DNA of 64,000 nucleotides, taken from Chlorokybus atmophyticus. Taxonomy: Eukaryota; Plantae; Mesostigma and Chlorokybus algae. The notes under the pieces are model-generated. The model was not told the DNA's origin. It saw nothing but the letters and a program-made list of their open reading frames with translations, and searched no databases. Each line of letters starts with the position of its first letter. The first letter of the stretch is position 1. Made by a program: the position numbers and the translations under genes. The stretch is from assembly GCA_009103225.1 (NCBI GenBank), contig RHPI01002402.1, forward strand, positions 124,001 through 188,000, in the 5' to 3' direction. This document shows, piece by piece, positions 1-64,000 of the stretch.

Positions 1-950
1 TTATTTTAAGATGCACGGTATATCTCTTCATAGCAACATGCAAAAATCATCAAATGGCTACCAAGTTAACAGCTATTGTATGAAATAAACTTAAGATAAG
101 GTAGGCCTATCATGGTGTATGACATGTCCTACTACTTCATAGTATGCAAACTTGTTGACAAGCACACCGCCGCCAAGCGTATGTTATTACCTCTCTCTCT
201 TTATGGATACATATGTTTCGAAAGGTGATTCCTTCAATCAACATAGAATGTGCAAGTAGCGCATTTACCTTGCGGTACCGCACATATGCAAAAAAATCTT
301 GTTGCAATAACCTCCTTACGTGCACATCTGATGCTGCAAAACAGGGAAGTGTTTCATCGTGAATGAAATAATATGCTTTAAGTTCATGCTTACGAGGACT
401 TTTTTATCAAGATTAAGGTATAAAAAGCGTGTTATCATTCATGTATATATAATCGATTGATGACATCTTTGATACACCTGTTAAAGCCTCCCTGTAAGAT
501 GCACAAATGGTTTTACCGGTGCTTAGATGGATTGTGCAAGTGCTCACGTAGGGTAGTCATCTGGTTTGTTTGCCCAATGTGTGCCCATGCAGACATCGAG
601 TTTGTGCATAGACAGAGTGCATAGAGAGCGGTTAGACAGTTCAGTAACAGTACACCTTATCACAAGCCTTGTCACACTGTACTATGCAGGGTACATCCAT
701 CTTCGTACCCGCGTTTTCTTGCAGGGCAAGCCGCCGGTGCGTCGCGACGCGCGACTCGCGTATTACTTAACGCGCTGCGTAAGCCCCCGTTGCAATGCGC
801 CGCCTCACTGCACTCCATTGGACGAACGCCACGCTGGCCTTTGGCAGTGGTAGCTTTCTAGCTTGAAGCTAGCTTGAAAGCTTGTAGCTTAGCGGCGTCA
901 ACCTCGTTGCTGTCATTGTTGTCGTCGTGGCTGTTAGCGCCGCCATCGCC

Positions 951-3900
951 ATGCGTGACCTGGATAGGGGTGGGAGTAGGAGTGGCTTCAGGGGTGGAGG
1001 GATGTGGCGGCCTTCGCTGGTTCGTTTGCTCCTGCTGCTAGGGCTGGAGCTGGTGGTGCTGAGAGGCAATGCCGTCCACGCCGCCGACAATGGCGGCAAG
1101 GTGGCCGGCGCCTACAGCCCGCACAAGGACGACTCGCAGGCACTCATCAACAACAGCGTAATTTTGGCAAACCACACTGTACATGTCGAGGGCCAGATTC
1201 ATCGTGTGCATGGCTCACGCACATGCACAGACGCACACATTGATCTCTTGCATGCAGCGACGCGTACCCACAGCCAAATGTCAGTACCTGAGCTTTCACA
1301 CAAGCACATTACAGAAGCTCTAAACTAACCACCGACACGTTCCCACAACACTTTCTTGTGTCAACACCCTCACTCCAAGCTGCCTCCTCATCGTCACACT
1401 CACTCACCTCTCCACTCTCCCACCCAGGCCGCATTCACCATCAACTCCTTTACCACCGACTCCTCCTCCTCCTCGTCCTTCCTCACCTTCGACGCCTTAT
1501 CCTTCCCCACCCAAGCCTCTTATCTCGCTGACCAGCTCGTCCGTCTCATCCCCGGCATCGACATCAACGCCGTCGACGAGACAGCCGACCTGGTGTCATG
1601 CCGGGTCCCAGCTGATAGGGTTGGGGAACTGAATGGGGTGACAGCGCTGAAGTTTGCGACGCCGGCTATCATGAGACAGATGAATAATGATGGGAGAGGG
1701 GCGGTGGTGACGCAGGTGGGTGTGGGTGTGCGTGCGTATGTGCCTGGTTTCGCGCACGTGACCGCATGAATGTTTTGTGTACGTGTGCGTGTGCCATTGT
1801 GTGTGTACGTGTGCACCTTTGTTTTATGCGCATGTGCGCTTGCCAGCTAGAGTACATGCATATATGTGAGTGCATAACCGGGTTGGCCTCACTTGTCTAA
1901 CTTGTGCAGGGAGATGCGGCAATGAGACTGGATGTGCTTAGGGAAGCTGTGAGGGGTCTGGATGGGAGAGGCGTCAAGGTTGGGGTCGTCTCGAACTCGT
2001 TCAACCGTTACGACCCGGTACAGACAGACACATACTTACCATAACACTTGCATATGTCTGATATGGGTACTCTGCGCTCGCAAGCTCACTACTCGCTGGA
2101 GAGTGATGAGTGTTGTTATCTTCTCCTCTGTGTGCTACTGCAGGACTACTACGATGGTGTTGGCACCACCGCACGGCAAGACTATAGTGAGTCACAACAC
2201 ATATCGTATGTCCCCCTTCCAGCAAGTAGTAACACTTGGTGACACCTTCTTGGATGACACATTCAGGAAGTACATGAAATCTTGAGCAAGACATGATTCT
2301 TTCAACGCAGGGTCAGGAGATCTTCCCAGGGAGGGCGTCACCGTTCTGAAAGACGCGAAGAAGGAGTACCTGTGGTCGGATGAAGGGCGCGCCATGCTGC
2401 AGATAGTGAGTACCAGTTTGGGTTTGATTTCCATGTTGCGTCCAAGTTGCGTGATGCGCATTGTCAGTGGTCACACAGTGAAGCGATGACATGTTACCAA
2501 CCTCGTGACTCTGGCAGGTGCATGACTTAGCACCCAAGGCCTCCCTTTACTTCCACACAGGTGAAGCACATGCATACACAACTTTCGATATGCGCATGAC
2601 AGTGCAAAAGCCTGCGTACACCCTCGTGTGCACACACGCGCGCGCGCGCGCACACCTACCCACACCCGCACGCACACATTCGGGCACGCGCGCGCATGTG
2701 CACAAGAGCCTGCACGCTGTACGCATCCCATCAACACATGTGCGCGCGAGAGTACGCGCATGCGCGGGAGAGACAAACACTAACCACACCAACAACATTT
2801 GCAGGTGTTGGCGGTCAGGCGATGCTGACGCGTGCCTTTGATCGGCTTACAGCCGCCGGTTGCAACGTGATTGTGGTACATGGTACATCATGATGAACAT
2901 GAAGAATGTATACTATCACACTTGTGTTCAGCACCACAATATATGCATACATACACATCTTACGTTTTATAACCCCTGCTGTCATAGGACGACATCAAGT
3001 ATTACTTTGAGGCGTTTTACGAGGAGGGTCCCGTGGCTCAAGCGGCGGGTCGGGCGTTCGCCAACGGCACCGCGTGCTTCACCGCCGCGGGCAATGACGA
3101 CAGGCAGGCGTGGGAGACCACGCTGTGGCAGGAGGATCGAGACGGGTTCTACGTGTTTGATGATGGAAGGAACTATCAGACCTTCAGCATAGCAGCTGGG
3201 GACGAAGTGGCCTTTGTGTTTCAATGGTATGCTTGCTGTGGATGCGAGAGTCTTACTGTCTCTATCTCAATCACTTGATGAGATGCAGTCACTCACTCGC
3301 TCTCATGCAACAGTCCCACACACGCAGTCACACTCAATTTGCTCACTCTGTCGCACACTCACCCACTCCTCCGTGAGTCAGTCATGCAGTCCCTCAGGCA
3401 CACAATTACTTACTCCCTTTGCTCAGACACTCGCGTGCGTGCGCGTGTGCACATGTGTGCGAGTCACACACAGCCTGCCTCTCGCTCACACTCATGTTGC
3501 TTACTTTCTCACACACAGTCACCCACTATCTCAGACAGTCAGTCATCCTGTCATGTTCACGAACTAACTCACTCACTCGCTCCTTGCGCACTCACTAACT
3601 GACTCACTCACCAACTGACCCTCATCAGTGCACGTTCGCTTCCTCACGCTTTCAGTCACTCACCCAATGTGGCCTTCAGGGATGAGCCCTTCACCAACTG
3701 CCAGATCGACCTCGACATCTTCCTATCCCAGGACGGCCACACGAAGCCCGTCGCCCTCGACACCGCGAACAACATCGGCGGCCAGCCCGTTGCCTCGATG
3801 TCGATCGGCAACAGCGGCACATCCGACACAACATACAGGCTGAAGATCCAGCGCGTGAGGAGCGAAGGGGAGAGGCGTTACCCGGGGAGAGTCAAGTATG

Positions 3901-6628
3901 TGTTTGTAAGTGGTCTCGGGACAAGCGGGCCAACGTCGGATCTGAGCCATGCGTTCGCATCGTCGATAACGGGACATGAGAACTCGCCGGTAGAGTTTAC
4001 GGTCGGCGCAGCGTAGTAAGTGGTGTGTGTGTGTGGGTGTGTGCGCGTGCGTGTTGTGTCGCGTGGGTTGATGTGTGGTTCTGTTGGTTTTCAGTTATAA
4101 GCAGACGCCTGCCTTCGGGACTGGGGTAGCCTTGCGCCAGGCATACTCGTCAGCGGGAGGTGGCACGCCGCTCTTGTTCAATGCGGATGGGGCGCGCTTG
4201 TCTACTCCAATCATACCCAAGTGAGTTGGGGTTTTAACCGAGTCAGTCACTCAGTCACTGCAAGTGTGTGTCTCTTTCTTCTCCTCCACCCTAATGCGGT
4301 CTTGTTGTGTCCAGGAAGCCGGACGCGTGTGCACCAGGTTTGTTGACATGTGCCCTCTTCACCTTTATATGTGCTGTGTGCTAGGTTGATTACTAACCAC
4401 TGTACCCGTTGTGCAGATGGGGTCGACACCACTTTTTTTGGCTCGCGCGACGAGGACAACAGCGGCTACCCGGACTTCTTTGGCACAAGCGCAGCAGGTA
4501 CGCACTTACTCTCAACATTTTTGTGCGTGTGAATACTACCATCATAAATCACAACAACAAACCATTCCTACCTGCGTGCAGCTCCCCACGCGGGGGGTCT
4601 GGCGGCGCTGCTTCTCCAGGTCCGGCCCGCCTTCGCCCCCGCCGCGCTGTACGACCTCATGCGCCGCACCGCCGACGACATGGACGACGAGCGCACGCCC
4701 GACTTCGACTACGGCTACGACAACGCCACAGGGTGAGGAGCTGAGGGGGGGGGACTTACTTAGCAATTGAATGACCCGACTGAGGTACTGAGTGAGGTCG
4801 TGAGTGTCTGATACTCACGGTATGAGACATGGTGTGTCTGAGGGACACCAAGTCTCTCAGACATTGAGTAGGATACATCGTCTCAGTGCCACTTGGTGTT
4901 TCAGACACTGAGCATGCTTGATGTCCGTCACTCAGGCACGAAGTGTCTCAGTGACTGACACCAAGTTTCTCAAACGCTGAGTATGAGACAGTTAGGCTCT
5001 GTCACGCAGTGCGGACCGAAGTGACCAACTCATCGAATCAATCTCACACCCAAATAACTATGGGATGACAATTGTGCACCCAGTGACTCACCACTAACTC
5101 CCTCTCTCACGTCCATCGACTATCCCGCACGCATCAGCCGACAACCCCTCACACATCTCCCCAACCACAGGTACGGCTTCCTGAACGGGCGGAGCGCATA
5201 CACATCAGCTCGCTGCCATTCAACATGTGGATCCAAAGTCCTCGTCTATCCTTTCCACCTCGACCGTGGCTGCGGTCCCTCCTCCTCCTCCTCCTCTTTC
5301 CGTCTCGTTTGCCGTCGCACTGCCTCCGGCGGCACCCTCAAGCTCGCGACGCCGTCGGGACTGTATCGGATAGAGGCCTTCGGGCCCAATTACCTGCTGC
5401 TGGCGGATGTGAATGGACAGCTGGCGGCGTACGGGTGCGGGGGGAGTAGTGTGGGGAAAGGTTTTGAGGTGAGGGAGAGGGAGGGGTGGGAGGTGAATGA
5501 GGGGAATGTGGTGATGGGGTACGGACGAGATGAAACAAGTGAGTGGAATGCTTGTCAGATGGCTTGATACACGCTCATGCATGCGAACACACATGTGCTG
5601 TCCTGTCCAACAAACGCACACACACTCGCACGCACACACATGCTCATCATGTTGTGACATTGACTCAACTACTTGTAGTGTCCTTCACTTCGTATGGGGC
5701 TGATGGGAGACTTCTCAAATCGGCATCATGCGTGTCTTCTGTCTCCTCGTCGACCCCGAGCTATGTCAACGGCACGCAGGGCGGCTGCTCTGTGCCTCTC
5801 TCCTACCCCACAACACGCGTACTCTACTCCTCCTCCACCTCTTCCCCCTCCTCATGTGGTGGCGCCAACATTCTCTACCCCCCCGCCGTGCGAGACTCGC
5901 TCATCACGCCCGCCAACACAGCCAGCAACTACTTCGTGCGCGTCGACTACGTGTTCGACAACATCCCGCCGAGGCCGTTCGCGTCGCAGGCGTGCGGGAG
6001 GGAGTTTTGGGATGAGTATTTGTGCAGGTGGCCTGAGGGGGTGGAGGGTATGTTGCCAACCACACCTGTGAGAGATGCAATGGCTCGAGCGGGTGAGAAT
6101 AATGATGGCGATAGAGCTGCCGTGGACCGCAAGTTCTCCCGCACATTCACACTTCTCCAGGCGGTGTCCCGGCGCCCTCCAACAGGCAATGTTGTGAGTA
6201 CTACTTCACTATCTTTGATTGTGTGAATGCGTATGTGCATGTCCATGTGAGAGCGCGCGCGTGTGTGATGTTTGTGCAATGGTGATCTGTATTCATTGAC
6301 ACTGCGTTGCACAGGCGTTCTACAACCTAGCGGGTGAGGCCGCAGCGGCGCTGCTCAACGCTTATCAGGTCAGATACAACGGGTATCCTGATGATGTGAG
6401 GGCCCTCTTCATTGCCGCGCTCGCATCGGGTGCTGACGGTACGTTCAACAAGTGTTATTGTTGTTGGGTCGAGTCGTGCGGGTTTTGTGGTGTTTTGGTG
6501 TATTGGTGTATTGGTCGTCATCATGACATGCTATGCTTGCAGTGGCCGATGCGACGGCGCGGTTTTCTGCGCTGAACAATGGTGGATTTTGTCCGTTGAC
6601 ACCGTGCCAAGGAGATGAGCGTAGATAG
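951..6628 (+). CDS. Secreted S53-like/subtilase-fold serine peptidase with C-terminal extension (about 17 exons; start at ATG 951 or 1002)
   Basis: Exons splice in frame at GT-AG: ~951-1157, 1428-1715, 1910-2016, 2139-2186, 2311-2406, 2518-2560, 2805-2873, 2988-3226, 3680-4015, 4095-4220, 4315-4337, 4417-4498, 4581-4732, 5171-5469, 5679-6194, 6316-6438, 6543-6628 (internal bounds approximate). The protein has a hydrophobic signal (MWRPSLVRLLLLLGLELVVLRG), VVTQGDAAMR, GLDGRGVKVGVVSNSFN, SDEGRAMLQIVHDLAP, DDIKYY..GPVAQA..FTAAGND, KKPDACAPDGVDTTFFG, FFGTSAAAPHAGGLAALLLQ and GYDNATGYGFLN. These match the bacterial S53-like peptidase pattern as I recall it. Confidence 0.9.
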
Positions 6629-7866
6629 GTTTGATGCAGTACTGTTGTGTGAGCGGAAGTGAAGCTGAAGGCCTTACTGAGTAATGAAGTTTATAGGTTT
6701 GAAATAAACATGTATATACAGTCAGATACGATGCACTGTGCAAGTAGTATCAATAATGGTTCTGTCGGGCTTCTGCGCCTCTAAAGTAATAGTAGTTTTC
6801 AGAGAAAACAGAGGGCGTTAGTTTGGAGCCTTATATCATGAATGACTCTGCTCATAGCCCATCCGTGGAGTGTTATATGTGTAACGGAGCATCAATGCTG
6901 ATGACCGCGTCGCCAGTTGGCATACTTACTTACCAGAGCGCGGGTGCATGACTTTGCAGTTGCAGCTTGCTGGTTCAATGTCCAGTAACTAGCACATGGG
7001 TATATGTCAAGTGCAACAATGTTGTTGACTTTATCAGCCTGCCTATGTCAGGGTCGATCTGCTGGCGAGTTTGAGATGGTGCATGTATGCGTGACACTAG
7101 CATACCTCATGGACACTACATGAGGCGCCTTGCAGTTCGCCCACCAAAATACACTTTCATGGTTTTAGCCAACTACAGCGTATGTGACACAAACATCATC
7201 ATTAGTGTCAATCTTACTTTACATATACCGTGGCCGCAGACTGAGCACAGGTAAGTACTTTGGCTTTATCAGGTCAATGTGGTGAAGAAGAGCACTGATC
7301 ATCTCGACCACGCACTACCTAAGTCGCTATCATGAGCGGTCAGGAAGACACAAGTAGTAGGTAGTGTGCACCTAGCCCGGTGGTCGTGATAGAGGTGAGT
7401 GTGGTGATGGTCAGTGTCTATGCATGTGTTGTGCATGTTGCATACATCACGTGCATATTCTGTACACTAGTAGTAGCGTACTCTCATGTCAGCAAGCTCT
7501 AGGCCTCACTGGCCTGCATTTGCCAACGCCAGCTGCAGTGTTGATCGTAACAAAATCCACCGCTATGAGTCGAGCGCTAAATTACATCACTGCAACTACT
7601 TTTTCCCAGACAACCAACACGACATCCTGTGCAATGCAAGGACTCCTCCAATGCAGCAGACACGCAAGCCTGAACTTACAGGCAGGTGCTGCGCATGCTG
7701 AACAGCGCAAAACACAGCATACTGTACACAATGTTTACAACCTTCACAGCAACGTTACCTGCCAACGCACTGTTGGCCTGGCAACTACCAAAATATATGA
7801 CCGGGATTTCAGACCTGAATTCGAGACCTCACATTGCTTTTGCTACAACCCACTGTTGTCCTCTCA

Positions 7867-8795
7867 TCACCTGTGACCCCGTTGCTGTTCCCTTGGCCGA
7901 CTCTCTGAATTGTACAACTCAGAGCTGCAAATGCAGAATGCACAAGGTCAGAAGCAACACAACAACAAAATCCTTGCAGAAGCAGTTTTAAATTGATGTA
8001 CGTCATTGACAAATGTTGCATACATGCAGTAACCACCGTGCAGCAGCGCCAGCCCGACTGTGCCGAAGAAGAGCCTGTTGCGAAGGGTTGGACTGTGGCG
8101 AAAGCCAATGCGTACTGTCAAAGGACAAAACAGCAGACGTGAGACGAGTGTTCAGCAGATATCATGCGCAGCGCTGCTGCATAGGTAGCATCTGCTTTCC
8201 AAGAGATGTTGAAATGAGCGCAGAGAATTGCACTGACTTAGTCAATCACACAGCCCAGCAAATCTGTAACTTGACACTATTGATGTGCACTGTGGTCTGA
8301 AAGGCATGTCATGCTGGCATAATGCATGCAACTGTGCATGGAAGCATATGTGAGCACGCAGAACGTTCCCCGCTGAACCACATAGTTTGCCGCACCGAGC
8401 ATTCCGTAATATATGCGCTATCAATGTTTGAAACTTACTCATTGGGATGATGGGAGCGTATATTAACGGCAGTAAATATACGAATGGGATGCTTTTAGTA
8501 GAAGTGCGTAGTCCGCCGCTTCCCCTGCAAGCAATGACAGTTGACAGGCAGTACCGCAGCCCACAGTTAACTGCTCGTACTGCATGCATGCCCTACAAGC
8601 AGCAATAGGGCACCAGCACAATGAAAGCAACCGGGCAACCGTCAGAAGTATATACCATTGCCCTTATAAGCATTGACGGTTACGCACAACTGGCATGCGA
8701 CCGACTGATCAGACAGAAACACAGCACCCACAAGCAAAAACACTCAAATGGTCACTCGCTTACGCAGTCCCAGGCGCAGCGCCGTTTCCGGCCAT
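7867..8795 (-). CDS. Small (~88 aa) conserved membrane protein of unknown function
   Basis: Four exons (8795-8764, 8524-8439, 8114-8024, 7924-7867) with matching phases give MAGNGAAPGTAGSGGLRTSTKSIPFVYLLPLIYAPIIPMIRIGFRHSPTLRNRLFFGTVGLALLHGGYCISELYNSESRPREQQRGHR*. The LIYAP.LP.IRI..RH.P.LR.RLF motif resembles uncharacterised land-plant small proteins (from memory). Confidence 0.8.
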
Positions 8796-9487
8796 ACGCC
8801 AACACCACCGCCGCCGCCGCCGCCGACACCGCCACAACCAGCAACAGAACGCTGCACTACCCGCACCACCCAAATGCACAAATTGAATATTTTCATTGCA
8901 GATATCAACCACACCACTAGGCCCCCAAGCAAACCGACTTGTGCATCTCAGCTCTAGCGGCCGTCCGATTGTATTGCCACTCTGTCATCGACGGCAAATT
9001 TGCCGTCCATCTAGGCAGGCAGCTCAATCAAGCTAACCGCTGTTGGAGAGGGGCCCTCTCAGAGAGAGGGCGGTTCACCAGCTGAGAGGCGCCGATATCG
9101 GCCCCGACTGCGGTTAGCCAACAGCGACGTCCGCCAAGCGGCGGATCTGCCGGGTCGGATCGGTCCTCAGCAGCGTCGCGCGGTGCGGTTGCTATAGGAT
9201 CCCCGCGCCCGGGCGGCGCTGGCTGCCCTCCGGGTGGCACTGTCGACATTGAGAGCGGCGCTGTCGTCATCCCTATCGTGCTGGTCATCATACTAGGCCA
9301 GTGCTATTGTCGTTGTCGCTGAGCTTACTGCGTGTGGGTGCCTGGTAGAAGCTGCGAGTTGCGAGCTAAAGCCTACTGTGCGGCGGCGGGCATCAGGTGT
9401 GGAGGCTTGCTACTTGGTTGGCTGCTTGGTAGAGTGAGCAGAAGCAAGCCAGACAGAACTTTCACAGCAACGGTGGAGAAGGACAGG

Positions 9488-10667
9488 ATGGACAGCCATG
9501 CTTCGCACGCGCCGCCTCCACAGCAGGAGATGGGCAGGCTGGACAGGTTGACGCAGTGGGTCGTGCAGAACAAGCTGCGGACCGTCGGTAAGTGCAAGCT
9601 GTTGCTGGTACGGCACGTTTATGACGAATTGATTGAGTTTATGAACTCTGATTGTGTCACTCGCTGCTTTCCGTCTTCGTTTCACGTCCTTACTGTCAAC
9701 GAGCAAAGCGTAAGTAGGCCTGCTGTCAAGCTAGGCGGGTGATTGTGAGAAAGTAGCTTTCATCTCCGTTGTCGCGGCCATGGCGCCGTTTCGAGCCAAA
9801 CGGTTCCAACTTTGGCTTGAGTTAGTGGCAGAGGACTTAAACCAGATTGTGTCCGCGAGTGGTGGGTGTTGTTAGCCAAGGGTAGGTAAACATAGATAAG
9901 ATTCGGCTGTTCCAAGGAAAAATACTGCCAGCGAGTTGCAGCAGTTGTAATCAGATGGACAGACGGACAGGCAGGCTGAACTTTTGTTGTTTTTCGTGCG
10001 TGTGTTTACTTGTTAACGTCTCAACAAATCAACACAGATGCCGATCCCATAACATGACCGGAACCATTGATGCCAACATTGAGTATAAGTGTTCTAATAA
10101 CCAAGTCTTGCTGTCGCGGTGGTGTGAAGTTAGCTACAGGTCATTTGGTTGTTGGAGCAATCTATGTTGTCGTGGCAGTCCTGCCGTCGATGCTTCCATC
10201 GTGGAACTGCCCGAAGCGTTCATGACATCCCACTAGTGCATACCATATTCCACCAATACATACCATGTGCGCAACGCCCCATGCATGCATAGTGTGTGCC
10301 CTGTGGCTAGTTGGGCAATACATCTAAGCGCAGGAAAGAGTTAACCTTGGCGTTGTTGGCAGGTTTGATTTGGGCCACCGGCGTTGCTGGAACCCTTGCG
10401 TATGAATTCAGGCAGAAGCATATTCCCAACAGTGTGAAGGTCATCCATGCGCGGTATGATGTGTGTTGCACTTCGCAGACAGCACTTGACGTCGCTCACT
10501 CTCACGTTGTATTACTGGGGCCCACGCTTGTGTGTTTGTTATGCAGTGTGTATGCGCAAGCAATCACACTCGGAGCGTTGGCCGCTGCTGCGGCGGTTGA
10601 GACATACAGCGCGCACACGAGGGAGGTGGTCAAGCAGGCCGAGGAGCAGCAAGGAGGGCCGCAGTAG
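9488..10667 (+). CDS. HIGD: Hypoxia-induced gene domain protein (HIG_1_N, Rcf1/HIGD family, mitochondrial inner membrane)
   Basis: Exons 9488-9587, 10363-10453 and 10547-10667 give ...QWVVQNKLRTVGLIWATGVAGTLAY..SVKVIHARVYAQAITLGALAAAAAVE, the plant HIGD signature. Confidence 0.92.
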
Positions 10668-11660
10668 TGCTGTCAGGGTTGGGACGGTGCATTGCGTGTT
10701 GCTTGTCACAATGAGCCTCATGGCAGATACTTTGTACAGTTAGTGTCGGTTAGCAGCTGCTGAGATTTGAGTAGAACTGTTTGTGGCTAGAGATAAGTGG
10801 CAGTGTGGTACATTGCTTGTGAAGTTGAACTTGGTGGCGGGATAGCTGTTGCTATTGACATAGACACATATATACAGTCCGCATTGTTTGTACAATCATG
10901 CAAGCAACTGGCTCACATATGATGACTACGGCAGATTGTTGACATGCTATTCTCTAATAACACCCACACTCGAGTACTTCTCGCCCATTCATGGTGAAGC
11001 ATATTTGCATTTCACAACCATGTCAACTGTCAAGGGCTGTACACGCGATCACTAATAGTCCGATTCACGGACGCTGGATAGCTGGCAGCTGATATGGTCT
11101 TCAACTTTGGTCGCCTGCATTATCACCTTCATGACATGAATTGCGTGAAAGCAAGCTTCAAGGGCGGTAGCAATGCAACTGCAGCAAATGCAGGCGAGAT
11201 AGGCACAAGCGTAGAGTAAGTGGGCGACAAGACATTATTCGCAAATAATAAACTGTGCAATGAGAATACTTTGCCACAAGCTTCATATCTGCATCACCTA
11301 AAACATTCAAACTGTGCCTCACCACATGCACTACTTGAAACCTGAGCATACACAACCACAAGCAAACTGAGCACGACTGCAAGATTGAGTTGTCTGGCTG
11401 TGCCCAAGTTAAAACCTATCACAAAGTTTGTGCTGACGCTGGGGGAAATACCGCGTACCCATGACTTTGCACCCACAGCAAGTCAAGGGAGGGTTACTAC
11501 TTGAACAGGCCAGAAGGACCACCCTGCACACAACACGGAGGCTACTACCTGTCTACCTATAGCTAACATGTAACTTGCACGCAAAGTGCACAGTGATAAA
11601 CTGCCATGTGGCAGCACACCGCTGTGTTTGACCCATACAAGCACAGTATGCAGCGTGACA

Positions 11661-12758
11661 TCAGCTCCTTAACGTCCCATCCGACTCATCTGGAAATGAT
11701 ACGCATCTCAACACACTGCAGCGCTCACACATCAACACCCCTGCCTGAGAGCAGAAAGTTGTGGTCACAACAAAGAGACACTCGAGCCGATTCTGAACTG
11801 ATGCAAGAAGCCATGCAAAGAGGTCATTACCGCCTTGCACTGCGGACACCGTCGGTAGAACTTGGATTTCCCGGGCAGCTTGACATTGACTTTCTGCCCG
11901 TGACAAAAGTCGCATATCAGCCAGCCGGTGTCTTGACAACGCTCACACACTACCTCCCCATCCCAAGACCTTACCGGAGGCGGAATCGAAGCCTGCAGCT
12001 TTTCCACAAAGCCAACATTGCGGTTAGTATGCTATGCACTGATAAGATGCTTGAACCACAAGTGAAACCGCAGCTGTGACGGCCGTAGCTAAGGCTCCAC
12101 TTGGGTTCTTTACTGGCTTGCATGCGTGTGCATATGCACAATGCGTGCAGATTGTACTTGCGCGCGTGGTGTGTGTGAACATGGGAGAGTGGGTCATGGA
12201 ATGTAATGCAGTAACACCATTTTCTGTGTGCAAATGCACACCAACTGCAGCAGGCACTGCATAGCAGAGAGATCATATTACAACATGGACGATGAAACTG
12301 CATGACAATGATCCAGTTGAACATGAGAGAAATTGCTGAATACAACTGACGGCATGCAAGGCTGTTCTGCAGTCAGAACTAGTCAGCTATAGACAAGCAA
12401 ACCACAACATGCTTGGTTCCTCTGACTCCAAAGCAACTCATTTTTTCTGACAGGCAGATAACTCAGTGCCACAGCAGCTGGCGACAGTTCTTGGATTAGA
12501 CACTACGCATGCTACATATTTGTGTTCAGAACCTCAACAAACAGACAGATAGAACTAGACACGTACCTCATCTGTTGCACTGCAAGCCACCTCTCGCCTG
12601 CGGCAGCCTTTCCGACTCCTACCCAACGCAGGCGGCGGCAGGCTGCTGCTGCAGCCGCCGGTAGCAGCCCTCGCTGCTGGTAAAGCTGACGGCGGCGCAC
12701 GCACCACCTCAGCCACCCCAACCACCGGCGCCGCCACCGCCACCGCCACCGACCACAT
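11661..12758 (-). CDS. Plastid-targeted DnaJ-type cysteine-rich zinc-finger protein (no J domain)
   Basis: Exons 12758-12567 (Ser/Ala/Arg-rich transit peptide), 11992-11831 and ~11744-11661 give CERCQDTGWLICDFCHGQK..YRRCPQCKAAGVLMCERC..CVSFPD, i.e. four CxxC pairs. Confidence 0.85.
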
Positions 12759-12954
12759 TGCCACCACTGCTGCAGCACTCCTTCGCTTGCAAACCCTAAA
12801 CTTGTCGCTGCTGTTGCGAGTGTTGCGAGCGATGTGAGCAATGTCGCTGGGCTTGTCCATGGCATGGTTGAGGGCGGCGGCGGTGGCGGGGATGGGCTGA
12901 GCTGTTGCGGAATAGGTGGTGTGGGCGAGGTCGCGGTTGTCGCTCGCTGGCAGC

Positions 12955-15900
12955 ATGGCGGCGACGGCGGGGCAAGCGATATACATCCCTGTGCAGGGGA
13001 GCGAGGAGGTGGTTGCCCTCCCCCTGGACGCCCTGCCCGAGAACATAGACGATGTCCTGGACATCATGCGTGCGGAGCGGGCGCCCCTGGACCTTTGGAT
13101 AGCTGTTGCGGTGCGTACAAACGCGTGCAGCATGCAATTGCTGTGTACTCAACCAAGTCACCAAGCTGTATGCACTGCATTATACTGATTGCCCTGAGAG
13201 GCAGATCTTGCAGCGTGTGCCAACAACAGTAGACGAGGGAATTAGTTTAATCATTTGGTTGTTCACATTGGTTGTTCACATTGGTGTTTGTCGAGCACAG
13301 TTCCTGCTGATTTGGTTTGAAAGGTCGTGGGGTGTTGTGAAGGCGTTCTTAATCATGGCTGCAGGGAACTGTAACTTGCTCAAGCTACCCAACGATGAGT
13401 ATTGGCAAGACATGTGCTGCATTCTGACCTCTAGCCGATTCATCTTACAACACCACCAATGCACATATAAGTGTCCCAGTTCGTTCGCATGCAGCCAACA
13501 TGCAAAGCTGAGTTTGTAATCCCTATTTTAGTATCAGCATTGCAACGGGTGTACGCAGCAGTGCTGGTGCTGGTGGTTGTGTCCGTTGTTGTTCGGCGAG
13601 CACGGCTTGAGGGACACTGTGCATCACAAGCCGGATAGGATGATAGGGGTTGCATTGGTCATAAGCGTGAGCATCATTGCATCTCGTTTGTTCCTTGTTG
13701 TCATCACAACAGGTGTCCGTTGTCATGCAGCGAGAGTACTACCGACAAGGCAAAGTTGAGCAGTTTACACACATCCTCTATGAAGCTTCTTCTCCAGGTG
13801 CGTTTTAACAACTCCTACCGCTCCAGTATGCACGTCATTGCGCTGTGCTTGCTACTCATCACAGGTGTGCGTGTACAGCTATTGCGCACATCTGTTGGCA
13901 CTGCATGTATTCATCACATCAACAAAATATTATGTGTCTGGCAGAGGCTGAGAAGCACTTTGGAGCCCTTGGGTTCCAAGCCGAGCGCGTGGCGATTCTG
14001 TTAGCGTTAGCGTCTCACCTGGTGGAGCTTCACAAAATTGTCCCCGCGCACAAGGACACGCTGAGCGAGTCACAAAGCTATGTCTTCAGAGCTGGACAAA
14101 TCGATCATGACAGCTCAATGCTTTGCGTTGTACGAGGTTTGATCTTTGCTTACATCAGTGGCATTCCTATCTTGCATGCTTCGTACTTCGTCACCTGTCA
14201 GCTACTGAGCATCGCATCCAGTTCTTGATACTACTATTCAATCAGTATCACACTGTGCGTTGACAGTTTGTGCTGTTTGCAGCACAACAATGCCTGGTGA
14301 GGAATGATATCACTGGTGCCACCTCAGCCTACAACCTGGCTGTGACTGTGGACCCAAAGAATGCTGCGGCCATCATTGGTCAGGTATACACGTGTTGAAG
14401 TTTTCTGCCAGCAAGGGTCGTGGATGCTGCAACACAGTGACGCATGCGATTGCAAAAGCTGGGGTTTGTAGTGGTGCCTTGCTCAGCAAGCCACCTTGCC
14501 TGGCCTCCTAGCATACAGAATCCCACGTCTTCGTTCAATGGCGCATTGGTGACGTGCACTCTTTGAGCAGGCTGTGTTGGCGTTCAATCGTAAAGATTAC
14601 ACCAGAGCTGCGAATTTGTTCCAGGTGTCCCAAATCCTTCTGATTGTGATGATGCAGACGCCTGGAGCAGCACGCGTATGTGATGCACTTATGCTGCCCC
14701 CTTGCAGAATGCTTTGCGCTTCATGCCAACCTGCCCGCCAGCGTTGCGGTTGGGTTTTGCAATGCTGTACTACAAGCGGGGCAACCTTGACAAGATGCGA
14801 GAAGCACTTGAACGAGTCCTCCAGGCAAGCCTCTTAAACTTGAGAGCTTTCTGAGATGGGGTTATGACGGTATGCTGGTGCACCTGTGCAGCTGGACCCT
14901 GACTGCGTTGAAGCCTTGGCTGCCATGGCAATTCTCAGCATCAATGTTGGTTCAGGTATGCACCTCAGCTGCATGAAGGCGTATAAACATGCATGCTAAT
15001 ACTTTGTTGGTTGCAGAGGAGGCTATCAGAATGGCTATGCAAATACTGGAGCATGCTTACAGTGTGGATCCTCGGAATAAGCAAGTGCTAAACCATTTGG
15101 CGCGGCACTATCTGTATCATAATCAATACGATCGCGCCCAAATGCTGGCACAGTTTGCAGTATCATTACCGTCTGCAAACAGTCAGCTGCGAGCTGAGTC
15201 ACACTACTACCATGCACAAGCCTGTCATGCCCAGGTGCATATGGCAGGGTCATATTGCCTCCATAAGTGCGTCATGGGATGAGTATGAAGTGGTTGTCCT
15301 TGCGTCTACAGGGAGACTATGTAACAGCCTTGCAGCATTACAAGCAAGCCGCGGCGCTGCTGCAAGATAAAGAAGGCAACACTTTCTTGCTGCCGTTCTA
15401 TGGTGGGTGATTATGTGTGGGACTCGACACTTGCAGAAGCTGCTGCCTGCCATTGACCGACTTGAGCAGGTTTGGCTCAGATGCATTACCAGAAAGGTGA
15501 GCTGAAGAGCGCCATCGCGTGCCTAACCCGGGTTGTAGAGCGTCACCCTGATAACTATGAGACGTTGAAGGTAATTTTTGTAGCGCAGTTGACATCATCG
15601 AATGTTCAGTGTTTGACATTTCATAGCTTTGATCTCGTTTTCCTACTGATCAGGAAGCTAATGATGCGCAGATGCTTGGAAGTCTCCACTTGCAGATGCA
15701 ACATAGAGACCAGGCCCTCACGTACTTAAAGCGTGCGACTGCATTGGAGCCTGCAGATGTTGACGTAAGGCTTCAGCCTGAGTTGATGGCTGAGGTTGTT
15801 GGCAACTTCTTTGCCCGTCATTTTCTAGCCCTGCGTCAGTTGTCAACATGACGCTCTGCAGGCATGGATAGAGATTGCGAACTTACAGGAACAGATTGAG

Positions 15901-18900
15901 CCAGCTGAGGCTGTGGGTTCATATCAAAAGGTGCCTCACGTTGCTATCACCTTTGCAGAATGTTCTGTCCAAGTACAGCATGCCAGTGCTACAGTCCTAT
16001 AGATGTGTCCCTGTAACCCACCAGTTGGTGTTCAGGCGCTGAAGCTGCTGAAAAGGCGGGGCGACCCCTGGCCACCTGAGCTGCTGAACAACCTGGGAGC
16101 CTTGAAGCACGTAAGTGGCGACCTGAAGGTACTCAGCAGCATCAAGCGTTACGGACTGAGCTAGCATTGAGCTAGTTAACCATGCATGTCATTCCCCACT
16201 CGTAGCACTGCAGCATGCGACAGGAAGGTGGGTTGTGTGCTAATCTATGTCTTAGGGAGCGATGGACACCTACCAGCAGGCTTTGGAAGCAGCCGGAGCT
16301 ATGCCAGCTTCGAATGGAAACCACTCTTCTGCCAACGGCATCAATGGTAGGATTTCAGTCAACACTTCTGCTGTGCCCATGAGTATATGCGAGGCTGATG
16401 CTTGTACCATCCAGGCGAGGAGCATGCAGATCTAAGAACACCTGCAGCTGTAACAATCACTTTCAACATTGCACGTCTGCATGAGGAGCAACACGACGTT
16501 CAGAAGGCGGAGGCTCTGTACCGGCACATACTGTTGGAATACCCAGACTACACCGATTGTCATCTGCGTCTGGCGACTCTTGCAAAGGAGCGCGGGGACT
16601 ATAATGCTGCCATGCAGCAGCTGAAAACTGCGAGCGCTGGCAACACCAATGTTGATTTGCAGGTACTTCAGCAGCTTCTCTGTCGTCTCTGCCGAGAAAA
16701 GGTTATGTTCTCTGCTGACATGTTTTGCACTTGCACATAGGCGGCATTGGGCAATTTGTACATGCTGCAAGGCGATTGGCATGCAGCACGCCAAGCTTTC
16801 AAGAGCGCTGTACAGTTCAAGGTTGACAAGGCTGACAGGGACAACAAGAGCGATGCACAGGCAGATAAGAAAATTGAGAAGCACTTCCTGGATGCTTACA
16901 GCATCCTGTCCATGGCCAACGTGGACTACTACAGTTCGGTTGAGACCAGCAACCCTGAGAAAAAGGAGAAACTGTTGGCCAACGCGTTGAGGATGTTCGA
17001 GGATGTATGTCATGTTGCCATGTTGAGACTGTATCCGCTAATGCTTGGTCAGTATTGAGTTACAATGAAGGCTCTTGCAGGTGCTAGAGAGCAAACATAA
17101 TAACATCTATGCTGCCAATGGCATTGGCATCATTCTTGCAGAAAGGGGGCGAATCGAAGCTGCTAAAGAGGTGTTCACCCTGGTGAGTGACATTCACAAC
17201 CACCAGGCTGAAGCAAACACCAGCGCGTGACATTACATTTTTGTCCTCATGTAGGTGCAAGAGGCTGCAGCATCTGAGTTGACTGGCGGGATGGCGCACG
17301 CGTACGAGAACTTGGGGCACATATTCTTGGCTCAAGGACACTACGTCAACGCCATCAAGATGTACGAGAATGCGCTGAAGAAGTCCGACAGTCGAGATGT
17401 ATCCGTGTTGCTGTACCTGGCGCGCGCACTGTACGACTCGGATATGCTAATGGAGTGCAAGCGCATACTACTGAAAGCGCTGCACGTGTCACCAGATGAC
17501 CAGGTCAAGCTGAAGCGCATGCAGTTGATCACGTTTGTGGTCCACGCTGCGTCTGATACAACAGCGTTTGCTCATTTGATACAATGTACTGTTTGCTCAC
17601 TGGGTGTTCCTGTGTGAGCAGATGGTGCGCTTTGACTTGGCTGTGGTTATGCAAGAGCATGCCGTACGCACCTTGCGGAAGGACAAACACACTCTCGCGG
17701 GCATGCAGCAGGCCATTGCTGAACTGGAAGGCTGTCTGCTGATCTTCCAGCAGCTCGAAAAGCTGGGAGACATGCCCGAGTATGGATTGAGTCTCAAACG
17801 AACAAAGCAGCACCTCGTGTTTGCGCAGCAGACTCTGCAAAGGGCACACATACACGAAGAGCAGGTAAAATTCTCGACTTCATACGTGCATGCCTGTTGC
17901 AGATTGACCTGTATTAGCACGTATTGTGCAGTTTTGAGCTCAAATGGCAACATATTGCTTCACAACAGGCCCGGAGAGAGGAGCAATTGCAAGAGCTTCG
18001 CAAGGAGGAGATGCGTGCGCGACAACAGTCTGTTGTGGAGAGAAAGAAAGCCGAGGAAGAGCGCAAGCAGCGAGAAGAACGCGCCAAGAAGGAACACGAA
18101 CAGCTCCTCATACAGCAGTACGAGGAGAAGATGCGGAACCTCCGCGATCAGTGGAGGAAAGAGCATGAGTATAAAGAGAAAGAAGAGGGCGCAGAATCGA
18201 AGAAAAAGGGCAAGAAACGCAAAGACAAGGACAGGTAACACTCCGCAGTTAGGTCGCAAGTCGTGCTTGATACTGCACATAGCATGTCCGGTAGCTAGTT
18301 TGCAGATGTTTGTTGCAAGCTAAGTCTTACACATTCGCTGGTCTTGTGTACAGGGGAGACAGTGAGCCAGAGGAAGAGCCATCCGATGATGAAGCAGCAA
18401 AGGCCGCGACAGGTCTATTTGGGAGCGACGAGGAGTCTGAACAAGCCACTCCACGTGGTTCTGGTGACGAGAGGAGTGACGCGGAGAATGCGGGCAAGCG
18501 CAAAGGCAAGGACAAGGACAAGAAGAAGCACCGGCTCAAGAAGGACAAAAAGGACAAGGATAAGGACACGGACAGGGACAAGGAAGGCAAGCCATCCAGG
18601 CGAGTCAAAAAGATCAAACTCAAGTCAGACCGAGGCAAGCCAGTCGAGGACGTGGGCCTGCTGGCTGCTTTGGCAGACAGCGAGTCTGATCATGGTAAGT
18701 GTTTAAATGCTTGTAAGCATGCGTTGCCCTGCTTTGCTCGCTTAGCTCTTAGCTTAATCCTTGCTGTTGTCTGCAGATGTTGGCACCTACCGCATGGATG
18801 GAGTGTCTCCGCAAGAGGTATGCCTCGCTTCAGTCGTTCATTGTTGGTCGCAGTACGATAGCGCACTGTAGAGATCTAGATAACAGTGTCTAATCCAACA

Positions 18901-19144
18901 TTACCTTCATATTGATTAGTTGACCTGTGTGCAGGTTACCCCAGCTGGCCGGAAGCGAGCGCGTGCTTTCATTGACGACGATGAGGATGAGGATGATGCT
19001 GCGGGCAATGCAAGCAAGGCACCCAAAGACAGCAGTACAGGACCCTCCCCGTCGCAGCCGAGTCCGACTCGAGAGCGCAGCACGAGTCCGGCTCCGGCTG
19101 CCACCAAGGCTAGTGTGGGGTTGTACAGTAGCGACAGCGAATAG
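12955..19144 (+). CDS. CTR9: Paf1 complex subunit CTR9/VIP6 (TPR protein), multi-exon
   Basis: N-terminus IYIPVQGSEEVVALPLDALPENIDDVLDIMRAERAPLDLWI, many TPR-like exons, NIYAANGIGIILAERG..AKEVFTLVQEAA, YENLGHIFLAQGHYVNAIKMYE, and a charged Lys/Glu/Asp/Ser-rich C-terminal tail ending YSSDSE*. Confidence 0.95.
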
Positions 19145-19648
19145 TCCCAACCCGTGCTGGGTGTAGCTTTCATTGTTGGTACATTATGCAATGCTTGACA
19201 CTCTGCCACCACAAGCAGATTGTGACATCACAGCAGCAGACTTGCGTGCGTTGCACAGACACATCTGTTCCAAAGAGCATAGCAATGGCTATGATGTTGC
19301 ATGTTCATCAACCACACGAAAACCAATGTCAAACCTTGACTAGCGAGCTAGTTTACAGTCTCAACTTTGTGCCTATTGAGACAATTACTCTACAGCAATA
19401 GCTACTTGACAGCGCCAATGTGTTGCTGCCTAATCACCTCTGTGCTTGCGCAATGTGCGCACAGAAGCCAAACTTCAATATGGCTGCCCTTATTGTAAGG
19501 GCCAGCAAAGAATGGAGCTGGGCAATGTGCCCAGCAACAATAGTGTACTTAGCAACAGCTTCAACTGATCAATTGATCAGTCGGCTAACTCCTGCGCGCG
19601 CGCGTGTGTACAAGCAAAGGATGAAGTCTTCATCCCACCCCAACCTTT

Positions 19649-22600
19649 TTATGCGAGGCTCAGTTGGCGGATGCGGTTGTTGACGGTGTCCACCACATAG
19701 AACAGCTTGCCATCGCTTGCCATTGCCAAGTCGGTGGGGCTGTTGAACTTGGCTGTAGCCAACGTCCCATCGGAGTAACCCGCCACACCACCACTGACTA
19801 CTGACACAGCACCTGCAGGAAGCAAAGACAAGTCAGACAAATGTGTGTGTCTGTGTGCGTGCATTTGAACCAACTTGTCTACTATGTGTACCTGTGGTGA
19901 GGTCAAGATACTTGATGCTGTTGTACGCGAGTCCCGAGTAGAACAGACCCGTGCCATCGAGTGAGAGCGCCATGCCCGATGGCTTGGTGTAACCCAACAC
20001 CTTCTTCACAGACACCATCCCCGTGGCCATGTGGATCACCTTGATAACCTGGTTGTTGAGATCAGCGACATACACCACATCCACGCCGGAGGCGTCCTTC
20101 CCAACAGCGAGTCCTTGCGGCGTGTTGAACCTTGCATTGGGTCCACGCACGGAAGGGGAAGACTCGGTAGCTGGCACGGCACCCGAAGCACCGTTACCCG
20201 CCACGGTTGTGACCGCACCGTTGCTACGCTTAACGAGGCTCACGCCGTGGCGGTGAGTAACATACACACCCAACCCGTCACCCGAGAGTGCGATCCCTGA
20301 GGGTGAGTTGAATCTAGCATATGAAGAGTTGCCGCCCCGGAAAAGAGCCGTGTTCCATCCTGCCAATGTTGTGACAGCTCCCGACGAAGTGTCCACGCTA
20401 CGCACGCGGTTGTTGCCAGCATCGGCGACGTACACAACCTTCCCGTCGCGCGAGACCGTCACGCCCGCAGGTGCGTTGAACTTGGACAAGGACCCAACAT
20501 TGGTGTTGGCGAAGCCGGCTGTAGAGGACCCGGCGAGGGTGGATAGTTGGCCTGTGGCGATGTTCATCACGCGAAGAGCGTGCGAGTCTACCACGTAGAG
20601 GACAGAGGAGGTGGGGGACAACGCGCAAGCAAGAGGACGAGCCAACGAAGATGAACCGCGAGGACCGTTGGCAACAGCCATCGTACCGTTACCAGCCCAT
20701 GTTGCCACCTACATCAACGCATTTGATTCAGTATACACACACCCACACACACCCACGCACATCCCAACATGTTGTGCTTCTTACTCGGCCAGTGAAGGCA
20801 GTGGTGGTTGCTTCTGTTGGTGGTGGGCTGGATGTGGGTGGTGGTGGTGAGGGTGAGCGTGGTGGAGGTGGTGAGGGTGAGCGAGGTGGAGGAGAGGGAG
20901 AGGGAGAGGGAGGTGGTGGAGAAGGTGAGGGTGGTGGAGATGATGTCTGTGAGGGGTTGAGCTTTGAGGCATACGGGGCCACGGCGGCAGCGAACGCTGT
21001 GCCAGAAGGCTTCTGGTTCCAGGAATCAACCCAGAACTGACGAGCCTTGCTGTCGTTCATCCACCAACCGCCACCGCTCGCAGCCTGTGTGAGTGTACAC
21101 GTTGGCGTGTGCGCATGCTACAAGAGTTGTTGTGTTGTGTTGTGTCGGTGTGGTTGGCTTACCAGCAGTCCGTAGTGAGCCTCGCCAGTACCGTACTGCC
21201 CCTTCCACACCTCGTCCGTCATCTCAAACACAACCGAACCCAAGAAACGTGGGAACGCAGGGTCCGTCGCCATAGACATCATCGTCTACAAGAATAAGAA
21301 ATCAGTCACTCTCCTTTCAACCCAAAACCCAACATACATGTATCGTTAATATCACTCACCGTCAGTGCTTGTTTGACTGCGTCCGCCTGTGTCCCCTTGC
21401 TCGCATCCATCGTGTCGTAAGCTCCGAACTCCGTGACGGCCATCGGGACGTTCTGCAACACGGCGTCGTTGAACCAGCCGGTGATGACGTTGCGGAAGAT
21501 CGCGGCGTAGATGGAAGTGGACTCGGAGAAGTACATGTTGACGCCGGCGACGTAGCGGGACTCGTAGAGGGAACCCAAACCAGCGTTGTAGAGGGCAGTC
21601 TGAGAAATAGGGACAAGAAATTGGGTCAAGTTGGGATGTGGAGTTGTGTGTCACGCACACAATGTGTGTCATGTTGGGCGAAACCCACCCACGCACACGC
21701 AAACTTACACACGCTGATTTAACCCCCACCCACAACCACACCACACACCCACATGTACTCACCCTATACACTTTCTGCGCGTTGAACCCGGCATCGAATA
21801 TCGAGATCGCCATGATGGGTCTGTTACTCGGATCCTCCTCCGCCACGATCTTCACCGCATTGGTGAAGGCCGGCATGCACGCGTTGAGGTCCGGCTGGCA
21901 CTTCCCGTCGTTGGACAGCTCGTTGGTGACGCCCCATGCGACGATGGCGGGGTGGGCGGCGTGGTTGCGGACGATGGTGGCCACGTCGGAGGAAGGGGAG
22001 GGGGAGTAGAGGACGTGGTAGTTGGAGATGGGGGCGATGACCTGCGGGAGGGGGGGAGGGTGAGTGTGGGCAGCTGTGTTGTGCATAATTATACTAGCAC
22101 ACGGACGAGTGTGGGCAACCGTGGGTGTGGGTGCGCATGTGTGCGTGCGCACATGTGTGTACGCATGCGCACACCCACACCCCACCCACCCCCACCCAAC
22201 CCACCCACCCACTGTAACACATCCCCCACCCACCTGGATCCCCATCTCCAGGCAGCGGTCCAGGAACCTGGTGTGGTCCACGTCGGGTCTCCACAGGTAC
22301 ATCCGCATGGCGTTTCCCCCGAGCTTTGTTGCCAGTGTGCCCACATCATCACGGCCACCGGCACCGTTGTCCCAGAAAGGCCAGAAATCGGGGTGGGCGA
22401 GATCTGGGAACAGGAGGAAAGGGATGAGAATGGGACCAGGACACAACAACAGTATCGATGTTTAATTATCACACACACCTCCGTGCCAGAATATTGGGGA
22501 TGCTGGTGGGTTTGGTATGTTGGATGGCATGGGTGAGTAGTTGACGCCGGCGAGGGGGCGGAGGGAGGCGCCGGGGAACGCGCGGGCGAAGCCGGACAGG

Positions 22601-22771
22601 AGGAGGACTGAGAGAAGAAGGCACACGCAGGCCAATATGGTGAGACCCTTTGCATTGTGTGTTGTTGTATGGAGTGCAGTAAACACACATGCGAAGGGGC
22701 GTACCGAGCACGGTGACGAGAGCGGTGGCGGCCATTGTGGCAGTTGCGGCTGTGTTTGCTGAAGGAGCCAT
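19649..22771 (-). CDS. Secreted clan GH-A glycoside hydrolase (GH72/GH5/GH2-like) + SP-rich extensin-like linker + NHL-repeat beta-propeller; 5' exon uncertain
   Basis: Hydrophobic leader GLTILACVCLLLSVLLLSGFARA, then GVNYSP, RDDVGTLATKLGGNAMRMY..DHTRFLDRCLEMGIQVI, WGVTNE (acid/base Glu), MAVTEFG (nucleophile Glu) and VVFEMTDEVWK. These are followed by SPPPSPSPPPP repeats (~20810-20945) and NHL repeats (FNAPAGVTVSRDGKVVYVADAGNNRVR, FNTPQGLAV..VYVADLNNQVI, FNSPTDLAMASDGKLFYVVDTVNNRIR). The exon phases I checked are consistent. Confidence 0.85.
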
Positions 22772-22793
22772 GATGCTGAGTGTAGGTGTCACC

Positions 22794-22796
<3 letters not shown>

Positions 22797-22832
<36 letters not shown>
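22797..22832. repeat. (GT)n microsatellite
   Basis: Uninterrupted GT dinucleotide run. Confidence 0.95.
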
Positions 22833-22833
<1 letters not shown>

Positions 22834-23147
22834 ATACGAGCATGTCCACTCGCCACAATGCAGCCACTCACCTAAGCAGCTGGGTCAAGTTGACACAACT
22901 CTGCTAGGTGACGCCTCTCCTCTTCCGTCCTCCCCACAAGCCGACTACACACTGCACAACACTATCACTTTGCCGCGTAGGCTGCAATATCCCTTACACC
23001 CCACCACCCTAGTATATATACTCCCACTCGCCTCCTCTCTTAGCGGCTGCTGGCCATAACGCAGAGGCTATAAGCGGCGGTTTGACTCCTTCAATTCTAG
23101 GCTCCGTCACCATTGTGAACATTCACTCCTAGTCTTAGCTTTATTCT

Positions 23148-23240
23148 TAGGCCTGGCCCGGGCCCCGGCCTGACTTAGTGTGGCCCGGCCTGGTCTGGCC
23201 TGGACTTAGGCCTGGACTTAGGCCTGGTCTTCTTAGCCTG
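23148..23240. repeat. Cluster of short GGCC-palindromic and tandem motifs (AGGCCTGGACTT x2, GGCCCGG), possible DNA-transposon terminus
   Basis: taggcctggcccgggccccggcctgac...ggcctggacttaggcctggacttaggcctgg is read directly from the sequence. The transposon interpretation is inference. Confidence 0.4.
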
Positions 23241-24117
23241 TGCACTCGTCTCTGCTCGTCCCTTGTCCCGGTCAAGGGCAAGGAAGCGGGCGCGTAACTG
23301 AAGTACGCTCGAGGATGAGATTCTGCCCCGGTAGGGGTGGGTTACGGTGGTGTATCCGCGGCGCGAAGAAGATTCCTGGGCGTAATCGGTGGAGTCTAAA
23401 GCTCCGCGTTACGATCACGTGACTGGGAAGAGAGAATACGAGACGCACAACAGTAACGAAATGATGCGTCTGTAAAAAAGGAGGCATGTCAACGGCGACT
23501 TGACGACATGATGACCATGTTGACCATAGGTAAAAACGCAAAGGTCCTGTCTTGGTGATGCATTGGTGCTATTCCTGCTAGTGCAAGATTTGCTGTACAG
23601 ATGACATGCCAGTATGGTAATTGTTTGCTTTCAACCGGAAAGTTGAACAGATACACAATCCAACTTGTTAACTTGTCCGTCCGTCTTGCCGCGAGACGCA
23701 AGCGTAACTTGAATCTTTGTTTGCATAATAACTCGCTGGGCTACACGGCCTGGTCCTGGTGTAGAGTAGGCTACACTACACTGTACCTCAAATATGCTGT
23801 GCTTGGGGGCTAGACGGTCTAGCCTAGACCCCTTGAGATGATGATTGGCAGACATAGACATCAAGTTGGTGTTTGAAGCGGGCGCAAAAGTAGTGGCTGC
23901 GGCCTGCCAGGCCGGAGCACGCCGGCCAAAATGCCACCGATTTGTGGATTGTTCAGCTGCTCAGTGACGACAAGCCACAAAGCAAAGTGTTTAGGTGTGT
24001 TAATCTTTCAACCTGTTTATCTTGTTTATCTTGTTTTGTCCTTGCGCAAGTTGTGCACACACAAGTCCCCCGCAGCCCCCCAATCACAGGCCAGTAATAG
24101 ATCGCTTCACTGCGGGG

Positions 24118-24451
24118 NNNNNNNNNNNNNNNNNNNNNNNNNNNNNNNNNNNNNNNNNNNNNNNNNNNNNNNNNNNNNNNNNNNNNNNNNNNNNNNNNNN
24201 NNNNNNNNNNNNNNNNNNNNNNNNNNNNNNNNNNNNNNNNNNNNNNNNNNNNNNNNNNNNNNNNNNNNNNNNNNNNNNNNNNNNNNNNNNNNNNNNNNNN
24301 NNNNNNNNNNNNNNNNNNNNNNNNNNNNNNNNNNNNNNNNNNNNNNNNNNNNNNNNNNNNNNNNNNNNNNNNNNNNNNNNNNNNNNNNNNNNNNNNNNNN
24401 NNNNNNNNNNNNNNNNNNNNNNNNNNNNNNNNNNNNNNNNNNNNNNNNNNN
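24118..24451. other. Assembly gap (N run) flanked by a G run and a poly-C run
   Basis: N characters. Confidence 1.
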
Positions 24452-25200
24452 CCCCCCCCCCCCCCCCCCCCCTCTCCCCCTTTTCTGTCTGCCCCTGATG
24501 ACCAGTGTATCAATCACAATAAAAGGCCAGTTGCTAAGCTTCAGGATGGGATCTGTGGAATCAGAGTGGTACCTTGTGACTTGACATGACAGTACTGCAC
24601 AGTTGTATAGATACGGTTGGACTGCTGTAGTGTACATAGGCGTTGGTTGGATGGCATTATTTGCTACGCTAGTGCACGTCTCATCTCTCCCGCCTGCCCT
24701 CTGTGTTAAGTTGTGTTAAGTTGAGAAGAGTGCAATGAGTGAACTCCCAGTATAGTACAGGTAGGTTGAGACACAAGGCAGTCCCTATATTTTCCGCATG
24801 GGTATGTGGGAACAATGCGCACGCAAGTGCAGAACTGCAGACCTGTTGCATGCTGCTTCTATTATTAATGACTGCGTGCAAGTTAGCTACGTACTGTTGT
24901 CACAGTATTTGACGGTTTCCGTTTTATGGGGGGGCGCCAAACACGTAGCTGTTGGTGTGACCAAGTACTACTAGCTATCACCAGTATAAGTCACATCAGG
25001 CCATGAGTGACGATGCCGGTCGGTTGATTTCACATCCAGACTGCCCCCAACATAGACTCACGCAAGGATGCACATGCACAAACCTATACACAACCTGCTG
25101 TCACTCATCACCAAAGTGTCCCCGACTCCTTACAGGTCGCCTGAAGAACTGCCTGACACACAGTACACGCACGCACGCACGCGCGTGAGCAGCCATCGTG

Positions 25201-26758
25201 ATGCGCCCTGGCAGCGCCCAGGCCACGCGCATGGCGAACCTCAAAGCCCAGGTGCACAACAAGTCCTTTATCACCATTACCATTACCATCACCATCACCA
25301 TCACCATCACCATCACCATCACCATCACCATCACCATACTCACTTGTTCAGCAATGTTTGTCTTGCCAGGTGGCGAGCATCCATGCCTGCGGCCCGAGCC
25401 CCTCCTCCGCCCTCACGGACGAGCACGCCTCCCTGCGCGCGATCCTCGTGGCGGGGGAGGACGCCTCCGCCACCGTGCACGACACGCTGCAGGTGCGTGT
25501 GTGCTTGTACACATGTGGGTGGGTGGGTGCGCGTGCGTGCGTGTGCGTGTCTGTCTGATGTGCTTCATATCTGATGCCTGTATTTGTATTTGACAGGAAC
25601 TGAGGGCACGCCAGATGGCTCTTGAAGCCCTCGCGGCCAGCTTGCTGGACGACACAAGGAGTGGGTATGACGGTCGTGGACACGACATGGTTGGTGACTG
25701 TGCTAGTCTCCCAAGCACAAGTATGAGTGGAACTGAACGACAACAGCGGCGGAGTAGTAGCAGCAGAAGGCCATCTGCAAGGTGTGTGAGCATGTGCTGG
25801 AATGTGGATGCAAACGTGAGCAACAACAGTCAAACAACAACAAACCAGATGTGTTACATTGTAGTTGGCAAACCTCCCACTCTCAGTGCACCATGCGAGC
25901 AGGCGGTTAAGGCACACCCCAGCGACCGAGTCAAGCCCAGGCAAATCATATGTTTCCCAACAGCGGCCCGCAGAGCAGCCCAACAAGGTATGAGCTACAC
26001 ATCCAGAGTGCACTGCATCGCCAGAGGCGATGATGTATAATCAGCACGACACTCACCGACTTTGCCACACAACAGGCAGCTGCGGATGCGCTAGCGTTGG
26101 CGCAACTGGAAGACTATGCGAGGGGTTTGCTGATGACGCATGGTGACCGTGACGACCCCGCCGCCAACCTCGCGCGCTACGCCGTCAGCGCCCCGCTGCC
26201 GGACTCGCTTGCAGACGCGTGAGTGGATGAATGAGAATGCGTGATTGCGTAAATGTTGGGTGTGCGCACGTTGGGGTTGGGGGCCGGGGGGGGAGGGGGG
26301 AGGCTTGTATATGCGCACGTGCGGGTGCGCCTGCGTGCATGCGTGTGTGCATGTGTGCATGCGTGCATATGTGTGCCTGTGCGGGTGGGTGTTTGCTTCC
26401 TGTATGTGCGAGAGTGAGAGCCTCCCTCCTTCCGGCAGGTGCGCAATCTGTCTGGAAGTTGTTGGGAGCAGCCAGCAGCAGCTGCTTCTCGCCTGCGGGT
26501 GAGTGCCTATGTGTGCATGCATCTGTTTGCGTGTTTGTGCGCGCATTTGCACAAGTACCTGCTGCAATGATCGGCTCGGTATCATTTAGTGGTGAAAAGC
26601 TGGAGGGGAACACACTGGGCACTGTGTACGTTTTATCACTCAGGCATAGGTATCACGCGGCGTGTATTGAGAGATGGGTGCGAGGGAAGCATGCTGGTGT
26701 GTGCCCGCTGTGCAAGACGCAACTGTACCCTCGACCACTAGAATTGCAATCAAGATGA
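25201..26758 (+). CDS. RING-H2 zinc-finger protein (putative E3 ubiquitin ligase); start and middle exons uncertain
   Basis: The terminal exons splice to DSLADACAICLEVVGSSQQQLLLACGHRYHAACIERWVRGKHAGVCPLCKTQLY, a C3H2C3 pattern. Upstream exons include MRPGSAQATRMANLKAQ and VASIHACG..TLQ. Confidence 0.78.
25270..25337. repeat. (ACCATC)n hexanucleotide microsatellite in an intron
   Basis: About 11 tandem units seen directly. Confidence 0.95.
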
Positions 26759-27702
26759 ACAAGCGCAAGCGCGCAGGAGTCGAACTCGAACGTCATCACA
26801 TGAGCCTGAAACGGTAATTCCAGCTTGGGCCATGTTCACTGACAGCCTGTTACATTGTGCATGTCTGTTTGGTGTTGTTTCTTCTCAGTGCGTGCGACTT
26901 AGGGGCCATGTGTCGCCCCCTCTCCCCACTGTCAGTACTAGTGAACGACCTGGCACATCGTCGTTGCGGTTTCGTTTTCGGATCAACCCTTTCTTCAAGA
27001 ACGTATCAGCTGATATGTAGCGCAACATACTATTGGCATACTATGTATGTACTATCTACTTCATACGAGCATGCACACAATCACTGTTGATTGCATGCAT
27101 GTGCAGGGGACACCGGCTATGCCAGAGGCCAATGGCGAAGATGTTTTGCATATGGTTGTACATGACAGACATGGCATGTGTCTGCATTTATTGATGCCGT
27201 CCGTTATAATTGCTTGCGAGTTAATCGCATCGAGAGTCGAAAAAAAGGCGGTGCACGCGTGTCTCCTTGGCTGACAGGGGGCCTTTCGGTTTCGTTCAAT
27301 CTATTATAAACTTCTTCGTATTGAGCACATCGCGCATTGATATTATGACGCCGACGCTCTTGCCATATACGCTATGTATAGACTCAGGTGAACGTGTTGT
27401 CAAGTATGACTTTGATTGACCAAACTGTTTAATCCATAACAGTTGAGTAGTCTTTGTGTCTGTTTTCATAACAAAGGTCGACCCGTGGGTGGAGAAAGTG
27501 AAAGAGGGTGTGCTGAAGCTCATGGTCAATCCATTTCCTACAGCAGCAGCGTGGTTGGTTTTTTTGCCACATGTGGCTTTGCCGGTGAGGAACCTGCTTC
27601 CGTTGCTCCTCGTTTTTCTCAACAGCAACAAGGACTTGAGAAGCGTCTGGCATTAGTGGGTTAACAAGCGAGCAACGCATGCCATCTGGTATTGTGGTGT
27701 GT

Positions 27703-27772
27703 GTATGTATGTATGTATGTATGTATGTATGTATGAATGTATGAATGTATGTATGTATGTATGTATGTATGT
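27703..27772. repeat. (GTAT)n tetranucleotide microsatellite
   Basis: Tandem GTAT with two GAAT variants. Confidence 0.95.
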
Positions 27773-28552
27773 TGTTGGAGTTCTGGTGTGGTAATAATAC
27801 AAGGTGACTGCGCCTTGCACTGTTGATTGCGGATGAGGTTCCCATGAGCGCATCAACTAGCCAGCCCAATCAGTGTCTGCAGGCGGCAATCTGTCATGTC
27901 AAACGCAATCATCCAGTCAATCCACATCTGCTTGAATGGATTATCTGATGTGGGCAACCACTCCGGTGCTGCACTCTTCGTGAGCTCTTATGTTGGCTTG
28001 GGATTAGACATGCGATTAGACATGCCGCGCAGAGCTTAACAGCGTGCTATATGCACAAGGCGATTGTTGCTGCAACAGAGGCATTGCCAAGAAACGGATG
28101 GCGGCACGGCGTAGTTATGTATAACAAATTGAAATGAAGCGCGCTGTTGTTAGCATGCTATGCGGTGTTGCTATAGAGGATTTGTATCATAACGCTCTGC
28201 TGCCCAAGCATACGTGAACAGTGTGCATCATAATATGTACTTGATACAGTGACGGTTTGTGCAACTCGGTGCCAACCCTATGTCACCAAGGTTGCTAGAA
28301 GTCTGCCAGCAACGCACCCACAATGGCAATTGCCTGAGCTTGCAGCTGTGCAAGTCTGCTGCTCACAGGTGTACGCCTTTTGCAAGGCTGAAAGCAGGTT
28401 GGTCAAACGATGCGGCTTTGTGCGCAGCAGAAAGTATTGGCCGCAGTGCACGCATGCCAGAGAGACTGCTCTTACTTACCGCGACTTATGATGCGTGCAG
28501 ACAACCAAATGTAAAGGCCATTCACCAACTCCAAACACAACATTACTGACTA

Positions 28553-30298
28553 CTACAAATCAATGGGTATCCTCAATCCATCATACGCCAGCTGCACATC
28601 AATCCCCAACTCCGGCATCATCTCTGCCAACTCAGCATTAACAACATCATGATCAAACTCATGCGTCATGCCCGTGAGCAGCGCACGCTTGGGCCGCACT
28701 CTCTTGATGACTTCCAGGCTTTGCGGCAGGTTGAAGTGCGTGTTGTGGGTTCGTTGCACGAACAGCGCGTCTAGTATAAGTAAATCTACTGGCGGGGAGG
28801 AGATGAGAGCTTCTGTGCTGTCTAATAAACGGGATGCGTCGGATATGTAACCAACACGCTGGCGCGTGCCGAAAAGGAAACCCAACGCGACAAAGTCCTC
28901 CCCGTGCATTACAGGCAGTGGCGTGATGTGCAGGCCGGCAGCATTGAATGGTTTGATAGTGTCCGCCTCGATGATGTTGAAACTGAGCTGCGCTACTCTC
29001 CTTACCACCTGGTGTGGTTGTTCTAGATGCATCAGTAACATGCTATGTTACAGACGCACAGCAATGCGTGTGTTCGGATGCAAGCGCGCATGCACACATG
29101 CATGCAAACACACACATAGACACACGCGCATGCATGCATGCATGCATGCATACACACACGCGCATCACAAACGCACATGTACACACAAACGCGCGCGCAC
29201 ACAAACACGACTAGTGCTTGCCTCGGATGTTGGCTTAGCAGTGAGGTAAGGGAACACTTGGCGTATGCAACCGAACGCTTGGGCGGATAGGTACACGGGC
29301 AGGGCCGGTGCGCCGTTGCCGAGGTGGTCGGGCTGCAAACCCCTCAAATCATCCATGCCAAGGATGGCATCCGCATGCTCGTGTGTCAGCAACAACTGCA
29401 AAAGAAAGTGAATCTTAAACTTCATAGATTGTAAACATCCACCCAACAGTTGCCAATCTTTGCACGGCAATCAAGCATGCACGACAACAAGTGAAGTGGG
29501 GTTGTTGTGTGGAGTCGTAAGCACCCTGCATGATGGGCATGATGATGGTGGTGGTGGGTGGATGTAGTAGTAGTAGTTGTTGCACCCACTGCGTCAAGGG
29601 ATGGCACTCCATAGCGTGGGAACCACCGCAGCATGGCCTCGCGGAAGGTCTTGCCGCAGTCGATCTGGATGTGCTTCGCATGTGCAATGCCACCATCGCA
29701 TCTGCCGTCCCCCTCACCCTTGACGGCAACGTAGCGGATGAGCAGAGACGGATTCCCTCTGCGCCATGCATACCGATGAGAAATGCATGACAGTGTGTGT
29801 GGGGTAGTGTGGCTGCATATCCGCTGTGCAAAACATCCACTTCACCAGCCAAACGTGCACGCGCATGCGAGGCTGCATGCAGAGCCTCTGCAATGGGATG
29901 ACAGTTTTGTTTTCACAAGCTGAAGAGGCAATTCAAACACAGTTTTCAAGTAGTAGATGCTACTACTACGGTGGAAGCACTCTGCAGGAAATGTGCACGA
30001 CACAGACAAGAGGAAATGAGTCGGTTTGAGGCGATGCTAGACTACTATTAAACTAAACTGTTGTTCAAAAGCAAGCAAGCAAGCAAAACGGTTACTGAGT
30101 GCCATGCCTGTAGTTTCTCGATAGTTCTGGCGGTGTCGCAAGGGCTGAGTGGCATACGGCGCACGGCGGGTCCGTCGGTGCCGTCACGCAGCGGGGAGTT
30201 GGGACGCCCGTGCTGCTGCCAGTACCAAGGAAGATCAACTCCGACACGACCGCCTGCCTCCTCCTTCTCCCCACACCTCTGGCCTCACCCTCGGCCAT
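28553..30298 (-). CDS. PhnP-like metallo-beta-lactamase-fold phosphodiesterase
   Basis: [54 protein letters not shown] (HxHxDH-type motif), [30 protein letters not shown] and LAYDGL. Confidence 0.93.
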
Positions 30299-30739
30299 CC
30301 ACTTGACGCTCTCCTACGCCTCTTCCGCCGCCGCCGCCGCCGCTGACCGCCGCTGCTGCCACGTAAAGCCAGGTTCGTAGCGACTTGGAGGTAGCGACTC
30401 TGTGTAAGCGGCTTCCGAAGATGTAGCGAGCTTGCGTGTGGCTTCTGTATTGGCTCAGCTCGTGCGGCGGTGGCGGTGGAGGACGAGGAGGACGAAGAGA
30501 AGGAGAGGGCGGTGGTGCTAAGAAGTCTCTGTCTTCAATCTCTCGCTGGGCAGCTGCCAGGGCATTTTCTTAAATCGTGCGTTTGGGCAGACTAAGCTTC
30601 TAGCAGGAGAAGGGTCGTCTGCTGCTGCTCTCGGCGCAGGAGCAGCCGGACGTGGACGTAGCGGAGGCGGGGGCGGAGGCGAACAAGGCGGAGCAGGGGC
30701 AGAACGAAAGTCTTGTGCAAATTAGGGCTTGTGCACTAG

Positions 30740-31876
30740 ATGGACGGGCCGCCATGCATGACGCGGGTTGTGGACGGCTTCATCCGGGGTGCTTCTGTAA
30801 GAGACTTGGCTATTTACTTACATGCGTGCGTTGGCTGAGTTTACAAGCCATACATTTCAAACCCGCGCGCTGCGCACACACATAGTATATAACTCCCCTG
30901 TTGTTATGGGCAGCTGGGTTGGTTCGTCGGGGTTTACATGGGCTCCTACGACTGCCGCAAAGCCGGTGAGTGACTGCCGTTGCAATGCTTGCTGCTTGAA
31001 TGACTAGTCAGACTTTGTCATGCTGCACTGCTTGCTCAATCTCTTTGATCATGTGCGCAATCTTGTGTCCCGTAGAAGTGTTTCTTCGCTGCTTTCCCCT
31101 CTTTTGTGTTGCTTTTGCTGGCTTGTGTAGTCACGCTGTATGTTTGCTTCAGGCCCTCGTGGTTTACATGGCAGGGTTTGTGGGTAGGGAGCTCGCTTCT
31201 CAAGTGGTAAGTGTTTTCTCTGGTTGAGAAGACCAGCCATTGTGCAAGCGATTGTTGTTTTCCTTTCGCTCCCCTTGAAAGCCAGTCTGTTCATTTTCTC
31301 AACAGTAGTCATCTCCACCAGATTGCTCATGCGGTACATGCATTTTGAGGAAGTCAAGTGGCAGCCAGTCAAGCTATGCCACCCTTTGACTTAATGCCGT
31401 TGCCAACATACTTGTTGTGTGTGCTAATGCATGTGGGGTTCTGCATAGCTTGTGTGTTGAGGTGCATCTGCTGCATTGCACAACACAAGTTGTCATATAG
31501 TACACATGTGCAACACTCGAGGACGGCATTTCCTGCAGGTGAGGTACACTGCACGCACCACCGGCATGTATGGCGCATACTTGGCGCTCTATTCAGGCTC
31601 GCACTGCTCGCTGGAGCAGTGGAGGGCTCAGAAAGACGGGGTAAGCACGCACAGTACCCACACAACAGCCTCGTTGTTTACTCGTGGGCTTGAACACTTG
31701 TATGTGTGCAGTGGAATGCGGCAATTGCGGGCGGGTTGTGTGGCGCCCTGCTCGCTTTAAGCTCGAGGCAACCGCTCCAAATGTTGCAGTTTTCAGCGAC
31801 AACAGCTGTCATGTCGTTTGTCGTAGACAAGTACTTTGTCAGGCATTCCGCGAGCACTCGAAAGCTGTGGCAATGA
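30740..31876 (+). CDS. Tim17/Tim22/OEP16-family membrane protein, most like OEP16-4
   Basis: Five phase-consistent exons give MDGPPCMTRVVDGFIRGASLGWFVGVYMGSYDCRKAGFVGRELASQVVRYTARTTGMYGAYLALYSGSHCSLEQWRAQKDGWNAAIAGGLCGALLAL..., with the family motif C.L...R...D.WNA..AG..GA. Confidence 0.85.
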
Positions 31877-33191
31877 GGTTGATTGGCGGAAAGCACACTC
31901 GCGTGCTGGCCCCCCTTTAGCCGCACTCACATGCACACTTAACTTAGCGCCTCACGCAGCCTTACTGCACGTATTAACAAACGTCTCATGGGCTGGCTGT
32001 CTGGCTGTACTTGCATCCCTCCCCTGGTTGCTGCCTACGCCAAGCTTGTCATTTGCAAATGTGCCTGTGCATGACAACCAGCATGAGCCAATTTAATGTT
32101 GTTGCCGCAGGTATGAGCAGGTGTGCACCCTTCCCTTAACTTCCAAGTGTGTTCAATATAGTAATGCCAGGAGGAAGATAGTGTCTGCAATGCAAATTTT
32201 GAGACTTGGCTTGTCTTTTGCAAACGTTGTGGAGCAATTGCTTCCAACTTGCGCCGCCTGTGTGGTGTGCATTGCAGGTCTGCGTGCAGTTTCCGCAGCC
32301 CATCTTTCTGGTGCTCACGCTATGGAAGAGGTGTACAGGATATGCTGCCGGTAGTTGTAGACATGCATGACATCACTCACAGCCAATGCCAAACAGCATG
32401 CAAGCACATTGTAACACAACCACCGGGCTATGCACACTGTTTGTTCCAACCTGTGTGCACCAGCGACATGTCAGGAGCAACCAGTATGAAGTGCAAGACT
32501 ACACGCACCAGCATCTTGTCAGTGTAGCAGATATGCACCTCTGCTGCGCGGGTGGTGCTCAAGTCCCATCTTTGCCGTGCCCTGCACTGCTAGTCTTGTT
32601 AGTAGCGTTCAATAGCGTTCTAGTCAGTTGTAAGTGTCTAGTAGGCTGTGCTCTGGGCCCCCCCAAATCGTTTACTGCTGTGTCATATGATTGGCTTGAT
32701 GTTGTGCTACTGCTGCTTGCACACTTCCTTGCATTTTAGCGCTTTATGCATGTAGTGCATATGACTATGTGCATAGCTGGTGGTGGTGCTCTCTGCCTGC
32801 TCAATGGCGTGCTGCCCATCCTATTTGGTGACCAGTACATACAGTCGTGGTTCTCTCTAGATGGTGACGGTAGCACGCACAGCTTCATGATACTCCCTGA
32901 GAAATATGCACATGTTACCACCACCTGCAAGCGCCCAAAACAGCATATAGCTGTCACCAATACATACACTTGCAACAAACTCACTGCGTTCCACACATCA
33001 CTGGCAATTCCCATAAACTTGCTGCCCTTCTTCCATTGCTCACAGCGGGCGTGCGAACACTGCATGGTGCCCTTCTACAGTGCACTACCATGCAAGAGAC
33101 TGCAGTGGTCCTCGCACCTAGATAAACATGTTGCATGGTGGCCATCACAATGGCTGTCAACCAACATTCTAGTTGGCATGCTGGCACAAAT

Positions 33192-36024
33192 CTAGATGGG
33201 AAGCAAAGGGTGCTTGCTCGCATCCGACCGCCGATTGAGCTGAGACCAGCAAGTTGTGTTAGTCACATACAAGTTGCAACCCACGTGGCACTACAACCAA
33301 GGAGTAGTGGGGGAAACGCACCTCAACCTCAGACATTGTATCACTGATTATGGTGGCCGTCTCACCACTTGAGAGATCCACCCCGCTGCCTTTGCCACTG
33401 ACCAAAGCACAATGATATTCATTTAATAGCAAAGCAAGTCCATGCTGCGCGCGTGCATGGCGTGTCAACTGTGCATGGCACCAATTGCGGCAACTGACAG
33501 CAGCTTACTTCATCTTCAAATGGGAGCGCCTGTGAAGCCTGGGACTAGGTTCAGGGTGCGTGCGCCTGCTTTTGTCTGATTCGATGCCACCAAAGAACTG
33601 CCGATGCACATAGTCAACAGGTGTGTCATGAGCTTTCAACTGTACAGCATTGCGCATGACTTGTTTAAACATGCACGCACCTGATGCATAGAGATGAAGA
33701 CTATCGACACTCCGATGAGAAAATTGATGGTCAGATGGTGTCCAAATAATGCCGCTGACATCAGTCCAGTCAGGATCGTGGCAACCGTTGATGAGTACTT
33801 TTTGAGAATGGTATCTGTGACCGTGCACACATGCTGGTGAGGCGCGTTGAACAATGCATCCGACTTCTTAGGATACACATCGTGTACCTGCGAACTTGAA
33901 GAAAAAGGAAGATACAATGCCTTGCATCGCATTGTTGCATATCAGCAGAAGCGTGATGCCGGTATGCCCTTCAAAGATACCTACAGTGCTACCTAAGAGA
34001 TGATCAAATCAGCCAAAATGTGGTCAACAAGGAGCAGTGTATGTGTTTGCATGAGATGTCTGGGTTGCATGCGCACCTTTGTAGATGGCGTAGATTACTA
34101 GTCCTATCAAATTAAAGAATGCGCCATATGCGTACATCAGAAAGTTCTGCGCAACATTACGTCATTAGTGAACGGTGATCATGCAAGCTTGTCTGGCAAC
34201 CAGTACGTAAGCAAGCACAGCTCACCTGCATGTGCACGCTGTGCTCATAGTTGCTTTTCAATGCATACTCGTTGTACACGGACGCAGCAGATGGCACAGT
34301 AACGGACATCACGGTGTAAACGTAAGCTATCATTGTCGCGGGCAAGTGATCGGCGTCCGCACCGGGCAGTGCTGTGTTGCAGCTCAGTTGGTTTATAGTA
34401 ATGCCCATCAGAAGCAAGAATAACGCCTCGCACTAGTAAGATGTTACCCATCAGCAAAGCATCCATCAGCTGTACTTGAGCAGCAAACTGGTTCAATTGC
34501 AAAGCATACCTGAATGACATTAAACCTCCTGTTCATCACAAGGCGCAAAAGAAAGGCAATCGTCAACACCTGCGAATGGTTAATCTGAGTAACAGAGCAG
34601 ATTATGAAGATGGTTGAAAAGTAAACTTGCAGTCATGCACACCTTGAGGTTGGACAACATCTTGACAGTGGCAGGTTTGAAGTAGAGTTGCATGACAAAC
34701 TTGAGGTAGTTGTTAATCGCGTACAACAATGCTGGCACTGCAAGCAATGCATTCGCCTTTGCTGCCTGCAGGCACACAATCAGTACAGTCCCAATACAGC
34801 ACTCATATATCGCTGCAGTTGGCTGATCACACGCATGCATGTCAACCGCTGATCACGCGCGAACACCCACCAGCAGCATGGTCGACAGCGAGAATGCAGA
34901 CCTCTCTCCTGGCAACCTTTTTCGATTCTGTCCAAGCCACAACAATGCTGGTCACTTAGTACTCATAATGACAGATGCCATTAACAGAGACTTGCATTGA
35001 GCAAAGTCAAGTGCTGACACGCACGCATAGTATGCATGCGCATGGCCTTCCACCAACTACATGACATGCATGGGGTGCAGTGCGTATGCATGTGTGAGTA
35101 GATGCATTTGGCAACTGATGAGAGGGAGGGTGCCAGCTACCTGTCCAACCAACATGACGCTTGCAAAGAGCACTTTTGCGATTTCTGTGAGGAAGTTGAC
35201 GCTGACTGGGTTGAACAGAAAGCGTCCTTCCACCTTAGACATGTGCACGAGGATGGGCTGCAGGTCACAGAGAAGCGTTAATGGACATGCACAAGCTAAG
35301 TCGCCAAGTGAGGAAATATTCAACGCTGCACCGTGTAAAAACACAAGGCAGCATACCACTTCACACCACCATGTTGACTCACGTGCTGGCCTCAGTATAT
35401 ACAGTATATATAACAGTATGGTGTCACTATACATAACAGTATACACAGTATCATAGTATATAACAAAGCACTAGTTCGTTTCCTGTAACAGCAGTGTTCA
35501 CTTGCTGTACCAGCACAAGCATTGGTGTTTATACTGCGAACTGCGAACTTTGCTTACCGACTTGACGTACTAGTACAGTAACCGACCAACATGACGACTT
35601 GGCAATCAACTGATTACTAAACAGGCAAAGCTGCTCGCAGCTGGTTTGTTGAGCAAACTGCTTGATGCTTGAAAGGTTCTCAACAAACCTATACTGCGGC
35701 CACTGTCATGTTTAGAGTATGATAAGGCAACTGGTACAACACAACTGCTGAACTTTAAATTGCTCATCCGCTAGTTACTTCTTTGCACGCCAGTGAAACC
35801 CACAAGGACAGGGGGGGGCATGCCTGCAATCCAATGAGGAAGCAATCTGTGGCCACGAGGATGAAGTTGTAGGCGCTTTTCTGCGCGTCGCTGCGCTCCC
35901 TGCTGCGCTCGTAAGCCCCGCTGACGACTCCACCACCACCGCCACCACCCGCACCCAAACTCGTGGAAGCAACGAGCAGCGGAACATTCTCACCCCCCGA
36001 ACCGTCGCTCTCCGCCGCCCCCAT
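33192..36024 (-). CDS. SLC35A-type nucleotide-sugar transporter (plant CMP-sialic-acid-transporter-like)
   Basis: [119 protein letters not shown], and C-terminal HPLLPI*. Confidence 0.93.
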
Positions 36025-37848
36025 CGTGGACCACTGCTCCTCCTCCTCTCGTTAACAGCACAGCCGCACCGGCTGCCCATGCTCACCCCACCAGCATAAT
36101 GCCTACCCTTGTGCACCTCCCTAACTAACCCGGCTGCAACAGCCAATGCGCCAAACCACTTCAGCAGCACAAGCACAGGACGCAGGCGCAGGAGCGGGCG
36201 CTGGAGTGGAGAGGTGGGGGCGGGGGGGGGGAGGGCGGCGAAGGACGAGAAATCAAGAAGGCGGTAGATCCTTGCCCTTGCCCCTGCCCCCAGCAGCACC
36301 AACGCTCACCTCCTCTCCTCAGCTGCACAATGGCGGGTGTGACTTAGTTCGTTTGCCGGCGTGGGCACTGCTGCTGCCCGTGGTGCTCAAGCGGCAGCAA
36401 CGGCTCGCGCGCGACTGTCCGATGATTGCCTGCGGGTTGAACCAGTGCAGGCGGTGCAACGTTTCGCCACTGCCCGTTTTGCCAGGGGTTTCGCCATGTT
36501 TCACCACGGACAACATAAGATACATTGTTGTTTTCCATTGATAGCTTGTTCCTGGGGCCTTTTCACTAAACCACATAAGGTATAGCGTAGGTAAGAAATG
36601 CAAGGCAAGACAACTTTGGGCGCATAGCTTTTATAGTCATGTATCATCCACTTTTAGGAGGACAAATGTAAGTCCACCTCGCCCCTTGCAATAGATGCAT
36701 TATTTCAGTCAAAAAATTTTCTTAATGGAGGGGGTGGGATTATTATAAAATAGGGGGGGCGTATATCCCGGCAGATATGAAACCTTTCTTCATTGGTGGG
36801 GATGTGTTCATAAGTGCAAACAGTGGTCCGACCTCGGCGAGACATACACATGCAGGCAAGCACATTTATTGGATGATGCCGCTCATATACGTGAGCAAGA
36901 CGCGTGTCAAGTATCAATTCTTGATTTGCCAACCAGATGAATGTCATGCCACGCTTGCTAATGGCACGCCGTGTCAGTGAGGATTATACAATGAAATTGA
37001 TATATGTAATATAAGCAACTTCAGTGGTTCCATCTGAGAGACATGCATGAAGCTTGCGTTGTCATGTATCTAAAAATGCAATCGATTGAATGATTTCCAA
37101 TAATATCATCATCGTATGGTACATAATCATGGGCACAAAATTGTTTTAGCTTGTACCGCTTAGTAATCGACATATGCGCAAACAAGTCGTTACATTTGAA
37201 AGGATATAGTCATTTTGGTAACCTTTTTGGAGATTATAATCATACTCAAAGTCTAACATCACTCTTACACAGCATTTAATACATTTAGATATAAAGGGAA
37301 TCTTGCTTGAGACTATATGAAAACTATATGACCCATTACTAGTATAATGTATTGCATGTGTGCGTGCTCGCGCGAGTATGGGCAAAGAAGTTGCTCGCAT
37401 GCATGTGGGTGGGCGAGCGGGTGACACTACGGCAACCATGACATGGCGCACAATTGGGAGAAACGTGATGCACATATCTGAAACTTGACATTAACCAACT
37501 ACTCCTCATGCAACACAAAGTGCACACATTCCGTGTATGTGTGGAATATTGATGCTGTCAGCTTTCCATAATTACACAACCATCACCTACCTGCCTTAAT
37601 GAATTTGCCAATGACACACTTGCCACCTTGATGATGCAGGTATGCAACCAAAAATATTTACAATGTACATTAATCTTCAAGGTGCTAGACAATAAAGAGA
37701 ACTTGCAATGTGCTCATGTCCAACCTGGTTACAAAAGAAGTACAGTAATTGCATCAGCTGCTGTTGGCCTTGAAGCCTGAATGGCTGTTCTTGCGGCTCA
37801 AGACGACATATTGCCGGTGCAATGTTAGCATACCATCACGTGAGCAAC

Positions 37849-38855
37849 TTAGCCGCAACCGCCATCACTGCTCTGCGCGCTACTGAGGCCATCTGTAGCT
37901 GTCCTGACCGCCTCAGTGGCGTCATCCGCGGTTGGAAGCGTTTTGGTCTGCACATGGCATGTTGTCTTGGTTGGTTTGGTTTGGTTGGTTTGGTGGTTGG
38001 TTGGTGGTTGGTTGGTTGGTTTGGTGGTTGGTTGGTTGGTTGGTTGGTTGGTTGGTTGTTTATGACTTCTTACCATAAAGGTGCTGGTTACTTTACATAA
38101 CGCAGTATTAAAGAAGGCATTAGTGGTGTGCTGCTACGCATGCGCACTGCCCTCATGTACACGACTTTGGGCTGGGCTAAGTGTCAGCATATGTACCTTT
38201 AGCGTAGAATACAGAAGCTTCACGCCAAGGCTGATCTCAAACGAGTCCGGCCTGTTTAGGCAACCCACGAGTTTCGCTCATAGGTTTGCTTGCACGTTTT
38301 GAGAAAGAACAGCGCTTGCTAGTATCTCTCTCAACGCCCACGAGGTTTTGTAGGCGCTAATAGCTCACCTTGGACCCATGCCTTCAGGGTTGCCCACGAC
38401 GATAACCATAGGCACAACTTCCTCTGCAAGTGCAAAACAAGGTTACAAATACCACTCACACCACTGCTGCTGCAGACAGAGCTTCTGCCGTGTATTGCAC
38501 ACGGCGTTAATTCATTTCTAACATCACTTGTGACTTTGCTTACCAATGCTGTCTGCCACTGAAATGAAGTGGTCGGTGTACTTCTTCTCGTAGTACTCTG
38601 TGACAACCTGCAAGGAGCATTTGTTGACGTACGTCGTGTGAGGCATGCACCGACCAGTCTCAACATGCATGCTGCAAGGTCGTATATGTTACTACAAGTT
38701 CTCATGCTCCATCACAAGAAGCCAGCGTGCAAAGTAGTCAACAGTAGTCAGCAGCAGGTCAACGGTGATGGCGCACCTCTGGCGGCGACGGTGCGTCTAG
38801 GCGCGATCGTCACGCAAGGTAACAAGCCTAGGGGCCTTCCCTCCAGGTCACCCAT
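37849..38855 (-). CDS. Rdx/SelW-like thioredoxin-fold protein lacking the CxxC/CxxU motif; first exon uncertain (ATG 38855 or 38920)
   Basis: Four phase-consistent exons give VVTEYYEKKYTDHFISVADSIEEVVPMVIVVGNPEGMGPRPDSFEISLGVKLLYSTLKTKTLPTADDATEAVR..*. The R..SFEI...LLYS.L....P....EAVR pattern is typical of Rdx-family C-terminal halves (assignment by motif recall). Confidence 0.6.
37967..38058. repeat. (TTGG)n microsatellite in an intron
   Basis: Degenerate TTGG/TGG tandem run. Confidence 0.9.
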
Positions 38856-40190
38856 GTCGTCGTCGACGACCGTCCCAGCAGCCTCCTCCCCCACGCCGCC
38901 CCCGCCCTAGCCATTGCCATGGTCGTGTCCAGGATGGGATCTGCCGGCAACTTGCCTGCTCGCTTTAGTCCAGGCAGGGCAACCAAAGCTCAGTTACCTC
39001 TTACTCTGACGTCAGCTAGCTGACAATGATCTGTCAACAACTCGTCAAGATGAACATTATCAATGATAATGTATCATATATCGCTGTGCCAGGTTGCCAA
39101 CAGTCTGTTGACAACATTGCCACTGCCACTGCTCATTGCACTGATTGTAGTGTAGCAGAGAACAATCCAATGGTACTCGATGTCCATGCATACTAGGTAC
39201 AATAAATGTTATACGTACTATGTGATGTTTGCGGAGGACTCATTAGTACACGATCAAGAAACGTAAGTATCTTATAACTCCTGATGTTCGTAGTCAGGAG
39301 TCATTACGTGCATAGCAACAATGAGGTCACATTGTGACATGGTTTCCCTATGCAAAGGTAACGTAGGGCTATTTTAAAGTTTATTTATTTATTTGATTGA
39401 TGCATCGCGCACGACACGGCATTCAAACACCGACGCGCAGGTTATCATCACGCGTGTGACGAATTGCATCTGTTGTTGACTTGCAAGGCACAGATGAGAT
39501 GTTACTTTTATACTCATACATATGGAATTGTTGAATGTTTTACATAGTCATTATCATGTCAGGCCTTAAATTCATCGCCTTTTATAAACAGTATTTCTTC
39601 GTCACTGATGATGCTCAAGCAACATTGAATAATTATCCAATCACTTGTGATAATCAATGGTAATATATGAACGGACTTTACTGAAGCACTTCAAGCAAGC
39701 AAAGTTGATGTCACAAAAGCAAATCATTTCTGAAGCGGAGATGATAACATTTGAGTTAACGATGTCATGTGCCTCAAATGGTTGTTTGCATATATGAAGC
39801 TTGAGAGTGCAAAGTCATGCGCAACACGTGATTTGGTATGCGCCATGCATGCCTACAATTGCCTCGCGCATATCTTGTACACTTTCAACTCAGACCACAC
39901 AAGAATATTCACAAGCACTTGCAACGAGGCACAAGCAGGACAAATAAATGGGGGCTTTGAGCAGCGCTAGCTAGACAACAAAAACAACAACACATAAGCT
40001 AGCTGACATAAATTCAGTTGCTAAACGTGTGGCGCTTGTGTAACAGGTGCGCCAGCATGCCAGTCATCTTCACCGCTGCTTGTGCGTGCCACCCTGCCAA
40101 CGCCAACGCCGCTGCCTGCCTCCTCGCCTTCGCGTTTGCATGCGTGTGCTTCTGTAGTGTTCAATTAGAAGGGGCCTGGGCCAGCCCATT

Positions 40191-40250
40191 GCTGTTGTTG
40201 TTGTTGTTGTTGCTGTTGATCTTAACAACAACAACAACTACTACAACAAC
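40191..40250. repeat. Inverted (GTT)n / (AAC)n microsatellite pair able to form a hairpin
   Basis: gctgttgttgttgttgttgttgctgttgatcttaacaacaacaacaactactacaacaac. Confidence 0.85.
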
Positions 40251-40893
40251 GATTGTCCTGTACTACTCTGCTGTGTACACAAGATGCAACGGGGATGTCA
40301 TGCATGCAAGGCAACCATATACATGGCATGCACACATCATGTGATTGCACGCAACCACGCATGCAATCATACATACACAACCATGTGCTGCTGTCACCAC
40401 CCATTCTGCTATTTGTGCATATACATATGATGACATGAGACGCTTGCCTTGCGCCTTTTGATTAAATGGAAAAGAATCAACTCATGCACGTATGCGTATC
40501 TATCTCTACAACATGCACCCGTGCAGGCAAGCCATTGCACACTCACGCGCACGATACGCTAGCATGCTTTCCACCGTCGCATGCACACACTGGCAGTACA
40601 ACCCATGGCTACTTGGGACTGGCATCGCATCTATTACCAGAACATATCTCTCTGCATCGACTGGCGTTGTCTTGTGCTGTATGCGGATGCCTGCTTTGAG
40701 AAGTAATGGGTGTGCGGGTTCTGACTGTCACCGGCAACATGACCAGAAACGAGCAATGGACAGACAAAGTTGACTATGCTAACTGCCAGCCGCTACTCAA
40801 AAACACACCATGTCTGCAGTCCTACTCAGAAACGCTGACCAGCACAAACAAAGTACTGGTGTTGCGAACAACGTTGACGATCACAATGGATCT

Positions 40894-43036
40894 CTACTTG
40901 AGCCCGTGGAGAGCCGCTGTGTTGCGCAGGGCAGCCACCTGCAGTTCAACGCGGCTTGGCGTGGGCTTCGTCTTCACAATCTCCTCAATCTCTTCTGCTA
41001 TATCGTCTGTAATCCTTTCAACAAACTCCACCGCCTTCATGTTCTCGTGAACTTGCTCCACGCTGGTCGCGCCAGTAATCACCGTGGACACGTGTTCGTT
41101 CCTCAGGCACCACGCAATGGCCAGCTGGCCCAATGTGCAACCGATCTGCTGCGCGATGGGCGCCAGCGCGTCCGCGGCTTCCAGCTGCCACACATTGTCG
41201 GGACCGAACTTGGACTTCTGCAGCCACGCATAGTCCGCGAGCGCCAGACGACTGCCCTCAGGAATCTTCTTGCCCGAGTATTTGCCTGTCAGTATGCCGC
41301 TCGCCAGTGGAGACCAGATTGTTGTTCCCATACCGAACTGCACAAATTCATGTCATGATGAAGGCATGCATTCTCGTGCAGACGCGCGTGTGCATGCGTG
41401 ACCTACAGAATTACTGCTATTTGCAAGGAGAACGTCAGCAAAATCTCACCGCCTTGTAGAGTGGTGCGTAGTCTATCTCCACCTTCTGCCTGGCAAACAA
41501 GTTGTACTCTGGCTGCTCCGCAATTGGCTGCATCAGGTTTAGCTTGTCCGCAATTCGGCAAGCCTCAGTGATCTACCACAAGATAAGGATCACACTCAGC
41601 ACCGTTCCAGCAACACCAATACTTTGCCCAAGCTCTTGACTAGGCACACACATGCTGAGCGTGCATTCACACCTGCTGGGCTGACCATTCTGAGGTGCCC
41701 CAGTAAAATGCCCAACCACGCTCGATGATATGGTTCATTGCACGAACTGTCTCCTCGATCGGCGTGACTGGATCCGGCCGGTGACAAAACACAATATCCA
41801 CCTGTTGCATTACAAGTCTCCTTCAACGGCTCTCTGCAGCAGAGCAAATCAACCATCACGTGAAAAGGCAACACTCACGTAGTCCATGTCCAGGCGTTTG
41901 AGGGAAGCTTGCATGCCTTCAACTATGTGCTTGCGACTCAAACCACGCGCATTATGACCCGGCTTGACTCCAAAGTATATCTGCAAGCATCGCCTGATTA
42001 GCAGCAATCCGCATGCACTTGCGTAATGGTCATACTTGATGGGTCGTAAGCAACTGCAGTCATGCACCGCCTCACCTTGGTTGAGAGAACAAGGTCTGAG
42101 CGCAACCAATCGCCTTTGTCAATGCCCTGCTTCACCGCAGCACCCATGATGTGCTCTGAGTCGCCTGCAGCATAACCCTCTGCGTTGTCAAAGAAGTTGA
42201 CGCCGTGGCCCTGCGGAGGTTGCGGTTGTCAAGTAGTGCGGCTGGTTCAGCACTACGATGCTTATGGCATGCGTGTGCGGTTGTCACACTTACATACGCA
42301 GCCTTCATAATGGAGTAAGCAAGGTCGATGTCGACCTGAGACTTGAATGTGACCTGTGAGCAACTTTGCGTGAGCTTAGCCAAGCATGACTGGAAGCACT
42401 TGACCTATACCACATGGCTTGCACATTGAATACATAAGAGCATCTGGCTGCTTTTTCTTCACATAACACTGCCAAGTCTAAGTGTGCAGCAGGTGCAAGC
42501 TGTCAATTTGTCACAAGCAACACATACAGGCAGCGAACCAGTATTTCACTTCTACACCTGACGGGTCAGTAGCATGCTGATAACGATTCAAGCCTCAGTC
42601 TGCCGACAAGTTTGCAATCCAAAGTTACACCCTTGTGCTGAAAGTACCAAACGGTTGACCACATGGATTTCCGCTGCCCTGAAACAGACAAGCCATGCAT
42701 GCCTGCAAACTGGACTCACCCATGAGCCGAGGGACAGCCTGGAGACGACAAGTCCAGAGCGTCCGAGCACTGAATACTGCCATCACAAAACATAACAATC
42801 AACAAAGGAGGTAAGGCCGGCAACAAGTCACCAAGTTGGTGGTATGAACAACTACAGGCAGCAGTTGAACAGCAACGGCATGCACGCACACACAGGCAAG
42901 TCAAGTTGACAGCATGCATGCCGTTAATGCTGACACGTGCAAGCATCTAGCACATGCGTGCGTAAACACACGTACAGCAGCAACATGTTGACACGAGCCT
43001 TGTGGAAGGCATGCAGCAAAGCCCGCACACCTGCAT
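40894..43036 (-). CDS. KAB1: Voltage-gated K+ channel beta-subunit-like aldo-keto reductase
   Basis: A 6-nt first exon (ATGCAG|GT, 43036-43031), then [80 protein letters not shown] and [20 protein letters not shown]. Confidence 0.93.
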
Positions 43037-43352
43037 GCTCGTGGGAGGCAGTCCCGCCATGGCTGGTATGTGTTTTGCTTCAGGTCAACAACCAGTTGCC
43101 AGCACACTAGTACTTTAGCAAAAGCGGAACAGCAAACAACTACCTACACCACTTAATTCTAGTCTGTCTACACCACTTGCTCAGTCTGTGCGAAAGCACA
43201 GCGCCGGTAACAGCAAGCCTACCGCCCGCAGAGGAGGAGCCTGAAGCGATGTATGTTGCCACTTTTGCTTGTTGGAACAACACTTCAAGATGCGTTGTTT
43301 GCAGGTGCAAAACATATATAGATTTAGCACTTGGCTTTTTGTACAACAACTT

Positions 43353-43434
43353 GTTCAGATGGCCGAGCGGTCTAAGGCGCCAGATTAAGGCTCTGGTCTC
43401 TTCGGAGGCGTGGGTTCAAATCCCACTCTGGACA
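43353..43434 (+). tRNA. trnL-AAG: tRNA-Leu (anticodon AAG)
   Basis: Acceptor stem GTTCAGA/TCTGGAC, A-box TGGCCGAGCGG, anticodon arm CCAGA-TTAAGGC-TCTGG, long variable arm, B-box GGTTCAAATCC, discriminator A. Confidence 0.96.
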
Positions 43435-43444
43435 GATGGAATTG

Positions 43445-43451
43445 TTTTTTT
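43445..43451 (+). terminator. Pol III terminator (T7) of tRNA-Leu
   Basis: Seven consecutive T about 10 nt downstream of the tRNA. Confidence 0.8.
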
Positions 43452-43484
43452 CTCTTTCACCTCCTGCCTTGTAGTCTTCAAGGA

Positions 43485-43766
43485 TGTCCCCCTTTTTTCA
43501 CATGTGACTGGTTTTTCGTTTTCCACATGCAGTATCTCACCCCCACTGCCCGGGATTGTGTGAAAAAAGGGGGACAACCGGGAAGACAGACATCCACAAC
43601 GTGAGTTCGGAGCGACATGCATGTGGCGCTACGGTATTTCCATCACCCTCGCCGGGGATCGTGTGCAATAAGGGGGGACAACCTTGAAATCAATTACCGG
43701 GGTACAAGGCAGAATAAGAAAGGATGGCATTACCGTAGCGCCACATACATTGCGCCCCGAGCTCAC
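43485..43766. repeat. Two adjacent inverted-repeat pairs (MITE or DNA-transposon-like relic)
   Basis: Perfect 18-bp IR at 43485-43502 / 43559-43576 (tgtcccccttttttcaca). An imperfect 36-bp IR at 43601-43636 / 43731-43766 has a perfect 16-bp core. A degenerate third copy of the first motif lies at 43662-43680. Confidence 0.65.
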
Positions 43767-43994
43767 ACTTTTAGGTGAATATTTACTTTCAATGTTTCAT
43801 GTTTAGGTCTCCAGTTCCATGGCATGCATAGACTTTAACTAAAATGGCCTGCAATGTATAAATTAAATATTTGGTAAATTTGAGACACGTTGTATTATTT
43901 ATAACAGACGAAATATACGTGTCTTTACGTAGACTACTTATTACTATTATCGATAGCATTTAACAAAATAATCCATTTGAGTATAAATAGCATA

Positions 43995-44360
43995 TGTCGC
44001 ACTAGCAGCCCTCGGCACGCCCTTCCTCCTCGCACAGCCCCTCAAGCAGCAGTTTGCCTCATCGACATCCGGATCCACCGATCCGCTCGAGGCCGCCGCT
44101 ATCACCAAGTACTCCGGACTACCCTTCAAAGCGCGCCGCGTGCCAACCCTGGCCTCATCCAATCCGCCGCCGCCATCTATAGCGGCGGGCCGCGTCGACT
44201 GCCAGCGGCGACCTCCGCCAATCAGGACCCAGGGTCTATGGCAGTGCCGACAACCACAAAAGGGACTCCCCGCAGGACGCGTCGGCGGGAAGTCGCAAGT
44301 GAATGGACTGGAGCCGAAGCGGCGGTGACACTGCCGGAAACTGACCAGCTGACCACGTAG
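43995..44360 (+). repeat. Terminal repeat A1 (366 bp)
   Basis: Direct repeat of 60239-60604, with about 9 substitutions by eye. Confidence 0.95.
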
Positions 44361-44363
44361 AAG

Positions 44364-44372
44364 TAGTGCGAC
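44364..44372 (+). promoter_or_regulatory. Putative self-priming primer-binding site
   Basis: TAGTGCGAC is the reverse complement of GTCGCACTA at the start of repeat A (43996-44004). It lies 3 nt after A1, where a PBS is expected, and no TGG-type tRNA PBS is present. Confidence 0.6.
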
Positions 44373-45031
44373 TAGGTTGTGTTGCTTAGCACCAGTTGTG
44401 GGTTGTGTGTGTTACTAGTGGGCACCCTGCCTTAGCAGACCACTGCCCAGACTTGACTTTGCTAAAACTCTTCAAAGGTGTAAGTGTTTGTTATTGTGGT
44501 TGTGGTCACCGCGTCTGCTGCCTGCATACCGCATCTCCTCATTGCTGCCACATTGCTCGCGCACAGCGGTCAGCCAATGTTGTCGCAACTGTGCCTGCTC
44601 GTACATGTGTGCCTGGAGCTTGCAGCGTGTAAACTCATTTCACTTAGCTAAAACATACCACGAGTGCATAGTGTGACTGCTGTGTGCATTTCTCAAGCCA
44701 CCCCCTATCTGGAGCTTGTTGACTTGCGACTTCCCCCACAGCATCTAGTCACCACCCAGAGTGTGCCCTCGCTGGGTTTTGCCTCGTTCGTGCTTTTCTC
44801 GCGTGTAGGTGCATGCGTCTCAGGAGTCAAGAACTTGGCTGGGGAGCGCGACGAGCTAGGACGTTCAGAGGGTCGAGGCGGGCTAACCCCATCACTCATG
44901 TGACGTATACAGCCCCGAAATCTTCCCCTGAACCATCTGAGGAGACGAGCACCATCGACGGCGCGTCGCCTCCTTCCTCAGACAATTGTCTCCCTTCCTA
45001 CAGCGACTCTAGTTTCGACAGCGAAGGAGAC

Positions 45032-46500
45032 ATGGCAACTACATCGGTCAACCGCAGCAACCCTGTCGCCAACCGCAGCAACACCAGGAAGCTGGTCTTC
45101 ACCGGTGCTCCCAACTCCCTCTCCCTGCGGGAATGGGTTAATCGCTTCCGCGCCATTGTCCTCCCAGTCAAGCTTCGGGCAGGCCCCAACTGGGACGATG
45201 ACCAGAAGTTCATTGTGGCGGCAGAATACCTTGACGACGTCGCCGCAGCTGTCTGGCAAGAAGTTGCCACCGCTCATGACCTCCTCGAGCGTCTTCTACG
45301 GTCCAACCCCGGGCTTGGGCCATTCATCTCCACCGCTGAAAGCCTTGGCGCTCCTCGAGCGTCACTCCTGGGCTCACGCATCCCGCTACGCGTGGCGCAA
45401 GCAGGATTGGCAGTTCAAGGCGAGGTGGCCGATACCAGCAGTAGTGCTTCCGGCACCACCTACCAACACCACCTTCGTGGCACCCGCGGCGCTGGAGCAG
45501 GAGTCTAACGAGGACTACGCTCGACGCTGCACTGAAGCAGTCACCGCTTTCGCCACCGCCCTGGTGGCATCCATGTCAGCTGCCACTACCCCTCCGGTAC
45601 GTCACCCACCTGCTGGAGAAGATGACCGTACGTCCCTTCCACGCTTGTCACCGTGGGCAGACTTGGTTCAACGCCTCAACCAGCGCTTCCCTTCTTACAC
45701 TGAGAAGGCACAGGAACTGGTTCGCCTTAGGAGGAAACCCAAGGAGACCCCTGTTCAGATGTACGAACGCGTTGTCAAGCTGGTGGACGAGACCACTATC
45801 GACGGCCAAACCCTGGTAAACCCCCAGCACCTGGCCATCGTTTACGTGGAGAACCTTGACTCCACTCTCTAAGAACACGTCAAGGCCGATCTTCGTGGCA
45901 CCTCCCGCTATACCTTGTACCAGGCCTACATGCGCGCTGTGCACTGGCAGGAGGAGATCGTACAGGTCCAGGCAGCCTTGGAGATCAGCGGCCTCTCGCG
46001 CCGCAGCAGCGTGCCCACGCCGTCACCTACCACCGTCACGGCCAGGCACCTCCGCATTGCTCACGCAGTAACCCGTCCTGGTGAGAGCACCTCTGTGGTC
46101 TGCCACCGATGCAGCAAAGAAGGCCACATCATGCGGGAGTGCCCTGTACAGCGCACCGATGTCCGCTGCACCTACTGCGACATGGACGGTCACGTCGAAT
46201 CCGTCTGCTACACCCTTCACCCCGAGCTGAAGTCCGCCTTGAGGCCTGCACCTTTCATCTCACCCCTTGGCGGCAACACCGACAGCAGGGGCAAAGGCAA
46301 GGGTAGGACCAACCCACCCGTCCACGGCAAGCTAGGAGCCAAGACCGCTGCCAAAGTCGCCTCTGCCATCCGCGCACCTGACCTACAGGGGGAAAAGAAC
46401 AACCTTCAGGCTCAGATCGAGGACCTTCGCAGCCGCCGCGATGAACTGGAAGACCTCCTCAACTGCGACTACCTCGCCGCGTGCTCAGCCCGAACTCACA
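45032..46500 (+). pseudogene. gag: Gypsy gag with two CCHC zinc knuckles (frameshift and stop codon)
   Basis: ATG 45032; FTGAPNSLSLREWVNRF..AEYLDDVAAAVW; RLRRKPKETPVQMYERV; in-frame TAA at 45870; CHRCSKEGHIMREC and CTYCDMDGHVESVC at 46101-46210. Confidence 0.85.
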
Positions 46501-46699
46501 GGATCGTTGGCACCGCTACCCGTCCAGGTCGCCGGTCCACTCCTCCACCCAATCGGTCACCCTCGCCTCCCGCGCAACGGCAACGTGTCGGCTCCACTTC
46601 ACAAGCAACCACGTCTCGGGCACCCACTCTCTCTGACTTGGAGCGAGGTCTGGCCTGGCAACGCTCGACGCTGGGCACAGCTGCGGGCTCGTTGGCAAA

Positions 46700-49600
46700 C
46701 ACTCGCAAGACGCCTTCCACTGCCGTCCGGCAACATGCCACCGCAACCTCAGGAGCTGCCACGGCATGTCGGAGAGCTGGTGTCCCACACCACCGCCTTT
46801 GTGCACCAGCTTGCCGCCGCCTACTCCAATGCCACCTCAACACCCCCAGAGGCAGAGGCCCTGCGGGAATGGATTCGGACGCACCTTGCAGCACTGGTGG
46901 ACGATGTGCTCGCCGAAGCAGCACGCTTTGAGGACTACCAGGACCATCCGCCTCTGCTTGACTTGTGAAAGGCGGCAGCTTCCAAATCACCTTCCGCCTT
47001 TCACACTGGCCAGCGCCTTTTACTGGATGTTGTCGTTGACAGACAACATCATCGCGGGACGACGCACCTTGGCGGAGTCCAACTGGTCACGACAGCTGGG
47101 CCGGCTTCGCATATCTCTTGCTCGACTGTCCATCTCCTGGCTCCCCAACAATGCATTTCTGCAACCCCTTCGTCCCATCCATTTACGTGTCTTCCCTCGT
47201 ACTCACACCGAAGGCGGTGCACTTCACCGCTGGGACCGCATGGTGGCACGCTACGAGGACACCTGGGCCACTCTCCTTCTGGAACGCCAGCTGCTAGGAG
47301 CCGGCGCAGCTGCCCCCACTGCACACGCTCGGCGTCAGGAGTTCGTGCGAAGGCTTAATCACCGCCTACAGGAAGCACCCTGGCCGTTGGTTTGGGCCTC
47401 TCCAGACAATGTGGAACGCTGGGCCTTGCAAGCTTTGAACGACACTCAAGGGGACCCATTGCTGGCCGCACCCCTTGACTCAGTTCTGCCGGATGACGAC
47501 CATGCTGGCCTCACTTAGCTCACCACCACCCTCGTGCGTGAGTTGGGACAACAGGTGCACTTGGTTCCCGTTAATGCCCGGTTGTCTGCCCGACAGCAAC
47601 GACGTCTTGCCGCGCTGAGCAACCCCGAACACCGCGTCGTTCGCGACGTCCTCGAAGGGATGCTGGTTCGTCAGGACAATGCCTTCGAACCTCCTGGACG
47701 TCTTCACCTTCTTGCTCGGCGGTGGCTGATCGCTCTTGCCACGCGAGACACACTAGACGAGTTCATCCTCGATGCACCCACTGCTCAATTACCCGCAGCC
47801 TTCGCCTTGCCCCCACTTGAGGAAGATCCTCGCCCTAGCGCACAGGCTCGCGCCGCTGCACAGCACCCAGAGGCCCTGTTGCCGCCATCGCCTCCCCGCG
47901 AGGCTGATATACCCCCTGTCCTGCCACCTGCCGACGCTACGCTTCTACAACAAATCATGGGCAACCTGCCCAGCAACGCCCCGGAGCTCGAGTACTACCG
48001 CATGCAAATGCATCAGTTGTCAGCCATCTGGCAGAACGTTCACGATGGTACGCAGCCTCCCATGCGCTACGTACGCGAACGCGCTCGGGCCCGAGCATGC
48101 ATACGGCTGCACCGCCTCAGCCAGCTTCGCTCACCCTTAGGCAACGCTTCGGAGCGCTTTCCAGGTGAAAGTTCCTGGCTCGTTGCGCCTGAGCCTGGCT
48201 TCGAGTTACCGCACGCACTGATGACGCCGCTTCAACCCACGCCCGCACCTATCGAGGACGCTGCGCGCACCCGGCAGTCCTCCATGGTTTACCTGCCATC
48301 CCCTTTAGAGGCCCCCGTTTGGCGGCCCCCACACCACATGAGGAAGATCTCCATGAAGCCCTGCTGTGCGCTGCACGCGCAGCTCACCATCGACAGTATC
48401 CTGCTATCCTGTACCCTGCTGTGGCGGCCGAAGACTGGGCCACACATGAAGTCCGCATCCGACGTTCCCTGTGGCTGCTTCGCCAGCGCCAGCTGCTGCA
48501 GGGCGCCCCTGCACGCGACTCAACAGAGCGCGACGCGCAGCATGCCCTGCGCCTCTCCCTCGCACCCCGTGTTGGGGGGGGGGGGGGGGCAGACCAGTCC
48601 AACTTCGGGTGACTCGCCTTGGCGCAGGGGAGGCATCTTCGTCGCTTTTGCCATCCTCGGCTCAGGCGCNGCCATCCTCGGCTCAGGCGCAGTACTGGAG
48701 CATCACGCCCGAGCACACCGGCCAGCGTCAGTTGGAAACTCGTAGACGCTTAGAGCGGCTCTAGTACCACCTGGCACGTCATGAAGGGCCTCGGGGTGAT
48801 CTGGTGGCGTTGGGTCGCGGCATTGAGGAGGCCGAGTTAGATATTCTCCTACAATGGTTGGCCACACGAAACCACTCTTTGGACCCCCGGCTGTTCGTCA
48901 ACCCAAAAGCATGGTGCGAGAATCTGGCTACCGTCAGGCTACCCCGGTTGCTAGAACGGGCGCTGAACTACTGGGACTCATTGCCACCCACTATGCCAGT
49001 CTACGAGCGGAGCTCTGCGACTACACGACACCTTACTGACGTGCACAGGCTCTTTCACTGGGAGAACCGGCGCGATGAGGAGCAGATACGGAACTCCTAT
49101 CAGCTTCACCTGGACGATGCAGAGACCAGGGACCTCCGCCTACAGGTGGAGACAGAGCTTCTCGCAGGCACCGGCATACCCGACCAAGTCCTGCAGGATA
49201 GCCATTATGTCCTCCCTCTCACCAATGCAGAGCTGGACTTGGTAGCAGCGCACGTACGGCTGCTTCCTATTCTGCCTGTGGCCACCTACGGGGACCGCCG
49301 GGCTTATCATTGGGAGCGCGCTATCACTGCGAAAGCTCTTCGCCTGGCAATGGACGTGGCATCAAGATACCGTCCACCACTAGAGAACGACTCAGGTCAG
49401 CCCAGCTCTGCACCGCGATCACCACCACCCTCAGACGAGCAGGGTGGGTCACGCATCGTGTCGGTTGCCCTAACTCAGGTGCCTTCCGCCGACATCTTGC
49501 CCATCGCCCCCACGGGACAGTCCCCCGTGAACCTTTACGGGCCACCACGCATGTTGGACCGTCTACGTTGTCGACCTAACATCGGCATGGTCAACAACCG
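46700..49600 (+). pseudogene. Long disrupted coding region of unknown function between gag and protease
   Basis: Successive + strand ORF segments (46766-47518, 47534-48745, 48804-49742) with Leu/Ala/Arg/Trp-rich, helical-looking sequence, broken by stops, a poly-G run and an N. No recognisable motif. Confidence 0.6.
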
Positions 49601-49619
49601 CCTCGGCCATGTCACCTTT

Positions 49620-50010
49620 GCCAACCGCCTGGACCCCACGACATGTGCTGTTCGACACCGGGGCACACCCTGTCATCTTGGGCAGACGCGCCGCAAAACG
49701 CTTAGACATCCGCACTCAGGACCTGAACCCTGCGACCCATGAGATTCGCACCGCTCAAGGGTCGTGGAGAGCACCAGAGGGGAAACCCGCCAGCGCGTCA
49801 ACCTGCGCTTTACTGGACTACAGCGCGAACAAACCACCGTCCTTGGCGTCTTCAGCCTGGTAACCGACGGCGAAATGTTTGACGTACTCATTGGCATGGA
49901 GGCACTGTTTCCCATCGGCACCACCATCGACACCTGGACAAAGCAAGCCCTTTTTCGCCCGCGCTGGTACCAAGACGATGGCACTCCGGCAGCCATCCCA
50001 CTGCACCTTT
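49620..50010 (+). pseudogene. Retropepsin aspartic protease (frameshifted)
   Basis: VLFDTGAHPVILG (Asp codon 49654), then after a frameshift FDVLIGMEAL..IDTW. Confidence 0.85.
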
Positions 50011-50202
50011 CCAACTCCTCCCAGTACACCTTCTCTACCGTCCCCATCAGAAGTACCAACTCCACCCTGCGTTACGGCCTCCACCTCTCCGAGCACAAGG
50101 GAGTCGTACCTTAGGCTACACACCCATACTTCCTGACAGGGTCAAGCTGCCTTCGGCATCACGCTCCTGTCATTTGTAAGTGTAGGCTAAGAAAAGGGGG
50201 GG

Positions 50203-50604
50203 TGTTGAGAAGCAAGCATGCAAGTGAAGAGGGCAAGCAATAACACACAGGAGAAGGCAACACACGTCCCGATTTATTACCAACAGACCGCGGGGTTATA
50301 TACCCGCCAGTCAGTACACAGTTTGTACACACTGCTGGTCTACATGCAACAGCGTCCGATATACTGAACTATATCCTACGCTGTGAGATGTGCCACGTAG
50401 CTAACTTGATAAGCTTTGTAACAAGCTATGCCACGTCCTATAAGACTGAGTATCCTAGGAGATATGACGATTCTCCTAGGACCCTTCTCTGCAGTCCGCG
50501 CCAGGACCTTCATGTCCGGAGTCTTCGAGGTCCTCCCATCGAGGTCCCTTCTCTTCTCTCTTGTATGCAGGGCAGGCTGACCGGATGTAGGAATATCTTC
50601 AACA
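50203..50604 (-). repeat. Copia 3' LTR (402 bp)
   Basis: tgttgagaag...cttcaaca; matches 54839-54940. Confidence 0.93.
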
Positions 50605-50649
50605 CTCCCACGCGGGCAGCTTGGCCTCCTACGCTTGGTCTTCTTTCAC

Positions 50650-53600
50650 CTAAGCACATATGCCGAGTCCCTTGCAACATGCCTTGAACTTTAGCGGTGA
50701 CAGTGGCTTCGTCATGAAGTCCGCGAGCATGTCTTCCGTATTGCAATATTGGAACTCAACCTCCTTGCGTGTGACTCTGTCTTGCACAAAGTGATGCATG
50801 ACATCAATGTGCTTTGTACTTGTCGAGGCAATGGGGTGCTTCAGCAACTTGATGGCGCCTTGGTTGTCGCAGTTGATCGTGATACACGCCATCGGGTGCT
50901 CCAAATTTGCCATCAGCTTGCGAAGCCATAACGCCTCCTTCACTGCAGCCGATGCTGCCATGTACTCCGCTTCCGAAGTAGATGCAGCTGTTGTGGGTTG
51001 CAGCCTACTGTTCCAGCTCACCACGCCTCCATTCAACTTGAAGACGTACGCCGTGGTGGACCTCCTGCTATCGAGGTCACCTGCAAAGTCTGCGTCGCAA
51101 TAGCCCTCCATCTCTGTGCTTCCGCAACCAAACTTGATGCCAACACTTGCGCTTCCAGCCACGTAGCGCAATACTCCCTTCGCTGCACGCCAGTGCTCCA
51201 TGCTTGGTGCAGACATGTAGCGCGCAAGCACTCCAACTGCATGTGCGATGTCGGGTCTTGTGCACACTGCTAGGTAGAGCATACTCCCAACAAGCTCACT
51301 ATAGGGATACTGAGCCTTGTCGAGTACTTCCTCATCTTTCGCTTTGACGAGGTTGGTGCCGAGTGCCAATGGAGTAGACTTGGTCTTTAATTTGTTGAGT
51401 CCGAACTTGGTGACAAGTTGCTTCACCATCTGCTCTTGGCTGATCTTGATTGTGCGTGCTGCTCTGTCACGCTCTATCACCATGCCAAGAAATAACTTGA
51501 CCTCTCCAAGGTCGCGTACTGCGAATGCTTGCTGCAATCCGTGCTTCGTTTGCTTCAGGTCTTCAACTTGCTTGGCCGTGACGATGATGTCGTCCACATA
51601 CACGAGCAAGTAAACCTTCTTCTCTTCATGGATGAAGAGCCCCGGATCCGCTGAGGATGCTTTGTAGCCGAGTTTCTCCAACTCTTTCGTGAGGCGATTG
51701 TGCCACACACGTGGTGCTTGTCGCAGCCCATACAAAGCCTTGATCAACTTGCAAGCCATGCCTGGCTCCCCTTCTGCGTAGCCTGGTGGTTGCTTAGTGT
51801 AGATCGCTTCCTCCAGCTCTCCGTAAAGGAAAGCAGTCTTTACATCAAGGTGGTGACACTCGAGGTCTTCAGCAGCAACCATGGCGATTTATGTGCGGAA
51901 GGTTGCATGCTTACTTGCAGGTGCAAACACTTCATTGAAATCCACACCTTCTTGTTGCAAAAATCCCTTTGCCACCAACCTTGCCTTGTAGCGCTCGATG
52001 TTGCCTTGACCATCACGCTTCACCTTGAACACCCACTTGACCGGAATGGGCTTCACACCTTGCGGGGGCTTCTCCAACACCCATGTGTTGTTGGCATGGA
52101 GTGATGCAATCTCATCATCCATAGCTCGCTGCCATTGTTCTGCATCTGGTGCTCGCAATGCCTCCTCGTAGGTGCTTGGTTCTTCACTCTCGTCATTGTG
52201 CACACTAGCGATGTGTGCCTTGTAGAAGTCAGGTGCTTGTCTTTCCCTCACTGGGTAGCGTCGAGCTTGCTCCTGCTGCTTCTGCTTCTCGTCTGCTACA
52301 GATGAGCCCTGCTCTTTATTGATGACTGATGCCTCGCCTTCAACCTCTTCTCTGCTTGAAAGCTCTTCAGGTTGTGCTTTGTCATCTTCATCTTGAGGGT
52401 AGAAACCTTCTTCAGCTTCAACTTGTGATGAGCCTTCGTGGAACACGACTTCTCTGCTCACCACAATCTTGCGCGTGTCCTCCAGTAGGACCTTGTACGC
52501 CTTTGAGCCTGGTTCGTAGCCAACGAAGATGCCCTTCTTGCTGACCGGCTCCAACTTGTGTCGCAATTGACTTGGCACAAGTGCATATGCCACACATCCG
52601 AACACACGCATGCCACTCACATCTGGCGCTTCACCGTAAAAGAGCTCCCACGGAGTCTTTTGCTCAGAGCTTATCGGTGAACGGTTGCGGATGTAGTTGG
52701 CAGTGAGAACGGCCTCTTTCCACAGACTGTCCTCCAACTTGGTGTCATTGAGCATGGCTCGAACACGCTCCAACAACGTTCGGTTGAGACGTTCAGCTGC
52801 TCCATTCTGCTGCGGAGTGTATGGTGCTGTTGTCTCATGCCGTATGCCTTTGCTGGCGAAGAACTCTTTGAGCTGGGCGTTGATGTACTCCCCTCCTCGA
52901 TCACTTCTCATTGCTTTCGTCTTCTTGCCCGATTGAATCTCGAGCAATGCAATGACTGTACGCACAGCTCCCGCGACTTCTGACTTTTGAATCAAAGGGA
53001 AGACGATGGAAAGCTTGCTGTAGTCGTCGAGGAATGTTGCAAAGTACCTTACCCCTCCTTTCGCCACAATGCGCATAGGCCCGCAAACGTCCATGTGCAC
53101 AAGCTCGCAGGGATGTTTGCTACTTGAAGAAGATGATGAGAACGGCATGCGATGCTGCTTGGCCAACACACAGGGTTCACAGAGCGTAGTTGAAGACGCT
53201 TGAAAATCTTCCTTGCTCCCAGTAATGCCCTTCACCATGTCTTCAGCGACCAGGCGTGTGAGGTTGCTGTAGCCCAAATGCCCGAACCTTTGATGCCAAA
53301 GCTCAACCGTCTCCTTCTCCTTCACAATCATGGCCTTGCTGCCATGAGTCTGCTCCACAATGTAGAGCCCTCCTCGTTGGGTGCCGACCATGTACTCGAC
53401 CCCATCCATGCATACGGAGCAGCGTCCCTCCCGGATCACTATCTCAGCTCCCACGCGCTTAGCAACTCTCACAGAAAACAAGCTTGCAGCAGCTCCAGGT
53501 ACGTGCAATACTTCACGCAGTACCACCTCTCTCTCACCATCACCAATCTTGCATTGAAGCCTCACTTCACCAACTCCTATTGCTTCCAACTCGTGACCAC

Positions 53601-54531
53601 TAAAGCCTTCCACCTTCCTTGTGGTTGACATCTTCCTGTAGTTCTCCATCACCTCCTTGTGCGGTGTGAGATGCTGGTCACAGCCTGAGTCAATTGCCCA
53701 TAAAGTTGTATCAAACTTCCTTGAGGCAGTAAATGCAACACCCTTTTTTTTGCGTTGAGCGTTGCTACTGGTGCCTGCTTCAGAATGCTCTCGTTGGCGC
53801 TTACGACAATCCTTTGAGATATGTCCTTTAATACCACAATAGTGGCATGTGAGATTCTCGAACCTTGAGTTGCTGCCTTTCGCCTTGTTCTTATCTTCAT
53901 AGTTGCTTCATTTCTTGTATTCGTCTCGTGTGCAGAAGGCCACAGAGTCCACTTGCTCTTCCTTCTTTGAGACGCGTTGCTCCACAGTGAGCAACTTGGG
54001 TAGCACATCGTCTAGGGTTAGCTCCGATGACGATGTCTCGAGCAGAGTAGCGACAACTTCGTACTCTAATGGCAGTCCTGCAACAATCGGCAATACGACC
54101 TCCGTCTCTTCCATCTTGTGGCCGACGTTCATGAGGTCCGCCCACAGCTCTCTCGCACGTGCAACATACTTTGTGACCGGCTCGGCCGTCTCTTTATGAA
54201 GCGCGCTTAGCTGCTTGCGTATTTGTATCTTTCTGGGGTTGTTGTTGGCTTGAAATACGGCTGCAAGCTTCTCCCAAGCTTGTCTGCCATCTTCACATGC
54301 TGTGAGCATGGGAAAGTGATGTGGCTTACAGTTAAGCACCATCAAGGAATGTGCTTCAATTGAGTGTTCAAGCCAGATGCTTTCTTCTCCTGCTCTTGGT
54401 GCAGATGCCTTCAGGTCAACATACTTCCACATCTTCTTGTGGATAAGTAGTGCCTTCATTTCTACGCACCAAGTGCTGTAGATGTTTGTGTCCAGCTTTG
54501 TGATCAGCCCTTTATCGTAGCTTACCTCCAT
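50650..54531 (-). pseudogene. Copia gag-pol polyprotein with two in-frame stops
   Basis: One reading frame interrupted by TGA (53908-53910) and TAA (51889-51891). Motifs: CHYCGIKGHISKDC, WAIDSGC, WHQRFGH..CEPC, HMDVCG/SDRGGEY/AERLNR, YKARLVAKGF, YVDD, YCDADFA, and KHID..HH. Confidence 0.93.
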
Positions 54532-54822
54532 CTTTGCCGCGCCTGCTTTCTTCTTGCAGTTAGCACTTGAGACTTGCTTTGATAATCTTCACTTGTTGTG
54601 ACTTGAGTGACTTTGTTGACTTCAGTAACTTTAATCTACACTTCACTCTTGAGTGACTTCAATGACTTCGGTCTTGAATGACTTCGGTCTTCACTTCACT
54701 TTTCAGCGCCTTCAATCTTCTCTTCGCTCTTCAGTCTTGAGTGACTTCGATCTTCACTTCAATGCACCTTGTCACTTTTCTTCACTTCGCTTTCTTTCTC
54801 TTTCTCACACTCTTCACGCGTA

Positions 54823-54838
54823 GTGTGGGCCCATAACC
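54823..54838 (-). promoter_or_regulatory. Copia PBS of the half-tRNA-iMet type
   Basis: The minus strand reads GGTTATGGGCCCAC directly after the LTR CA. This matches the internal tRNAi-Met-complementary PBS used by Drosophila copia and related elements. Confidence 0.8.
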
Positions 54839-54940
54839 TGTTGAGAAGCAAGCACGCAAGTGAAGAGGGCAAGCAATGACACGCAGGAGAAGGCAACACA
54901 CGTCCCGATTTATTACCAACATACCGCGGGGTTATATACC

Positions 54941-55350
54941 NNNNNNNNNNNNNNNNNNNNNNNNNNNNNNNNNNNNNNNNNNNNNNNNNNNNNNNNNNNN
55001 NNNNNNNNNNNNNNNNNNNNNNNNNNNNNNNNNNNNNNNNNNNNNNNNNNNNNNNNNNNNNNNNNNNNNNNNNNNNNNNNNNNNNNNNNNNNNNNNNNNN
55101 NNNNNNNNNNNNNNNNNNNNNNNNNNNNNNNNNNNNNNNNNNNNNNNNNNNNNNNNNNNNNNNNNNNNNNNNNNNNNNNNNNNNNNNNNNNNNNNNNNNN
55201 NNNNNNNNNNNNNNNNNNNNNNNNNNNNNNNNNNNNNNNNNNNNNNNNNNNNNNNNNNNNNNNNNNNNNNNNNNNNNNNNNNNNNNNNNNNNNNNNNNNN
55301 NNNNNNNNNNNNNNNNNNNNNNNNNNNNNNNNNNNNNNNNNNNNNNNNNN
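54941..55350. other. Assembly gap (N run) covering most of the copia 5' LTR
   Basis: N characters. Confidence 1.
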
Positions 55351-55373
55351 CCACCCACCCCTTCTCTTTGCAG

Positions 55374-55605
55374 GGCTCCCTCCCCCTCCTCTCCTACCTC
55401 CTCTCCCGCGGCTCCTCCCCCTCCCTCCGCGACTCCTCGGGCCTCTCCCCCCTCCACTTTGCGGCGGCGGGGGGCCAGGTCGGCGCGATCGACGCCCTCG
55501 TGATCGCGGTCGGCGCGGGCGGGGAGAAGGAGGGACTGATGGAGGCGAGGGATGAGATGGGGAGGACGGCCGTGCACGTGGCGGCGAGCGGGGGGTCATT
55601 CGCGC
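55374..55605 (+). pseudogene. Isolated ankyrin-repeat exon fragment
   Basis: After a pyrimidine-rich acceptor (ttctctttgcag): GSLPLLSYLLSRGSSPSLRDSSGLSPLHFAAAGGQVGAIDAL..EARDEMGRTAVHVAASGG, with two GxT/SPLH.AA motifs. Confidence 0.7.
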
Positions 55606-55974
55606 TTGTGGGTTTCCGTGGCTCAATCTGTCAGGGTTTGGGATGGGGGGGGGAGGGGGACACATTCGCTCTCAGTCTGGTGCCGAGATGGCACATCTGC
55701 ATTACGCCCCGATGGGGCCGTCATCGACAGCTTTAGCAGGAACTGCCCCTGCTCATCATCCAGGCAGTCCACGCCCTGAAGAGCGTGGCGAAACAACTTT
55801 TTCACCCAAGCAACCCTCGGAAGTTGCCAAACAACCTCCTGTTTATCGGCAACGCCTGGCCCGGAAGGTCGCTGAGCGCGTGGCCACCACCACGATGATC
55901 TCTCCGCCCGATCCCAGTAGCCGCTTGCGACAGCTGGACCTCTCCACTGTCCACTTTGCCACCCAGCGCTACAA

Positions 55975-56959
55975 GGATGGCATCACGGTCCTGGAGTTGT
56001 TTGGCGGCATCGGCAGTGGCCTCGCCGCCACCCTCAACGTTGGCGTACCAGTACGCAAGTACTTCTACTGCGACCCCGACCTGCATGCTCAAACAACTGT
56101 GTCTCACCACTTGGCACAGATGCGCAGTCGGGATCCGTTGCTGGATCCTCAGGCATCCGCCGGCAGCCTTCAAGCTCTACCACAGGACGTTCGCCTCATC
56201 AACAGCCAGCACCTGCAATCCCTCGGCTGCATAGACCTCGTCATTGCAGGCTGGGAATGCCAGGGTCACTCCCGAGCCGGTAAAGGTCTTGGTCTACAAG
56301 ACCCCCAATCTCAGCTCTTCTAGGAGCTAGTGCGTATCATCCGCACCCTCCAACAGCAACAGCCAGACCGGCCTCCCGCCTACATCATCAAAAACGTCTG
56401 CGCTCGCGACGACGCCAGGCGCAACGTCCGGGAGGACTATGCGCAGGTTTGCGCCGTCCTCGGCGACCCCATAGTCATTGATGCAGCAGCACATGGTTCC
56501 CGTGCACACCGCCTGCGCAGCAAATGGACCAACTTGGCCCGCACATCCGACCTGGCCGCTGCCCAGTCATTGTCCATCCGCCCGCCTAACCTGCTGGTTA
56601 AGGACATCCTAGTTGACGGAGCACTTCCGCAGCCTGTCACCCACGCCACCTACAAGACCTTCTATCAGTGCAACCGCGTAGGTTACCCCATGGCCGCGCT
56701 GCCCACGCTGGTGGCATACCCTGGGTCTCATTCCTTCCGCAACGCCAATACGGGGATGGTCTGGGACACCAACCTCCAGTGCTTACGCGAGCCCCTCGCC
56801 ACTGAACGCGAACTCGCCATGGGCTTCTGGCCTGGCGCGGTCACCTCGGCGCCGCGGCTCTCTGAACGCCACTGTTGCGCGCTGCTTGGACGCGCCATGG
56901 ACCAGAACAGTATGGTCTGGCTGCTGGAGCACTGCCTAGCGCTGCAACACAGCTACTGA
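55975..56959 (+). pseudogene. C5 cytosine DNA methyltransferase domain within gypsy pol (DNMT3-like motif spacing)
   Basis: Motif I VLELFGGIG, motif IV IAGWECQGHS (Cys codon 56258), motif VI IIKNV (E to K), motif VIII GSRAHRLRSKWTN, then ERELAMGF and motif X LLGRAMD. In-frame TAG at 56321-56323. Confidence 0.9.
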
Positions 56960-57129
56960 CCACACCCAGAGCCTGGGCCATCCGCTGGGGGGGGGGGGGG
57001 GGGGGNCATCAATCGCCGCCATGGCCGTGCACGGCACCAGCCTCCAGGAACTGGAGGAAGCCTTGGAGTCCAAGGCTTGGACATCCCGCACACTGACGAG
57101 CTTGAACCCAATGGCTGGCATATTGGATG

Positions 57130-58400
57130 TATGGCTTCAGGAGACACAGAGACGCATTTGAAGACCTTGTTGGATGACCACAGGCAGCAGTTCGCTTACT
57201 CCCTCAAGGACTTAGGACTCATTGAGGAGGCCTCACCCAGCACACAATATGCAGCCGCCACCGTCATGCCCCTGAAGAAGGACGAGCAAGGACAGTGGAC
57301 TCAACGCCGCATGTGTGGGGACTATCGGGACCTCAACACCCACACCGTACTCGACCGTTACCGCATGTACACTCCGGACGAAATCTTCGACAGTGTGGGT
57401 ACGTGCAGATACTTCTCTGTGCTGGACATGTGTTCAAGATTCCACCAGATCGGCATCCAGCCAGAAGACAAGTGTAAGACCTCCATTTGGGGCAACCGGA
57501 CCCTGTACCAATGGAAGGTCATGCCATTCGGACTAAAGAACGCCCCTGCAGTCTTCCAACGCGTAATGGACAGGTGTCTTCGCGGCCTGGACAACTCCAG
57601 GTGTTACATAGATGACATCCTCATCTTCAGCCACACTGCGAAGGCGCACCTCCAGCACATCAAGGAAGTACTACAGAGACTCAAGGAGTATGGGCTTACG
57701 GCCCATCCAGAGAAGTGTACCTTCTTCGCTGACAAGATCCCCTACCTCGGACACCTCATCGTCCCCAACGGGGTCATGGTGCAGCAGGCCAAGGTGGATG
57801 CTTTGCTGAAGGTTCCTCCTCCCACCGACCTCCCCCGGCTACGGGCCTTCCTAGGACTGGCCAACTACTACCGGCGGTTCGGGCTCAACTTCTAGAATTG
57901 CCAAGCCTCTCAACGACCTGCTGAAGATAGCTACAACGTGGAACTGGGGGGAAGCAGAACAGCAGGCTTTTGAGTCCCTCAAGAGTCACCTACAGTCTGC
58001 CCCCATCCTGGCTCGTTCCGACTACAACCAACCCTTCATCCTTCACACCGACTGGAGCAGGCTTGGGCTCGGTGCGGTGCTGTGCCAGAAGGGCATTAAG
58101 GGGAAGGAACAGGTCATTGCCTACGCCAGTCGTAGCAACAACGCGGCAGAATCCAACTACAGCAGCTATGAAGGCGAACAACTCGCGGCGGTCTGGGCAA
58201 TCCAGTTCGTCCGCCCATTCCTCTTTGGCCACCAGTTCGAGCTGGTCACAGACGACCAGCCTCTACAACGGCTTCTCACTAGCAGCAAACTCACCGGCAA
58301 ACATGCTTGCTGGGCTTTACTGTTGCAGGAATACAGCTTCATTATCACCCACAAGCCTGGCGCCTCAAACACCGATGCTGACGGACTGAGTCGCAACCCC
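57130..58400 (+). pseudogene. Gypsy reverse transcriptase + RNase H (internal deletion and frameshift)
   Basis: RMCGDYRDLN, FSVLDM..FHQI, MPFGLKNAPAVFQR, YIDD (57605-57616), YLGH, RAFLGLANYYRRF; RNase H ILHTDWS..LGAVL..IAYASR..YSSYEGE..AVWAI..LVTD..NTDADGLSR. Confidence 0.93.
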
Positions 58401-58599
58401 AACCCAGACACGGTCGACGCCACAGGAGCTCGCTATGACAGCGACCACCCCCGGCATCACGCTGCTTATTGTTGCCGCTGGCATCCGCGCAGAAGCACGC
58501 AACCCAGTACTGCGTGCAGCTTTGCCCCCTGTTGCCGAAGGGGACATCTGGAAGGACGCCCCCACTCTTCAGCTGGTACGCGGAGGCGCGTTAGCTTCA

Positions 58600-59830
58600 G
58601 GCCTCACCCATCAAGAGATCGATCGTGCTCAACACTGCGCCAAGAACTACAGCTGGGAAAACGGCATTCTGTGGAGACTGCTCGCTGCCAATCAGCGCAA
58701 GGAGGTCCCGCCCCCTGACCGTCGCGCTGCCATCATCGCCAACCTTCACCACCAGCTTGGACACTTCGGCATGAAGCGAACCACCAACATGGTGCGTAAC
58801 GACTACTGGTGGGACAGCCTGGCCCGCAACGTTGCTGATGTACTCCGACAATGTAAGTCTTGCGATCGCATTCGTGCTAGCTTCTCCCATCGTCACCCAC
58901 AGCTGCACCCACTCCCCATTATGGGCCTCGGCTACCGCTGGAGCATGGACCTTGCAGGCGAGCTGCCTCGCACACGTCGTGGCAACACCTACACACTGGT
59001 CGCCATCGAGCACTTCAGCAAGTGGGTTGAATTGGTACCCTTGCCTGACAAGTCCTCTGCTCAAGTGGCACGAGTGTTCCTGGACCACATCCTCAGCCGG
59101 TTTGGCGCCTGCGCCGAACTCCTCACTGACAACGGCACGGAGTTCCAGGGCGAGCTGGATGAGCTGCTTCATCGCGCCCTCATCGACCACCGCCACACCA
59201 GCCGTGACCATCCCCAGGCTGACGGCCTGGCTGAACGAATGGTACAGACTGTGAAGAAGGCACTGCAACGCGACTGCCTTACTTACAACCAGGCTGAGTG
59301 GGATGACTACCTGCCCTGGCTGTCCTTAGGTTACCGCTGCACGCGCCAAGCTGCTCTGCGCTCCTTCAGCCCATACTTCCTCATGTTCGGGAGGGAGCCA
59401 TTGCTGCCTTCCGCGTCCGTCACGACACCCAAGCTATGGAGGACATTGCCGACAACCCTACACGCATGCTGCAAGTACTGCAGACTCGCGCAGCCGTTTT
59501 GCGCGACAGTATCCCCATCGCTTTCGCCAACTTGAAGATCGCGCAGCAACGGGACACGCGTTGCTACGAACACGTGCGCAGCGGCGCCTACAAGCCACAG
59601 GAGCGCCGCTTTCGTGTCGGCGACTTCATCTACCGCAAGCAGCAGACCACTAACACCTTGGATCCTGCCAATTACGGCACCGTTTGGCGCGTGACGCAGG
59701 TACGCGCACTCGGCACTCTCACTTTGCGAAGCCCCACTGGCCGCACCTTGACAGACCACGTGGAGAACTGCTTCCCCTGTCATCTGCCGTACGTGGAGGG
59801 GCTGGGCAAACCGCGCCCACGCTTCCGCAT
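58600..59830 (+). pseudogene. Gypsy DDE integrase
   Basis: HHCC zinc finger (HHQLGHFG..CKSC). Catalytic D (SMDL 58948), D (TDNG 59128) and E (AERM 59233), the last two 35 codons apart. SPYFLMFGREP, then a frameshift into the C-terminal part. Confidence 0.93.
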
Positions 59831-59837
59831 TGCCCAT

Positions 59838-59990
59838 TGCACGGGGTGCTCCTCCCCGGACGCACCTCTAGAAGAATGCGACACCTGCTGGGAGTATTGG
59901 CACGCCGCCTGTAACCTTGGTGTCTCACCTTTGTCCTCGGACGCACCATCCACTTCCTCCAGCGCCAGCCCGTGGCATTGTCACAGGTGC
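59838..59990 (+). other. PHD finger at the integrase C-terminus
   Basis: CTGC..LEECDTC..WHAAC..PWHCHRC, a C4HC3 pattern; the ORF stops at 60044. Confidence 0.85.
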
Positions 59991-60022
59991 CAGGCTCATT
60001 GCGAGGACGCCGACGAACCGGC

Positions 60023-60032
60023 AAGGGGGGAG
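60023..60032 (+). promoter_or_regulatory. Polypurine tract
   Basis: AAGGGGGGAG immediately before repeat B1. Confidence 0.75.
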
Positions 60033-60236
60033 CTTGTTGAGTGAATAACAACTGCCTGCTGGCTATCCCATACTGCGCTGCTACCCGTAGTCTTCACCTC
60101 TATCTTGCTTGCTTGCCAGTCCTTTCCCCCACCCTTGTGTAGTACTGCGGAACGCTTCCAGCGTGCCCTTTTGCTCGTTTTCTGGTGTTGCCGCACTGCG
60201 AGTCGCACTCGGCCGTCGAGCCTGCCTTGCACGACA
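60033..60236 (+). repeat. Terminal repeat B1 (204 bp, ends CGACA)
   Basis: Direct repeat of 60605-60808, with roughly 8-10 differences by eye. Confidence 0.95.
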
Positions 60237-60238
60237 GC

Positions 60239-60604
60239 TGTCGCACTAGCAGCCCTCGGCACGCCCTTCCCCCTCGCACAGCCCCTCAAGCAGCAGTTTG
60301 CCTCATTGACATCCGGGTCCACCGATCCGCTCGAGGCAGCCGCTATCACCAAGTACTCCGGACTACCCTTCCAAGCGCGCCGCGTGCCAACCCTGGCCTC
60401 ATCCAATCCGCCGCCGCCATCTATAGCGGCGGGCCGCGTCGACTGCCAGCGGCGACCTCCGCCAATCAGGACCTCGGGTCTATGGCAGTGCCGACAACTA
60501 CAAAAGGGACTCCCCGCAGGACGCATCGGCGGGAAGTCGCAAGTGAATGGACTGGAGCCGAAGCGGCGGTGACACTGCCGGAAACTGACCAGCTGACCAC
60601 GTAG
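60239..60604 (+). repeat. Terminal repeat A2 (366 bp, starts TGTCG)
   Basis: Direct repeat of 43995-44360, separated from B1 by only GC. Confidence 0.95.
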
Positions 60605-60808
60605 CTTGTTGAGTGAGTAACAACTGCCTGCTGGCTATCCCATATTGCGCTGCTACCCGTAGTCTTCACCTCTACCTTGCTTGCTTGCCAGTCCTTTCCC
60701 CCACCCTTGTGTATTACTGCGGAACGCTTCCAGCGTGCCCTTTTGCTCGTTTTTTAGTGTTGCCGCACTGCGAGACGCACTCGGCCGTCGAGCCTGTCTT
60801 GCACGACA
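60605..60808 (+). repeat. Terminal repeat B2 (204 bp, right end of the element)
   Basis: Direct repeat of B1. Ends GCACGACA and is followed by the TSD CATA. Confidence 0.95.
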
Positions 60809-63800
60809 CATATACAAAAAATATATTTATTAAACTTTAGCGATGATGATTGAATCATTCATTACTATTCCTAAGTAGCTAATATGATACATCACTTATA
60901 CTATTGTTGCTATATACATATGTTTAATGAACATGAAGCAAAACCATACAATCCAGTCATATAATGTGTGGTGATTGGTAATTGAATCACATGCTAACAG
61001 CTGCTGGATGACTGCAAGATTGAAAGCTCTTACATACTACATGCTGAGTCAATGCACACTTCACTGCAATTCCATATGTGGCGGCGGCAGTGGATGGCTA
61101 ACTTCTCCCTTCCTCTCCCCCGCGGTGCTCTGCAGGTGCTTCTTTTGCTGCTTGCTGCTACCCCTTCCCCCTTCCTTCGGGCCACACTCCTCCTCCGGTC
61201 TATAGCTGGTGCACTTAGCTATAGCCGAGTGGGGCCCCCCATCAGGCCCCACCCCTTTGTTTTTGCCTTGCTTATGCTGGTTTATAAAGCTTTGCTGTCT
61301 TGTGCTGGCTTGCTTGACTGATTGAACCCAATCCATCTGTCGTTGTAACAAATCTGGTATGGATTGTCATGGGCTATTCTCATGGTAGCGCATTTGCTAC
61401 AGCCTAATGGTCGGAACCCCCTGATTGGTATCGAAAGCGTAACGTCGTGGGTTCGGCTCCCGTTGGGGGATAGAAACTCGGCCGTAATTTGGAGGGATCC
61501 ACAGGGAAATGAACGAAACATTCGGGCGACTTGCTCTAGGCCGAACGTGGGTTCGCAATCTGCGTCCGAGCTGAGATAACCTACGGCCGCGCGAAAGGCC
61601 CCGCCGCGATTGCAGGTCGCGTTGTTAGCCGGTGAGGGTGGCCGGTGCCAGACGGTCAGTCAATGGGTTTCCGACTGATTGGATCGGATGCACGCCACAA
61701 GGCCGCGGGCGGTCATGATCGCGGTGACGCAAGCTAGTGTAAGGGCCTAACAGAAAGGGAACTTGGCGGGTTTAATTGGGGAGGATTGTAACGCATTTAA
61801 TATAAATTGTCACAGACCTCACTCATTGTAGCGCTTTTGCTATCATAGCCTAGTGGTCAAAACCCCCCTTTGTTACAATTGTGTACTCTGCTCTTTGCCC
61901 AGAATTTTGGTCGACGCCGGGCCCGCACCTTCGGGGGGTGGTCTGCCCCCATCACCCGTGGCCGCAATTGGGGCGAGCCTCAAGGGCGGCCTCACGCTTT
62001 TGCATGGGGTTGTCTGCTTGCTTAAGCTACCTTGCTGTACCAAGGTTAATTGCTTGGTTGGTGTTGATTAATTGGCAAGGGCGACGGCCCAGCATTAGCG
62101 CACTTAGTGAGCATTAATGAACGGGATGGGGTGGACAATAACGAAAACGACCAAGTGGTAGGGTCGCAGCAGTTACAAGCCTCTGCTTCCGCTTCTCAAC
62201 GTACAAAGCATCCTTTCGGCACTCAAATAAACCCACTACAGTGCCAACTTGTCAGTTCTCCGTATAATCCGTGAAAAAGCATGCATGTGGTGTAACGGGA
62301 GCAATAATAGTAGGGCTATTATTGCTACTTAAATGACATATTCTGTGTAGATAAGTACATGTAAATGAATATTTATACCTCTTGTCTACGGTTCCTCGCT
62401 TATCAAAGCTTATTACATTTTATTATAGCCTTAATAAGTGTCAATGGGTGTAGAGCCGCATATTTAAGCATATATAGGGTCGCATATCATACATGCGACC
62501 CTATATATAGGCTTAAATGTGATCACTATAGCCAGATATTGCGATAGATACCTTATGATTAAATACCTTACCGTTGGATATCTGAGCTGCTATTGGCTCA
62601 CGCTAAAATTCTGACGGCTACCCTATCTATAGGGATGACACCTGATTGCGAGTCCGATAACCAGACACATATATGTGATACATCCTTGATATATAAGGTC
62701 TCATCAACTAATGAGACCTCAATTCAGTTCTCTGCCATCTGCAGCGTCATGCTGCCGGCGGCGTGACAGGCTTGTCATCGGCGGTGTGGGTATTGGGGTA
62801 GAGGATTGAAGGGACGGCCGCCTTATATAGGCGCCGTGGTTGTTACATGTGATGTTGGCTTCTGCATGGTTCTGTGACCAACTGCTAACCGCTGTGCTGG
62901 CTTCAGCTGCGCTGGCAGGAGATGTGCTTGCGCTGCTACAACACTGCATGTGACATGGATGCTGACATTGGTGGGAAAGCCTTTGTATAAGGTGCATTGC
63001 GCTGAATGCGATCATGGACCATCGTGGTCCGTTGAGTTGTGATCGCTTATGCATCCTGGCAAACAATGCGTGCAATCTGCAGCTTATTTGGTCCGACAAG
63101 AGGTGTTTACCACCCATGCATGCATTGGCTTGCTGCTGTCACAACCACCAATTCAGTGTGATGTCAACCACTCAGTGCCAGTCGATGCACCAATGAACAC
63201 TGCGGCACTATCGCTTATGCTAGGGACCGCGGCGACGTATAGTCCACCCGTAGCATCTAACCAGCACAGCCGTCTGCAGATGGCATGCACACTCCTGCGT
63301 GAGCATGCAGTATGCCCATGAAAGGATGCGGCCACATATGCACACATGTGCAAGCGTAAGGCAATTGTGCATGCAGACAGGCCATGCACACCCTAAACCG
63401 AACATACAAGTGGCATACACATACACCAACAGTGTATAAGACCACTACATGCACATACACATGCATGCACACTTACAAGTGTGCAAGGCTATTGGATGCA
63501 CAAACACATGCATGCACATTAAACAATACACAAGGGCCAGACCGGCTAGGCAGGGGTTATCTACAACAACAGGTAGTCAAGGAAGACCACTCACAACTCC
63601 ACCAGCAGTAGCAAGATGTGGGAGGCGCCTACTCTTCAGCGCAGGCGTCAACCTTAAGGTAAACCTCCAACCCTAACTAGAACACTTAGAAACGCCTCAC
63701 ACATGAGGGTAAGGAAGGCCCCTTGAACAGCTAAGCCAAGGACCCCATATACACAGCAAGTGAGCACCAAGCTAAGTCCAATTAAACCCCCCAACACCAT

Positions 63801-64000
63801 GCTGGCCTAGCATGTTATATTCCTCCCTGTTGCCTTCCCACTTGGCCGCAGGTGAATTGAAAAGCCACCAACATCTTTTCGCCCACATTGTGCTGACACA
63901 TCAAATTCTTTTGGCCATACATCGGACCCTAAGAGGCAATAGCATATGCCACTGGCATATACCATGATGGTGTGACACATGTCACTTCAACCATGCTCAT

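Follow-up and report, generated by a model that had tools for sequence, protein, structure and literature searches.

The window, i.e., the whole 64,000-nucleotide stretch of Chlorokybus atmophyticus contig RHPI01002402.1 (positions 124,001 to 188,000) that was analysed, holds an old, broken and inactive copy of a Ty3/gypsy retrotransposon, one of a Viridiplantae lineage that carries a DNA-methyltransferase domain. The repeats of this copy are arranged as A-body-B-A-B, with A alone at the left end and B-GC-A-B at the right end, and two complete direct LTRs are absent from its ends and likewise from those of its relatives. The left terminal repeat, A1 (43995..44360, plus strand; 366 nt), starts with TGTCG and is 97.5% identical to A2 (60239..60604, plus strand; 366 nt), with nine mismatches and no gaps, while B1 (60031..60236, plus strand; 206 nt), the distal U3, ends in CGACA and differs at eight positions (96.1% identity) from B2 (60603..60808, plus strand; 206 nt), which also ends in CGACA and is joined to A2 via a shared AG. 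As that AG can be assigned to either repeat, B starts at 60031/60603 are equivalent to starts at 60033/60605; the 64-kb window contains no further copies of A or B. The outer termini, TGTCG...CGACA, are of the TG..CA type and are flanked by a 4-bp target-site duplication (TSD), CATA, on the left (43991..43994, plus strand, CATA then TGTCG) and on the right (60809..60812, plus strand, CGACA then CATA), a four-of-four match whose chance in the window is 1/256 and whose 4-bp length recurs in relatives. The layout, the ends and the duplication described in the first-pass annotation of this DNA are therefore real, and its claim that a polypurine tract (PPT) precedes B also stands: ggcaagggggg(ag) (60019..60030, plus strand) abuts B1, with ggcaaggggggag immediately 5' of that repeat, B begins exactly at the PPT, and in all the related families that were examined B is directly preceded by a G-run. 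The B1-GC-A2 boundary forms a perfect 12-bp palindrome, CGACA-GC-TGTCG (60232..60243), which we propose as an internal att site. Judged from its position, A1 would correspond to the proximal U3, R and part of the U5 of the LTR as defined by reverse transcription.

Positions 43995-60808 had been described as one element, and the host copy does span them, but these 16.8 kb comprise more than one element, since a minus-strand Ty1/copia element and an assembly gap lie inside. The nested copia (50203..54940, or to about 55.2 kb with its part in the gap) has gag at 53908-54531, PR-INT-RT at 50650-53652, and an LTR at 50203-50304 that equals 54839-54940. The upstream copia LTR starts at 54839 and enters the run of Ns, which places the gap (54941..55350) at the junction of copia LTR and host, where it conceals the rest of that LTR, the junction itself and some host sequence. 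The order of host domains is colinear with homologues on both sides of the gap (PR, 49557-50021, on the left and DNMT, 55976-56953, on the right), and the matching TSDs argue that the two halves belong to one insertion.

Interrupted by stops and frameshifts, the host copy reads gag-PR-[copia, gap]-Ank-DNMT-RT-RH-INT, and the domain order of the lineage is gag-PR-DNMT-RT-RH-INT(-PHD). All coding features of the host copy lie on the plus strand. The gag region (45675..46229; PF00098) aligns to the gag of the polyprotein of a relative, L002, and includes a CCHC zinc knuckle (about 46098-46145; PF00098). An ORF-like sequence of about 2.9 kb (46637..49556), extra by comparison with related elements, is without a detectable homologue: Pfam, database and PDB searches gave no match to it, a 408-aa family-specific piece within it (47519-48742) had no homologue in the length range of the search, and a PDB search gave nothing for this piece or for those beside it. 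The aspartic protease region (49557..50021) is recognised by its alignment with protease segments in several related polyproteins, and Pfam gave no match there. To the right of the gap, ankyrin repeats (55353..55733; Ank_4, 1.2e-10) occupy a frame different from that of the downstream C5 cytosine DNA-methyltransferase domain (55976..56953), which is 42-48% identical to the corresponding segment in 20 related polyproteins, matches PF00145 weakly and is interrupted by a stop at 56321-56323; the other in-frame stop of the pol region is at 56957-56959. Pol continues with reverse transcriptase (57080..57892; Pfam and alignment), RNase H (57897..58442; domain search and alignment to relatives), an integrase with an HHCC zinc-binding domain and a D,D35E core (58519..59415), and an integrase C-terminal region (59451..59996), which is 36% identical to L002 residues 884-1061 and homologous to the PHD-finger region of relatives, although Pfam finds no PHD finger in the window copy.

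The assignment to Ty3/gypsy was upheld by the pol order PR-RT-RNaseH-INT with a Ty3/gypsy-type RT, and by the best matches among solved structures, which were to Ty3 for both RT (4ol8, 3.6e-39) and integrase (7q5b, 1.3e-21). The integrase had been called intact-looking, and this is true of the catalytic piece at 58390-59532, in which H120, H125, C155, C158, D187, D247 and E282 are all present and invariant in the lineage alignment, but not of pol as a whole, which contains the stops and changes frame at RT/RH, RH/INT and INT/C-terminus. A DDE integrase unaccompanied by a tyrosine recombinase was likewise borne out, no Phage_integrase match being found in any ORF piece of the element or in its relatives. 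Megablast of the pol region against a plasmid collection returned nothing, protein searches found no proteins more than about 60% identical to the window integrase or DNMT, and these searches recovered no second member of the element's own family. The element has no evident effect on neighbouring genes.

The A-body-B-A-B layout is not a one-off. A-body-B-NN-A-B was found in a young Marchantia copy, in a moss-metagenome family with about 18 independent insertions, and in another metagenome family, with perfect 4-bp TSDs wherever both ends were covered; those of the moss-metagenome family were GGTC, TGAC, ACCT and ATCA, and four further copies matched at three of four positions. The Marchantia polymorpha copy (L087), which lies in a chromosome-level assembly, has repeats that are 99-100% identical, CGACA-GC-TGTCA at the internal boundary and the TSD GAAG; L084 shows B-GC-A-B with B copies 99% identical; and a Closterium copy (L083), interrupted by a contig end, has the palindrome CGACAGCTGTCG and an A1 that starts at TGTCG. 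In the family sampled best, roughly every second copy is A-body-B, without any terminal repeat, and one A-body-B copy has the TSD CCAA. The survey of homologues that the first-pass annotation proposed has thus returned the same layout and 4-bp TSDs together with a variable junction, and the two explanations that it named as fatal to its reading, a one-off rearrangement and a misassembly, are contradicted by the chromosome-level Marchantia copy and the metagenome insertions.

All layout-bearing relatives share the palindrome [CT]GACA-NN-TGTC[AG], a PPT abutting B and a variable A/B join. The palindrome motif occurs 25 times in 869 kb, against about three expected, and nearly always 0.2-2.4 kb downstream of INT, and the internal CA-NN-TG palindrome is kept across families that, like the relatives compared with the window element, share only about 45-55% integrase identity. 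Palindrome, PPT and primer-binding site (PBS) are also seen in L002, L085 and L078, which are tandem (LTR-body)n arrays, two of them on low-coverage long-read contigs, while in L056, L046 and L001 the palindrome is present and the DNA covered shows neither A nor B a second time. L086, from Calypogeia, is crowded with other repeats. Targeting to tRNA genes was considered, as the window has a tRNA-Leu 560 bp upstream, and was rejected, none being present near 15 relatives in up to 10 kb of flank per side.

A PBS had been said to follow A, and this could not be confirmed in the window element, in which there is no tRNA-type PBS after A1. The first idea was a 9-nt pairing of the start of A with sequence just after A, i.e., the weaker PBS candidate TAGTGCGAC (44364..44372, plus strand), which starts 4 nt after A and complements A nt 2-10 and also, offset by one base, B nt 171-179; no 12-nt window in that region pairs at 11 or more positions. 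This pairing was demoted because of the start predicted in relatives and a 14-nt pair in the window. In relatives, the PBS that abuts A complements a site within A that lies some 30 nt downstream of TATA or a motif resembling it, over 12 nt in the moss family (11 or 12 of 12 positions paired in seven of eight copies), 16 nt in L085 and 11 nt in Marchantia. In the window, the candidate RNA 5' end and self-primer GGGAAGTCGCAAGT (44287..44300, plus strand) lies about 30 nt downstream of an A-rich TATA-like stretch and is the perfect 14-nt complement of the stronger PBS candidate, ACTTGCGACTTCCC (44722-44735, plus strand; about 361 nt beyond the end of A1), an extent of pairing reached in none of 200 shuffles. 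In the stretch 44712..44735 (plus strand), the sequence AGCTTGTTGA, which equals the first 10 nt of B and whose last A overlaps the 14-nt candidate, probably marks the true U5 end. Homology between A1 and A2 ends 361 nt short of this best PBS candidate, so either the A2 of the window has been shortened or the PBS assignment is wrong. The pairings point to Tf1-like self-priming in the lineage, with predicted transcript starts and with the window pair as a candidate only.

The A/B join had been interpreted as a junction of joined ends, and in relatives it does vary as an end-joined U5/U3 junction would, being exact, short by 2 nt, or deleted with filler added. Six of 18 independent insertions have the full join, nine lack 2 nt at a 2-nt microhomology and three have deletions plus filler; the Marchantia join has a 1-nt filler. 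The 2-nt difference could be slippage in ATAT. The architectures are spread over a star-like tree, and so are not subfamily markers. The extra A-B is invariably on the 3' side (about 18:0), with the mirror form at none of 12 5' ends. A closed 2-LTR circle contains the palindrome twice, in equivalent positions, and would therefore yield A|B-NN-A-body-B as often as A-body-B-NN-A|B; a free circle of this kind does not predict the 3'-only extra A-B, the half of copies that are A-body-B, or Tf1-like self-priming, although the A-body-B copies could equally have arisen later via B1 x B2 recombination. The earlier proposal of a circle opened at the internal CA-NN-TG site consequently survives in part: the conserved palindrome and the TSDs agree with it, but the missing mirror form does not, and the A-body-B form was not mentioned in it.

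The integrated copies show the anatomy and how well it is conserved, as well as the TSDs and the variability of the join. From these we infer that the element's own DDE integrase cuts the LTR-internal palindrome, and also the order of events; this is the best explanation and a somewhat probable one. Reverse transcription would produce an ordinary cDNA whose LTR is B-NN-A, with B starting at the PPT, and with U5, the start of transcription and the TATA box all in A; priming would follow the Tf1 mode, in which the RNA pairs with the PBS through its first 11-16 nt. The cDNA tips, which are without TG/CA, would be ignored by the integrase, which would instead nick after CA on both strands of ...CGACA-NN-TGTCG... 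inside the LTR, at the B/A boundary. Such nicks, staggered by 2 nt, would leave normal 3'-processed ends, and strand transfer would then create the 4-bp TSD, with loss of the NN of the opened LTR. A precedent exists in retroviral integrases, which cut palindromic LTR-LTR junctions (PMC1180852, PMC1905944, PMC4372172). An internal cut requires that the former cDNA tips, i.e., the U5 end and the U3 start, be joined to each other; A2|B2 would be this tip-to-tip join, and the inserted copy would read A-body-B-NN-A|B and, with the proximal promoter kept in A1, could still be transcribed. Overall, the data support integration at an internal att site of cDNA that is end-joined or circular.

Two orders of events can be envisaged. 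The ends may join before cutting, giving a 2-LTR or 1-LTR circle that is then opened, or the palindrome in the 5' LTR of a linear cDNA may be cut, both pieces transferred, and the far ends closed by host repair, in which case end joining would give B-A-B and annealing of the two B copies would give A-body-B. We slightly favour the cut-first order because it accounts for the extra A-B always being on the 3' side; it implies a transient chromosome break. The mechanism does not account in detail for the tandem arrays L002, L085 and L078. An evolutionary extension, to which we give even chances, is that a green-plant gypsy lineage, from chlorophytes and streptophyte algae to liverworts, shifted its integrase sites from the LTR tips to the internal palindrome, such that every integration needs tip joining, via a circle or via host break repair.

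Other origins of the layout were weighed against internal cutting. The most serious is replication of the DIRS/PAT kind, in which the whole A-body-B-A-B is transcribed, its ends are rebuilt on the internal B-NN-A template, a closed circle forms with the A/B junction inherited, and the integrase takes over from the tyrosine recombinase in the final step alone. In favour of this scheme, the split direct repeats of Ngaro/PAT-type elements are arranged in just the same way, as noted in PMC5890265, an extra A-B that is always 3' is what copying from a parent would give, and most junctions are precise. Nonetheless, we consider it unlikely, as B starts exactly at a conserved PPT and A ends exactly at the self-priming PBS in the moss, Marchantia and L085 families, borders that ordinary LTR-type reverse transcription predicts and that a DIRS scheme does not need; moreover, B2 could not be copied by standard strand transfers, junctions of different kinds, some with deletions and filler, turn up all over the tree, and the circle of this scheme too has two palindromes, so the asymmetry is not explained by it alone.

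That the layout is secondary, i.e., a normal LTR element rearranged after insertion through unequal recombination or nested and tandem copies, or a scaffold that fuses two copies across the gap, might be suspected from the gap and the copia within the element and from the existence of tandem arrays of related elements. It is very improbable given the matching 4-bp TSDs on the outer sides of A1 and B2, both in the window element and in six or more relatives, the recurrence of the layout in some 18 independent insertions and a chromosome-level assembly, the distance of the repeats from the gap (more than 4.6 kb), and the failure to find two full LTRs in any related copy. Scarcely credible is the action in trans of a tyrosine recombinase from a true DIRS/Ngaro element, the encoded integrase being irrelevant to the layout: split direct repeats are otherwise known only in tyrosine-recombinase elements, and about 2.9 kb of the window element is without recognisable function, but TG..CA termini together with a TSD fixed at 4 bp are typical of DDE integrases and not of tyrosine recombinases, the lineage as a whole has kept the HHCC and DDE residues of its integrase, and L002 and L085 (the latter with a 2300-aa polyprotein), both apparently intact, encode no recombinase.

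Split direct repeats have been regarded as diagnostic of tyrosine-recombinase retroelements, and att sites at the termini as invariable wherever an integrase is encoded; in the lineage of the window element both pairings are uncoupled. If the mechanism of internal cutting is true, then a joined-end cDNA of the kind regarded as a 'dead end' can be an obligatory integration intermediate for a natural DDE integrase, annotation pipelines that depend on paired LTRs will miss or mis-split the lineage, half of whose copies are without a terminal repeat, and the origin of DIRS-type layouts becomes open to experiment, owing to the young copy in the model liverwort Marchantia polymorpha. If the att site is indeed internal, reverse-transcribed DNA would have a third path into the chromosome, beside those of canonical LTR and tyrosine-recombinase elements, by which a DDE enzyme yields DIRS-like split repeats or repeat-less A-body-B copies.

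The first-pass annotation knew of no described gypsy family with this layout, which proved wrong: in Klebsormidium nitens, KnitGypsy-Dnmt3 combines the domains of Gypsy with repeats of the DIRS type (de Mendoza et al. 2018, Fig. 4c legend, PMC5890265). It was reported from K. nitens only, with no mechanism, TSD, att site or priming mode given (PMC5890265). The layout as such thus had one mention, in 2018, which covered neither its spread over plant lineages nor its likely mechanism. The two elements, likened here by description, both combine a Gypsy pol, a cytosine methyltransferase and A-body-B-A-B; the methyltransferase of KnitGypsy-Dnmt3 is Dnmt3-like, whereas that of the window is typed to the C5 level only, and the window copy has in addition ankyrin repeats and the segment of about 2.9 kb without homologue. 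No K. nitens sequences were among the database matches to the window proteins.

Ngaro/PAT-like elements of the DIRS order, together with TOC1, have the terminal arrangement A1-body-B1A2B2 seen in the window, and presumably share with its lineage a joined-end intermediate. They encode a tyrosine recombinase and make no TSD, whereas the window element has a DDE integrase, TG..CA ends and a 4-bp TSD, and, unlike theirs, its repeat borders coincide with the PPT and, in relatives, with the PBS. Elements of the Tf1/sushi type resemble the lineage in their RT-RH-INT order and in a PBS directly after U5 that complements the first 11-16 nt of the predicted transcript, as in the moss, L085 and Marchantia relatives; Tf1, however, has two ordinary LTRs with terminal att sites, and those of the window lineage are proposed to be internal. 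The closest parallel for the cut itself is in prototype foamy virus and in HIV-1 2-LTR circles, where a DDE integrase cuts a CA..TG palindrome within double-stranded DNA and regenerates integration-competent ends (PMC1180852, PMC1905944, PMC4372172), as is proposed here. In retroviruses, that palindrome is made by the joining of LTR tips and serves a side route, whereas here it is built into every LTR with a 2-bp spacer, and the internal-palindrome pathway appears to be the sole route in the window lineage.

The element at 43995-60808 is bounded by two repeat segments, A and B, in the order A1-body-B1-NN-A2-B2, where NN is a 2-nt spacer. Alignment of A1 (43995-44360) with A2 (60239-60604) gave 9 mismatches and no gaps over 366 nt, and that of B1 (60031-60236) with B2 (60603-60808) gave 8 mismatches over 206 nt, bearing out the repeat positions of the first-pass annotation; no copies of A or B beyond these four were found in the window. 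The split-repeat ends claimed there were also all present: outer ends TGTCG and CGACA, the target-site duplication (TSD) CATA on both sides, and a GC spacer that, with the end of B1 (CGACA) and the start of A2 (TGTCG), forms a perfect 12-bp palindrome at 60232-60243. Immediately upstream of B1 is ggcaaggggggag, and at the A2-B2 join the bases AG are common to both repeats.

The window element is a degraded member of a gypsy lineage that bears a C5 DNA methyltransferase (DNMT). Its domain order is gag with a CCHC knuckle, an ORF-like stretch of ~2.9 kb, protease, a foreign insertion with a sequence gap, ankyrin repeats, DNMT, reverse transcriptase (RT), RNase H, integrase and a C-terminal region, the counterpart of which in relatives holds a PHD finger. 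Among solved structures, Ty3 was the best match for both RT and integrase, and the earlier failure to find a tyrosine-recombinase motif held for every reading-frame piece, the unknown region and the intact-looking relatives. Searches of Pfam, protein databases and the PDB produced no homologue of the long open frames at 46637-49556, between gag and protease, an interval of ~2.9 kb in the window element versus ~0.8 kb in the aligned relative L002. The ankyrin repeats (55353-55733) lie upstream of the DNMT domain (55976-56953) and in another frame; a Pfam scan found none at the matching position in related polyproteins, and they could be a captured host fragment. The window copy is dead, its pol being broken by two in-frame stops and by three or more changes of frame, and A1/A2 and B1/B2 have diverged by 2.5-4%. 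What had been described as an intact-looking integrase is so as a piece (58390-59532), which is unbroken and in which H120, H125, C155, C158, D187, D247 and E282 are invariant among the ten closest homologues, but not as part of a working copy.

Nor are the 16.8 kb a single element, as had been assumed. GC content and strand bias shift at 50.2-55.9 kb, and the minus strand there carries a full Ty1/copia domain set (gag, protease barrel, integrase and RVT_2) that, with a direct repeat (50203-50304 = 54839-54940), defines a nested element at 50203-54940. Because this repeat runs directly into the N gap at 54941-55350, the gap falls in the upstream LTR of the nested copia, where that element meets its host. 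Host domains on the two flanks are colinear with homologues, the protease region (49557-50021) to the left and the ankyrin repeats and methyltransferase to the right; the gap is separated from the A and B repeats by more than 4.6 kb, and the matching TSDs tie the two halves around it to one insertion. The copia primer binding site (PBS) at 54826-54838, adjoining the upstream LTR, has the minus-strand sequence GGTTATGGGCCCA, which would pair with the anticodon arm of initiator tRNA-Met, as in half-tRNA priming. Half-tRNA priming is the mode of Drosophila copia; the usual PBS pairs with the tRNA 3' end. Elsewhere in the window there is a 334-N gap (24118-24451), and single Ns occur at 48670, in the unknown region, and at 57006, just upstream of RT.

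A tRNA-Leu(AAG) gene (43352-43435) lies 560 bp upstream of the insertion, a proximity that is probably incidental, since no tRNA gene was found at the loci of 15 related insertions. The AT-rich flank between this gene and the element contains an inverted repeat (43601-43766; 44-nt arms, 84% complementary, 78 nt apart), perhaps a small foldback or MITE-like element. Among ten large ORFs scanned outside the element, one with an NHL repeat (19833-20708, minus strand) had the sole clear host-type domain besides a RING-H2 fragment at 26231-26758.

Comparison with relatives shows that the layout is, to judge from their sequences, a trait of the whole lineage, as a homologue check had been expected to decide. 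When metagenome contigs were scanned with an integrase profile, 80 loci were returned, most of them from one AT-rich moss-associated family with the order PR-DNMT-RT-RH-INT-PHD. Whole elements were available at eight loci of this moss family and all eight had A-body-B-NN-A-B; once loci with shared flanks were dropped, a B-NN-A-B 3' end was counted in ~18 independent insertions. Perfect 4-bp TSDs surrounded TGTCATG...ACA at L009 (GGTC), L061 (TGAC), L064 (ACCT) and L068 (ATCA), and four further copies matched at three of the four positions. In the chromosome-level assembly of Marchantia polymorpha, locus L087 (from AP019873.1, the copy lying at 6187-14824 of the locus) has A repeats that differ at 3 of 291 nt, B repeats without any difference, a B/A boundary of CGACA-GC-TGTCA, the TSD GAAG and a one-base filler at the A/B join. 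This copy is young (repeats 99-100% identical) and internally deleted; it was probably mobilised in trans, because RT, RNase H and most of the integrase are missing, and its youth suggests that the lineage was recently active in this model liverwort. Partial views came from L084, a further metagenome family with B-GC-A-B and 99% identical B copies, and from the Closterium contig L083, where CGACAGCTGTCG is present and A1 starts exactly at TGTCG.

The comparison ties the layout, across the lineage, to a conserved internal palindrome, the proposed integrase recognition (att) site, and to 4-bp TSDs. The motif [CT]GACA-NN-TGTC[AG] occurs 25 times in the 869 kb of DNA scanned versus ~3 expected, almost always downstream of the integrase gene, at a distance of a few hundred bases to 2.4 kb. 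Young copies have GC as the spacer and old ones AC or GT, a change that would fit deamination of a methylated CAG/CTG site, and B starts directly after a run of G in every family examined. Three related loci (L002 1-17788, L085 1-16317 and L078 210-10284) are head-to-tail arrays with a single B-NN-A between bodies, that of L078 beginning with A adjoining the flank. They may represent tandem copies in the genome, multimers that integrated, or extrachromosomal concatemers; low-coverage long-read contigs, with names ending in _c, account for two of the three. A second domain order, RT-RH-DNMT-INT-PHD as against PR-DNMT-RT-RH-INT, also exists in the lineage (polyproteins P0304, P0305, P0307, P0309 and P0311; loci L046 and L056), and a parallel domain shuffling has reportedly been seen in dinoflagellate DNMT-bearing DIRS elements.

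Pairing within the relatives (moss family, L085 and Marchantia) points to self-priming of the Tf1 type and not to priming by tRNA. The 12 nt immediately 3' of A in the moss family (TCTAGAAAAACT) pair with A nt ~165-176, at 11-12 of 12 positions in seven of eight copies; in L085 a 16-nt PBS pairs perfectly with A; and in Marchantia the 11 nt immediately 3' of A pair with A nt 113-123. The complementary site lies ~30 nt downstream of TATAAAA, TATAAAT and a TATA-like motif, respectively, which puts the predicted transcript start inside A, so that A1 of an integrated copy would retain the proximal promoter. The PBS that the first-pass annotation had placed after A thus adjoins A in the moss family and Marchantia; the window has no clean site there, only a 9-nt complement of A nt 2-10 four bases past A1. 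It also has a 14-nt perfect pair, 44287-44300 with 44722-44735, a length reached in 0 of 200 shuffles, of which the first site is inside A, ~30 nt past an A-rich stretch. By analogy, 44722-44735 may be the window PBS; A2 of this copy would then lack ~350 nt of U5, a loss that could have come about by an internal deletion or by resection and joining at the AG microhomology. A ten-base stretch, AGCTTGTTGA (44712-44721), that ends where the second site starts is identical to the first ten bases of B (60031-60040), following the polypurine tract. L085 has a similar 9-10-nt identity between the predicted U5 end and U3 start (9627-9635 and 8504-8513); it is absent from the moss family. Where present, it would give the predicted linear cDNA a short redundancy at its ends that recalls the 'r' repeat by which hepadnavirus DNA can circularise.

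If plus-strand priming sets the start of B and minus-strand priming the end of A, A/B is the junction of the U5 end and U3 start and must arise by joining of cDNA tips. In the moss family this join is complete (...CAAT|ATACATG) in 6 insertions, 2 bases short at an AT microhomology in 9, and in the remaining 3 deleted, with filler that ranges from one base to many; the AG overlap of the window belongs to the second type. The join forms, and the copies without A2-B2, are dispersed over a star-like tree and are therefore not subfamily markers. Taken alone the 2-nt difference could be slippage; variable joins with microhomology, deletion and filler are the known pattern of end-joined LTR-LTR junctions. 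The comparative evidence supports a model in which the cDNA ends have to be joined.

It had been proposed that these ends join into a 2-LTR circle that is reopened at a CA-gc-TG site inside one LTR. Joined ends are supported, but the simple circle is shown to be incomplete, as it leaves out self-priming, an asymmetry of the ends and copies with no repeat. The palindrome would be present twice, in identical form, in a free closed 2-LTR circle, so both end forms are expected equally; all 12 independent 5' ends were flank/A, with the mirror form A|B-NN-A in 0 of 12, as against ~18 with B-NN-A|B on the 3' side (18:0, binomial probability <1e-5 under equal expectation). Some 15 independent moss-family insertions run from ...CGACA into unrelated flank, i.e., A-body-B, one whole copy having the perfect TSD CCAA. 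Possible origins of such copies are one-LTR circles, synapsis between both LTR palindromes of a linear cDNA, annealing of the two B copies in repair, or later recombination between B1 and B2.

The simplest account would be gypsy-type reverse transcription of the ordinary kind, followed by integration at the palindromic att site inside the LTR. Nicking of each strand after CA, with a 2-nt offset, would leave exactly the recessed 3' ends that are usual for integrases, from which a 4-bp TSD and a lost spacer would follow. The asymmetry would follow if the palindrome cut is that in the 5' LTR of linear cDNA, the first LTR to be made double-stranded in standard reverse transcription. Both cut ends would be inserted and the far tips then joined by the host, end joining giving B-A-B with a variable join, and single-strand annealing of the two B copies giving A-body-B.

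The finding is real, yet not unprecedented. The closest proteins, ~50-60% identical, were from Haematococcus, Closterium, Marchantia, Calypogeia and metagenomes, and, contrary to the view that no such gypsy layout had been described, it was noted by de Mendoza et al. 2018 (PMC5890265) for the Klebsormidium nitens element KnitGypsy-Dnmt3, a Gypsy whose pol includes a Dnmt3-like domain. As published, that element has the same make-up and layout as ours, a figure legend (Fig. 4c) ascribing to it DIRS-type repeats and Gypsy domains without mechanism, and we found no mechanism for a gypsy split-repeat layout in the literature. By its proteins, termini and TSD the window element belongs to Ty3/gypsy, although it lacks two full LTRs; it resembles DIRS-order elements in repeat layout only, having a TSD and no recombinase of their kind. 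The integrases of foamy virus and HIV-1, which cleave a palindromic junction within double-stranded DNA (PMC1180852, PMC1905944, PMC4372172), provide a precedent; new in the present case are the presence of the palindrome in every LTR and the apparent lack of any other route.
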